DNA of 32,000 bases, taken from assembly GCF_008065095.1 (NCBI RefSeq), contig NZ_CP042911.1:6840001-6872000 (forward strand), read 5' to 3'. Within the stretch, counting starts at the first letter, position 1. The number at the start of each line of letters is the position of its first letter. A model generated the notes under the pieces. The model did no database searches, was not told where the DNA came from, and saw nothing but the letters and a program-made list of their open reading frames with translations. Positions 1-32,000 of the stretch are shown here, one piece after another. The DNA comes from Gemmata obscuriglobus (GTDB taxonomy: Bacteria; Planctomycetota; Planctomycetia; Gemmatales; Gemmataceae). A program made the position numbers and the translations under genes.

Positions 1-45
1 ATACGGGACCAGTTCGCCAGGGCCGCCCGCAGACGGCCGCGTCAG

Positions 46-2700
46 TCACGGGGCGGTTTTCGGGCCGGACGGCCCGACCGGTTCCGCGGCGAGGATCTCG
101 GCGACCTCGGCGGGCGATTCGGCCGCCCGCAGCCGGTTGCGCGTCTCGGGGTTGCCCGCGGCCCGCGCGACCTGTCCCAGCAGTAGTACCTGCAGGTTCG
201 GGCGCTCGGCCGGGGTCACCAGCAGGAACATCAGGTGTACGAGGTCCGGTGACCGCGGGTCAAAGACGACCCCTTCCGTGGACCGGCCGAACACCACCAG
301 CGGCTCGGCGAGGTTGGGGCACCGGGCGTGCGGAACCGCGACGCCCAGGCCCAGACTCGTGGGTAATTCGTGCTCGCGTGCGATGGCCAGCGCGGCGATG
401 TCGGCGCCGGGCGGCAGCAAGCGAGCGGGAATCCGGGCGGCCATCTCCGTGATCGCCTGCTCGGCCGTCCGCCCCGGCACGGTGAGCAGCCCCGCGTCGG
501 TCACCAGCAGGTCGCGGAGGCTCACCGCCGGGTGCCGCGGGTACTCGTCCTCGATCCGCCCGACGACCTGCTCGAGCAGGTCCTCCACCGTCACGATACC
601 CACGGGGCTCGCGCGGTCCGTCACGACGCACATCGTTGTGCCCTCGCGCTGGAAGTACAGCAGCGTCGATTCGACGTCGTCGTCAGGGCGCACCGCACCC
701 AGCGGGCGAATGAGGGCGGCCCACGCGGCGCCGTCGGCGGTGAGCCCGATCAGGTCCTTCGCCAGCAGGTAGCCGACCGGCAGCCCGGTTTCGGGCGCCA
801 CCACCGGCCAGCGCGAGAACCGCTGCTCCCCGACCTGCCGGCGCACCTCGTCCAGCGTGGCCGCCTTGGACAGCCGCCGGACCCGCGTCCACGGCACCAT
901 GATGTTGCGCACCGGCTGCCCGCGCAGGGCCGAAACGTTGTCCAGAATCAGCCGCGTGCGCACGTCCCGGACGGCCTTCTCGATCGAGTCGCGCCCGGCC
1001 CCGGCGTCGGCCAGCACGAGCCGGGCCAGCGAGACGGCGGCCTCGGCCTCCTCGAAGATCGCCGCGGTCGCGCCGACCTGTTCGAGGTCGCCCCGCTCGC
1101 GCAGGTAGTGGGCGCGGACGAAGATCTTCATCCGGGGGTTGAGGTTCCGCGCCACCGCGACCACCCCGGCCCGGTCCGCCGAGTGCGGCAGCGTCAGCAC
1201 GAGGTGCGACGCCTGCGCGACGCCGGCGCTCTCCAGGATGGCCTCGCGCGCGGCGTCGCCGAAAACCGCCGTCTGCCCGTGCCGCCGCAGTTCCGCCACC
1301 GTGTCCATGTTCGTGTCGATCACGACCGTGCTCAGCCCCGCGTCCCGCAACAGCCGGTCCACCGTTTTGCCGACCGGCCCGAACCCGACGACCACCGCCT
1401 GCCGGCTCCCCCCGGCGGTGCCGCGGGCCACATCGTCGGCGACCGCGGCGTTGGCGCGGCCGACGCGCCGCTCGGCCCGCGCGTTCAGCCGCGCCCAGAG
1501 TCGCGGGCGCCGCTGCAGCCACCGCTCGATGCCGTCGATGCTGCGGAACAGCACCGGGTTGATGGTGATCGAAATGATCGCCGCGCCCACGAGCAGGCTG
1601 TGGCCGTCGTCGGTCATCAGCCCGTGCTTGCGGGCCAACTCGGACAGGATGAACGAGAACTCGCCGATCTGCGCCAGCCCGAGCGCCACGGTCAGGGCCG
1701 TTCGGACCGAGTGCCCCAGGGCCGCGACGATGACCAGGGCGGTGAGCGGCTTGACCAGCAGGATCACGAACAGCGCCGCGAGCATCATTAGCGGCGCGCG
1801 GAGCAGGAGCGCGGGGTCAAACAGCATCCCCACCGAGACGAAGAACAGCACCGCGAACGCGTCCCGCAGCGGGAGCGCGTCGGCGGCGGCCTGATGGCTC
1901 ACCGGCGACCGCGCCACCATCATCCCGGCCAGGAATGCGCCCAGGGCCATCGACGCGCCGAACAGCGCGTACGCGCCGGCGGCGATCGCAACGGAGAACA
2001 CCATGACCGTCAGAGTGAACAGCTCACGAGAGCGGAGCCGCGCGACCTGGGTGAGCGCCCAGGGGACCAGCCGCGAACCGGCGACCATCACGACCGCGAC
2101 GAGTGCCGCCAGCTTGAGCAGCGCTAGCCCGATCGCGACCACCGGACCGGACCACCCGCCCGCGTCCGGTCCGGCCCCGCTTTGACCACCGAGCACCGGG
2201 ATCATGACCAGCACGATCACCGTCAGCACGTCCTCGACGAGCAGCCAACCGACGGCGACGTGGCCGGCGGGCGAGTTCAGCGAGTCGGCGTCCATCAGCA
2301 CGCGCATCAGCACCACCGTACTCGCCACCGCGAGCGCCATGCCGATCACCAGCCCCGTCCTGACGTCCACGCCGAACAGCGCGAACAGCGCGACGCTGGC
2401 CGCGGTGGCCACCAGGCTCTGCCCCAGCGCCCCCGGGACCGCGACGGCCCGAACGGCCAGCAGGTCCTCCAGGTGGAAGTGGAGGCCGACGCCGAACATG
2501 AGCAGGATCACCCCCACCTCGGCGAGTTGGTGGGCCAGGTTCACGTCGCCCTGGAACCCGGGCGTGTGCGGCCCGATCAGCACGCCGGCCAGCAGATAAC
2601 CGACGATCGGAGACAGCCGCATCCACTGCGTCAACAGCCCCAGTATCCAGGCGGCCGTAAAGGCGGCGGCGATGGTCGTGATGAGAGGGAACTCGTGCAT
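46..2700 (-). CDS. CPA2 (Kef/YbaL-like) monovalent cation:proton antiporter fused to RCK/TrkA-N, CBS-pair and PTS EIIA(Ntr)-like domains
   Basis: 884-aa ORF with ATG at 2700. The first ~390 aa are multi-TM with a Kef/YbaL-type opening (LSPIVGYLLAGVLIGP). A Rossmann motif VVVGFGPVGKTV plus VVIDTN marks RCK/TrkA-N (~nt 1021-1401). Two CBS-like units lie at ~nt 553-912. The C-terminal PtsN/EIIA-2-like block GLGVAVPHAR (~nt 82-522) has its His codon at 328-330. Confidence 0.85.
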   Translation of the reverse strand: MHEFPLITTIAAAFTAAWILGLLTQWMRLSPIVGYLLAGVLIGPHTPGFQGDVNLAHQLAEVGVILLMFGVGLHFHLEDLLAVRAVAVPGALGQSLVATAASVALFALFGVDVRTGLVIGMALAVASTVVLMRVLMDADSLNSPAGHVAVGWLLVEDVLTVIVLVMIPVLGGQSGAGPDAGGWSGPVVAIGLALLKLAALVAVVMVAGSRLVPWALTQVARLRSRELFTLTVMVFSVAIAAGAYALFGASMALGAFLAGMMVARSPVSHQAAADALPLRDAFAVLFFVSVGMLFDPALLLRAPLMMLAALFVILLVKPLTALVIVAALGHSVRTALTVALGLAQIGEFSFILSELARKHGLMTDDGHSLLVGAAIISITINPVLFRSIDGIERWLQRRPRLWARLNARAERRVGRANAAVADDVARGTAGGSRQAVVVGFGPVGKTVDRLLRDAGLSTVVIDTNMDTVAELRRHGQTAVFGDAAREAILESAGVAQASHLVLTLPHSADRAGVVAVARNLNPRMKIFVRAHYLRERGDLEQVGATAAIFEEAEAAVSLARLVLADAGAGRDSIEKAVRDVRTRLILDNVSALRGQPVRNIMVPWTRVRRLSKAATLDEVRRQVGEQRFSRWPVVAPETGLPVGYLLAKDLIGLTADGAAWAALIRPLGAVRPDDDVESTLLYFQREGTTMCVVTDRASPVGIVTVEDLLEQVVGRIEDEYPRHPAVSLRDLLVTDAGLLTVPGRTAEQAITEMAARIPARLLPPGADIAALAIAREHELPTSLGLGVAVPHARCPNLAEPLVVFGRSTEGVVFDPRSPDLVHLMFLLVTPAERPNLQVLLLGQVARAAGNPETRNRLRAAESPAEVAEILAAEPVGPSGPKTAP

Positions 2701-2890
2701 GCGTCACCGTTGCGGGATCAAGTTGGGGGCACACTCGGAGCCCGCCGGTAGGTCGGCCGGACCGCCACGCCGTCGTTTGCGCACCGGACGAAACGCCGAT
2801 ACGGTGCGGGCGCAGCCGTCCGCACCGTACCGGCGCCCGACCGTGTCCGTCGCCGGTCCTCACTCACGGTTCGATTGTTAGTGCCTGTTT

Positions 2891-2932
2891 TTGTTGCCGT
2901 CTTTGTGGCACAGACAGGAGTGTCTGCGCCAC
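2891..2932. repeat. REP-like palindromic unit, copy a, with flank TTGTTG..TCTTTGTG
   Basis: The core at 2905-2932, gtggcACAGACAggagTGTCTGcgccac, is self-complementary. The outer flank ttgttgccgtctttgtg recurs in inverted orientation at 3371-3387. Confidence 0.6.
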
Positions 2933-3173
2933 AAGAAACGGGCACCAACAGCCGGTTCCGGTATCGGTCTCGTGAAGTCGCATTAACTGAGCGGCGCTGC
3001 GCGAGCCACGATGGCGTGTAATACGAAGTTCGGTCAGTTCGGTTCGATGTTTCATGTAAAGCAGCGGCCGCGCGAACAGGGTCATCGGTTCCCGATCCGA
3101 ACACCGGAACCGGAATCGTGAAGCCGGCCGCAGTCGCTGCCTTATTGCTCTCATACACGGCCCTATCTGCGGC

Positions 3174-3259
3174 GTCGCTTTCTTGACGAGCCGCGACCGC
3201 CCGGGAGCGGGGTACGTGGCACCGCTCCCGGGCGGTCGCGGCTCGTCAACAAAAGCGAC
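3174..3259. repeat. 86-nt near-perfect hairpin (28-bp perfect stem plus an 8-bp extension)
   Basis: 3183-3210 (ttgacgagccgcgaccgcccgggagcgg) is the exact reverse complement of 3222-3249, with an 11-nt loop ggtacgtggca. The flanks gtcgcttt (3174-3181) and aaagcgac (3252-3259) pair across a small bulge. It lies ~170 nt downstream of the sthA-like stop. Confidence 0.8.
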
Positions 3260-3312
3260 ACGACCATCGGGCACGTGTATCAGAGAGGTCCAGCTGGCTG
3301 TGTTTGTTTCTC

Positions 3313-3340
3313 GTGGTACAGGCATTCCTGTCTATGCGAC
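3313..3340. repeat. REP-like palindromic unit, copy b
   Basis: gtggtACAGGCAttccTGTCTAtgcgac has the same layout as copies a and c (GTGG-yACAGrCA-N4-TGyCTr-yGCsAC). Confidence 0.5.
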
Positions 3341-3348
3341 CTTCTCGC

Positions 3349-3387
3349 GCTGCACAGACAGAAATGTCTGTGACACAAAGACAACAA
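3349..3387. repeat. REP-like palindromic unit, copy c, with an inverted copy of the flank of copy a
   Basis: The core is gctgCACAGACAgaaaTGTCTGTGacac. The reverse complement of 3349-3387 aligns with 2891-2932 (ttgttg[ccg]tctttgtgKcacagaca....tgtctgYgc). Confidence 0.55.
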
Positions 3388-3425
3388 CCGGGGCCGACCG
3401 ATGACCGGACGGTTCGCGGAGCGGG

Positions 3426-4877
3426 TCAGCCGGAAACGCGTGGGGCCGTTGTGAGCGCGGTCGGGTCGTTCCGCTCCCGGCCCATCCGGAGTAGGGCATC
3501 GTGGGTGGCGAGCTTGTACAACTCACCAAGCGTCGGGTGGTTGAAGCAGGTTCCCAACAGCAAATCGGCTCCCGCACCGGTCATCAAGGCCATCACCCCG
3601 ATGTGAACCACTTCGGACGCAAGCTCCCCGATCACATGAGCACCGAGCAGTTTAAGGTCCGATCGGCGGAACAGGAGCTTCAGGAACCCGTACTCGTCTC
3701 CGATAATCTTGCCGCGTGCCACTTCCGCGTATCCGGCGCGGCCCGTCACGTACTCGACGCCCTTGGCGCGCAGCTCTTCTTCCCCCTCGCCCGCGGCGCT
3801 GATCTCCGGAATGGTGTAAATGCCCGTCGGCAGAACCGGCGCAACCGGCCCAGCTAGCGGGGTACCGAACGCGTGGGCGACGGCCGCCCGCCCCTGTTCG
3901 GCGCTCGTGGAGGCCAGAGCCGGGAAGCCGATCACGTCCCCGACCGCATAAACGTGCGGCACCTCCGTTTGGAAGTACTCGTTCACTCCGATCCGGCCTT
4001 TGTGGGCGGCGCGCAGCCCGGCGGCCTCAAGATTCAGGTCGCCCGCCCGGCTCACCCGACCGCTACAGATGAGAACGTGGTCCACTGTCAGGGTTTGTCC
4101 CGACGAGAGTTCGAGCCGCACGTCGCCAACGTCCGGAGCATCGCAAGACGTGACGCGCTCCCCCCACACGAACCGCACCCCGAGCCGCCGCATCGACGCC
4201 TCCAGAGCGGCCGACAGATCGGCGTCGAGGAACGGCAGCAGTTCGTTGCGCCCGTCGATCAGGTAGGTCTCGACGCCGAGTGCGGCGAACGCGCAAGCGT
4301 ACTCGCTGCCGATCACCCCGGCCCCAACGACCGCGAGCGACCGGGGCATCTCGTGCAGTTCGAGGAGTTCGTCCGAATCGTGGACCCGGGTGTGCTCGAA
4401 CGGGAACCCGGGCGGACGCACCGGGACCGAGCCGGTGGCGATCACGACCTTGTCCGCGACGAGTTCCCGCTCGCTGGCGTCCCCGTCCCCCGCAACCTGA
4501 ATCACGTTCGGTCCCGCGAACCGGGCCGTGCCGTGAACAACGGTCACGCCGTACCGGTCGAGCAACCCCCGGATCTGATCGCGGTGGGCGGCTTTGATGG
4601 TCCGCTCGTGTCGCAGCGCGTCGTCTACCGTAATGTTCCGGCGGAGGGACAGGTCGACCCCGTGCAGGTCGCGGCTGCGATACCCCGAGAGCGCCAGCGC
4701 GGTCTCGCGGAGCGTCTTGCTCGGCAGCGTGCCGGTGTTCACCGCGGCGCCGCCGACGAACGGCGCTTTCTCCACCACCGCGACCCGTTTACCCAGCCGC
4801 GCCCCGGTCAGCGCGGCGGTTTCGCCGCCGGGGCCGGCGCCGATCACAACGAGATCAAAATTCGCACGCTCGGACAC
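3426..4877 (-). CDS. sthA: Soluble pyridine nucleotide transhydrogenase-like flavoprotein (class-I pyridine nucleotide-disulfide oxidoreductase lacking the CxxxxC disulfide)
   Basis: FAD motif DLVVIGAGPGG. VGGAAVNTGTLPSKTL occupies the place of the redox-active disulfide, as in SthA/UdhA. There is a second Rossmann motif LAVVGAGVIGSEYA and a C-terminal dimerisation motif FNHPTLGELYK. The track ORF reaches 4934 (GTG). GTG at 4877, preceded by GGAGA, is the more plausible start. Confidence 0.7.
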   Translation of the reverse strand: MSERANFDLVVIGAGPGGETAALTGARLGKRVAVVEKAPFVGGAAVNTGTLPSKTLRETALALSGYRSRDLHGVDLSLRRNITVDDALRHERTIKAAHRDQIRGLLDRYGVTVVHGTARFAGPNVIQVAGDGDASERELVADKVVIATGSVPVRPPGFPFEHTRVHDSDELLELHEMPRSLAVVGAGVIGSEYACAFAALGVETYLIDGRNELLPFLDADLSAALEASMRRLGVRFVWGERVTSCDAPDVGDVRLELSSGQTLTVDHVLICSGRVSRAGDLNLEAAGLRAAHKGRIGVNEYFQTEVPHVYAVGDVIGFPALASTSAEQGRAAVAHAFGTPLAGPVAPVLPTGIYTIPEISAAGEGEEELRAKGVEYVTGRAGYAEVARGKIIGDEYGFLKLLFRRSDLKLLGAHVIGELASEVVHIGVMALMTGAGADLLLGTCFNHPTLGELYKLATHDALLRMGRERNDPTALTTAPRVSG

Positions 4878-5006
4878 AATCGCATCTCCGGGGCGTAACG
4901 GACCGGGAGTTCCGGCCCGGCGCGCCGCCAGCACCTGAACGCTACCAAACGCTCATCCTCGGCGGGTCACGACTAGCACACGCCGTGCCGCCCCCGCTCT
5001 CGCGCG

Positions 5007-6283
5007 TCAGTCGGCCCGTCGAGCGAGTTCCGGGGCGTGACGCCTCATCCAGATCTTGGTCAGCGGCCCAAGCGTCAGCCCCTGAATGAGGATCGAGAAC
5101 ACGACCACGACGTAGGTCATCGCCAGCAGCGCGTCCCGCTCACCGACCGGTTCCCCGCGAACAGTCCGCGGCAGCGAGAGGGCGAGTGCCACAGACACGC
5201 CGCCGCGCAGCCCGCCCCAGGTCAGGACGCGAACGGTGTACCGGGCGAACCGCCCGCGCCTTCGCAACAGCGCGATCGGCGGCGCGACCGAAATCAGCCG
5301 CGCGACGAGCACGATCGGCACCGCCGCCAGCCCCAGGAGCAAGAGCTTGCCGGTGAACGCCAGGGCCAGCACCTCAAGGCCGATCAGCACAAACAGCATC
5401 GAGTTGAGGATCTCGTCGAGCAGTTCCCAGAACGTGTCCATGTGTTCGATCACGGTCGGCGACATCGCGTGCGCCCGCCCCAGGTTCCCGATCAACAAGC
5501 CCGCGACGACAGCCGCGAGCGGACCGGACATGTGCAGCCGGTTGACCAGCGCGTACCCGCCGGCCGCCAGCGCCAGCAACACCTCCACCTGATAATTGTC
5601 CACCGACCGCAGCATCCGGTAGGTCACCCACGCCAGGACGAACCCGACGCCCGCTCCGCCAACGGCCTCCCACAGGAACAGTTGCGCCAAATGAACCGGG
5701 TCGAACTCCACTTTGCCGGTGGCGACCTCCAACAACCCGAGGAACGCGACGACCGCAACCCCGTCGTTGAACAGCGACTCGCCGGCGATCTTGATTTCCA
5801 TGTCCCTTGGGACGCCCGCCTGTTTGAGGATCGCCATGACCGCGATCGGGTCAGTGGGCGAGATGAGGGCGCCGAACATCAAGCAGTACACGAGCCGCGC
5901 CGGCACGCCGGCCGCGTTCAACAGCGCCCACGCCAGTAGCCCCACAACGACCGTCGAAACGATAACCCCACGCTGGCGAGTGTAAGAATGGTCCATTTGC
6001 GGGACGCGAGTTCGTCGAGCCGCACGTGGAGCGCGCCGGCGAACAGCAGGAACCCGAGCATGCACTGGACGATCGTTTGGTTCAGATCGATCCGCCGGAC
6101 GATCTCCACGGCCCGTTCCTCGACCGTGGGCACCCGCGCCCCGACGACCACCAGCACGAGCGAGGCGAGCAAGCTCATCGCCATCAGCCCGACGGCCGGC
6201 GGGAACTTGAGCACGGCGCAGTTGACGTAGCTGAACAGGGCCGCGAGCACAATCAGTAGGGCGGTGATCTCGAATACGGTCAT
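5007..6283 (-). pseudogene. NhaP-type (CPA1) Na+/H+ antiporter interrupted by a 1-nt frameshift
   Basis: The N-terminal ~105 aa (MTVFEITALLIVLAALFS... from ATG 6283) are in the frame of ORF 5918-6604. The rest (IVSTVVVGLLAWALL...SPTDPIAV...ESLFNDG...) is in the frame of ORF 5007-6323. The frames join sensibly at ...TLASVG|VIVSTV... if the minus-strand G4 run (plus-strand C run 5966-5969) were G5. Confidence 0.65.
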
Positions 6284-6359
6284 GCCAGCGCTCCTCGCGG
6301 CCCCCTGTGACGCCTGCGGCCATGCCGCCGGGTGGGTGTCCCGCTTCACGAACCCGATT

Positions 6360-7073
6360 TCAAACCGGCTCTTGCGCGCCCGTGGCCCGAACCTTCCGAC
6401 GGAGCCACGGGAACAGAAGCAGCGCGCCCGACGCGGCCAGTGCCGACACGGTCGGTTCCGGTACACCGGGAGTCGGAGATGGTCCCGGCCCCGGGCCGGG
6501 TTCGGGTTCGGGCGTCGGTTGTTCCTGACCGGTCCCCAGACCCAGAACCCACCAGCCACCTTCCGGAACGATGACCGAGCCCGATGCCGTCCCTTCGCTC
6601 CCAAGAACGGACGCGGTCAGCACCCATGCACTGGACCAGTCAGTGGCAAGAGTCAGTCCGAGTCGCGCAGCGTCGACGGGAATCGGAACACCCGCTTCAG
6701 GCACCGACGAAGCGAGTGGGCCGATCGGTTGCCCCCCCGGGCCGTACGGAGTCACTCCGGTCGGCGGCGAACCGCCGGTCAGGTAAGCTGCTCCGTCCGA
6801 AAGGGTTAAGAGAACCGGCAGGCCGGAGCCGCTGAAAAAGGACCGGCCGCCGTCTGTGACGGCCTGTACATTTCCGGTCCCGGACAACGCGTCAATCGCC
6901 ACGAACGGCGGCACCGAAGACGAACCGTACCAGAACTCGGACGTGTGGGTCGGCTGAGCGCTCCCGCTCGGACCGGTTACCAGCGTGATCCATCCGGCAC
7001 GACTCACCCCGGGCAACGACACCCACAGCACACTCACCGCGAGTAAGGTCGCGCACTTTTTGAGCCACCGCAT
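6360..7073 (-). CDS. PEP-CTERM sorting-domain secreted protein
   Basis: ATG at 7073 is preceded by GGAG. It has an N-terminal signal peptide (MRWLKKCATLLAVSVLWVSLPGVSRA) and a Pro/Glu-rich linker. The C-terminal VPEP, hydrophobic helix and RRKVR match the PEP-CTERM architecture. Confidence 0.8.
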   Translation of the reverse strand: MRWLKKCATLLAVSVLWVSLPGVSRAGWITLVTGPSGSAQPTHTSEFWYGSSSVPPFVAIDALSGTGNVQAVTDGGRSFFSGSGLPVLLTLSDGAAYLTGGSPPTGVTPYGPGGQPIGPLASSVPEAGVPIPVDAARLGLTLATDWSSAWVLTASVLGSEGTASGSVIVPEGGWWVLGLGTGQEQPTPEPEPGPGPGPSPTPGVPEPTVSALAASGALLLFPWLRRKVRATGAQEPV

Positions 7074-7527
7074 GACGCTCCCCCGTCGGAATCTTCAGGT
7101 CTGACGGGCGGCAACCATAGTCTACGTGTCGCGACGAAAAAAGAGGAGCAGCAAGGAGATGCGTCATTTTAGAAGCACAAGAACTGCACAGCCCTGTGCA
7201 AGGATTGCACATCGCGGCTCACAAATGGTAGCCTTGGACGTTCTAGTTTCGCGGTATCTCCGGCACTGAGCGATTTACCGCATTCGCCCTTTCGCAAACC
7301 GCATTCAACCATTATTCCGTGAGCGGGTTCCCAATATGTGCGACACATCGGAGAAGACTATCCTCCTTTTGCCACGTATCAAATTCGGGCGATGGCAGTT
7401 AAGCGATTGCGTCTCGATACCGACCGTATCCTGAAGTAACATGGGCAACAGATTTGCCGAAGAAACTCGCGAATTAGTAAAAAACTTATCAACCATATGA
7501 TTTTAATATTTTTGACCGAGAAGTGAT
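7074..7527. promoter_or_regulatory. Lower-G+C divergent intergenic region between the PEP-CTERM gene and the WD40-like gene
   Basis: There is a visible drop in G+C. Three TGCACA/TGTGCA half-sites lie at 7185-7190, 7195-7200 and 7206-7211. No convincing ORF is present. Confidence 0.35.
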
Positions 7528-8658
7528 ATGAGCGCCGGCTTGCTGACAGTGTCCGCGTTCGTTGTGACCGGGTCGTTCTGCTTCCTCACTGCGGGGGAAC
7601 CGTTCGTTGCCCCGCCGCCGCGCGCCCGGTCAATCACGCTCCGGTTAGAGAAAGGAGAGTCGGTGGTCGGCCTGTGCTTTTCGGCGGACAACCGGAAGCT
7701 TTACGCAGCCGTCCGAGAGAAGGACAACAGCGCTTCGCGCGTTCACGTCTATGACCTGGCTACCAGAGAACGGCGATATTTCGGCGGCCACGGCAGCGGC
7801 GGGGACATCCTCCGGCTCACGTGGTCCGACCGCGACGGCCGGGTGTTGGTCTGGCAGCGGGAGCAGGTCACGAAGCGCGACGCCGGCTCCGGTACGGTCT
7901 GCATGGAAGTTCGGGCGGATCGGGGGCTGCGGTACGAGCGGTGGAATGGAACCGGGGACGACTTGACCGGTTTCACCCACCGCGGTGGGGACTTCTCGGG
8001 CCGGTTCGTTCCGCTCGGAGATTCGGTCCTCGTGGTGGGGCCGAACTCCTCTAAGGAGTTGACGCTCCGACTCGTTCCATTTACCAACCCCAAGGCGCGG
8101 GTCCGGGACTTCGATCTGCCCAGGACCAACGAGGTCCCGGCCCCGGACGGCGAGACACTCACACTGTCGCCGGACGGAGCAGCGGCGGCAATGTGTTCCA
8201 GTTCGGCCGACCCCGAGTCGCTCAGCGGCGTGTGGGTGTGGAACACGCGCAGTGGCAAGCGCGCACACGAGTTCGTCTACCGCACGCGCGCCGACCTCGC
8301 TTCACACACCCACCCACTCGCGGTGGGGCGCGGCGGGACGTTCATCGTGTCGGGCACGGTGTTCGGCCCGATTCACGTCTTCGACACCCGTTGCGGTAAG
8401 GCCGCCCATCTCTGTGAGCCGAAGGGGCGTGTCCAAACTCTGGTATGTTCGCCAGCGGCGGACGTGTTCGCCGCCGGGACCAACAAGGCGGTGGAGTTAT
8501 GGAGCCTGGAAAGCGGGAAGAAGCTGGCGGCGTGGTCGCGCGACGACGCCGGCGGGTACGCCAGCGCGGTCACGTTCTCCCCCGACGGTTCGCGGCTCGC
8601 ATGGGGATCGCTTCGTGAAGGGGTAATTCAGGTCACCCGGCTCCCCGGCGGGGAGTGA
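7528..8658 (+). CDS. WD40/PD40-like beta-propeller repeat protein with an N-terminal hydrophobic segment
   Basis: 376-aa ORF with ATG at 7528. Recurrent blade-like motifs are VGLCFSADNRKLYAAV, LTLSPDGAAAA, VTFSPDGSRLAWGS and AVELWSLESGK. The N-terminus is hydrophobic (LLTVSAFVVTGSFCFL). Confidence 0.55.
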   Translation: MSAGLLTVSAFVVTGSFCFLTAGEPFVAPPPRARSITLRLEKGESVVGLCFSADNRKLYAAVREKDNSASRVHVYDLATRERRYFGGHGSGGDILRLTWSDRDGRVLVWQREQVTKRDAGSGTVCMEVRADRGLRYERWNGTGDDLTGFTHRGGDFSGRFVPLGDSVLVVGPNSSKELTLRLVPFTNPKARVRDFDLPRTNEVPAPDGETLTLSPDGAAAAMCSSSADPESLSGVWVWNTRSGKRAHEFVYRTRADLASHTHPLAVGRGGTFIVSGTVFGPIHVFDTRCGKAAHLCEPKGRVQTLVCSPAADVFAAGTNKAVELWSLESGKKLAAWSRDDAGGYASAVTFSPDGSRLAWGSLREGVIQVTRLPGGE

Positions 8659-8834
8659 GCACAAGTATTGCGCACGTCGTTCGGCAACCACCAGATCACC
8701 GCCGTCGCCGCCATGTCTCGGTGCCCACCGGGGCGGGCGATCGCTCGTTCCTCCTCGCACCGCCCCTGGCCGAATGCGAGCGCATCAGCGCGGGCGGCCC
8801 GCCGATCAATTCATCGCCCGGCTCCGGACGACGA

Positions 8835-11800
8835 TCACTTCTCTTCCTTGGGAGACGTGGCCGACGGTTTCGGCACCGCGTACTTCGCCCGCTCGCGGCG
8901 CCACTTCTCCACGTCGTCCGGCTTCTTGGTCGCGGTAAACAGTTCGATCAACCGGTCGAGTGTTTCGGGGAGGCGGGCGGCGGACGCCCGCGGGATCTCG
9001 TTCTCCTTGGCCTTCAGCCCTTCGTACCCCTTCACCAGCAGCGGCTCGGCGTCGGCGTATTTCTTTTGGGCAAGAAGCAGCCCGCCAAGCTGAGCGCGCG
9101 CCCCGGCGGCGCGCCAGCCGCCCGGCTCGCTCGTCTCGTAGGTGGCGACGGCCTCGCGCAAATAGGCCTCGTGCAGGTCGGGCCGGCCGCACCGGCCCAG
9201 TTCCGGCCCCACCAGGGTGAGCAGGGCGGCGAGCCGGGCGGGCGGGAGCTGTTTCCGCTGGGCCGCCACGAACTGCTCGAGCGTGGCGACCGCTTCCGCG
9301 TGCCGGCCGGCCGCGGCGTAGCCCGCGCCGAGGTTGCCGATGCTGGCCACGGTGTCCGGGTGTGAATCGCCCTGTGCGGCCTTCCGCCGCTCGAGAGCGC
9401 TCTGATACAGGGGGATGGCTTTGTCGTGCCGGCCCGCCACCTTGTAGGCGTTGGCCAGACCGGTCATCGTGGTGAGTACCGAAGGGTGGTCCTTGCCCAG
9501 GGCCGCCCCCTGGCGCTCCAGGCCCCGTTCGAGCAGCGGGATGGCCTTCTCGACGCGGCCGGTCTGCCGGTAGGCGGACGCCAGGTTGGCCTGGGCGGCG
9601 AGGGTGTCCGGGTGGTCCGCGCCGAGGGTGGCGGTCATCCGCTCGGCCGCCCGCTCGAACAGCGGCACCGCCTTATCCGCTTGCCCGTTCCCGCTGTACG
9701 CCAGGGCCAAGTTGTTGACCCCGGACAGCGTGTCGCGGTGGTCCTTGCCGAGGACCGCCTCCCGCCCGCGGAGCGCCTCCTCCAGCAGCGGCAGGGCCAG
9801 GTCGTACTTCTTCTGGAGGTGATACCCGTACCCCAGGTTGGCCATCGTCGTCAGAGTGTCGGGGTGGTCAGAGCCAATCACCTTCCGCCGGACGGGCAGC
9901 ACCTGCTCGTTCACCCGCACCGCTTCCTCCGTGCGGCCGGCGAGCTGGAGGGTGCTCCCGAGGTTGCTCAGCAGCTTCAGGGTTTCGACGTGATCCGCCC
10001 CCCGGATCGCCTTCGACGCTTCGTGGGCCTTACGGTGCAAGGCGACGGCACGGTCGTACGCGCCGAGGGTGGCGTGTGCGGTGGCGAGGTTATTCAAGGT
10101 CGCGAGCGTGTCCGCGTGGCCGGCGCCCAGCGCGGCCACGCGCTGAGCGTAAACGGCTTCGAACAGCTCGGCCGCGCGGGCGGTTTGCCCCACCTCCTGG
10201 CAAGCGACGCCGAGGTTGTTTCGGGCCGTTACCGTGTCCGGGTGGTCCGCGCCCAGGGTGAGCGTCCGCCGTGCGAGGAGGTCTTCGAACAGCGGCAGGG
10301 CGGCCACCGGACCGTTCGTCGCCTTCCGCGCGAAGGCGAGGTTGCTCGCGGCTTTCAAGGTGTCCGGGTGGTCCGCGCCGAGGCGCTCGGTGCGGAGGGC
10401 AACGGCCTTCTCGAACCGCGGGCGGGCGGACGCGGCGTCGCCGACCGCGAGCAGCGAGAGCCCGAGCCTCTCGTGAAGCCCTGCGGATGCCAGCGGGTCG
10501 CCGATGTCGGCCGCGTTCAGGGCGGCGGCGACGTTGCCCAGGTTCGCCCGCAGCGCGGCGCGGAACTCGGCGACGGTGGCGTAGTTGGCGCCCGGGTCGA
10601 GGCCGGTGAACACCTCGCCCAAAATGTCGTTCGCCTTGCGGGCGTACCCCAGGTTGGTTTCGGCCGCCCGCCGCCGGTCGTCGGCCTCCTCCTTCGCCCG
10701 CCGCTCGGCGGTAGCCGCCGCGACCGCCTTCGTCCGCTCGCTTTCCGCTGCCTCCGCCTGCCGCCGGGCTTCGACGAGACCCACGGTGGTCCCGGCGAGC
10801 CCGGCGACCAGTGCGAACACGATCAGGGCCGCGGCCAGCACTTGCACCTTGTTCCGCTTGACCAACTTCTTCAATCGGTAGCTCCGGCTCGGCGGCCGGG
10901 CCTCCACCATCTCGTCGGCCAGATACCGCCGGACATCGGCGGCGAGCGCGTTCGCCGACTCGTAGCGGCGGGCGCGGTCCTTCTCCAGCGCCTTCATCAC
11001 CACCCAGTCGAGTTCCCCCCGGAGCAGCTTCGCCAGCTTGGCCGGCTCGGTGCTCCGGTTGGCGGCGATGCTCGGCAGGGCGTCGGCGGTGCTCAGCCGG
11101 GTGCTCGGCCGCGGCGGCTCGACTTCCCGCACCAGCCGCAGCACCTCTAAAAATGCGCCCCGGTCGAATCCGGTCGCGCCGAGGGGCGGCGACCCGGTGA
11201 GCAGTTCGTACAGCATCACCCCCAGCGCGTACACGTCCGCGCGGGTGTCGATGTCCACCGAGTACGGGTCGGCCTGCTCCGGGGACATGTACGCCGGGGT
11301 GCCGACCACCGCACCCGCGTCCGACAGGCTCAGGTCCGTCAGACTCCGCTCCGTCGCCTTGGCCACGCCGAAGTCGATGACCTTCGGGGTCGGTCGGCCG
11401 TCCACTTCGGCGACCAGCACGTTGGACGGCTTCAGGTCGCGGTGGATGATCCCCTTCTGGTGCGCGTGCTGGACCGCCTGGCACACCTGCACGAACAGCG
11501 CCAGCCGCGCCTCGACGGTCAGCCGGTGGCGGTCGCAGTAGTCGGTCAGCGGCACGCCGTCCACCAGTTCCATGACGAAGAACGGGCGGCCGGCCGGGGT
11601 GAGGCCCCCGTCGTACATGCGGGCGATGTTCGGGTGGTCCATCAGGGCCAGCGCCTGCCGCTCGGCGTCGAACCGGGCCAGCACCGTCCGCGAATCCGCC
11701 CCCGCGCGGATCAGCTTCAGCGCCACCTGCCGCTTCACGGGCTCCGTCTGGCCGGCCAGGTACACCGCGCCCATGCCCCCCTCGCCGATCAACCGCACGA

Positions 11801-12074
11801 GCGCGTACCGGCCGGCGATCACCGCGCCGGGGGCGGTCGCCGGGTCCGGCGCGGGCTTCCGGCCGCCCCTCCAAGTCGGCGCGGCGGGGGCGTCGCGCAG
11901 CAGGTCCGCCGGGCTGTCCTCCAGGAACGAATCGGCAGACTCGTGGCGGGCCAGGAGCGACTCAACGCGCGCCCGTAACGCGGCGTTCGCCCAGCACGCC
12001 TGGTCCAGGAAGGCGGCGCGTGCCGCCGGGTCGGTGAGGACCACGGCCCCGGTGAAAATGTCCAGCTCGCTCAC
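8835..12074 (-). CDS. Membrane Ser/Thr protein kinase with an extracytoplasmic KLC-type TPR array
   Basis: Hanks kinase motifs are present: GEGGMGAVY, VALK, HRDLKPSNVLV, DFGVAKA and GTPAYMSPEQ. There is a single TM helix (VLAAALIVFALVAGLAGTTVGLV) followed by at least 12 42-aa TPRs with an LGxDHPDTL signature. The track ORF starts at TTG 12143. GTG at 12074 (MSELDIF...AFLDQAC...VESLL, a typical N-terminus) looks more likely. Confidence 0.85.
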   Translation of the reverse strand: MSELDIFTGAVVLTDPAARAAFLDQACWANAALRARVESLLARHESADSFLEDSPADLLRDAPAAPTWRGGRKPAPDPATAPGAVIAGRYALVRLIGEGGMGAVYLAGQTEPVKRQVALKLIRAGADSRTVLARFDAERQALALMDHPNIARMYDGGLTPAGRPFFVMELVDGVPLTDYCDRHRLTVEARLALFVQVCQAVQHAHQKGIIHRDLKPSNVLVAEVDGRPTPKVIDFGVAKATERSLTDLSLSDAGAVVGTPAYMSPEQADPYSVDIDTRADVYALGVMLYELLTGSPPLGATGFDRGAFLEVLRLVREVEPPRPSTRLSTADALPSIAANRSTEPAKLAKLLRGELDWVVMKALEKDRARRYESANALAADVRRYLADEMVEARPPSRSYRLKKLVKRNKVQVLAAALIVFALVAGLAGTTVGLVEARRQAEAAESERTKAVAAATAERRAKEEADDRRRAAETNLGYARKANDILGEVFTGLDPGANYATVAEFRAALRANLGNVAAALNAADIGDPLASAGLHERLGLSLLAVGDAASARPRFEKAVALRTERLGADHPDTLKAASNLAFARKATNGPVAALPLFEDLLARRTLTLGADHPDTVTARNNLGVACQEVGQTARAAELFEAVYAQRVAALGAGHADTLATLNNLATAHATLGAYDRAVALHRKAHEASKAIRGADHVETLKLLSNLGSTLQLAGRTEEAVRVNEQVLPVRRKVIGSDHPDTLTTMANLGYGYHLQKKYDLALPLLEEALRGREAVLGKDHRDTLSGVNNLALAYSGNGQADKAVPLFERAAERMTATLGADHPDTLAAQANLASAYRQTGRVEKAIPLLERGLERQGAALGKDHPSVLTTMTGLANAYKVAGRHDKAIPLYQSALERRKAAQGDSHPDTVASIGNLGAGYAAAGRHAEAVATLEQFVAAQRKQLPPARLAALLTLVGPELGRCGRPDLHEAYLREAVATYETSEPGGWRAAGARAQLGGLLLAQKKYADAEPLLVKGYEGLKAKENEIPRASAARLPETLDRLIELFTATKKPDDVEKWRRERAKYAVPKPSATSPKEEK

Positions 12075-12152
12075 GCCCGCCTCTCGCTGCCACAGATCCG
12101 ATTCGCCACAACACCATGCGCCGCCGGGGGCCGGAACGCGCAACCCGGCCCG

Positions 12153-12743
12153 TCACGGTACCGGAGCGTCCGTGTCGGCCATCTCGGTCAGCAGCCAGGC
12201 GCGGGCGTACGCCCAGTAGGCGTCGGCCGTTCGCGGCGCGATGCCGAGGACGGCGGCGGCCTCCTTCAGCGTCAGCCCGCCGAAGTACCGTAGTTGCACC
12301 AGCTCCCCCACCTTCGGCTCGGCCGCGGTCAGGGCCGTCAGCGCCTCGTCGAGGGCGATCAGCTCGTCGGCCCGTTCCGGCTCGGCGATCTGGTCCGGGT
12401 CGAGCGGCACCCGCTGGCGCCCGCCCCCGCGCTTCGCCCGCTTCTTCCGGCGGGCCGACTCGATCAGGATTCGTCGCATGGCCGTGGACGCGGCCGTGAA
12501 GAAGCGCCCGCGGCTGTCCCCCGGCAGGTCGAGCGCCCCGGCCCCGACCGGCCGGTCGCCGAGCAGCCGGAGGTACGCCTCGTGGACCAGGGCGGTGGGT
12601 TGCAGCGTGTGCCCGACGGTCTCGTTGGCGAGGGCGCGGGCGGCGAGCCGCTTCAGGTCGTCGTAGACGAGGCAGAACAGGTCCTCGACCGCTCGGGCGT
12701 TGCCGCCGTTCGCGGCCGCGAGCAGTTCGGTGAACACGGGCAT
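12153..12743 (-). CDS. ECF-type RNA polymerase sigma factor (Sig-70_X6 / TIGR02999-like)
   Basis: FTELL...VYDDLKRLAARAL..HTLQPTALVHEAYLRL is the region 2 equivalent. A basic linker ARRKKRAKRGGG follows. Region 4 HTH is LRYFGGLTLKEAAAVLGIAPRTADAYWAYARAWL. The start is ATG 12743 or GTG 12755. The stop lies only a few nt upstream of the kinase ORF, indicating an operon. Confidence 0.85.
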   Translation of the reverse strand: MPVFTELLAAANGGNARAVEDLFCLVYDDLKRLAARALANETVGHTLQPTALVHEAYLRLLGDRPVGAGALDLPGDSRGRFFTAASTAMRRILIESARRKKRAKRGGGRQRVPLDPDQIAEPERADELIALDEALTALTAAEPKVGELVQLRYFGGLTLKEAAAVLGIAPRTADAYWAYARAWLLTEMADTDAPVP

Positions 12744-12893
12744 CGGAACCGTCACTCCGGATCGCGGGCCGGTCGGTGCCGACCGCGGGCGGTGCCGGCC
12801 GGCAGAGATTTGTCATTTTTCTATTGCGCGTTTCGGACCGCAGCGACGCCTGTGGGGGTGGCGCATCCCCCCAATACCGTCGGAGTCCGCTCG
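12744..12893. promoter_or_regulatory. Divergent intergenic region between the ECF sigma operon and the giant surface-protein gene
   Basis: It is ~150 bp and contains an A/T-rich patch (gatttgtcatttttctattgcg). GGAG at 12882-12885 lies 8 nt before ATG 12894. No promoter motif could be assigned with confidence. Confidence 0.35.
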
Positions 12894-15800
12894 ATGCCCG
12901 TCCGTTCCTGGGTCCGCAAGCTGTTCGACCGCACCCCCGCCCGGCCGATCGTCCGCCCTCGCTCGAAACTGGCGGTGGAAGCTCTGGAAGACCGGGCCGT
13001 ACCGGCCACCTTCGCCGTCACCAGCCTGCTCGACAACGGCAGCGCCGGCACCCTCCGGTGGGCCGTCGACCAGGCCAACGGCACGGCCGGGGCGGACACG
13101 ATCACGTTCGCCCCGGGGGTAGCCGGGGGCACGATCGTGCTGACGGGCGGCCAACTTGCGCTCACGGACTCGGCTCAGACCACCATCGACGGCGGGGCGA
13201 CCGGGGTGACCCTGGACGGCAACAACGCGTCCCGGCTGGTCTTCGTGAGCCCCGGCGCGAGTGCCGCACTGAACCGTCTGACCATCACTCGCGGCCGAGC
13301 CGATAATTTGGATGGCGGCGGCATCTACAACTCCGGCGGCACGCTCGCGGTGTCGGCCAGCACCATTACCAACAATTCGGCCAGCTTCGGCGGTGGTATC
13401 TCGAACTTCAATGGCACGCTCACGGTCACGGCCAGCACCGTGGCCAACAACTCGGCCACCGTCGGCGGCGGGATCTACAACTCCGGTTCGGCGGCGGTTA
13501 CGGTCAGCACCGTCGCCAAAAACTACGCCGGTAGTGCCGGCGGTGGCATCCACAACGTCGGCGGGGCAATCGCGGTGTCGGCCAGCACCATTGCCAACAA
13601 CGCGGTCCGGATTGGGGACGGGGCCTTCGGCGGCGCGGGGATTTACAACAGCAGCGGCACGGCGACCCTGGCAAGCACGATCCTGACCGACGGGACAGCC
13701 GGCGACAACCTGTCCGCGTCGAGCGCGAACAACCTGCTGGTGGGTAGCGGGTCGGTGGGCGGGCTGAGCAATGGGGCGAACGGGAACGTGGTGGTGCCGA
13801 CCGCCGACGCCGCGGGCCTGGACCCGGTCGGGCTGAAGGACAACGGGGGGCCGACCCTGACCATCGCCCTGCTGCCCACCAGCCCGGCCATCGGGGCCGG
13901 GCCGTTCGCCGGCGGTGCGACCGTGGACCAGCGCGGGTACGGTCGCCCGGCGGCCGGCAACATCGACCTCGGCGCGTACCAGACGACCGCCGCCCCGCGG
14001 GAGGCCGATTCGCTGGTGGTCACCACCACCGCGGACGCGGTGAACGCGTTCGACGGGGTCACCAGCCTGCGCGAGGCGGTGGAGTACGCCAACGCGCGCG
14101 CCGGTGCCGACACGATCACCTTCGCCTCGGGCGTGGCCGGCGGTACCATCGTGCTAACCGGCGATCAGCTCACGCTTACGGACGCGGCGCAGACCACCAT
14201 TGACGGCGGGGCGGCGGGTGTCACCCTGGACGGCAACAACGCGTCCCGGGTGCTGTTCGTGGGCACTGGAGCGAGTGCCGCCCTGAACCACCTGACCATC
14301 ACCCGCGGCCGGACTCTAGATGGCGCCGGCATCTACAACCAGGGCACGCTCACGGTGTCGGCCAGCACCATCGCCAACAACAACGCCTCCTTCGGTGGTG
14401 GCATCTCGAACTATGGCACCCTTACCGTCACGGGAAGCACCGTGGCCAACAACGGGAGCTACCATGGCGGCGGCATCTTCAACCGTGCTTCGGCGACGGT
14501 GACGGCGAGCACCATCGCCAACAACTACGCCGATGATTCCGGCGGCGGCATTAGCAATGTCGGCGGCACGATCGCGTTTTTGTCTAGCACCATTACCAAC
14601 AACGCGGCCAGTCGTGTGAGCGGGGGGGGGGGCGGGGGCATTTACAGCAGCGGCGCCACGACGACCCTGACGAGCACGATCCTGACCGACGAGCTTGTCG
14701 GCGCCGACCTGTCCGCGTCGAGCGCGAACAACCTGCTGGTGGGGAGCGGGTCGGTGGGCGGGCTGAGCAGCGGGGCGAACGGGAACGTGGTGGTGCCGAC
14801 CGTGGCCGCGGCCGGCCTGGACCCGGCTGGGCTGAAGGACAACGGGGGGCCGACCCAGACCATCGCCCTGCTGCCCGGCAGCCCGGCCGTCGGAGGCGCG
14901 GCCACGAACGCGGGTGCCACCGACCAGCGGGGCGTGGCGCGGGACGCGCGGCCGGACATCGGGGCCTACGAGTTCACCGACTTCCGCCCGTCGCTGGTGG
15001 TGACCACGCTGGCGGACGAGGACGACGGCACGTCCGACTCCCGGTTCGGTTCGGGCACCAGCCTGCGGGAGGCGGTGGAGTACGCCAACGCGCACCCGGG
15101 TGCGGACACCATTACGTTCGCCCCGGGGGTGGCCGGCGGCACCATCGTGCTGACGCGCGGGCAGCTCGCGCTCACGGACGCGGACCAGACCACCATTGAT
15201 GGCGGTGCGGCGGGTGTCACCCTGGACGGCAACAGAGCGTCCCTGGTGCTCTTCGTGGGCACCGGCGCGAGCGCGACCCTGAACCACCTGACCATCACCC
15301 GCGGCTGGGGCGACGGGAGCGGCGGCGGCATCCACAACCAGGGCACGCTGACGGTATCGGCCAGCACCATCGCTGGTAATCGGGCCAACTACGGTGCTGG
15401 CGGCGGCATCTATAACCAGGGCACGCTGACGGTGTCGGCCAGCACCATCGCTGGCAACTGGGCTATCCACGGTGGCGGCATCTACAACCGGGGTACGCTG
15501 ACGGTGTCGGCTAGCGCCATCGCTGGTAACTCGGCCGTCCTTTACGGGGGTGTCTGCAACGATGGCGGCGTGCTGACGGTATCGACTAGCACCATCAACA
15601 ATAACTCGGCCGATATCAGTTACGGCGGCATCTACAACTCCGGTTCGGCGGCGGTGACGGCGAGCACCATCGCCAACAACTCCGCCCGTGATGCCGGCGG
15701 TATCTACAACTACGGTGGCACGCTGACGGTGTCCGCCAGCACTATCACCAACAATGCCGGCGGCATCCAAAACAGCAGCGGCACGGTGACCCTGACAAGT

Positions 15801-18800
15801 ACGATCTTGACCGACGGCTACACCGGTAACGACCTGTCGGCGTCGAGCGCCAACAACCTGCTGGTGGGGAGCGGGTCGGTGGGCGGGCTGAGCAATGGGG
15901 CGAACGGGAACGTGGTGGTGCCAACTGTGGCCGCCGCGGGCCTGGACCCGGCCGGGCTGAAGGACAACGGGGGGCCGACCCAGACCATCGCCCTGCTGCC
16001 CGACAGCCCAGCCATCGGGGCCGGGCCGTTCGCCGGCGGTGAGACCGTGGACCAGCGGGGGTACGGTCGCCCGGCGGCCGGCAACATCGACCTCGGCGCG
16101 TACCAGACGACCGCCGCCCCGCGGGAGGCCGATTCGCTGGTGGTCACCACCACCGCGGACGCGGTGAACGCGTTCGACGGTGTCACCAGCCTGCGGGAGG
16201 CGGTCGCATACGCCAACGCGCGCGCCGGTGCCGACACGATCACGTTCGCCCCGGGCGTGGCCGGCGGTACCATCGTGCTGACGCGCGGCCAGCTCGCGCT
16301 GAACGACTCGGCGCAGACCATTATTGATGGCGGGGCGGCGGGTGTCACCCTGGATGGCAACAACGCGTCCCGGGTAATCCTGGTGAGTTACGGGGCCACT
16401 GCCGCCCTGAACCACCTGACCATCACTCGCGGCCGCGACGACAATTATGATGGCGGCGGCATCTACAACCAGGGCACGCTGACGGTGTCGGCCAGCACCA
16501 TCGCCAACAACTCGGCCCGCGTCGGTGGTGGCATCTCGAACTATGGCACCCTTACTGTCACGGGAAGCACCGTGGCCAACAACTGGGGCTACCATGGCGG
16601 CGGCATTTTCAACCATGTTTCGGCGACGGTGACGGCGAGCACCATCGCCAACAACTACGCCGATGATTCCGGCGGCGGCATTAGCAACGTCGGCGGCACG
16701 ATCGCGGTGTCGGCTAGCACCATTACCAACAACACGGTCCGGATTGGGGGCGGGGCCGCTGGGGGTAGGGGTATTTACAGTAGCGGCGCCACGACGACCC
16801 TGACGAGTACGATCCTGACCGACGGGTTCGTTGGCTACAATGGCCTGTCGGCGTCCAGCGCGAATAACCTGCTGGTGGGGGGCGGGTCGGTGGGCGGGCT
16901 GAGCAACGGTGCGAACGGGAACGTGGTGGTGCCGACCGTGGCCGCCGCGGGCCTGGACCCGGCCGGGCTGAAGGACAACGGGGGGCCGACCCAGACCATC
17001 GCGCTGCTGCCCGACAGCCCGGCCATCGGGGCCGGTATGGCCGGCGCGGGTGCCACCGACCAGCGGGGGGTGGCGCGGGACACGCGGCCGGACATCGGGG
17101 CCTACGAGTTCGTTGCGTATCGCCCGTCGCTGGTGGTGACCACGCTGGCGGACGAGGACGACGGCACGTCCGACCCGGGTTTCGGTTCGGGCACCAGCCT
17201 GCGGGAGGCGGTGGCGTACGCGAACGCGCACCCGGGTGCGGACACCATCACGTTCGCCCCGGGGGTGGCGGGGGGCACGATCGTGCTGTCGCGCGGGCAG
17301 CTCGCGCTCACGGACGCGGACCAGACCACCATCGACGGCGGTGCGGCGTGGGTGACCCTGGACGGCAACAACGCGTCCCGGGTGATCCTGGTGAGTTACG
17401 GTGCCACTGCCGCCCTGAACCATCTGACCATCACCCGCGGCCGCGCCGACAATTATGATGGCGGCGGCGGCATCTACAACCAGGGCACGCTCACGGTCAC
17501 GGCGAGCACCATCACCAACAACTCGGCCACCGTCGGCGGCGGCATCTCTAGCATCGGTTCGGCGGCGGTGACGGCGAGCACCATCGCCAACAACTCGGCC
17601 GATAATTCCGGCGGCATCTCGAACTACGGCACGCTGACGATGTCGTCCAGTACCGTGGCCAACAACTCGGCCAACTCTTTCGGCGGCGGCATCTCGAACT
17701 ACGGCACGCTGACGATGTCGTCCAGTACCGTGGCCAACAACTCGGCCAACTCTATCGGCGGCGGCATCTACAATCGGGGCACGCTCACGGTGTCGGCGAG
17801 CACCATCGCCAACAACTTGTCCCGTTATATTGGCGGCGGCGGCATTTATAGCCTCGGCAGCATCCTGACGATGTCGGCCAGCACCGTTGCCAACAACTCG
17901 GTCCTTTCTGGCAAAGGCGGCGGCATCTACCTTGATAGCGGCATCCTGACGGTGTCGGCGAGCACGATCGCTAACAACTCGGCCAATTCTGGCGGCGGCA
18001 TCTACCTTGATGGCGGCATCCTGACGGTGTCGGCGAGCACCATCGCTAACAACTCGGCCAGTAACGGCGGCGGCATCTTCAACCAGGGCATGGCGAACCT
18101 GCCGAGAACGACCCTGACGAGCACGATCCTGACCGACGCGTTCGGCGGCGACGACCTGTCCGCGTCCAGCGCGAACAACCTGCTAGTGGGGAGCGGGTCG
18201 GTGGGCGGGCTGAGCGGCGGGTTGAACGGGAACGTGGTGGTGCCGACCGCCGCCGCCGCGGGCCTGGACCCGGCCGGGCTGAGGGACAACGGGGGGCCGA
18301 CCCAGACCATCGCCCTGCTGCCCACCAGCCCGGCCATCGGGGCCGGTGGGGCCGGCACGACGACTACCGACCAGCGGGGGGTGGCGCGGAACGCCAACCC
18401 CGACATCGGGTCGTTCGAGACGCAAGCGTCGACCGTAGGGGTGACCATTGCCGGCGGGGTTTATCGTGGGACGGCTTACACGGTGACGGCCGCGACCGTC
18501 GCCGGCACCAACGGCGCGACCCTCGCCAGCTTCGGCAGCCCGGCGCTGACGTACACCTACTACGCCGGCGCCCTCACCGCGGCCCAGGTCGCGGCAGCAA
18601 CCCCGCTGGCTGACGCCCCAATCAACGTCGGCACCTACACCGTTGTCGCCACCTTCACCAGTGACGCGTTAGGCTACCGGAGCGCGGTCAGCAGCCCGGT
18701 CTCGTTCACCATCACTCCGGCAACGGCCTTTGTGGTCGTGGCCGATTCGGCCTACGAGTACGACGGGCAGGCCCACGGGGCGAGCCTAGTGCAGGCTGTC

Positions 18801-21800
18801 GGCGTCGGCGGGGCCGACCTGAGCGGGTTCGTCTCCCTCAGCACCCTGTTCACCGACGCCCCCGGCGGCACCGCCACCTGGACGTTCGACGCCGGCCCCA
18901 ACTACGTTTCCGCCAGCGGCTCGGTGTCGATCATCATCTCCCCGCGGGGGGGGGCCTGGGTGACCGACGCGGCCGGCAAAACGTATGGCGACGCGGACGC
19001 CGCCTCACTGACCACCGGCGCCGGGAGCGGGTTTGTTGAGGCCGATGGGGTGACGGCCACGTACACCCGGCAGGCCGGGGAGAACGCGGGCAGTTACGCC
19101 ATCACCGCCACGCTGTCCAGCAGCCGGCTGACGGCCGCGCAACTGGCGGCCAACTACTCCATCATCAACACGGGGGCCGTGTACACCATCGGCCGGCGGG
19201 CCGCGTCCGTTTCGGCGGACGCGCTGACGAAAGTCTACGGCGACGCGGATCCCGTTCTGACCGGCACCCTCAGTGGCTTCCTGCCGGGCGACGGTGTGGC
19301 CGCCGCCTACACACGGGCGGCAGGCGAGTCCGTGGCCGGCGGCCCGTACGCCGTCACCGCCACACTCAACCCCTCCGCGGCGCTGGCGAACTACGACGTG
19401 ACCTACACCGCGGGGAGCCTGACCGTTACCCCGCGCGTGCTGACGGTGACCGCGACGGCGTCGGACAAGGTGTACGACGGCACGACTGCGGCGAGCGCCA
19501 CGCTGACCCTGGGGAACACGGTGGCCGGCGAGGTCCCGACGGCCACGTTCACGTCGGCTGTGTTCGGCGACAAGAACGCCGGCACCGGTAAGACGGTGAC
19601 GGTGTCCGGGGTCGCCCTGGACCCGGCGTTCGCCGCCAACTACACGCTGAGCGGGGTAACGACGGCGTCCGCCGTCGCCAGCATCACCGCCAAGGCCATC
19701 AGCGGGACGTTCACCGCGGCCGATAAGGTGTACGACGGCACCCGGGCCGCGACCGTGCTCACGCGGAACCTGGGCGGCGTGATCGGCCAGGACGCGGTGG
19801 CCCTGACCGGCGGCACCGCCGCGTTCGCCGACAAGAACGCGGGTGCGAACAAGTCTGTGTCGCTGACCGGGGCGACCCTGACCGGGGCCGATGCCGCCAA
19901 CTACACCCTGACCGGGGTTGCCGACGCCGCCGCCAGCATCGCCCAGCGGGCGCTGACGGTGGGCGCGACGGCGTCGGACAAGGTGTACGACGGGGGCACC
20001 GCGGCGAGCGCCACGCTGACCCTGGGGAACGCGGTGGCCGGCGAGGCCCCGGCGGCCACGTTCACGTCGGCGGTATTCGCCGACAAGAACGCGGGTGTGG
20101 GCAAGGCGGTGACGGTGTCCGGCATCGCCCTGGACCCGGCGTCCGCGTCCAACTACACGCTGAACGGTGTGACCACGGCGTCGGCCGTCGCGAACATCAC
20201 GGCAAAGGCCATCAGCGGCGCGTTCACCGCGGCCGATAAGGTGTACGACGGCACCCGGGCCGCAAATGTGCTCACGCGGAACCTGGGCGGCGTGATCGGC
20301 CAGGACGCGGTCACCCTGACCGGCGGCACCGCCGCGTTCGCCGACAAGAACGCGGGTGCGAACAAGTCTGTGTCGCTGACCGGGGCGACCCTGACCGGGG
20401 CCGATGCCGCCAACTACACCCTGACCGGGGTTGCCGACGCCGCCGCCAGCATCGCCCAGCGGGCGCTGACGGTGGGCGCGACGGCGTCGGACAAGGTGTA
20501 CGACGGGGGCACCGCGGCGAGCGCCACGCTGACCCTGGGGAACGCGGTGGCCGGCGAGGCCCCGGCGGCCACGTTCACGTCGGCGGTATTCGCCGACAAG
20601 AACGCGGGCGTGGGCAAGGCGGTGACGGTGTCGGGGATCGCGCTGGACCCGGCGTCCGCGGCCAACTACACGCTGGGCGGGGCCACCACGGCGTCGGCCG
20701 TCGCGAACATCACGGCGAAGGCCATCGGCGGCGCGTTCACCGCGGCCGATAAGGTGTACGACGGTGGGGCCGTGGCTACCGTGCTGAGCCGCAGCCTGGG
20801 CGGGGTGATCGGCCAGGACGCGGTCACCCTGACCGGCGGCATCGCGGCGTTCGCCGACAAGAACGCGAGTGCCGGTAAGACGGTCACCCTGACCGGGGCG
20901 ACTCTGACCGGGGCTGACGCCGCCAACTACACCCTAACCGGTGTTGCCGACGCCGCCGCGGCCATCGACCGGCGGGCGCTGACGGTGAGTGCGACGGCGT
21001 CGGACAAGGTGTACGACGGGAGCACCGCGGCGAGCGCCACGCTGACCCTGGGGAACGCGGTGGCGGGCGAGGCCCCGGCGGCCACGTTCACGTCGGCCGC
21101 GTTCGGCGACAAGAACGCCGGCACCGGCAAGGCGGTGACGGTGTCCGGGATCGACTTGGACCCGGCGTCCGCGTCCAACTACACGCTGAACGGTGTGACC
21201 ACGGCGTCGGCCGTCGCGAACATCACGGCAAAGGCCATCAGCGGCGCGTTCACCGCGGCCGACAAGGTGTACGACGGTGGGGCCGCGGCGACCGTGCTCA
21301 CGCGAACACTGGGCGGGGTGATCGGACAGGACGCGGTCACCCTGACCGGCGGCACCGCCGCGTTCGCCGACAAGAACGCGGGTGCGAACAAGTCCGTGTC
21401 GCTGACTGGGGCCGCTCTGACCGGGGCCGACGCCGCGAACTACACCCTGACCGGGGTGGGCGCGACCACCGCTGGCGTGGCCCGGCGGGCGCTGACGATC
21501 ACCGCCACGGGCACGAACAAGGTGTTCGACGGAACCACCGCGGCGGCCGTCACCCTGGCCGACAACCGGGTGGTCGGGGATCAACTCGCCTCGGGCTACA
21601 CGTCGGCCGCGTTCGCCGACCCGAACGTGGGTACTGGTAAGTCGGTGACGGTGACCGGGATCAGTGTGACCGGCGCCGACGCCGGCAACTACACGTTCAA
21701 CACCTCCGCAACGACCACGGCCAGCATCACCCCGGCCGCCGTAACGATCGGGCTGGCCACCGACCGCCCGGTCGCGGTGCCGGGGCTGGCCGTCACGTTC

Positions 21801-22736
21801 ACCGCCACCGTCGCCGCGGCCAACGGCGCTCCGGTGACCGGAACCGTGACGTTCAAGGACGGGAGCACCGTGCTCGGCACCGCTCCGGTGGTGAACGGCA
21901 AGGCGGTACTGACCACCGACGCCTTCCAGTACGGCAACAAGACGATCACCGCGACGTTCGCCGGCGGCGGCAACTACGCGGTCCCGACCGCCACGGCCTC
22001 GGTGGGCGTGTCGGTGGTGCCGGCGGCGATCCTGCCGGACCCGGTAACCGGGCAGAACGCGCTGTTCGTTGGCGGCACCGCAGGCGATGACGAGATCGAG
22101 GTGCTGGGTATGAGCAACAACCGGTACGCGGTGGAGGTCGGAAGCGGGTGCTGGAAGTTGTTCGATCAGACGCTCACCGGGGTGGTCGCCCGGGTGGTGA
22201 TGTACGGCGGGGCCGGCAACGACGCGATCGTGGCGAACGGCAACGTTCGGGTGCCGGTGTTCGCGTTCGGCGGGGCCGGCAACGACATCCTGGTCGGGGC
22301 CGAGAACGCCCCGAACGTGCTGGTCGGCGGGGCCGGCAACGACCTGCTCTACGCCGGCTGCGCACGGGACATCCTGATCGGCGGGGCCGGATCGGACCTG
22401 CTCTTCGGGCGGGCCGGTGACGACATGCTGATCGGCGGCTCGACGGCGTTCGACGCCAACGAGTCGGCCCTGTGGGGCCTCCAGGCGGAGTGGAACTCGT
22501 CCCGGGACCTCGGCACCCGGGTGGCCAACCTGCGCGGCACCGGGACCGGCCCGCGAGCGAACGGTAACGCGTTCCTGGTGGCCGGCGGGCCGGCCGCGAC
22601 CGTGTTCAACGACGGGGCCGGTGACTTCCTGTACGGCAGCAGCGGGCGGGACTGGTACTTCGCCAACACCACCGGCGGCGGGGTGCTGGACGTGATCGCC
22701 GGGCTCCGTGGGGATGACCTGCTGACCGAGTTGTAA
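12894..22736 (+). CDS. Giant (3280 aa) modular secreted/surface protein: N-terminal LEDR motif, 5 beta-helix plus choice-of-anchor-Q-like modules, MBG(YGX) domains, 9 YDG domains, Ig-like domain, RTX Ca-binding repeats
   Basis: ATG 12894 is in frame with track ORF 12294-22736. The upstream 600 nt overlap the sigma gene in antisense and are discarded. Motifs seen: LEALEDRAVPA; repeated GADTITFAPGVAGGTIVLT..LTD..TIDGG..VTLDGN; GGGIYN.GTLTVSASTIANNSA beta-helix rungs; NGGPTQTIALLP.SPA..DQRG..R..DIGAYE; K.YGDADP...GD....TR..GE..G.Y (MBG); KVYDG..A (YDG); and GGAGNDxLx repeated 5 times near the C-terminus. Confidence 0.85.
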   Translation: MPVRSWVRKLFDRTPARPIVRPRSKLAVEALEDRAVPATFAVTSLLDNGSAGTLRWAVDQANGTAGADTITFAPGVAGGTIVLTGGQLALTDSAQTTIDGGATGVTLDGNNASRLVFVSPGASAALNRLTITRGRADNLDGGGIYNSGGTLAVSASTITNNSASFGGGISNFNGTLTVTASTVANNSATVGGGIYNSGSAAVTVSTVAKNYAGSAGGGIHNVGGAIAVSASTIANNAVRIGDGAFGGAGIYNSSGTATLASTILTDGTAGDNLSASSANNLLVGSGSVGGLSNGANGNVVVPTADAAGLDPVGLKDNGGPTLTIALLPTSPAIGAGPFAGGATVDQRGYGRPAAGNIDLGAYQTTAAPREADSLVVTTTADAVNAFDGVTSLREAVEYANARAGADTITFASGVAGGTIVLTGDQLTLTDAAQTTIDGGAAGVTLDGNNASRVLFVGTGASAALNHLTITRGRTLDGAGIYNQGTLTVSASTIANNNASFGGGISNYGTLTVTGSTVANNGSYHGGGIFNRASATVTASTIANNYADDSGGGISNVGGTIAFLSSTITNNAASRVSGGGGGGIYSSGATTTLTSTILTDELVGADLSASSANNLLVGSGSVGGLSSGANGNVVVPTVAAAGLDPAGLKDNGGPTQTIALLPGSPAVGGAATNAGATDQRGVARDARPDIGAYEFTDFRPSLVVTTLADEDDGTSDSRFGSGTSLREAVEYANAHPGADTITFAPGVAGGTIVLTRGQLALTDADQTTIDGGAAGVTLDGNRASLVLFVGTGASATLNHLTITRGWGDGSGGGIHNQGTLTVSASTIAGNRANYGAGGGIYNQGTLTVSASTIAGNWAIHGGGIYNRGTLTVSASAIAGNSAVLYGGVCNDGGVLTVSTSTINNNSADISYGGIYNSGSAAVTASTIANNSARDAGGIYNYGGTLTVSASTITNNAGGIQNSSGTVTLTSTILTDGYTGNDLSASSANNLLVGSGSVGGLSNGANGNVVVPTVAAAGLDPAGLKDNGGPTQTIALLPDSPAIGAGPFAGGETVDQRGYGRPAAGNIDLGAYQTTAAPREADSLVVTTTADAVNAFDGVTSLREAVAYANARAGADTITFAPGVAGGTIVLTRGQLALNDSAQTIIDGGAAGVTLDGNNASRVILVSYGATAALNHLTITRGRDDNYDGGGIYNQGTLTVSASTIANNSARVGGGISNYGTLTVTGSTVANNWGYHGGGIFNHVSATVTASTIANNYADDSGGGISNVGGTIAVSASTITNNTVRIGGGAAGGRGIYSSGATTTLTSTILTDGFVGYNGLSASSANNLLVGGGSVGGLSNGANGNVVVPTVAAAGLDPAGLKDNGGPTQTIALLPDSPAIGAGMAGAGATDQRGVARDTRPDIGAYEFVAYRPSLVVTTLADEDDGTSDPGFGSGTSLREAVAYANAHPGADTITFAPGVAGGTIVLSRGQLALTDADQTTIDGGAAWVTLDGNNASRVILVSYGATAALNHLTITRGRADNYDGGGGIYNQGTLTVTASTITNNSATVGGGISSIGSAAVTASTIANNSADNSGGISNYGTLTMSSSTVANNSANSFGGGISNYGTLTMSSSTVANNSANSIGGGIYNRGTLTVSASTIANNLSRYIGGGGIYSLGSILTMSASTVANNSVLSGKGGGIYLDSGILTVSASTIANNSANSGGGIYLDGGILTVSASTIANNSASNGGGIFNQGMANLPRTTLTSTILTDAFGGDDLSASSANNLLVGSGSVGGLSGGLNGNVVVPTAAAAGLDPAGLRDNGGPTQTIALLPTSPAIGAGGAGTTTTDQRGVARNANPDIGSFETQASTVGVTIAGGVYRGTAYTVTAATVAGTNGATLASFGSPALTYTYYAGALTAAQVAAATPLADAPINVGTYTVVATFTSDALGYRSAVSSPVSFTITPATAFVVVADSAYEYDGQAHGASLVQAVGVGGADLSGFVSLSTLFTDAPGGTATWTFDAGPNYVSASGSVSIIISPRGGAWVTDAAGKTYGDADAASLTTGAGSGFVEADGVTATYTRQAGENAGSYAITATLSSSRLTAAQLAANYSIINTGAVYTIGRRAASVSADALTKVYGDADPVLTGTLSGFLPGDGVAAAYTRAAGESVAGGPYAVTATLNPSAALANYDVTYTAGSLTVTPRVLTVTATASDKVYDGTTAASATLTLGNTVAGEVPTATFTSAVFGDKNAGTGKTVTVSGVALDPAFAANYTLSGVTTASAVASITAKAISGTFTAADKVYDGTRAATVLTRNLGGVIGQDAVALTGGTAAFADKNAGANKSVSLTGATLTGADAANYTLTGVADAAASIAQRALTVGATASDKVYDGGTAASATLTLGNAVAGEAPAATFTSAVFADKNAGVGKAVTVSGIALDPASASNYTLNGVTTASAVANITAKAISGAFTAADKVYDGTRAANVLTRNLGGVIGQDAVTLTGGTAAFADKNAGANKSVSLTGATLTGADAANYTLTGVADAAASIAQRALTVGATASDKVYDGGTAASATLTLGNAVAGEAPAATFTSAVFADKNAGVGKAVTVSGIALDPASAANYTLGGATTASAVANITAKAIGGAFTAADKVYDGGAVATVLSRSLGGVIGQDAVTLTGGIAAFADKNASAGKTVTLTGATLTGADAANYTLTGVADAAAAIDRRALTVSATASDKVYDGSTAASATLTLGNAVAGEAPAATFTSAAFGDKNAGTGKAVTVSGIDLDPASASNYTLNGVTTASAVANITAKAISGAFTAADKVYDGGAAATVLTRTLGGVIGQDAVTLTGGTAAFADKNAGANKSVSLTGAALTGADAANYTLTGVGATTAGVARRALTITATGTNKVFDGTTAAAVTLADNRVVGDQLASGYTSAAFADPNVGTGKSVTVTGISVTGADAGNYTFNTSATTTASITPAAVTIGLATDRPVAVPGLAVTFTATVAAANGAPVTGTVTFKDGSTVLGTAPVVNGKAVLTTDAFQYGNKTITATFAGGGNYAVPTATASVGVSVVPAAILPDPVTGQNALFVGGTAGDDEIEVLGMSNNRYAVEVGSGCWKLFDQTLTGVVARVVMYGGAGNDAIVANGNVRVPVFAFGGAGNDILVGAENAPNVLVGGAGNDLLYAGCARDILIGGAGSDLLFGRAGDDMLIGGSTAFDANESALWGLQAEWNSSRDLGTRVANLRGTGTGPRANGNAFLVAGGPAATVFNDGAGDFLYGSSGRDWYFANTTGGGVLDVIAGLRGDDLLTEL
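13005..18420 (+). repeat. Five ~1.0-1.3 kb coding modules arranged as an alternating ~2.1 kb super-repeat
   Basis: Module starts are at ~13005, 14004, 14985, 16127 and 17121. Junction types alternate between DLGAYQTTAAPREADSLVVTT and DIGAYEF..RPSLVVTT. 13935-14056 is identical to 16058-16179 (122 bp, offset 2123). Confidence 0.8.
14622..14632 (+). repeat. G11 homopolymer inside the giant gene (codes part of SGGGGGG)
   Basis: Read directly: c-ggggggggggg-c-ggggg-c at 14621-14639. A second G9 run lies at 18946-18954. Confidence 0.9.
19434..21485 (+). repeat. Four tandem 513-bp (171-aa, two YDG domains) coding repeats
   Basis: Unit starts are at 19434, 19947, 20460 and 20973, and the next, diverged unit starts at 21486, all spaced exactly 513 bp. 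19801-20095 is identical to 20314-20608 (295 bp, checked base by base). Confidence 0.9.
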
Positions 22737-22748
22737 CGGTCGGTCGGT

Positions 22749-22782
22749 GGCCGCCCCGGGGCGCATGTCTCCCCGGGCGGCC
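22749..22782 (+). terminator. GC-rich hairpin immediately after the giant gene stop (possible terminator, no U-tract)
   Basis: ggccgccccgggg - cgcatgtct - ccccgggcggcc forms a 12-bp stem with one bulge, 13 nt after TAA 22734-22736. It is followed by gccgcagcc rather than a T-run. Confidence 0.3.
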
Positions 22783-23189
22783 GCCGCAGCCGGGCCGCGA
22801 GTGCCGGGTCATTACCGGGCAGTCCGGTTGCACGTGATTCACCACGAAGCCGGAAGGGTGTGCTGCTGCGACACGGTGCGCACGGAACGGGTGCGTTCGC
22901 CCACAAGTGATGCGGGGCACGAGAGGCGCCGCAGGACGCTGAGTTATCGGTTTGACGGCGCGGCGGCTTGAAATGCTGCCGCATCACCTTCATTTCTTGC
23001 ACGACCCATGGAGAGCTTTACGTTTGACAAGGCGGCTTCGCCAACCGAACGACCTCCGCCTCATTTGTGCTCATCGGCCGGTGGGTGGCGCAGCCCGCGC
23101 CAGGGGAAGTTGATGCTCACTTATGAATAAATGAGCCGCATACATTTAAGATCTATCAAGCGGCGACGGCGCGATCCGTCCGCGTCCCA

Positions 23190-24023
23190 CTACTTCCTCG
23201 GTGACCGGTCGTGTTCGCGCAGTTCGGGCAACCGGTTCATCACCCAAGACAGTAGCGCGCCGTAAGCGCCTTCGTACTCGGCCAGCCGCGCGCCGAAATG
23301 CGCGGCGCGGGCGCCCGCCGCGGCGGTCACGCTCACCGCGCACTCGTCTTCGACGAACCGGAACACCCCCTTCAGATCGCCCGCGGTCTCCGTGGTGCGA
23401 ACGGTCGCGACCCACGACAGATAGCAGCGGTTCGGGTCGAGGCTCTCGAGATCCGGAATCAGCCCGAGGTCGGTCGAAACCTCGAGCAGTTCGCCGTGCT
23501 TGCCGAGGTTGCGCAGCAGCAGCAGCGGATCCATGCCGTCGGTCAGCAGCCGCGGCCCGGGCGTAATTGTCACGCGGTAGACGTGCGCCCCTTGGGGTCC
23601 CGGAGCAACCGCCGGCGGGCGTGCTTCTACCGCGCCCGAACCGCACCCGGCCGCCGTGTTGAGCGCAACAACGAGATCCGCGTCCGCCGAAGCGGGTTCG
23701 CCGGCTCGGGCCGCGGCGAACAGCCCGTGCAGCCCGTCCACCGCGCGCAACAGCAGGTCGATGCGATCGCGCGTGACCGGGAGCTGGCCCTTGCGCAACT
23801 TGTCGAGGAGCTGCTCCAGCGAGTGCGTGAGCCGGGTGATGGCCTCGAAGCCGAACACCCCGCTGCCGCCCTTGATCGAATGAGCCGCACGGAACACCGC
23901 GTTCAGCACCTCGGGGTCCGGGGCGCCGTCGCCGGCGCCCAGGAGCCCGGACTCGAGGGCCGCGAGGTGCTCGCCCGCCTCGTCCAGGAAGGTGTTCAGC
24001 AACTGGTCCATTTCGACTGGCAT
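23190..24023 (-). CDS. Hpt (CheA P1-like) phosphotransfer protein without a kinase core
   Basis: ATG at 24023, 277 aa. The P1 signature is LNAVFRAAHSIKGGSGVFG, with its His codon at 23880-23882. It is followed by HVYRVTITPGPRLLTDGMDPLLLLRNLGKHGEL...LDPNRCYLSW...VFRFVEDEC, a segment I recall seeing after P1 in some full-length CheA proteins. No P3 dimerisation, HATPase or P5 sequence follows. Confidence 0.8.
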   Translation of the reverse strand: MPVEMDQLLNTFLDEAGEHLAALESGLLGAGDGAPDPEVLNAVFRAAHSIKGGSGVFGFEAITRLTHSLEQLLDKLRKGQLPVTRDRIDLLLRAVDGLHGLFAAARAGEPASADADLVVALNTAAGCGSGAVEARPPAVAPGPQGAHVYRVTITPGPRLLTDGMDPLLLLRNLGKHGELLEVSTDLGLIPDLESLDPNRCYLSWVATVRTTETAGDLKGVFRFVEDECAVSVTAAAGARAAHFGARLAEYEGAYGALLSWVMNRLPELREHDRSPRK

Positions 24024-24034
24024 CGGTCCGCTCG

Positions 24035-24400
24035 CTAGGGGAGCAGGTCGGTAACGACCTGGACGAGTTGCGCGGCCTTGAACGGCTTCACGATCCACCC
24101 GGTCGCGCCCGCGGCCTTGCCCTGCTGCTTCATCTCGGTCTGGGACTCGGTGGTGAGCAGGATGATGGGGGTGGACTTTAACTGCGGCCGCGCGCGCGCC
24201 TGCTTGACGAACGTGATCCCGTCCATCACCGGCATGTTGACGTCGCTGATGATGACGTCCACGCGGGCGCCGGCGAGCTTGTCGAGGGCCTCCTGACCGT
24301 TGCAGGCCTCGATCACGGTGAACTTGGCGTCCGACAGGGCCATGGCGACCATTTGGCGGAACGTGAGCGAGTCGTCGACGATGAGAGCGGTTTTCGCCAC
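24035..24400 (-). CDS. cheY: CheY-like single-domain response regulator
   Basis: ALIVDDS, VIISDVNMPVMDG, ILLTT and IVKPF cover all REC acidic-pocket, T and K positions. The track start is TTG 24415. GTG 24400, preceded by GAGGA, is more likely. Confidence 0.85.
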   Translation of the reverse strand: MAKTALIVDDSLTFRQMVAMALSDAKFTVIEACNGQEALDKLAGARVDVIISDVNMPVMDGITFVKQARARPQLKSTPIILLTTESQTEMKQQGKAAGATGWIVKPFKAAQLVQVVTDLLP

Positions 24401-24411
24401 GAGAGTGGTCC

Positions 24412-25392
24412 TCAAAAGAATTCCATGGAACCCGGGGTGTCGTCACCCGCGGGGCCGGCGTCGTGCCCGGTGACGCGGTCCAGAACGCGCCGCTCGGACT
24501 GCATGGTGGCCCGCGCGCGGAGCCGGTCGAGGAGGGCCGCCGCGCCGGCCGCGTCCCCGGACGCGAGCACGGCTCGGGCCTCCCGTAGGGCCGCGGCGAC
24601 GTGGTCCAGTTGCTGGTTCACCGCGTCCTGGAACTGGAGCGCGGTCATCGCGTCCTCGATGTCCCCGGCCAGCCGCTCGGCGTCGGTCGCGGACGCGGCC
24701 ACCAGCGCCTGCATCTCGGCCTGGGACCGGGCGAGCGCGTCCAGCGCGCGGGCGCCCTCTTCGCGGCTGAGGTCGGCGGCCCGGTTCAGGTCGGCCGCGG
24801 TGTCGCTCTTGAGCAGCCCGGCCCGCATCCGCTGGGTGCTCTCGCGCACCTCCTGCCACAGCCCGTCCACCATCCCGCGGATCGACTTGGCCGTGGTGCC
24901 GATCGCTTCCGCCTGGCGCCCGGTCTCGGCGGCGACCACCGCGAACCCGCGCCCGGACTCGCCCGCGCGGGCGGCCTCGATGCGCGCGTTGAGGGCCAGG
25001 ATGCGCAGCGCGTACGAGACCCCGTCCAGGTCGCCGAGCGACCGCTCGATGCGGTCCACGCGGGTCGCGATGCCCTCGAGCCGGCGCAGCGTCTCGACCG
25101 CCTCGTCGGTGGCCCGGCGCACCTGGTCCATGCGGCCGAGCAGCGCCGTGATCGTGGACCGGGCGGCGGCCTGCGCGTCCGCGTCCGTGCCGCCGTCCTG
25201 CCCGGTCGCGCGGGCCGCGCGGGCCGCGCTCTCCTTCGACCGCCGCGCGATGCTCACGAAGCTGGTGCAGACCTGGGTCACCGCCTCTTCGACGTGCCGC
25301 GCCGTGTCCCCGATTTGGGTCGAAAGCGCTTCGAGCACCACCCCGATTTCGGGTGCTCCCGCGACGCCGGAACTGGTGCCTGCCTGAACCAT
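24412..25392 (-). CDS. Short soluble methyl-accepting-type signalling-domain protein (no TM, no HAMP)
   Basis: ATG at 25392 (MVQAGTSS...), 326 aa. The hairpin-tip signature is [26 protein letters not shown]. No hydrophobic segment is present. The track ORF extension to 25710 overlaps the STAS gene and is discarded. Confidence 0.75.
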   Translation of the reverse strand: MVQAGTSSGVAGAPEIGVVLEALSTQIGDTARHVEEAVTQVCTSFVSIARRSKESAARAARATGQDGGTDADAQAAARSTITALLGRMDQVRRATDEAVETLRRLEGIATRVDRIERSLGDLDGVSYALRILALNARIEAARAGESGRGFAVVAAETGRQAEAIGTTAKSIRGMVDGLWQEVRESTQRMRAGLLKSDTAADLNRAADLSREEGARALDALARSQAEMQALVAASATDAERLAGDIEDAMTALQFQDAVNQQLDHVAAALREARAVLASGDAAGAAALLDRLRARATMQSERRVLDRVTGHDAGPAGDDTPGSMEFF

Positions 25393-25421
25393 GTGCGTTC
25401 TGCCCGCGGCCGTTGGGCCGG

Positions 25422-25730
25422 TTACGAATCGAGGACCTCGCCGAGCCCGGCGCGGCGCAGGTGCGCGGCCGCCGCGTCCTGAACGCTTTCCATTGCGAAC
25501 GGTAGCCCGCGATCGCGACACGTGCGCCGTAACGCGATCAAAATCTGCACTGCCCCAGTGGGCAGGAACGGCGCGGCCGCGCAATCGACGGTCGCGCCGC
25601 GGCTCGCACGAACCGCCGCCCGCGCGGCGCTGAGCAGGTCGGCCAGTTCCGCCGGTTCGAGGTTCTCGTTCAGGGCGATGTGTGCGGGCCCGCCGCACCC
25701 GGCTTGGCACTCATCTGTTTTCTTCATCAC
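25422..25730 (-). CDS. STAS-domain (anti-sigma-antagonist-like) protein, first gene of the minus-strand che operon
   Basis: ~101 aa, with GTG at 25730 and ATG at 25727. The layout is LNENLEPAELADLLSAARAA....TVDCAAAPFLPTGAVQILIALRRTCRDRG..FAMESVQDAAAAHLRRAGL, which resembles STAS/SpoIIAA-like proteins. The call rests on pattern similarity only. Confidence 0.55.
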   Translation of the reverse strand: MMKKTDECQAGCGGPAHIALNENLEPAELADLLSAARAAVRASRGATVDCAAAPFLPTGAVQILIALRRTCRDRGLPFAMESVQDAAAAHLRRAGLGEVLDS

Positions 25731-26133
25731 GTCACCACGACCGGCCGGCGCGAGTCAGTTACGTTGACATCAAAACTGATAGCACCGTTGTGGGTCCCGG
25801 AGCGTGGGTGCAGAAATTAATTATGGACATAAACGGCAAGTTTTGTTGTGAGCACGTTTTTCATGCGGCTGTAACACGTTTCGCTGAGGCAAAACATGAA
25901 AAGTGCACAATTATTGACAATTTGAGAATAAGTTATCAATTTACCCTTCACCTCAAATTGCCAGGAAGTTTGGCGTTCTAGCTATTTCACATTAGCCGCA
26001 GCCAATTTCGCGGGCGGAAGAGCCACCAGCCGGACAAGCGACGGGGCGGCGCCAGCCCCACTTGCCCGGCCCTTTGTCAACCGCAACGGCCGCAACTGGC
26101 GCGGGTGGAGTTCTTCTCTCACCGGAGACGCAC
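25731..26133. promoter_or_regulatory. A/T-rich divergent control region between the two che operons
   Basis: G+C drops markedly across ~25760-26000. TTGACA hexamers lie at 25764 and 25914 without good -10 partners. GGAGA at 26123-26127 lies 6 nt upstream of ATG 26134. Confidence 0.4.
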
Positions 26134-28086
26134 ATGGCCCGACTCGCTCCCCAGCCCGGCTCGTCGAACAACGGTCACGTCAACGGCCACGCCAGCGGTC
26201 ACAACCGGTTCGCCGAGCCGGACGCCCTGCGCCAGCGCGAGAGCGCCCGCGACCGCGCCAAGGAGAAGGCCAGCGCCCGCACCGCGGCCAAGCGCCAGCA
26301 GGCGGCCGAGCGGATCGCCACCGCCACCGAGCAGCTCACCGGGGGCGTGACCGAGGCCAACGCCGCGGTCGCGCAGCTCGAGCGGCAGATGGAGCAGATC
26401 GCCAGCGGGGCGGTCGAGTCCTCGAAGGCGGCCGAGAGCAGCCTCGCGGCCATTGAGGAAATCAACGCGGCCAGCACCCAGGCGGTCGCCGCCGCACAAC
26501 AGTCGTTGCGGAAGGTGACGAACATCCAGGAACTGGTCCGGGGCGCCAGCGGCGACATCGACCTGCTGATCCAAGGGGTCGGCGCGTCCGCGCAGGCCAA
26601 CATGGAGTCGGCGAAGCTGGTCGGGCAGCTCGAGCAGCAGAGCAACGAGATCGGAACGATCGTGGAAGCGGTGGTGCGGATCGCCGACCAGACCAACCTG
26701 CTGGCGCTGAACGCGGCCATCGAGGCGGCCCGCGCCGGGCAGCACGGTAAGGGGTTCGCCGTGGTCGCCGACGAGGTCCGCAACCTCGCCGAGACGAGCG
26801 AGCGGTCGGCCCGCAACATCCGCGACCTGGTGGAGAAGATCCAGACCGACGTGAAGCTGGTGGTGGCGGACGTGGAGAAGGCCGGCAAGGCCGCGTCGGA
26901 CGAGGTGGAGAAGGCCAAGAAGGTGACCGCCGACCTGAAGCGCGTCGCGACCGACACCGCCGAAATCCAGAAGGCGTGCGCCTCCATCAATGACGCCGCG
27001 AAGGAAGCGGCCACCGGGGCCGAGCAGTTCCAGCAGGGCGCGCAGGCCGTGGCCAGCGCCTCGGAAGAGTCCAGCGCGGCGGCCGAGGAGGCCAGCAAGG
27101 CGGTGCGCGAGCAGGGCAAGGCGCTGGAGGAGATGGGCAAGGGCGCGGACGAGCTGAGCACCATGGCCGAGGACCTGAAGACCTCGACCAACTCGGAGAA
27201 GTCGTCCGAGGAACTGGCCGCCGCCTCCGAGGAGCTGTCGGCCACCATCCAAGAGGCGAACGCGGCCGCGACCCAGATCACGGCCGCGATCACACAGATC
27301 GCCAAGGGCGCCCAGACCCAGGCCGCGGCCACGACGCAGTCGAGCACCGCGGCGAAGCAGATCGAGGCCGCGGCCCGCGCGATGCAGCACAAGGCCACCG
27401 ACTCGGTGGAGCGGGCCGACACGCTCATGAACTTGCTCACAGAAAACAAGGCCGGCGTCGAGGCCATGATCCGCGGGATCAACCACGCCGCCGAGGCGTC
27501 GATCAAGTCGGCCACCAACATCAAGGCGCTCGAGGAGCGCACCCGGATGATCGACAAGATCGTGGACGCGATCGTCAACGTCACCATCCAGACCAACCTG
27601 CTGGCGGTGAACGGCGGGATCGAGGCCGCGCGGGCCGGCGAGTACGGGCGCGGGTTCGCGGTGGTCGCGGCCGACGTCCGCAACCTGGCGGGCGAGTCCA
27701 GCGAGAACGCCGACAAGATCAAGGACCTGGTGCGCAACATCCAGAAGCAGATCGTCACCGTGGCCAGCGACATTGAGGCGTCCGGAAAGGAGGCGGCGGC
27801 CGAGGTGCTCAAGGCGAAGAAGACGACCGCCGACCTGGAGCGCATCTCCACCGACTTCGACGAAGTGCGGCGCGGGGTGATCGAGGTGAAGACCGGGCAG
27901 GACCAGGCGCTCCTGGCCATCCAGACGGCGGCCGCGGCGGTGCAGCAGATCGCGCGGGCCGCGCAGGAGGCGAGCGAGGTGTCCATACAGGCGGCGGCCG
28001 CGGCGCAGCAGGGCGCGAAGGGGATGCACGAGCTGGCGGCCGCGGTCGAGGAGATCTCGGCCCTGGCGGACGAGCTGCAGAACTAA
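26134..28086 (+). CDS. Soluble chemoreceptor with two complete MCP signalling (MA) domains (DosM-like)
   Basis: ATG 26134 follows GGAGA; 650 aa. There are two hairpin tips, [32 protein letters not shown] (tip codons from 26719) and [32 protein letters not shown] (from 27619), exactly 900 nt apart. The whole protein is Ala/Glu/Gln-rich coiled coil with no hydrophobic segment. Confidence 0.85.
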
Positions 28087-28110
28087 CCCACACCGCGAAG
28101 GAGCCAACAC

Positions 28111-29970
28111 ATGTCGGACAACACTCCCGCCGGCGCCGGGGGCGGCGGCGACCACGAGCTGGTCACCTGCGTGCTGGGCGGGGTCGAGTTCGGGATCGAC
28201 ATCAACGCGGTGCAGGAGATCGTGCGGCTGCCCAAGATCACGCCGGTGCCCCGCGCGCCGAGTTACGTCGAGGGCGTCGCGAACCTCCGCGGCAACGTGC
28301 TCCCCATCGTGAACTCGCGCGCCCGGTTCGGGATGCCCGGGGCCGGGAACGGGGACAGCAACCGCGTCGTGGTGGTCGAGCTGAACGGGGCCCCCACGGG
28401 GCTGATCGTGGACGCGGTCCGCGAGGTCATGCGGGTCAAGCGGGCGGACGTGGAAGACGCGCCGGCCGCGGTGCAGAGCGTGGACGGCCGGTTCCTCCGC
28501 GGCGTCGTCAAGCTGAACGGCGGGCAGCGGCTCGTCCTGCTGCTGGACCACAGCGCGATCATGGAGGCGGCCCGGCCCGCGGGGCGGCCGGGCGCCGCCG
28601 GGCCGACGCCCGGCGGCGACCCGGCCGCGTCCGGGGCCGCGCTCCGTGCCGCCCCCCCGACCCCGGAGCACGAGCACCTGGTCACGTTCCGCATCGGCGA
28701 GGAGGAGTACGGCGTCCCGATCATGGACGTGCAGGAGATCATCCGCGTCCCGAACATCAGCACGATCCCGAACGCCCCGGCCGGGGTGGTCGGGATCGCC
28801 AGCCTGCGGAACCGCATCCTCCCGGTGCTCGACCTGCGCACCAAGTTCGAGTTCCGCCCGCGGAAAGCGGAACTCGAGGAGTTCTGCGACAAGGTGCGGG
28901 CCTTCGAGCGGCTCTACACCGCGGCCGTCGAGCGGCTCCAGGCCGCGGTCGCGGGCCGCGGCGCGTTCGACCGCGCGCTGCTCCGCGGGCACCGCGACTT
29001 CTGCCGCTGGCAGGCCGGGTTCGCGAGCGGCGACCGGCTGCTGCACGCGCTCCTGGCCCCCCTCCGCGACGCGTTCGACGCGGGCGCGGCCGGGAAGCGG
29101 GCCGTCGCGGCCCACCTCGACGCCCGGAACTTCGCCGCGGCCCAACAGGAGTTCGACGGCCCGTTCCAGGTCGCGCACGCCCGGCTGCTGGCCGCGTTCG
29201 AGAAGCTGTACACCGGGGTCACCAGGCGGGACGACGAGCGGTGCCTCGTGGCCACCGTGAACGGCGCGGCCCTCGCCCTGCGGGTGGACGCGGTGAACCA
29301 AGTGCTTCAGGCGCCACGCGGCACGATCGAGCCGACGCCGGCGCTCGTGGCGGGGCGCGAGCAGCTCCGCGGGATCGCCAAGCTGGACGGCGGCAAGCGG
29401 CTCATCATGCTGCTCGCCGCGGACAAACTCGTTTCCCACGCGGAGCTGAGCGCCGTGACCAACCTGACCGACCGCAGCGAGGGCGCGGGCCGCGGGCCGG
29501 GCGCCGGGGGCGAGTCCGACGAGCGGCAGCTGGTGACGTTCAAGGTCGCCGGCGAGGAGTTCGCGGTGGACATCATGCAGGTGCAGGAGATCATCCGGCT
29601 GGGCAAGGTGACCAAGGTGCCGCACCTCCCCGATTTCGTCGAGGGGGTGGTGAACCTGCGCGGGCAGGTGCTGCCCGTCATCGACCTGCGGCGCCGGGTG
29701 CACCTGGCCCGCAAGGACTACTCGGACGCGACCCGCGTGGTCGTCGTGGACCTGCGGGGCACGAAGACCGGGATCATCGTGGACGCGGTGTCCGAGGTGA
29801 TGCGGGTCCGCGGCCGGGACATCGAGCCGGCCCCGCCCATCATCCGCAGCCGGTACGGGGATCACATCATCGAGGGCGTCGGCAAGCTCAACAAGGGGGA
29901 CCGGATGTTCCTGCTGTTGCGCGCCGACGAGTTGCTCAAGGTCGAGAGCGTGCCGGCCGCGTCGGCGTAA
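28111..29970 (+). CDS. cheW: Triple-CheW-domain scaffold protein, with the second CheW domain split by a ~125-aa helical insert
   Basis: AAGGAG lies 7 nt upstream of ATG 28111. Three CheW signatures are present: LVTCVLGGVEFGIDINAVQEIVRLPKITPVPRAP..VEGVANLRGNVLPIV; LVTFRIGEEEYGVPIMDVQEIIRVPNISTIPNAP..VGIASLRNRILPVLDL; and LVTFKVAGEEFAVDIMQVQEIIRLGKVTKVPHLP..VEGVVNLRGQVLPVIDL. Domain 2 resumes (CLVATVNGAALALRVDAVNQV) only after the insert at ~28855-29235. Confidence 0.85.
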   Translation: MSDNTPAGAGGGGDHELVTCVLGGVEFGIDINAVQEIVRLPKITPVPRAPSYVEGVANLRGNVLPIVNSRARFGMPGAGNGDSNRVVVVELNGAPTGLIVDAVREVMRVKRADVEDAPAAVQSVDGRFLRGVVKLNGGQRLVLLLDHSAIMEAARPAGRPGAAGPTPGGDPAASGAALRAAPPTPEHEHLVTFRIGEEEYGVPIMDVQEIIRVPNISTIPNAPAGVVGIASLRNRILPVLDLRTKFEFRPRKAELEEFCDKVRAFERLYTAAVERLQAAVAGRGAFDRALLRGHRDFCRWQAGFASGDRLLHALLAPLRDAFDAGAAGKRAVAAHLDARNFAAAQQEFDGPFQVAHARLLAAFEKLYTGVTRRDDERCLVATVNGAALALRVDAVNQVLQAPRGTIEPTPALVAGREQLRGIAKLDGGKRLIMLLAADKLVSHAELSAVTNLTDRSEGAGRGPGAGGESDERQLVTFKVAGEEFAVDIMQVQEIIRLGKVTKVPHLPDFVEGVVNLRGQVLPVIDLRRRVHLARKDYSDATRVVVVDLRGTKTGIIVDAVSEVMRVRGRDIEPAPPIIRSRYGDHIIEGVGKLNKGDRMFLLLRADELLKVESVPAASA

Positions 29971-30027
29971 CTCCGTCGCGGGCCGGGCCCGGCCCGCCCT
30001 ACCACCGATCCCAGACAGGCGCAACCC

Positions 30028-31128
30028 ATGCCACTGCCCCGCGCGACTCGCCCGATCCGCGTCGTCCTGGCGGACGACTCCGCGCTCATGCGCAAGAAGC
30101 TCCGCGAGATCCTCGAGTCCGACCCGGCTCTTGAAGTGGTCGCCAGCGCGCGCGACGGCGCCGCCGCGGTCGACGCGGTGCGCGCGTTCGATCCGGACGT
30201 GGTCACGCTCGACATCAACATGCCGGTCATGGACGGCGTGACCGCGCTCCAGACGATCATGAACGAGCTCCCGCGCCCGGTGCTCATGATCAGCTCGCTG
30301 ACGCAAGAGGGGGCGCTGGCGACCTACGAGTGCCTCGAGCTGGGCGCGGTGGACGTCGTGCCCAAACTCGGGGGGACCATTTCCGCAGAAATCGAGCGCC
30401 AGAGCCGCGAGATCATCGCGAAGGTAAAGGCCGCCGCCGGCGCGCGGGTGCGGCGGTCCGGGGCGAAGCGGCTCGCCCCCCAACCCCCGCCCCCGAAGCC
30501 CGCCCCCGCCCCGCCCGCGCGCGCCGGGGGGGCCGGGGCGCACGCGGATCGGGTCGTCGCCATCGGCGTCTCGACCGGCGGACCGAAGACGCTCCAGGAG
30601 GTGGTGCCGCTGCTCCCGCCGGACCTGCCCGCGGCGGTGGTGATCGTCCAGCACATGCCCGAGACGTTCACCGCGTCGTTCGCCCGGAGCCTCGGCCGCA
30701 ACAGCCAGATGCCGGTGAAGGAGGCCGAGGCCGGTGACACCCTCCGGAACGGCCACGTCTACGTGGCCCGCGGCGGGAAGCACCTGATCTTCGCCGACCG
30801 GCGGCCGGCGAACGGGGTGATGGTGCGGTACGTCAGCCAGCCGGCGGACGCGCTACACATCCCTTCGGTGGACGTGATGATGCACTCGGCGGTCGACGTG
30901 TTCCGCTCGCAGGTCGTCGGCGTCCTGCTCACCGGGATGGGGAGCGACGGGGCCGACGGGATGGTGGCGATCCGCCGCGCGGGGGGCGAGACCATTGCCG
31001 AGGACGAGAGCACCTGTGTCGTGTTCGGGATGCCGGCCGTGGCGGCCGCGAAGGGGGGCGCGGCCCACGTGCTGCCGTGCCACGAGGTGGCCGCGAAAGT
31101 CGTGTCGTTGTTGCGCCGCAGCCGCTGA
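30028..31128 (+). CDS. cheB: Chemotaxis response regulator protein-glutamate methylesterase
   Basis: The REC domain has VVLADDS and VVTLDINMPVMDG. A Pro-rich linker follows. The methylesterase catalytic motifs are GVSTGGP, VQHMP and GMGSDG. Confidence 0.9.
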   Translation: MPLPRATRPIRVVLADDSALMRKKLREILESDPALEVVASARDGAAAVDAVRAFDPDVVTLDINMPVMDGVTALQTIMNELPRPVLMISSLTQEGALATYECLELGAVDVVPKLGGTISAEIERQSREIIAKVKAAAGARVRRSGAKRLAPQPPPPKPAPAPPARAGGAGAHADRVVAIGVSTGGPKTLQEVVPLLPPDLPAAVVIVQHMPETFTASFARSLGRNSQMPVKEAEAGDTLRNGHVYVARGGKHLIFADRRPANGVMVRYVSQPADALHIPSVDVMMHSAVDVFRSQVVGVLLTGMGSDGADGMVAIRRAGGETIAEDESTCVVFGMPAVAAAKGGAAHVLPCHEVAAKVVSLLRRSR

Positions 31129-31140
31129 CTTGGAAAATCA

Positions 31141-32000
31141 ATGGACCTTCCGCCGGAAGAGTTCGCCCTGATCCGCGACCTGATCTACGCCCGCACCGGG
31201 CTGATGTTCGAGGACAAAAAGCGCTTGTTCCTGGCGCCCCGCGTGTCGCGCCGGGTGCGGGCCGCCCGGTGCAGCGGCCCGCGCGACTACTACCACCTGC
31301 TCCGGTACAGCGACCCCGACGGGCGCGAGTTCCAGGAGCTGGTGGACGAGGTGACCACCAACGAGACGTACTTCTTCCGCGACTACCCGCAGCTCGAGTT
31401 CTTCGCCAACGAGGTGCTGCCGCGGGTCGCGGACGCCAAGCGCGCCGCCCGCGACCACAGCCTGAACGTCTGGAGCGCGTGCTGCTCGACCGGCGACGAG
31501 CCGTACACGCTGGCCATCATTCTGGCCGCGTGCCTGGACGACTTCTCCCGGTGGGATGTCAAACTGGTGGGCACCGACATCGACACCAAGGTGCTCGCGA
31601 CCGCCCGCGCCGCGGTGTACGGCGAGCGGAACGTGAAGGACGTGGACCCGTCCTACCTCGGCAGGTACTTCGTCCCGACGCGCGGCGGGTACCGGGTCGC
31701 GGACCCGATCCGCCGGATGGTCGCGTTCGAGCGGGTGAACCTCGTGGACGACGACCGCATGAGCCGGCAGCGCGGGTTCGATTTTATCTTCTGCCGGAAC
31801 GCGCTCATTTACTTCGACGACGCCTCCCGGAAGCGGGTGCTGGCGTCGTTCCACGACGCCCTGCGGCCGGGCGGGTTCGTGTTCCTCGGCCACTCGGAAT
31901 CGGTGGGCCGGATCTCGCGGGCGTTCGAGCCGGTGCAGTTCGGCCCCGGCGGGGTGGCGTACCGCAAGCCCGGCGGGCACCGGCTCGCGGCGGCCCCCAC
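31141..32000 (+). CDS. cheR: Chemotaxis protein methyltransferase CheR (3' end beyond the window)
   Basis: This ORF is not in the supplied track because it has no stop in the window. My own translation from ATG 31141 reads MDLPPEEFALIRDLIYARTGLMFEDKKRLFL...TTNETYFFRD...NVWSACCSTGDEPYTLAI...FIFCRNALIYFD...GGFVFLGHSES. The frame is open to the last base. Confidence 0.85.
   Translation, partial: MDLPPEEFALIRDLIYARTGLMFEDKKRLFLAPRVSRRVRAARCSGPRDYYHLLRYSDPDGREFQELVDEVTTNETYFFRDYPQLEFFANEVLPRVADAKRAARDHSLNVWSACCSTGDEPYTLAIILAACLDDFSRWDVKLVGTDIDTKVLATARAAVYGERNVKDVDPSYLGRYFVPTRGGYRVADPIRRMVAFERVNLVDDDRMSRQRGFDFIFCRNALIYFDDASRKRVLASFHDALRPGGFVFLGHSESVGRISRAFEPVQFGPGGVAYRKPGGHRLAAAP

What the first reader, a model, noticed from the sequence alone, without database searches (positions are those of the whole stretch)
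23190..32000. Chemosensory locus built entirely from soluble parts: two divergent operons with no transmembrane receptor and no CheA kinase core in view
The minus operon runs STAS protein, short soluble MCP, CheY, Hpt-only CheA fragment. The plus operon runs double-signalling-domain soluble receptor, 3xCheW polypeptide, CheB, CheR. They share one A/T-rich control region. Neither receptor has a TM, periplasmic or HAMP segment. The scaffold is covalently triplicated, and the phosphotransfer domain is physically uncoupled from any P3-P4-P5 core. Individual elements have precedents in cytoplasmic chemoreceptor arrays: V. cholerae cluster I DosM, and the R. sphaeroides CheA3/CheA4 split kinase with soluble Tlps. 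I am not aware of a described system that combines DosM-like, 3xCheW, Hpt-only and STAS components, and none in a planctomycete-like background.
Basis: partly seen in the sequence, partly recalled or inferred. Interest (0 to 1): 0.8.

Follow-up and report, generated by a model that had tools for sequence, protein, structure and literature searches.

The report
Gemmata F9 chemosensory cluster, CheA included
This is a known type of cytoplasmic chemosensory gene cluster (class F9, as in Vibrio cholerae cluster I) in Gemmata obscuriglobus; its "missing" kinase gene lies 55 bases past the window edge, and the only unusual part is a family-specific accessory operon with a kinase-less phosphotransfer protein.

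Summary
All eight domain calls hold, both receptors lack hydrophobic segments, and the A/T-rich divergent control region is real. "No CheA kinase core" is a window-edge artefact.

A tandem-signalling-domain receptor (DosM) plus a triple CheW (CheW3) are the published signature of the F9 class. The order DosM-CheW3-CheB-CheR-CheA matches published F9 orders and recurs in Planctomycetota, Desulfobacterota and Comamonadaceae loci.

The divergent operon (STAS, sensorless soluble MCP, CheY, 277-aa Hpt protein) was found only in five Gemmataceae-type loci. The Hpt protein is a CheA P1 domain, a ferredoxin-like domain in the P2 position and a lineage-specific helical tail. Its nearest counterparts lie in a Gemmatimonadetes cluster ordered STAS-CheY-CheA…soluble MCP. 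It therefore looks like the front end of a second Che pathway, without kinase core, attached to an F9 system.

I infer, without test, that F9 CheA phosphorylates the free P1 in trans to feed or drain CheY. Verdict: a new variant of a known kind, of modest interest.

The parts
23190..24023 (-). Stand-alone phosphotransfer protein of 277 aa: CheA-type P1/Hpt (about 1-125, His48 in HSIKG), a ferredoxin-like domain in the P2 position (147-234), and a Gemmataceae-specific C-terminal helical hairpin (243-273). It has no P3, P4 or P5.
   Evidence: Pfam finds Hpt. It is 100% identical to P0001 from G. obscuriglobus. See alignment A1. The AF2 model has pLDDT 86. The best Foldseek match is E. coli CheA P1-P2, 2lp4_A, followed by P1-only structures. 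The middle domain alone gives only generic ferredoxin-like matches. His48 is present.
24035..24415 (-). CheY-type single-domain response regulator (126 aa) with DD14-15, an IISDVNMP Asp and a TT motif.
   Evidence: Pfam Response_reg scores 97.7 bits and NCBIfam gives CheY. Active-site motifs are present. It is 69-87% identical in L067, L068 and L004. It is 62% identical to the REC next to STAS in L063, but only 38-45% to the CheYs of other F9 loci.
24412..25392 (-). Sensorless soluble MCP (326 aa): a bare signalling hairpin with its tip near residue 145 and a conserved C-terminal hydrophobic-E-[LF]-F motif.
   Evidence: Pfam MCPsignal. The KD maximum is 1.04. Tip position. It is co-linear with T. 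maritima TM1143 (2ch7), query 15-273 against chain 20-281. The C-terminal motif is conserved in L067, L068, L004 and in the L063 soluble MCP. It has no strict methylation-consensus site.
25422..25730 (-). STAS-only protein (102 aa), CheS-like by its context, with a conserved Thr in FLPT.
   Evidence: Pfam STAS_2 30.0 bits and STAS 22.9 bits, both just above cut-off. Orthologues are found in L004, L007, L067 and L068. It is 43% identical over 53 aa to the L063 STAS that heads a STAS-CheY-CheA cluster. See the sequence comparison.
25731..26061 (.). Shared A/T-rich divergent control region (331 nt, or 403 nt if DosM starts at 26134).
   Evidence: GC is 50.5% against 69.6% for the window, with a core (25881-25980) at 34-40% GC. 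It is one of only two such low-GC stretches in the window. There is one sigma-70-like match on the minus strand at 25939-25910, which is a consensus match only.
26062..28086 (+). DosM-type receptor: a tandem duplication of a signalling hairpin of about 300 aa (tips near 226 and 526), with no TM, HAMP or sensor domain. The probable true start is ATG 26134.
   Evidence: Pfam MCPsignal in 2 stretches, 223 bits. The two halves are 37% identical over 300 aa. The KD maximum is 1.17. It is 77-88% identical in Gemmataceae and 45-55% in Desulfobacterota and Comamonadaceae at conserved length. It has 4 methylation-consensus-like sites.
28111..29970 (+). CheW3: three concatenated CheW domains (about 14-160, 191-256 + 391-447, and 472-620 in ORF numbering). 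The middle domain is split by a helical-looking insert of about 130 aa.
   Evidence: Pfam CheW 344.6 bits and NCBIfam CheW in 3 stretches. The insert has no Pfam hit.
30028..31128 (+). CheB methylesterase with an N-terminal receiver domain (366 aa).
   Evidence: Pfam CheB_methylest 211.5 bits plus Response_reg. NCBIfam CheB scores 404 bits, above its cut-off.
31141..32000 (+). CheR methyltransferase, cut by the window end (the full gene ends at window-equivalent 32004; 287 aa). The operon continues beyond the window with a full-length cheA at window-equivalent 32060-34447.
   Evidence: Pfam CheR_N + CheR. L001 is identical to the window over 5,312 nt. The genes on L001 are listed. CheA has Hpt, H-kinase_dim, HATPase_c and CheW domains.

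Best explanation
The locus is a class F9 chemosensory system of Gemmata obscuriglobus, the same kind as V. cholerae cluster I.

Shown:
- The plus-strand operon dosM-cheW3-cheB-cheR-cheA is complete. It includes a catalytically equipped full-length CheA just outside the window.
- A divergent four-gene operon (STAS, sensorless soluble MCP, CheY, and a kinase-less P1 plus P2-slot protein) is attached to it in all five Gemmataceae-type loci examined: G. obscuriglobus, Gemmata sp. G18, G. algarum, one Gemmatales MAG and one unclassified metagenome contig.
- The closest counterparts of those four genes sit together in a different Che cluster, ordered STAS-CheY-CheA ... soluble MCP.

Inferred from published work on V. 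cholerae F9: DosM spans two CheA/CheW3 baseplates and scaffolds a double-layered cytoplasmic array. That array needs a second soluble receptor to complete its trimers of dimers. The co-regulated short MCP is the obvious candidate.

Inferred, not tested: the accessory operon is the captured front end of a second pathway that has no kinase core. The F9 CheA P4 domain phosphorylates the free P1 (His48) in trans, alongside its own P1 (His187). The free P1 passes phosphate to, or takes it back from, the operon's CheY. The P2-slot domain and the CheS-like STAS protein set CheY binding and specificity. In G. obscuriglobus and G. algarum the F9-internal cheY is absent, so this CheY is the only single-domain receiver in the locus.

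The cellular output is unknown.
For: Complete F9 core:
- Contig L001 is identical to the window and carries cheA 55 nt after cheR. CheA has His187 and the N, G1 and G2 boxes.
- PMC9321776 states that DosM (tandem signalling domains) and CheW3 are architectures unique to F9. It gives the consensus order MWB...RYA and lists orders such as [DosMW3BRA.YX].
- PMC7534058 reports VC1397 CheA, VC1402 triple CheW and VC1403 DosM forming a double-layered cytoplasmic array. DosM occupies every other trimer, so another cytoplasmic receptor is required.
- The DosM-W3-B-R-(Y)-A order is conserved in loci from three phyla.

Accessory operon:
- It is conserved and intact in L004, L007 (partial), L067 and L068 at 41-87% identity, against 67-81% for the core genes.
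- It is absent upstream of dosM in the non-Gemmataceae planctomycete loci L005, L010 and L014, which have 600-1470 nt of upstream sequence.
- The middle domain is absent from the F9 CheAs of the other fetched loci, but present in a second CheA in L011 and at the N-terminus of many proteins of 650-1000 aa.
- L063 has the order STAS-REC-[Hpt-mid/P3-P5]-MCP-CheW-CheR:CheD-sMCP-CheB. Identities to the window proteins are CheY 62%, Hpt 41%, STAS 43% and sMCP 30%. The soluble MCPs share the C-terminal hydrophobic-E-[LF]-F motif.
- An Hpt-STAS fusion protein exists (P0037).

Precedents:
- Trans-phosphorylation of a separate P1: R. sphaeroides CheA3/CheA4 (PMC3591291).
- A STAS protein modulating the CheA-CheY interaction: S. 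meliloti CheS, as summarised in PMC12654446.
Against: - No experiment or co-evolution analysis links the free P1 to the F9 CheA. That CheA has its own P1, so it does not need a trans substrate.
- The free P1 protein has no P5/CheW-like domain to dock it on an array.
- The middle domain has no Pfam P2 hit. Modelled alone, it matches only generic ferredoxin-like folds, with no solved CheA P2 in the top 50. CheY docking is therefore inferred from its position alone.
- The STAS Pfam scores are barely above cut-off, and homology to S. meliloti CheS itself was not tested.
- The short MCP's heptad class was not formally assigned, and it has no strict methylation-consensus site.
- In Gemmata sp. G18 and in L068 a PAS-HisKA-HATPase-REC hybrid kinase follows the Hpt gene and could be an alternative partner.
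- F9 membership rests on signature architectures and gene order, not on CheA phylogeny.
Confidence: 0.75

Rival explanations
1. One reading: a kinase-less, all-soluble chemosensory locus. Its Hpt protein is physically uncoupled from any P3-P5 core and must be served by a remote P1-less kinase core, as in CheA3/CheA4.
For: Inside the 32-kb window there is no HATPase_c or H-kinase_dim domain, and no P3-P5 remnant. The Hpt protein does lack P3-P5.
Against: A full-length CheA with its own P1, P3, P4 and P5 starts 55 nt after cheR on the identical contig. The same CheA position is conserved in every related locus that extends far enough. The partner kinase is therefore neither remote nor P1-less.
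Confidence: 0.03
2. The divergent operon is a separate pathway that merely sits next to the F9 operon. Its P1 protein would be phosphorylated by a different kinase, such as another CheA elsewhere in the genome or the hybrid PAS histidine kinase that follows it in some relatives. Its MCP would not enter the F9 array.
For: The four proteins are closest to a non-F9-type cluster. The middle domain is not found in the F9 CheAs I fetched. A PAS-HisKA-HATPase-REC kinase lies just downstream of the Hpt gene in L067 and L068. F9 usually coexists with other classes (PMC9321776).
Against: The divergent pairing with dosM across one A/T-rich region is conserved in all five Gemmataceae-type loci. The hybrid kinase is not adjacent in G. 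obscuriglobus, where 453 non-coding nt and an unrelated giant gene follow. G. obscuriglobus and G. algarum lack any other cheY in the locus. F9 arrays need a second soluble receptor.
Confidence: 0.17
3. The divergent operon is a decaying, functionless remnant of a second che cluster that lost its kinase core.
For: It lacks P3-P5, CheW, CheR and CheB of its own. STAS, the short MCP and the Hpt protein are somewhat less conserved than the core genes, at 41-66% against 67-81%.
Against: All four ORFs are intact with tight spacing in five independent genomes or contigs. The phospho-accepting His48, the CheY active-site residues, the STAS FLPT Thr and the MCP C-terminal motif are all conserved. The Gemmataceae proteins have also gained a conserved C-terminal helical hairpin.
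Confidence: 0.05

Closest known systems
Class F9 chemosensory system (V. cholerae cluster I: DosM VC1403, CheW3 VC1402, CheB, CheR, CheA VC1397)
   Same: It has a tandem-signalling-domain receptor without TM or sensor, a concatenated triple CheW, and CheB, CheR and a full-length CheA in one operon. The order DosM-W3-B-R-A matches the published [DosMW3BRA.YX] type. All parts are cytoplasmic.
   Different: It is in Planctomycetota (Gemmataceae), a phylum absent from the published table of 72 F9 species. G. obscuriglobus has no cheY between cheR and cheA. The CheA has a His-less N-terminal extension of 146 aa. The CheW3 middle domain carries an insert of about 130 aa. A divergent STAS-sMCP-CheY-P1 operon takes the place of the terminal '.YM' or '.YX' genes.
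R. sphaeroides split kinase CheA3 (P1+P5) / CheA4 (P3-P5) in the cytoplasmic cluster
   Same: A CheA-type P1 domain sits on a polypeptide without dimerisation or catalytic domains, in a cytoplasmic-receptor system. CheA3 P1 is among the structural matches (3kyi and 3kyj). It provides the precedent for trans-phosphorylation (PMC3591291).
   Different: Here the kinase keeps its own P1, so the system is not obligatorily split. The free P1 protein has no P5 domain and instead carries a ferredoxin-like P2-slot domain.
CheS-CheY1-CheA module of alpha-proteobacterial che operons (S. meliloti and A. fabrum: icpA-cheS-cheY1-cheA...)
   Same: A small STAS-only protein, a CheY and a CheA N-terminus are encoded together with a soluble MCP. 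CheS is reported to bind CheA and tune CheY discrimination (PMC12654446). The same STAS-REC-CheA head occurs in L063, the closest non-Gemmataceae relative.
   Different: In Gemmataceae the CheA of this module stops after the P2-slot domain, and the gene order is STAS-MCP-CheY-P1. Direct homology to S. meliloti CheS was not tested.
Partial-F9 hybrids (Nitratiruptor, Nautilia and others: dosM-cheW3-cheBR borrowing the CheA/CheY of another class)
   Same: Components of F9 and of another chemosensory class are proposed to work together (PMC9321776).
   Different: Here the polarity is reversed. The F9 set is complete, and the other class is the partial one, having lost its kinase core.

Membership tests
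F9 chemosensory class | DosM: a receptor with two MCP signalling domains in tandem, no TM segment and usually no sensor domain | tested here: met
   MCPsignal in 2 stretches. Tips lie near residues 226 and 526, and the halves are 37% identical. The KD maximum is 1.17, and no other Pfam domain is found.
F9 chemosensory class | CheW3: three concatenated CheW domains in one polypeptide | tested here: met
   Pfam CheW 344.6 bits. Three domains are mapped, with the middle one split by an insert.
F9 chemosensory class | Gene order M-W-B...R-(Y)-A with a full-length CheA in the cluster | tested here: met
   The order is DosM-W3-B-R-A, with CheA 55 nt after cheR. It matches [DosMW3BRA.YX] in S6 Table of PMC9321776. 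The same order is seen in 15 or more related loci.
F9 chemosensory class | Cognate receptors of heptad class 44H | tested here: inconclusive
   DosM arms are about 146-154 residues, roughly 22 heptads. The short MCP is co-linear with TM1143 (44H from my recollection) over 259 residues, but its N-arm is only 144 residues. No class HMMs were available.
F9 chemosensory class | CheA/CheB/CheR phylogenetic placement in the F9 clade (the criterion of Wuichet & Zhulin 2010) | not tested
F9 chemosensory class | Double-layered, purely cytoplasmic array that depends on DosM | not testable with these tools
   This requires cryo-ET of Gemmata cells and mutants.
Split CheA (CheA3/CheA4 type) | The P1 domain is on a polypeptide lacking P3 and P4 | tested here: met
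   The 277-aa protein has Hpt only. It has no H-kinase_dim or HATPase_c domain, and there is no remnant downstream.
Split CheA (CheA3/CheA4 type) | The partner kinase core lacks P1, so the two proteins are mutually dependent | tested here: not met
   The adjacent CheA has its own Hpt at 147-243 with His187 in HSIKG.
Split CheA (CheA3/CheA4 type) | The P1-bearing protein carries P5 for array docking | tested here: not met
   The 277-aa protein has no CheW-like domain. Its C-terminus is a short helical hairpin.
CheA P2 (CheY-binding) domain, Pfam PF07194/PF09078 | Sequence match to the P2 profiles | tested here: not met
   There is no Pfam hit for residues 136-277 even at E <= 10. Only distant full-length relatives (P0032, P0039, P0029) carry PF07194 or PF09078 annotations.
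CheA P2 (CheY-binding) domain, Pfam PF07194/PF09078 | Fold match to solved P2 structures | tested here: inconclusive
   The whole protein aligns best to the E. coli P1-P2 chain 2lp4_A (249 columns, E 6e-9). The domain alone (pLDDT 88) returns only generic ferredoxin-like folds (S6, PII-like, HPPK) at E >= 9e-4, with no P2 entry in the top 50.
CheA P2 (CheY-binding) domain, Pfam PF07194/PF09078 | Position between P1 and P3 in full-length CheA | tested here: met
   In P0015, P0019, L011 (717 aa) and L063 the same domain is followed by the P3 dimerisation motif. It lies at residues 1 to about 240 of many proteins of 650-1000 aa.
CheS (STAS-only chemotaxis accessory protein) | A small STAS-only protein encoded beside cheY and a CheA N-terminus | tested here: met
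   STAS_2 and STAS hits in a 102-aa protein. The context is shown, and the equivalent STAS-REC-CheA head in L063.
CheS (STAS-only chemotaxis accessory protein) | Sequence homology to S. meliloti/A. fabrum CheS and binding to CheA | not tested
   No CheS sequence was available to compare. NCBIfam gives no hit. Binding requires an experiment.

The most novel reading that the evidence does not exclude
In Gemmataceae, an F9 cytoplasmic array has captured the front end of a second chemosensory pathway. The captured parts are a CheS-like STAS protein, a sensorless soluble MCP with a C-terminal tether motif, a CheY, and a kinase-less P1 plus P2-slot protein. The F9 CheA would then drive two P1 domains, one in cis and one in trans. 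This would create a branched relay or phosphate sink with split-kinase-like ultrasensitivity. In G. obscuriglobus and G. algarum, which have lost the F9-internal CheY, this branch would be the only CheY output. The linked short MCP would also be the long-sought partner receptor that completes DosM-based arrays.
Probability: 0.3. Interest if true: 0.55.

Novelty: new variant of a known kind. Interest (0 to 1): 0.33.

Why it matters
The function, inputs and output of F9 systems remain unknown even in V. cholerae. It is also unclear there which second soluble receptor completes the DosM array (PMC7534058).

The Gemmataceae locus genetically links a candidate partner receptor, a CheY and a free P1 protein to the F9 core through one shared control region. 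That offers a compact, testable version of these questions in an organism with a motile swarmer stage.

It also extends F9 to Planctomycetota. It would be an example of class hybridisation in the opposite direction to the published partial-F9 hybrids.

The headline claim, a chemosensory system without a kinase, is not real.

Tried and rejected
- Unassigned segments. Pfam at E <= 10 found nothing useful for the CheW3 insert, the Hpt protein's residues 136-277 or the CheA N-terminal 146 aa. NCBIfam gave no name for STAS.
- P2 assignment. I expected the middle domain to be a canonical P2. A dedicated model and Foldseek search returned only generic ferredoxin-like folds, so I call it a P2-slot domain and not P2.
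- Stand-alone homologue P0017. The Gemmatimonadetes protein looked like independent support for kinase-less P1 proteins. It is a frameshift in the P2-P3 linker of a full-length CheA, and its C-terminal tail is out-of-frame sequence.
- Short entries in the representative search. Many hits of 220-420 aa could be fragments. Cluster look-up gave almost no organism names, so I make no claim about how widespread true stand-alone forms are outside Gemmataceae.
- Kinase-core remnant. I searched the whole window for P3-P5 remnants and found none. Positions 22737-23189 are non-coding.
- Methylation sites. A strict methylation-consensus scan found none in the short MCP and four in DosM. This is a regex match only.
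- Papers not held. The primary papers Dogra 2012 (PMC3294773) and Briegel 2016 (PMC5027440) were unavailable, so their content is cited through reviews.
- Letter 'S' in some published F9 gene orders, for example [DosMW4B.RYSYA]. It is not defined in the text I could read, so I did not use it as evidence for STAS in F9.
- Genome-wide inventory.

Full report
**1. What is in the window**

Minus strand:
- An Hpt protein, correctly 23190-24023 and 277 aa.
- CheY at 24035-24415.
- A 326-aa protein containing only MCPsignal at 24412-25392.
- A 102-aa STAS protein at 25422-25730.

Plus strand:
- A 674-aa receptor with two MCPsignal stretches at 26062-28086.
- A 619-aa CheW-repeat protein at 28111-29970.
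- CheB at 30028-31128.
- CheR from 31141, running to the window end.

None of these proteins has a 19-residue hydrophobicity maximum above 1.51, and neither receptor has HAMP or a sensor domain. The 331-nt spacer between the operons has 50.5% GC against 69.6% for the window, with a core at 34-40% GC. The gene spacings within each operon are -4 to 57 nt.

**2. What lies just outside the window**

An exact-protein look-up of the CheW-repeat protein returned contig L001, which is 100% identical to the window over all 5,312 shared bases. On it cheR ends at window-equivalent 32004. A 795-aa gene starts 55 nt later, at window-equivalent 32060-34447.

Pfam finds Hpt (147-243), H-kinase_dim (381-445), HATPase_c (492-632) and CheW (638-766) in that protein. 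The phospho-accepting His (HSIKG, His187) and the N, G1 and G2 boxes are present.

This is a canonical full-length CheA with its own P1, immediately downstream of cheR. "No kinase core in view" is an artefact of where the window ends.

**3. Which known system this is**

Mo et al. 2022 (PMC9321776) state that F9 components have architectures unique to the class. [quoted passage not shown] Their S6 Table lists orders such as [DosMW3BRA.YX].

The V. cholerae review (PMC7534058) describes cluster I/F9 as a purely cytoplasmic, double-layered array. [quoted passage not shown] DosM occupies every other trimer, so at least one more cytoplasmic receptor is needed.

The Gemmata plus-strand operon, DosM-CheW3-CheB-CheR-CheA, fits this description. 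Its DosM is an internal duplication of a hairpin of about 300 aa, with tips near residues 226 and 526 and halves 37% identical. Its CheW protein has three CheW domains.

A genome-collection scan with CheW3, followed by tblastn mapping, shows the same DosM-W3-B-R-(Y)-A order in several groups:
- Other Planctomycetota: Gemmatales, Planctomycetaceae and Pirellulaceae MAGs, and G. algarum.
- Desulfobacterota.
- Comamonadaceae. There the full order DosM-W3-B-.-R-Y-A-.-Y-M equals the order published for V. cholerae.

DosM together with 3xCheW is therefore the definition of a described class, not a new combination.

I did not test CheA phylogeny or heptad-class HMMs. Membership rests on the signature architectures and gene order.

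**4. Organism and novelty of the host**

The Hpt protein is 100% identical to a Gemmata obscuriglobus protein on a 9.03-Mb contig. The published table of 72 F9-bearing species covers 11 phyla or classes and contains no Planctomycetes. Full-text searches found no description of Gemmata or planctomycete F9 systems. The core is therefore a new member of a known class.

**5. The divergent accessory operon**

This is the part that is not standard F9.

*Distribution.* It is present, intact and in the same divergent position in four further loci at 41-87% protein identity:
- Gemmata sp. G18 (L067).
- A metagenomic relative (L068).
- A Gemmatales MAG (L004).
- G. algarum (L007), as far as the contig reaches.

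No trace of it is seen upstream of dosM in the non-Gemmataceae planctomycete loci L005, L010 and L014.

*Structure of the Hpt protein.* It has three parts:
- A CheA-type P1 with invariant His48.
- A conserved alpha/beta domain at residues 147-234, with the order beta-alpha-beta-beta-alpha-beta.
- A short helical hairpin found only in the Gemmataceae proteins.

*Relatives of the Hpt protein.* The best PDB match for the whole model is the E. coli CheA P1-P2 chain 2lp4_A. P1-only structures follow, including R. sphaeroides CheA3 P1. In longer relatives the middle domain is followed directly by the P3 dimerisation motif, so it occupies the P2 slot. The P1-plus-middle module heads many proteins of 650-1000 aa, with 356 representative clusters at E <= 1e-30.

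*Limits of the P2 assignment.* The domain has no Pfam P2 hit. Modelled alone (pLDDT 88), it matches only generic ferredoxin-like folds and no solved P2. I therefore treat CheY docking as an inference from position, not as a demonstrated property.

**6. Where the accessory operon came from**

An HMM of the middle domain finds it in none of the F9 CheAs of the other loci. It does occur in a second, non-F9 CheA in L011.

The closest non-Gemmataceae homologue, P0017, lies in a Gemmatimonadetes MAG cluster (L063) with this order: STAS, REC, [Hpt-mid | P3-P4-P5], MCP(4HB, HAMP), CheW, CheR:CheD, a 337-aa soluble MCP, CheB.

The apparent split of that CheA is a frameshift in the linker.

All four Gemmata accessory proteins have their counterparts in L063:

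| Protein | Identity to the L063 counterpart |
|---|---|
| CheY | 62% (against 38-45% to CheYs of other F9 loci) |
| Hpt protein | 41% |
| STAS | 43% over 53 aa |
| Soluble MCP | 30% over 264 aa |

The soluble MCPs also share a C-terminal hydrophobic-E-[LF]-F motif after a flexible tail. An Hpt-STAS fusion protein exists in metagenomes (P0037).

The STAS-CheY-CheA head with a soluble MCP recalls the alpha-proteobacterial icpA-cheS-cheY1-cheA arrangement (gene order from my own knowledge). There the STAS-only CheS binds CheA and sharpens its discrimination between CheYs (PMC12654446).

My reading is that Gemmataceae attached the front end of such a pathway, without its kinase core, to an F9 system. 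No P3-P5 remnant survives in the window.

**7. How it most likely works**

*Shown.* The F9 gene set is complete and includes a competent CheA. The accessory operon is conserved and co-located across one control region. Its P1 His, the CheY active-site residues and a STAS Thr at the SpoIIAA-like position (my comparison) are all conserved.

*Inferred from published F9 work.* DosM and CheW3 build a double-layered cytoplasmic array. The co-regulated short MCP is a bare hairpin roughly the length of one DosM half and co-linear with T. maritima TM1143. It is the natural candidate for the second receptor that such arrays need.

*Inferred without test.* The F9 CheA phosphorylates the free P1 in trans, as CheA4 does for CheA3 in R. 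sphaeroides (PMC3591291). The free P1 then exchanges phosphate with the operon's CheY, with STAS and the P2-slot domain tuning that step.

In G18, L068 and L004 the F9 operon still has its own cheY between cheR and cheA, together with a HEAT-repeat gene in G18 and L068. That CheY is only about 40% identical to the accessory CheY. G. obscuriglobus and G. algarum lack it, which leaves the accessory CheY as the only single-domain receiver in the locus.

*Caveats.*
- The kinase has its own P1, so nothing forces trans-phosphorylation.
- The free P1 protein has no P5 domain to dock it on an array.
- A hybrid PAS kinase follows the Hpt gene in G18 and L068 and could be an alternative donor.

The output of F9 systems is unknown.

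**8. Verdict**

The parts are real, but the absence of a kinase is not.

The claims of a kinase-less architecture and of a novel DosM plus 3xCheW combination fail.

The locus is an F9 system in a new phylum with a lineage-specific hybrid accessory module, which makes it a new variant of a known kind and of modest interest.

Noticed in passing
window about 28860-29260 (CheW3 residues about 250-383): The middle CheW domain of CheW3 is split at profile position about 78-89 by an insert with no Pfam match. The insert is about 130 aa in G. obscuriglobus, L004, L005, L006, L014, L067 and L068. It is about 45-55 aa in the Desulfobacterota loci. It is absent in G. algarum (L007), L008, L010 and Comamonadaceae. 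It is a lineage-variable addition to the array baseplate protein.
   Followed up: partly
window 24412-24429 (C-terminus of the short MCP); also L067, L068, L004, L063: The soluble MCP ends in a conserved hydrophobic-E-[LF]-F-COOH motif (SMEFF, SFELF, AIELF, SIELF, TVELF) after a Gly/Ala/Pro/Ser-rich tail. It recalls the NWETF-type CheR/CheB tether but does not fit the x[FWY]xx[FWY] consensus as I remember it. The same receptor has no strict methylation-consensus site, whereas DosM has four.
   Followed up: partly
L001 5372-5809 (window-equivalent 32060-32497): The F9 CheA has an N-terminal extension of 146 aa before its P1. The extension is Ala/Leu/Asp-rich, contains no His and has no Pfam hit. 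In the planctomycete loci L010 and L014 an extra Hpt-like segment precedes the main P1, so the extension may be a degenerate first Hpt.
   Followed up: partly
L067 11309-13924 and 16628-17542; L068 11197-13884: In Gemmata sp. G18 and in the metagenomic relative, a PAS-HisKA-HATPase-REC hybrid kinase follows the Hpt gene. G18 also has a SpoIIE/PP2C phosphatase about 6 kb downstream, which could be a STAS partner-switching component. Neither gene is adjacent in G. obscuriglobus.
   Followed up: no
window 12294-22736 (+): A giant 3,480-aa ORF encodes long tandem repeat modules (beta-helix-like GGGI/NNSA repeats, then repeated 'KVYDG...ANYTL' modules). It is followed by Asp/Gly-rich repeats that look like calcium-binding motifs. 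The periodic 83-86-aa antisense ORFs at 19901-21178 are by-products of these repeats.
   Followed up: no
window 46-2700 (-): An 884-aa protein fuses a Na+/H+ exchanger membrane domain with TrkA-N, CBS and PTS EIIA-2 domains. This is an unusually heavily regulated antiporter architecture.
   Followed up: no
window about 7073-7528: This is the only other strongly A/T-rich stretch in the window, with a 331-nt GC minimum of 46% at about 7200. It also lies between divergently oriented ORFs. Low-GC divergent promoters may therefore be a general feature of this genome.
   Followed up: no
L004 2714-4234: In the Gemmatales MAG the DosM match starts only at query residue 225 and abuts the STAS gene. This is probably a MAG assembly deletion and not a single-domain DosM.
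   Followed up: no
L063 10001-12078: The CheA of the Gemmatimonadetes MAG is called as two overlapping genes because of a frameshift in the P2-P3 linker. The 'stand-alone Hpt' entry P0017 therefore has an out-of-frame C-terminal tail. This is a caution for counting split CheAs from MAG annotations.
   Followed up: yes

Follow-up and report, generated by a model that had tools for sequence, protein, structure and literature searches.

The dosM-like locus of Gemmata obscuriglobus

The window, that is, the whole stretch of 32,000 nucleotides of Gemmata obscuriglobus DNA analysed here (contig NZ_CP042911.1, positions 6,840,001 to 6,872,000; all coordinates below count from its first nucleotide), carries a chemosensory gene cluster transcribed in two directions. 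Its central gene lies within the plus-strand open reading frame 26062..28086 and, read from the ATG at 26134, encodes 650 residues. The NCBI gene call, likewise of 650 residues, agrees with this start, M1 is an invariant column of the homologue alignment, and the GC3 of 0.94 is typical for real genes in DNA of about 70% GC. A tblastn search of a plasmid collection with the protein returned no match at E ≤ 1e-40. The genes of the cluster are:

26134..28086, plus strand: dosM-like gene for a soluble receptor of 650 aa, in which two MCP signalling modules stand in tandem (coordinates include the stop codon)
28111..29970, plus strand: cheW3, 619 aa, three CheW domains (Pfam CheW, 344.6 bits)
30028..31128, plus strand: cheB, response-regulator receiver and methylesterase (CheB_methylest 211.5 bits, Response_reg 70.4 bits)
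31141..32000, plus strand: cheR, running off the window end (Pfam CheR 199 bits; 287 aa in the source genome)
25422..25727, minus strand: 101-aa STAS-domain protein whose gene opens the divergent operon (STAS_2 30 bits, STAS 22.9 bits)
24412..25392, minus strand: soluble single-hairpin MCP of 326 aa, sensor-less (MCPsignal 63.2 bits; tip at about residue 146)
24035..24400, minus strand: cheY-like single-domain response regulator, 121 aa (Response_reg 97.7 bits)
23190..24023, minus strand: orphan Hpt (CheA-P1-like) protein, 277 aa (Pfam Hpt 73.6 bits)

Directly after cheR, the source genome holds a full cheA of 795 aa with the canonical set of Hpt, H-kinase_dim, HATPase_c and CheW domains, which gives the operon order dosM-cheW3-cheB-cheR-cheA, with cheY in the divergent operon and not between cheR and cheA. 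The orphan Hpt protein shares 36% identity with the P1 part of the CheA encoded in this cluster, and a Pfam scan found no match in its C-terminal part of about 170 aa. STAS genes recur in other clusters of the F9 class, which is said to have been treated as a CheA phylogenetic class by Wuichet and Zhulin in 2010.

The three domains of CheW3 occupy residues 17-153, 190-253 plus about 385-455, and 473-610, and score 132, 102 (split, two stretches) and 133 bits, respectively, against Pfam CheW. About 130 aa are inserted into the middle domain and divide it; they form a degenerate CZB-like segment in which all four zinc-ligand positions are substituted. Scanned on its own against Pfam at E ≤ 10, this segment returned no family and no CZB. 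In the nearest relative (L086), a complete CZB zinc-site motif is inserted in the middle CheW domain of CheW3, and it is solely from the comparison with this relative that the CZB link of the Gemmata insert derives.

Two signalling modules in one soluble chain

The dosM-like protein is divided as follows, all on the plus strand:

26134..26217: residues 1-28, variable N-terminus, probably disordered (AF2 pLDDT <50 for residues 1-27)
26218..26277: residues 29-48, conserved basic helical extension before module 1 (AF2 helix starts at 29)
26278..27183: module 1, residues 49-350, with a 22-heptad N-arm, tip 1 at Q203 and a C-arm (MCPsignal 130.9 bits)
26719..26793: tip 1 motif (25 residues), residues 196-220 (regular-expression match at residue 196)
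27178..27210: central junction, residues 349-359, with a K-x-S-T-x3-K-S-x-E motif, a helix break and a one-residue heptad shift
27193..28083: module 2, residues 354-650, with an N-arm, tip 2 at E503 and a 21-heptad C-arm to the C-terminus (106.9 bits)
27619..27693: tip 2 motif (25 residues), residues 496-520 (regular-expression match at residue 496)

The whole protein matches Pfam MCPsignal with 223.4 bits in two stretches. Scanned separately, residues 1-340 (130.9 bits, E 5.7e-38) and residues 341-650 (106.9 bits, E 1.3e-30) each lie far above the gathering score of 34.6 bits. Aligned with each other, the halves show 37% identity over 306 residues (E 8e-45), an internal repeat far beyond chance and not a duplication created in assembly. 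No Pfam domain besides MCPsignal exceeds its curated cut-off, and what the NCBIfam scan returned was confined to fragments of MCP equivalogs, scoring far under the cut-offs. A transmembrane segment was not found, the maximum Kyte-Doolittle mean over 19 residues being 1.17, and the last proline of the chain lies no further than residue 29. With tips at Q203 and E503, the chain carries two hairpins where the canonical single-hairpin soluble MCP has one tip per chain.

The arms comprise 154 residues before the first tip (49-202), 299 between the tips (204-502) and 147 after the second (504-650), so that the first and last helices together amount to 301 residues and match the middle stretch. Each N-arm of 154 aa holds 22 heptads and each C-arm of 145-147 aa about 21. 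The C-arm heptads were not counted from the gapped PDB-chain alignments, because gap placement is unreliable in a coiled coil of low similarity. Among solved structures, module 1 is best matched by TM1143 (PDB 2CH7; 82.8 bits, query 13-296, 284 residues) and module 2 by Tsr (PDB 1QU7; 69.1 bits), slightly better than by TM1143. Both modules may be described as 44H-like, an assignment made from arm lengths and PDB matches. Much of this had been proposed in an earlier note on this DNA, namely two complete signalling hairpins in one soluble polypeptide, conserved tip motifs exactly 300 codons apart and arms of about 150 aa, and all of it has held up. The heptad count that the note called for gave the figures above; neither of the outcomes that it named as fatal was observed, since each half scores as an MCPsignal domain in its own right, and the AF2 model, with pLDDT dips at both tips and a break at 351-353, does not resemble a single long hairpin.

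The spacing of the tips is exactly 300 residues in all 118 two-tip homologues (118 among the 120 listed), and 40 homologues from several phyla align over residues 49-650 (602 residues) without a single indel. Of the 118, 113 have a distance of 155 between tip 2 and the C-terminus; variation in length is confined to the stretch ahead of tip 1 (180 to 415), the remainder being fixed. A scan of contigs with the tip peptides GFAVVADE and IADQTNLLA gave five double-domain relatives among the 80 matches listed. Putative methylation sites at positions 62, 307, 362 and 369 show the full consensus in 25, 34, 6 and 37 of 41 sequences, respectively, with the EE/EQ pair itself largely conserved at all four. 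This conservation and the presence of cheB and cheR in the operon suggest that DosM itself is adapted by methylation.

The central junction and the arrangement of the chain

The AF2 monomer model of the dosM-like protein has a mean pLDDT of 86.9. DSSP places a helix break at residues 351-353, pLDDT falls to 76 for residues 351-360, and the heptad phase, constant at about 1.8 through module 1, jumps to 2.8 at residues 345-360. The junction residues K349, S351, T352, K356, S357 and E359 are each conserved in at least 90% of the sequences. Ahead of module 1, R35, A38, A42 and K45 are each kept by 113-119 of the 120 sequences, and residues 29-48 carry a mean net charge of +2.2. The extension shows a conserved a/d-like pattern and is basic, the C-terminal end is acidic, and this combination agrees with the two packing alongside each other, as they would in an extended rod only; the extension is a candidate for splinting the rod at its centre. 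A portion of the model superposes on 2CH7_A (TMt 0.80, rmsd 3.3 Å, 298 columns). Full-length Foldseek alignments gave rmsd values of 109-124 Å, a rough measure that was not relied on, although values above 100 Å suggest a monomer model that bends or folds back instead of running straight. A straight coiled coil of 299 residues would span about 44 nm, to be held against a published baseplate spacing of 35 nm in V. cholerae, and this difference counts against a straight rod.

Taken together, the Gemmata obscuriglobus gene is likely to be a dosM orthologue that belongs to a cytoplasmic chemosensory system of the F9 class and encodes a two-tipped scaffold. The protein has neither sensor nor membrane anchor and consists of two 44H-like modules joined head to tail. 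By analogy with V. cholerae DosM, a parallel homodimer would build a four-helix rod whose opposite ends present the signalling tips, each inserted into a baseplate of CheW3 and CheA, and the rod would act as a strut keeping two opposed receptor layers in register. That the Gemmata protein bridges two baseplates is inferred from the V. cholerae cryo-ET work (PMC7534058). Sensing would be left to other soluble receptors in mixed trimers, with the adjacent 326-aa MCP as a candidate partner receptor of the array.

Instead of forming such a strut, the chain might reverse at residues 351-353 and lay hairpin 2 beside hairpin 1 with both tips at the same end; one chain would then amount to a complete four-helix bundle, an asymmetric receptor 'dimer' serving a single baseplate without any bridge. 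The helix break and pLDDT dip fall exactly at the module boundary, as does the one-residue phase shift, the conserved S/T-rich junction residues resemble a helix cap, and the Foldseek values are hard to square with a straight rod model. The arm lengths (154/147 and 149/147 residues) would allow the pairing, and the 20 module-specific fixed differences described below would suit an obligate asymmetric pair. For coiled coils that are obligate dimers, however, AF2 tends to over-compact the monomer model. Moreover, the core-like pattern of residues 29-48 would be left without a packing partner in such a fold, and the junction, free of indels throughout the 40 aligned homologues, points to a rigid element rather than a loop. 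In V. cholerae, the DosM seen by cryo-ET is an extended rod built into both baseplates (PMC7534058), and the protein is needed for the double-layered array (PMC7534058; PMC9321776). A folded-back chain is considered unlikely.

If the protein were an ordinary soluble receptor whose domain had been duplicated, with one functional tip and the other module degenerating into a spacer or adaptation region, this would account for the lower MCPsignal score of module 2 (106.9 vs 130.9 bits) and for its departure from the canonical tip at several fixed positions, such as NAA to NG[GS]. Against this, module 2 is nearly as constrained as module 1, with 104 and 117 columns, respectively, conserved at 90% or more among 120 sequences. 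Mean column conservation per block of ten residues is 0.91-0.96 around tip 2 (residues 469-518) and 0.96-1.00 around tip 1 (residues 179-218), and the tip 2 core EAARAG-x2-G-x-GF is kept in 118 of the 120. At 20 positions, several of them near the hairpin, the two modules differ and yet stay conserved within each module, as for G494, S509, D514 and N520 of tip 2; differences fixed in this way across phyla point to selection rather than decay, and a decaying second domain was rejected as very improbable. An artefact of assembly, or else a tandem duplication of an MCP gene that arose recently in this strain, draws on the internal repeat and on nothing further. The low identity between the halves, the presence of the same gene on independent assemblies and sequencing runs, and more than 100 homologues from several phyla with identical architecture and tip spacing leave this origin practically no room, and it was rejected as well.

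Returning to the two-tipped scaffold, the roughly 20 fixed differences between the tips, together with a TM1143-like module 1 and a Tsr-like module 2, raise the idea that the rod may be intrinsically polar. If so, the two baseplates, or the two sets of mixed trimers, would differ from each other and might each recruit partners of their own, and the central break with its one-residue shift, splinted by the basic extension, would set the rotation between the layers. The CheW3 of the Gemmata/Acidobacteriota lineage would contribute a CZB-derived module, intact in the close relative and degenerate in Gemmata, a hint of signal input through the baseplate rather than through the receptor. As a joint reading, the polar rod with non-equivalent baseplates, junction-set rotation and CZB-derived CheW3 module is offered tentatively and must be called doubtful.

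Relation to the F9 class and to known systems

The F9 class is recognized by DosM (MCPsignal:MCPsignal, 44H) in combination with the triple-CheW protein CheW3, and was catalogued in 72 of 2781 representative genomes, with 64 full and eight partial clusters (PMC9321776). Both F9 and V. cholerae DosM (VC1403) are classed as 44H in the literature, and the DosM class is characterized by the lack of a transmembrane region and, in 98% of homologues, of a sensory domain. The Gemmata protein is 52-53% identical, at 100% coverage, to WP_194448395.1 (P0111) and WP_062408673.1 (P0078), which are listed as DosM in S6 Table of PMC9321776. With its tandem MCPsignal domains, the lack of a transmembrane segment or sensor, an adjacent CheW3, and CheA, CheB and CheR of its own, it shows these features of DosM and of an F9 system. 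The order dosM-cheW3-cheB-cheR-cheA agrees with the published F9 order MWB...RYA and with the [DosMW3BRA..] variant (S6 Table, PMC9321776). In each of the 11 loci covered (the window, L006-L010, L086 and L088-L091), the next gene after the dosM-like one encodes a multi-CheW protein.

The DosM-like identity put forward in the earlier note is thus borne out, as is the co-occurrence with a gene for three CheW domains that it wished to see checked, although this is already an established rule, because DosM and CheW3 are the published F9 signature. Its statement that such proteins are rare gives way to the catalogued F9 signature, V. cholerae DosM being still the only characterized member. Standing next to its usual triple-CheW partner, the Gemmata protein is real, but it belongs to a kind known before, found here in a planctomycete; architecture, CheW3 partner and scaffold role have all been described, and no new kind of biology is involved. 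New are a probable planctomycete F9 locus outside the published survey, whose list of 72 species contains no Planctomycetes (PMC9321776), and a set of constraints for modelling double-layered arrays, comprising the 300-residue spacing, the absence of indels, the conserved junction and the non-equivalent tips. F9 arrays are the least understood of the major chemosensory architectures.

Among known systems, the CheW-CZB proteins (Perkins et al. 2021, PMC8262984) have a CZB inside CheW, as seen in the CheW3 of L086; the Gemmata insert differs by its lack of zinc ligands and of a Pfam CZB match. Of the catalogued CZB proteins, 1.4% have this architecture, which is commonest in Clostridia (PMC8262984), and a link between it and the F9 CheW3 was not found stated in the literature covered here. 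The single-hairpin 44H receptor TM1143 of T. maritima (PDB 2CH7) is about as long as each DosM module; it has one tip, however, and its full-length form is membrane-anchored with a sensor domain, whereas DosM has two hairpins and no input domain.

Closer at hand are the listed DosM proteins of Paludibaculum fermentans (WP_194448395.1) and Paenibacillus naphthalenovorans (WP_062408673.1), both known from bioinformatics alone, which share the 300-residue spacing and are followed by CheW3 and CheB. The Paludibaculum CheW protein (627 aa) also has an insert in its middle CheW domain, but unlike in Gemmata, HEAT, an extra CheY and STAS lie between cheB and cheA on the same strand. V. cholerae DosM (VC1403, WP_001185438.1), compared by description and gene order, likewise has two tandem MCP signalling domains without sensor or transmembrane segment, and its gene lies directly upstream of a triple-CheW gene and cheB, with cheR and cheA in the cluster. 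Its order [DosM W3 B. R Y A. Y M] stands against [DosM W3 B R A] with a divergent [STAS M Y Hpt] in Gemmata, where cheY is missing between cheR and cheA and there is no HEAT gene. The hosts, a gamma-proteobacterium and a planctomycete, differ as well, and the degenerate CZB-like insert in CheW3 sets the Gemmata system further apart.

The dosM-like gene and its product

The receptor gene and its companions on the forward strand are arranged as follows.

26062-28086, + strand: open reading frame of the dosM-like gene; start ATG at 26134, giving 650 aa
28111-29970, + strand: cheW3, 619 aa, three CheW domains, downstream of the dosM-like gene
downstream of cheW3, + strand: cheB and cheR

The 650-aa reading is that of the NCBI gene call (record ABGO01000098.1; ABGO00000000 is Gemmata obscuriglobus DSM 5831, PMC3906078), and the start methionine is an invariant column of the homologue alignment. 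The codon-position GC of the frame (GC3 0.94, GC2 0.48), in surrounding DNA of ~70% GC, identifies it as a real gene. The earlier note had described a soluble DosM-like receptor with two complete MCP signalling domains and tip motifs 300 codons apart, and this description was borne out. The motifs occupy residues 196-220 and 496-520, a spacing of exactly 300. Against Pfam MCPsignal (gathering score 34.6 bits) the whole protein gave two matches, 223.4 bits in total, and both halves exceeded the gathering score when scanned separately, with 130.9 bits (E 5.7e-38) and 106.9 bits (E 1.3e-30). No hydrophobic segment was found in the protein (maximum 19-residue hydropathy 1.17), no other Pfam domain passed the curated cut-off, and proline is absent beyond residue 29. 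Judged by its sequence, the gene carries a complete signalling domain that was duplicated long ago. The halves align over 306 residues with only 37% identity (E 8e-45), for which reason an assembly artefact was rejected as their source.

The tip was set at the residue following ARAG, Q203 in the N-terminal module 1 and E503 in the C-terminal module 2, the presumed counterparts of E391 in E. coli Tsr. The layout is then:

residues 1-28: variable, disordered N-terminus
residues 29-48: helical extension
residues 49-202: N-arm 1, 154 aa, 22 heptads
residues 204-502: tip-to-tip stretch, 299 residues
residues 504-650: C-arm 2, 147 aa, 21 heptads

The two outer helices add up to 301 residues, matching the 299 of the middle stretch, exactly what a rod with three helices per chain requires. 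The AF2 monomer model (41-sequence alignment, mean pLDDT 86.9) predicts helices at 29-350 and 354-649 with a single break at 351-353, and its pLDDT falls at each tip and where the modules join. A portion of it can be overlaid on the hairpin of T. maritima TM1143 (2CH7_A) with a TMt of 0.80 and an rmsd of 3.3 Å over 298 columns. In sequence comparison TM1143 is the closest match of module 1, at 82.8 bits; for module 2 it is E. coli Tsr, at 69.1 bits.

Conservation of spacing and non-equivalence of the tips

A protein search with the receptor gave 7479 matches at E <= 1e-10, of which the best 120 were analysed; all are full-length (coverage 95-100%, identity 51-67%, most 635-680 aa) and stem from Clostridia and other Bacillota, Acidobacteriota, Desulfobacterota and metagenomic bins. 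Two tip motifs are present in 118 of these best 120, spaced by exactly 300 in all 118, and in 113 of the 118 the C-terminus lies at a distance of 155 from tip 2. Over residues 49-650 the 41-sequence alignment contains zero gaps; no indels are tolerated, as predicted for a distance-setting strut.

When the modules were compared across the same 120 sequences, gaplessly anchored, 62 positions were at least 90% conserved in both, 42 with the same residue and 20 with different fixed residues. The latter include G174/D474, L189/M489, L192/V492, A194/G494, A209/S509, E214/D514, E220/N520, S225/N525 and R227/D527, some of which presumably correspond to the trimer-contact residues I377, L380 and E402 of Tsr and provide a lead. 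Decay of module 2 was rejected because its constraint is close to that of module 1 (104 vs 117 conserved columns). The comparison suggests that the rod may be polar and that the two array layers are perhaps not identical. A more far-reaching picture, in which a polar strut joins non-equivalent baseplates and the scaffold CheW3 carries a sensor-derived insert, is rather doubtful.

Extended rod or folded-back chain

In V. cholerae, cryo-ET revealed DosM as an extended rod with a signalling domain at either end, integrated into both CheA/CheW3 baseplates, present in every other trimer of dimers and essential for the array (PMC7534058). By homology, we infer the same for Gemmata DosM, an extended rod reaching both baseplates. 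A parallel homodimer would then act as a strut that sets how far apart two opposed receptor layers lie and keeps them in register, and sensory input would come from other soluble receptors, the obvious candidate being the adjacent 326-aa MCP.

Alternatively, the chain might reverse at the junction, bringing both tips to one end. The heptad phase is constant within each module (~1.8 in module 1, ~2.8 in module 2) and jumps by one residue at 345-360, as expected because 300 mod 7 = 6. At this same place AF2 breaks the helix, and a junction motif (K349, S351, T352, K356, S357, E359) is conserved to at least 90%. This coincidence would suit a reversal, and full-length Foldseek alignments, with their very large rmsd, hint that the model, which covers the monomer only, is not straight. 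Against reversal, a core-like a/d pattern is retained in residues 29-48 (R35, A38, A42 and K45 in 113-119 of the best 120 of 7479 sequences), which are basic (+2.2) vs the acidic C-terminal 20 residues (-5.6). The two segments are adjacent only in an extended rod, in which the extension at the N-terminus would act as a splint across the break in the middle. A folded-back chain is quite improbable, and the extended rod is preferred. Straight, it would measure ~44 nm by calculation, compared with the 35 nm quoted for V. cholerae.

The full methylation consensus occurs at positions 62, 307, 362 and 369 in 25, 34, 6 and 37 of 41 sequences, respectively, and the EE/EQ pair is largely conserved at these positions even without the flanking consensus. 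The conserved pairs and the presence of cheB and cheR in the same operon suggest that DosM itself may be an adaptation substrate.

Gene neighbourhood and relation to F9 systems

At 11 of 11 loci examined (the window and the relatives' loci L006-L010, L086 and L088-L091), the gene immediately behind the dosM-like one encodes a multi-CheW protein. Next comes cheB in 10 of 11, the exception, L010, being a truncated contig; cheD intervenes at L086 and L089, while cheB follows directly elsewhere. A canonical CheA (795 aa) is encoded on the same strand just beyond the window end, and divergent genes upstream of dosM encode STAS (101 aa), MCP (326 aa), CheY and Hpt-only (277 aa) proteins.

The MCP (24412-25392, - strand), which may serve the DosM array as a partner receptor, is a sensor-less soluble single hairpin; its signalling domain is divergent (63 bits), the tip lies near residue 146 and the chain ends in ...GSMEFF. 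The Hpt-only protein (23190-24023, - strand) adjoins cheY; its Hpt is 36% identical to P1 of the cluster's CheA, and its C-terminal ~170 aa match no family. With a complete CheA already in the cluster, it may form an additional phosphotransfer branch or a phosphate sink. STAS genes recur in F9 clusters (window 25422-25727, - strand; L088 16362-16661; L086 18879-19193; L090 12623-13922; L091 12600-13785). At the Bacillota loci L090 and L091 stressosome-like sets lie between cheB and the Hpt/kinase genes, with RsbR-like and RsbS-like STAS proteins and an RsbT-like HATPase_c_2 kinase, plus a SpoIIE phosphatase in L090, a hint that F9 systems may use partner switching for input or output.

In CheW3 a helical insert of ~130 aa (28870-29270) splits the middle CheW domain, as in L086, Paludibaculum (L088) and an Acidobacteriota MAG (L006). 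In L086 the insert retains the whole zinc-site motif of CZB (HDQW-x22-CEFGRW-x21-HRKLH) and gives a weak match to Pfam CZB; in Gemmata each of the four zinc ligands is replaced (by Y, R, F and A) and Pfam returned no family. The Paludibaculum 'W4' in S6 Table (PMC9321776) may be a split middle CheW domain counted twice.

Elsewhere in the window the following were observed.

46-2700, - strand: 884-aa fusion of Na+/H+ exchanger, TrkA_N, CBS and PTS EIIA-2, a regulatory tail unusual for a cation/proton antiporter
5007-6323, - strand: second antiporter paralogue
2000-8000: GC dip, 0.63-0.68 vs 0.69-0.73 in the rest
6360-7073, - strand: ORF with no family match
7528-8658, + strand: WD40/beta-propeller protein
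12153-12755 and 8835-12143, - strand: ECF sigma factor gene, then 1102-aa Ser/Thr kinase with TPR repeats; analogous pair, ECF sigma and a Ser/Thr kinase with WD40 repeats, upstream of dosM in the nearest relative (L086 156-4097)
12813-22736, + strand: giant repetitive ORF, ~3300 aa (3109 aa in the record's gene call), with right-handed beta-helix repeats, 2 MBG and 9 YDG domains, an RTX nonapeptide match and tandem repeats of 75-78 nt (13338-13476, 15321-15534, 17462-18090); apparently a large adhesin, either secreted or on the cell surface

The components of the F9 class are unique in architecture; of 2781 representative genomes, 64 have a full cluster and 8 a partial one, and sensory domains are missing from 98% of DosM homologues (PMC9321776). 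V. cholerae VC1403 is of class 44H (Table S1, PMC7534058). Two proteins given as DosM in S6 Table of PMC9321776, WP_194448395.1 (Paludibaculum fermentans) and WP_062408673.1 (Paenibacillus naphthalenovorans), are among our search matches (P0111 and P0078) and are 52-53% identical to the Gemmata protein over the whole length. Since architecture, context (the CheW3 pairing included) and homology agree, membership in the DosM/F9 family can be regarded as established on these grounds. The double-domain architecture with CheW3 pairing is an already published hallmark of F9 systems. The Gemmata gene order dosM-W3-B-R-A matches the [DosMW3BRA..] variant of S6 Table (PMC9321776). None of the 72 species of that table is a planctomycete; new here is a DosM-type receptor in a phylum missing from the published survey.

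Follow-up and report, generated by a model that had tools for sequence, protein, structure and literature searches.

A triple-CheW coupling protein from a probable F9-class chemosensory cluster in Gemmata obscuriglobus, with a CZB-derived bundle inside its middle domain

We analysed a 32,000-nucleotide stretch of the Gemmata obscuriglobus genome (GCF_008065095.1, NZ_CP042911.1:6840001-6872000; 70% G+C), referred to here as the window, with positions counted from its first letter. The gene under study, cheW3, was annotated from its ORF, Pfam CheW matches, GC3 and an NCBI match; it occupies 28111..29970 on the plus strand and translates without a stop into 619 aa. The protein corresponds to WP_109570806.1, named 'chemotaxis protein CheW' (Gemmata obscuriglobus) by NCBI, whose record lies on a 9.03-Mb contig. 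A Shine-Dalgarno-like AAGGAG was found in the sequence 7 nt upstream of the ATG at 28111 (28098..28103, +), and aligned homologues share the N-terminal residues M-S-D/E. A literature search combining Gemmata and CheW returned nothing relevant.

An earlier, sequence-only reading had described cheW3 as a single uninterrupted 619-aa ORF, and this description stands: cheW3 is one intact, real gene and not a merge. GC3 remains at 0.95–0.99 in a single frame over the full length of the ORF, with no exception at the linkers or at the insert described below, and the same frame carries on from the upstream receptor gene across cheW3 into the following genes with no dip or change of frame. The identical 619-aa protein is present on seven contigs and under four NCBI accessions, and collinear homologues of the same architecture form 73 ORFs from many phyla. 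It is scarcely conceivable, then, that three separate cheW genes or an assembly duplication were merged by sequencing or frameshift error, and no evidence in support of such an artefact was found; moreover, the three domains are merely 37–47% identical to each other and so do not represent an assembly duplication. Gene merging or a frameshift, which the sequence-only reading had itself raised against its claim, is ruled out by the GC3 continuity, the independent contigs and the homologues.

Pfam CheW (PF01584) matches the cheW3 product with 344.6 bits (E = 3.5e-104; curated gathering cut-off, 23.5 bits) in four stretches, one each for domains 1 and 3 and two for domain 2, because the latter is split by an insert. 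Domain 1 (D1; residues 15-152, 28153..28566, +) was defined by internal alignment, PDB CheW matches (residues 26-152) and an all-beta AlphaFold2 fold. Domain 2 (D2) comprises an N-terminal piece (residues 187-249, 28669..28857, +), located by Pfam stretches together with internal and homologue alignments, and a C-terminal piece (residues 374-446, 29230..29448, +), located by the same two types of alignment and by beta strands at 377-435. Domain 3 (D3; residues 471-612, 29521..29946, +) is the copy nearest to canonical CheW, with matches to PDB entries 2qdl (E = 5.8e-28) and 2ho9, the E. coli CheW (E = 3.8e-25). Linker 1 (residues 153-186, 28567..28668, +) is 74% Pro/Gly/Ala and predicted to be disordered (pLDDT <50 at 153-184), and linker 2 (residues 447-470, 29449..29520, +), assigned from composition (42% Pro/Gly/Ala) and pLDDT (<50 at 454-469), is predicted to be partly helical and then disordered. 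AlphaFold2 modelling of the full protein (16-sequence alignment, mean pLDDT 74) predicted three all-beta CheW-type domains, a four-helix bundle and disordered linkers. Each polypeptide thus contains three complete and separate CheW copies according to Pfam, internal alignment and the model, and the three full CheW signatures and Pro/Gly/Ala-rich linkers that had been proposed from the sequence were both confirmed, the former by the suggested CheW HMM scan.

In E. coli CheW, residues V36, E38, I39 and R62 link receptor binding with kinase binding. Through the 2ho9 alignment, V36–I39 and R62 correspond to V-Q-E-I and to the arginine of L-R, two motifs that are invariant in D1, D2 and D3 in the internal alignment. 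Because these motifs are retained throughout, all three copies look competent as judged from sequence. D2 is the most divergent, with S-L-R-N where D1 and D3 have N-L-R-G, a difference that is kept across homologues.

Immediately upstream of cheW3 lies a dosM-like gene (26134..28086, +), encoding a 650-aa soluble receptor with two MCP signalling domains, identified from its sequence, hydropathy and Pfam MCPsignal (223 bits, two stretches). Its two tips are located at residues 196 and 496, exactly 300 residues apart, and it has neither a transmembrane segment (maximum 19-residue hydropathy 1.17) nor a sensor domain. Only 24 nt separate the end of this gene from the start of cheW3, in agreement with the double-tipped receptor previously noted directly upstream. 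Downstream follow cheB (30028..31128, +; receiver and methylesterase, from Pfam Response_reg and CheB_methylest) and cheR (31141..32000, +; Pfam CheR and CheR_N), whose last codon and stop fall beyond the window's end. On a longer contig with these genes, the next one, just outside the window, is cheA, which encodes 795 aa with Hpt, H-kinase_dim, HATPase_c and CheW (P5) domains, giving the order dosM-like, cheW3, cheB, cheR, cheA. The system is therefore not kinase-less, and the 'kinase-poor' array suggested by the sequence-only reading is ruled out by this full-length cheA, which follows cheR in the same operon.

The minus strand carries a divergently transcribed operon with genes for a soluble MCP, a CheY and an Hpt protein. 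The MCP (24412..25392, −; Pfam MCPsignal, E = 4e-17) has a single signalling domain and no transmembrane segment by hydropathy; the GC3 pattern points to the minus strand, and the gene probably begins at the ATG at 25392, within an ORF that reaches 25710. It is a candidate for the partner receptor of the array. It is accompanied by a cheY-like single-domain response regulator (24035..24415, −; Pfam Response_reg, E = 6e-28) and a stand-alone, CheA P1-like Hpt protein of ~277 aa (23190..24023, −; Pfam Hpt, E = 3.3e-20), which covers only positions 2-115 of the NCBIfam CheA model and in which Pfam and NCBIfam identify no dimerisation, kinase or P5 domain.

We searched for relatives using one genome per species, which returned 507, and kept 80 loci, which were annotated with profiles built from the CheW domains and receptor tips of the window and by BLAST with its Che proteins. 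These 80 loci contain the 73 ORFs, each with at least three CheW stretches, from hosts that include Planctomycetota, Desulfobacterota, Bacillota, Gammaproteobacteria, Acidobacteriota, Leptospiraceae, Aerophobetes and Aminicenantes. A two-tipped MCP lies directly upstream for 60 of the 64 CheW3 ORFs with enough upstream DNA, and cheB directly downstream for 53 of 66 testable ORFs, usually followed by cheR, cheY and cheA. Gammaproteobacterial CheW3 proteins were recovered at 29–31% identity (38% for Oceanobacter). Among the candidates scored, a profile of six gammaproteobacterial CheW3 proteins matched 4,276 protein clusters (E ≤ 1e-20). The CheW3 family is large and its gene cassette is stable.

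The sequence-only reading had suggested a domain phylogeny to distinguish recent triplication from ancient fusion. For this, D1, D2 without its insert and D3 of 17 diverse CheW3 proteins were placed in a neighbour-joining tree with the CheA P5 domain as root, in which each domain clusters by position across phyla with few exceptions. Mean identity at the same position between proteins was 0.53 for D1, 0.49 for D2 and 0.55 for D3, compared to 0.41–0.47 between positions within one protein. This position-wise grouping across phyla indicates an ancient triplication, older than the spread of the family; on the tree, the three domains are ancient position-specific paralogues. Recent triplication is ruled out by this clustering and by the low identity between the domains. 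Separate conservation of each position also speaks against equivalence of the three ring positions.

The interruption of D2 had gone unnoticed in the sequence-only reading. It consists of ~124 aa (residues 250-373, 28858..29229, +) and was characterised by AlphaFold2, hhalign and inspection of ligand columns as a four-helix bundle derived from a CZB domain. In the full-length model its helices span residues 251-282, 288-303, 309-337 and 341-372, with block-mean pLDDT mostly between 81 and 95, and modelling of the insert by itself also predicted a four-helix bundle (pLDDT 91.2, pTM 0.82). Pfam CZB (PF13682) does not match the Gemmata insert even at E ≤ 10, and Pfam and NCBIfam searches of both the whole protein and the insert revealed no CheW3-specific or insert-specific model. 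Six of 19 homologous inserts do match Pfam CZB (best E = 2.1e-10), the insert of relative P0044 scores 37 bits versus a cut-off of 29.4, and planctomycete relatives at 47–54% identity carry a Pfam-positive CZB with H/C/H/H ligands at the same site. A comparison of Gemmata-clade inserts with CZB-positive inserts by hhalign gave 99.7% probability (E = 7e-27) over 121 columns. On this profile evidence, the Gemmata insert is homologous to the CZB inserts found at the same site, through common descent.

All four zinc ligand columns are replaced in the Gemmata insert, from H, C, H and H to Y, R, F and A. Across 58 aligned inserts, the ligand set is H/C/H/H in nine and H/C/(D or E)/H in six, and the site is lost in the rest; none of the closest insert-bearing homologues (P0002-P0007 and P0010) retains it. 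The best 120 homologues fall into two length classes, with a split D2 in 40 and no insert in 80. The CheW3 of G. algarum, which is 80% identical to the Gemmata protein over aligned columns, belongs to the insert-less class. In the domain tree, insert-less proteins are nested within the insert-bearing clade, and so the likely order of events is an intact CZB, followed by ligand loss and then deletion. The insert also diverges faster than the CheW domains (43–54% versus 64–73% identity to the closest homologues), which, together with its deletion in close relatives such as G. algarum, allows that it has no function.

Two other roles for the bundle were considered. CheW3 could itself be a sensor, with zinc bound by the inserted CZB and a signal of HOCl, redox state or zinc passed straight to the baseplate, as has been proposed for CheW-CZB proteins. 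The planctomycete relatives with a recognisable CZB and a full ligand set at the same position would be consistent with this, as would the status of CheW-CZB as a recognised CZB subgroup (Perkins et al. 2021, PMC8262984) and the precedent of CheWS, which senses via a CheW-fused domain (PMC10653840). However, the Gemmata bundle has lost every ligand, including the redox-active Cys, and fails the Pfam CZB model, its closest insert-bearing homologues all lack the ligand set, and close relatives have lost the insert entirely. Direct sensing by this protein is therefore very improbable.

The second possibility is that the ligand-less bundle has taken on a structural job. According to this model, a CZB sensor within the CheW3 middle domain lost its metal site in Gemmata and many other lineages, was kept folded and was re-used as an architectural element of the array; it would either dimerise as the CZB of DgcZ does, pairing two CheW3 molecules into a six-domain unit equal to one CheW ring, or dock on CheA or DosM. 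Several observations point this way: the bundle is compact and confidently predicted, one Trp and one Phe are conserved in 90% or more of 19 inserts although the ligands are lost, and bundles without ligands are still found in Planctomycetota, Desulfobacterota, Leptospiraceae and Aminicenantes. Foldseek placed 3t9o, the CZB of DgcZ, among the PDB matches of the insert at a TM score of 0.65–0.74, but with E-values of 0.2–0.6, no better than unrelated four-helix bundles, from which a CZB is not separable on this measure. A sequence profile of the insert searched against PDB sequences retrieved only helical noise and no CZB entry. In addition, the insert-less form is the majority among the best 120 matches, and the nesting of insert loss within the insert-bearing clade indicates that the insert is dispensable. 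On balance, we regard architectural re-use as doubtful.

These comparisons place the locus beside a described class of chemosensory system. In a survey of 2,781 species, Mo et al. found full F9 clusters in 64 and described CheW3 together with DosM, a receptor with two signalling domains, as the signature of this class and 'unique to this class', with partial sets of 'dosM, cheW3 and cheBR' (PMC9321776). In V. cholerae, cluster I is of class F9, with VC1402 as the triple CheW and VC1403 as DosM (PMC7534058, PMC9321776); CheW3 and DosM build double-layered cytoplasmic arrays, the baseplates contain VC1402, and arrays can form without CheA (PMC7534058). The Gemmata locus encodes three concatenated CheW domains in one coupling protein, adjoining a soluble, sensor-less receptor with tandem signalling domains. 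It has the full set of cheB, cheR and cheA in the same cluster, with cheY on the divergent operon, and its dosM-cheW3-cheB order is conserved among relatives. Gemmata obscuriglobus CheW3 is probably the coupling protein of an F9-class chemosensory system. Regarded as such, it belongs to a known, widespread class without standing out from it, and its architecture has already been described and is not new. The sequence-only reading had implied novelty on the grounds that CheW is normally a single-domain protein; this is not upheld, as triple CheW is the F9 hallmark (PMC9321776) and Muok et al. 2023 include both 3xCheW and CheW-CZB in their list of known CheW architectures (PMC10653840).

If the Gemmata array resembles that of V. 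cholerae cluster I, the soluble two-tipped DosM-like receptor and at least one other soluble receptor would form a sandwich of two receptor layers, each end of which would carry a baseplate of CheA-P5 and CheW domains. CheW3 would supply three ring positions per polypeptide, fixing the local CheW stoichiometry and potentially allowing the lattice to form even with little CheA. At ~24-34 residues, the flexible linkers would be long enough for the three domains to sit in neighbouring or alternate ring positions. The bundle in D2 descends from a CZB zinc/redox sensor, which some relatives still carry intact. Its metal site is gone in Gemmata, where it is probably either a structural add-on to the baseplate that senses nothing or a decaying relic. 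A covalent CheW trimer as an organiser of the baseplate is in keeping with the published F9 array work, and so the mechanistic idea put forward in the sequence-only reading was reasonable.

This locus changes little for the field, in which the triple CheW and the double-tipped receptor already serve as textbook markers of F9 cytoplasmic arrays. Its contributions are modest: it documents a complete F9 gene set in a planctomycete, it shows an ancient triplication with each position separately conserved, and it links 3xCheW and CheW-CZB, which are listed separately in the literature, through a CZB-type bundle inside domain 2 of CheW3. Across the family this bundle appears in three states (intact, ligand-less and deleted), a series that could help in asking what role a sensor domain plays at the baseplate. 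Should the unlikely architectural re-use of the bundle prove true, a sensor domain would have been turned into lattice hardware.

Compared with canonical CheW (E. coli 2ho9 and Thermoanaerobacter 2qdl), each Gemmata domain aligns over the full fold and keeps the equivalents of V36, E38, I39 and R62. Canonical CheW is a single domain, whereas the Gemmata protein joins three copies covalently, and D2 further differs in its weakened N-L-R-G motif (S-L-R-N) and its insert. With CheW-CZB proteins (PMC8262984), the protein shares the combination of CheW domains with a CZB-type four-helix bundle, but in the Gemmata copy all four zinc ligands are missing and the Pfam CZB model finds no match. In the CheW3 family, moreover, the bundle is inserted within the middle domain rather than fused terminally, a placement that the available part of PMC8262984 does not describe. 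CheWS from Treponema denticola likewise attaches an additional domain to the chemosensory baseplate through a CheW domain (PMC10653840); it combines one CheW with a C-terminal SAM-binding, CheR-like sensor and belongs to the membrane-bound arrays of class F2, with neither a triple CheW nor a DosM.

The recovered gammaproteobacterial CheW3 ORFs of Pseudomonas, Halomonas, Oceanobacter and Methylotuvimicrobium (~510–535 aa, three CheW stretches) lack the ~124-aa insert in D2 seen in Gemmata. V. cholerae has no entry among the 80 loci kept or the 120 matches listed from the gammaproteobacterial CheW3 profile search, and VC1402 and VC1403 were compared by their published description. On that basis, V. 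cholerae cluster I and the Gemmata locus have in common three CheW domains in one polypeptide, a cheW3 gene adjoining that of a soluble receptor with two signalling domains, and cheB, cheR and cheA in the same cluster. The Gemmata locus differs in its phylum, Planctomycetota, and in carrying cheY and a further receptor gene on a divergent operon rather than in line.

The four-helix bundle of ~124 aa, derived from CZB, that sits inside CheW domain 2 of CheW3 (the triple-CheW protein of the window) is not a fixed feature of the genus. Gemmata algarum JC673 carries an orthologous CheW3 (locus L012, 2882-4354) in the same dosM-cheW3-cheB-cheR-cheA cluster, where dosM encodes the soluble double-tip MCP, and in this orthologue the whole helical insert is missing and the junction is clean. 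Within Gemmata, CheW3 can therefore dispense with the insert. Among the surveyed loci, a CheV-like gene, coding for a single CheW domain and a receiver domain, lies directly 3' of cheB in L009, L010, L011, L016, L019 and L037, hosted by Desulfamplus MAGs, a Pseudomonadota MAG, Deltaproteobacteria bacterium TL4 and an unclassified MAG, and CheW3 bears the insert in all of these. No CheV-like gene follows cheB in the surveyed planctomycete CheW3 loci; a similar gene is found farther downstream in one locus whose CheW3 is without the insert (L044).

A double-tip MCP directly upstream of CheW3 is the rule, and three of its four exceptions are explained by ORFs located after cheA and without an adjacent double-tip receptor. 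Two are second CheW3-type ORFs, found in Clostridium frigoriphilum and Paenibacillus naphthalenovorans (L029, 18447-20054; L031, 18525-20231), and the CheW3 ORF found in a Clostridiales MAG (L066, 6573-8285) is likewise placed. The dosM-cheW3 signature cassette is tandemly triplicated in an uncultured Syntrophomonas sp. MAG (L043, 694-11572), where the pair of double-tip MCP and triple CheW occurs three times in succession, followed by one cheB.

The window also contains a divergent three-gene operon on the minus strand, encoding a soluble single-tip MCP (24412-25392), CheY (24035-24415) and a protein of ~277 aa (23190-24023). The match of this last protein to CheA is restricted to the P1 (Hpt) part: the dimerisation, kinase and P5 domains are absent, and no family matches the C-terminal ~160 residues. 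Because this stand-alone P1 protein adjoins a full CheA, a split or branched phosphorelay is suggested.

A plus-strand ORF of 3,480 aa (12294-22736) combines a right-handed beta-helix region, nine YDG domains, MBG domains and an RTX nonapeptide, and its product looks like a giant secreted adhesin. Tandem repeats of 75 bp (25 aa) occur within it at 13338-13476, 15321-15534 and 17462-18090. Minus-strand ORFs of 83 and 86 aa form a series with a 513-bp period between 19901 and 21178, a recurrence that suggests long in-frame repeats. Lastly, two Na+/H+-exchanger-family genes lie on the minus strand (46-2700 and 5007-6323), the first fused to TrkA-N, CBS and PTS EIIA-2 domains, a regulatory tail that is uncommon among cation antiporters.
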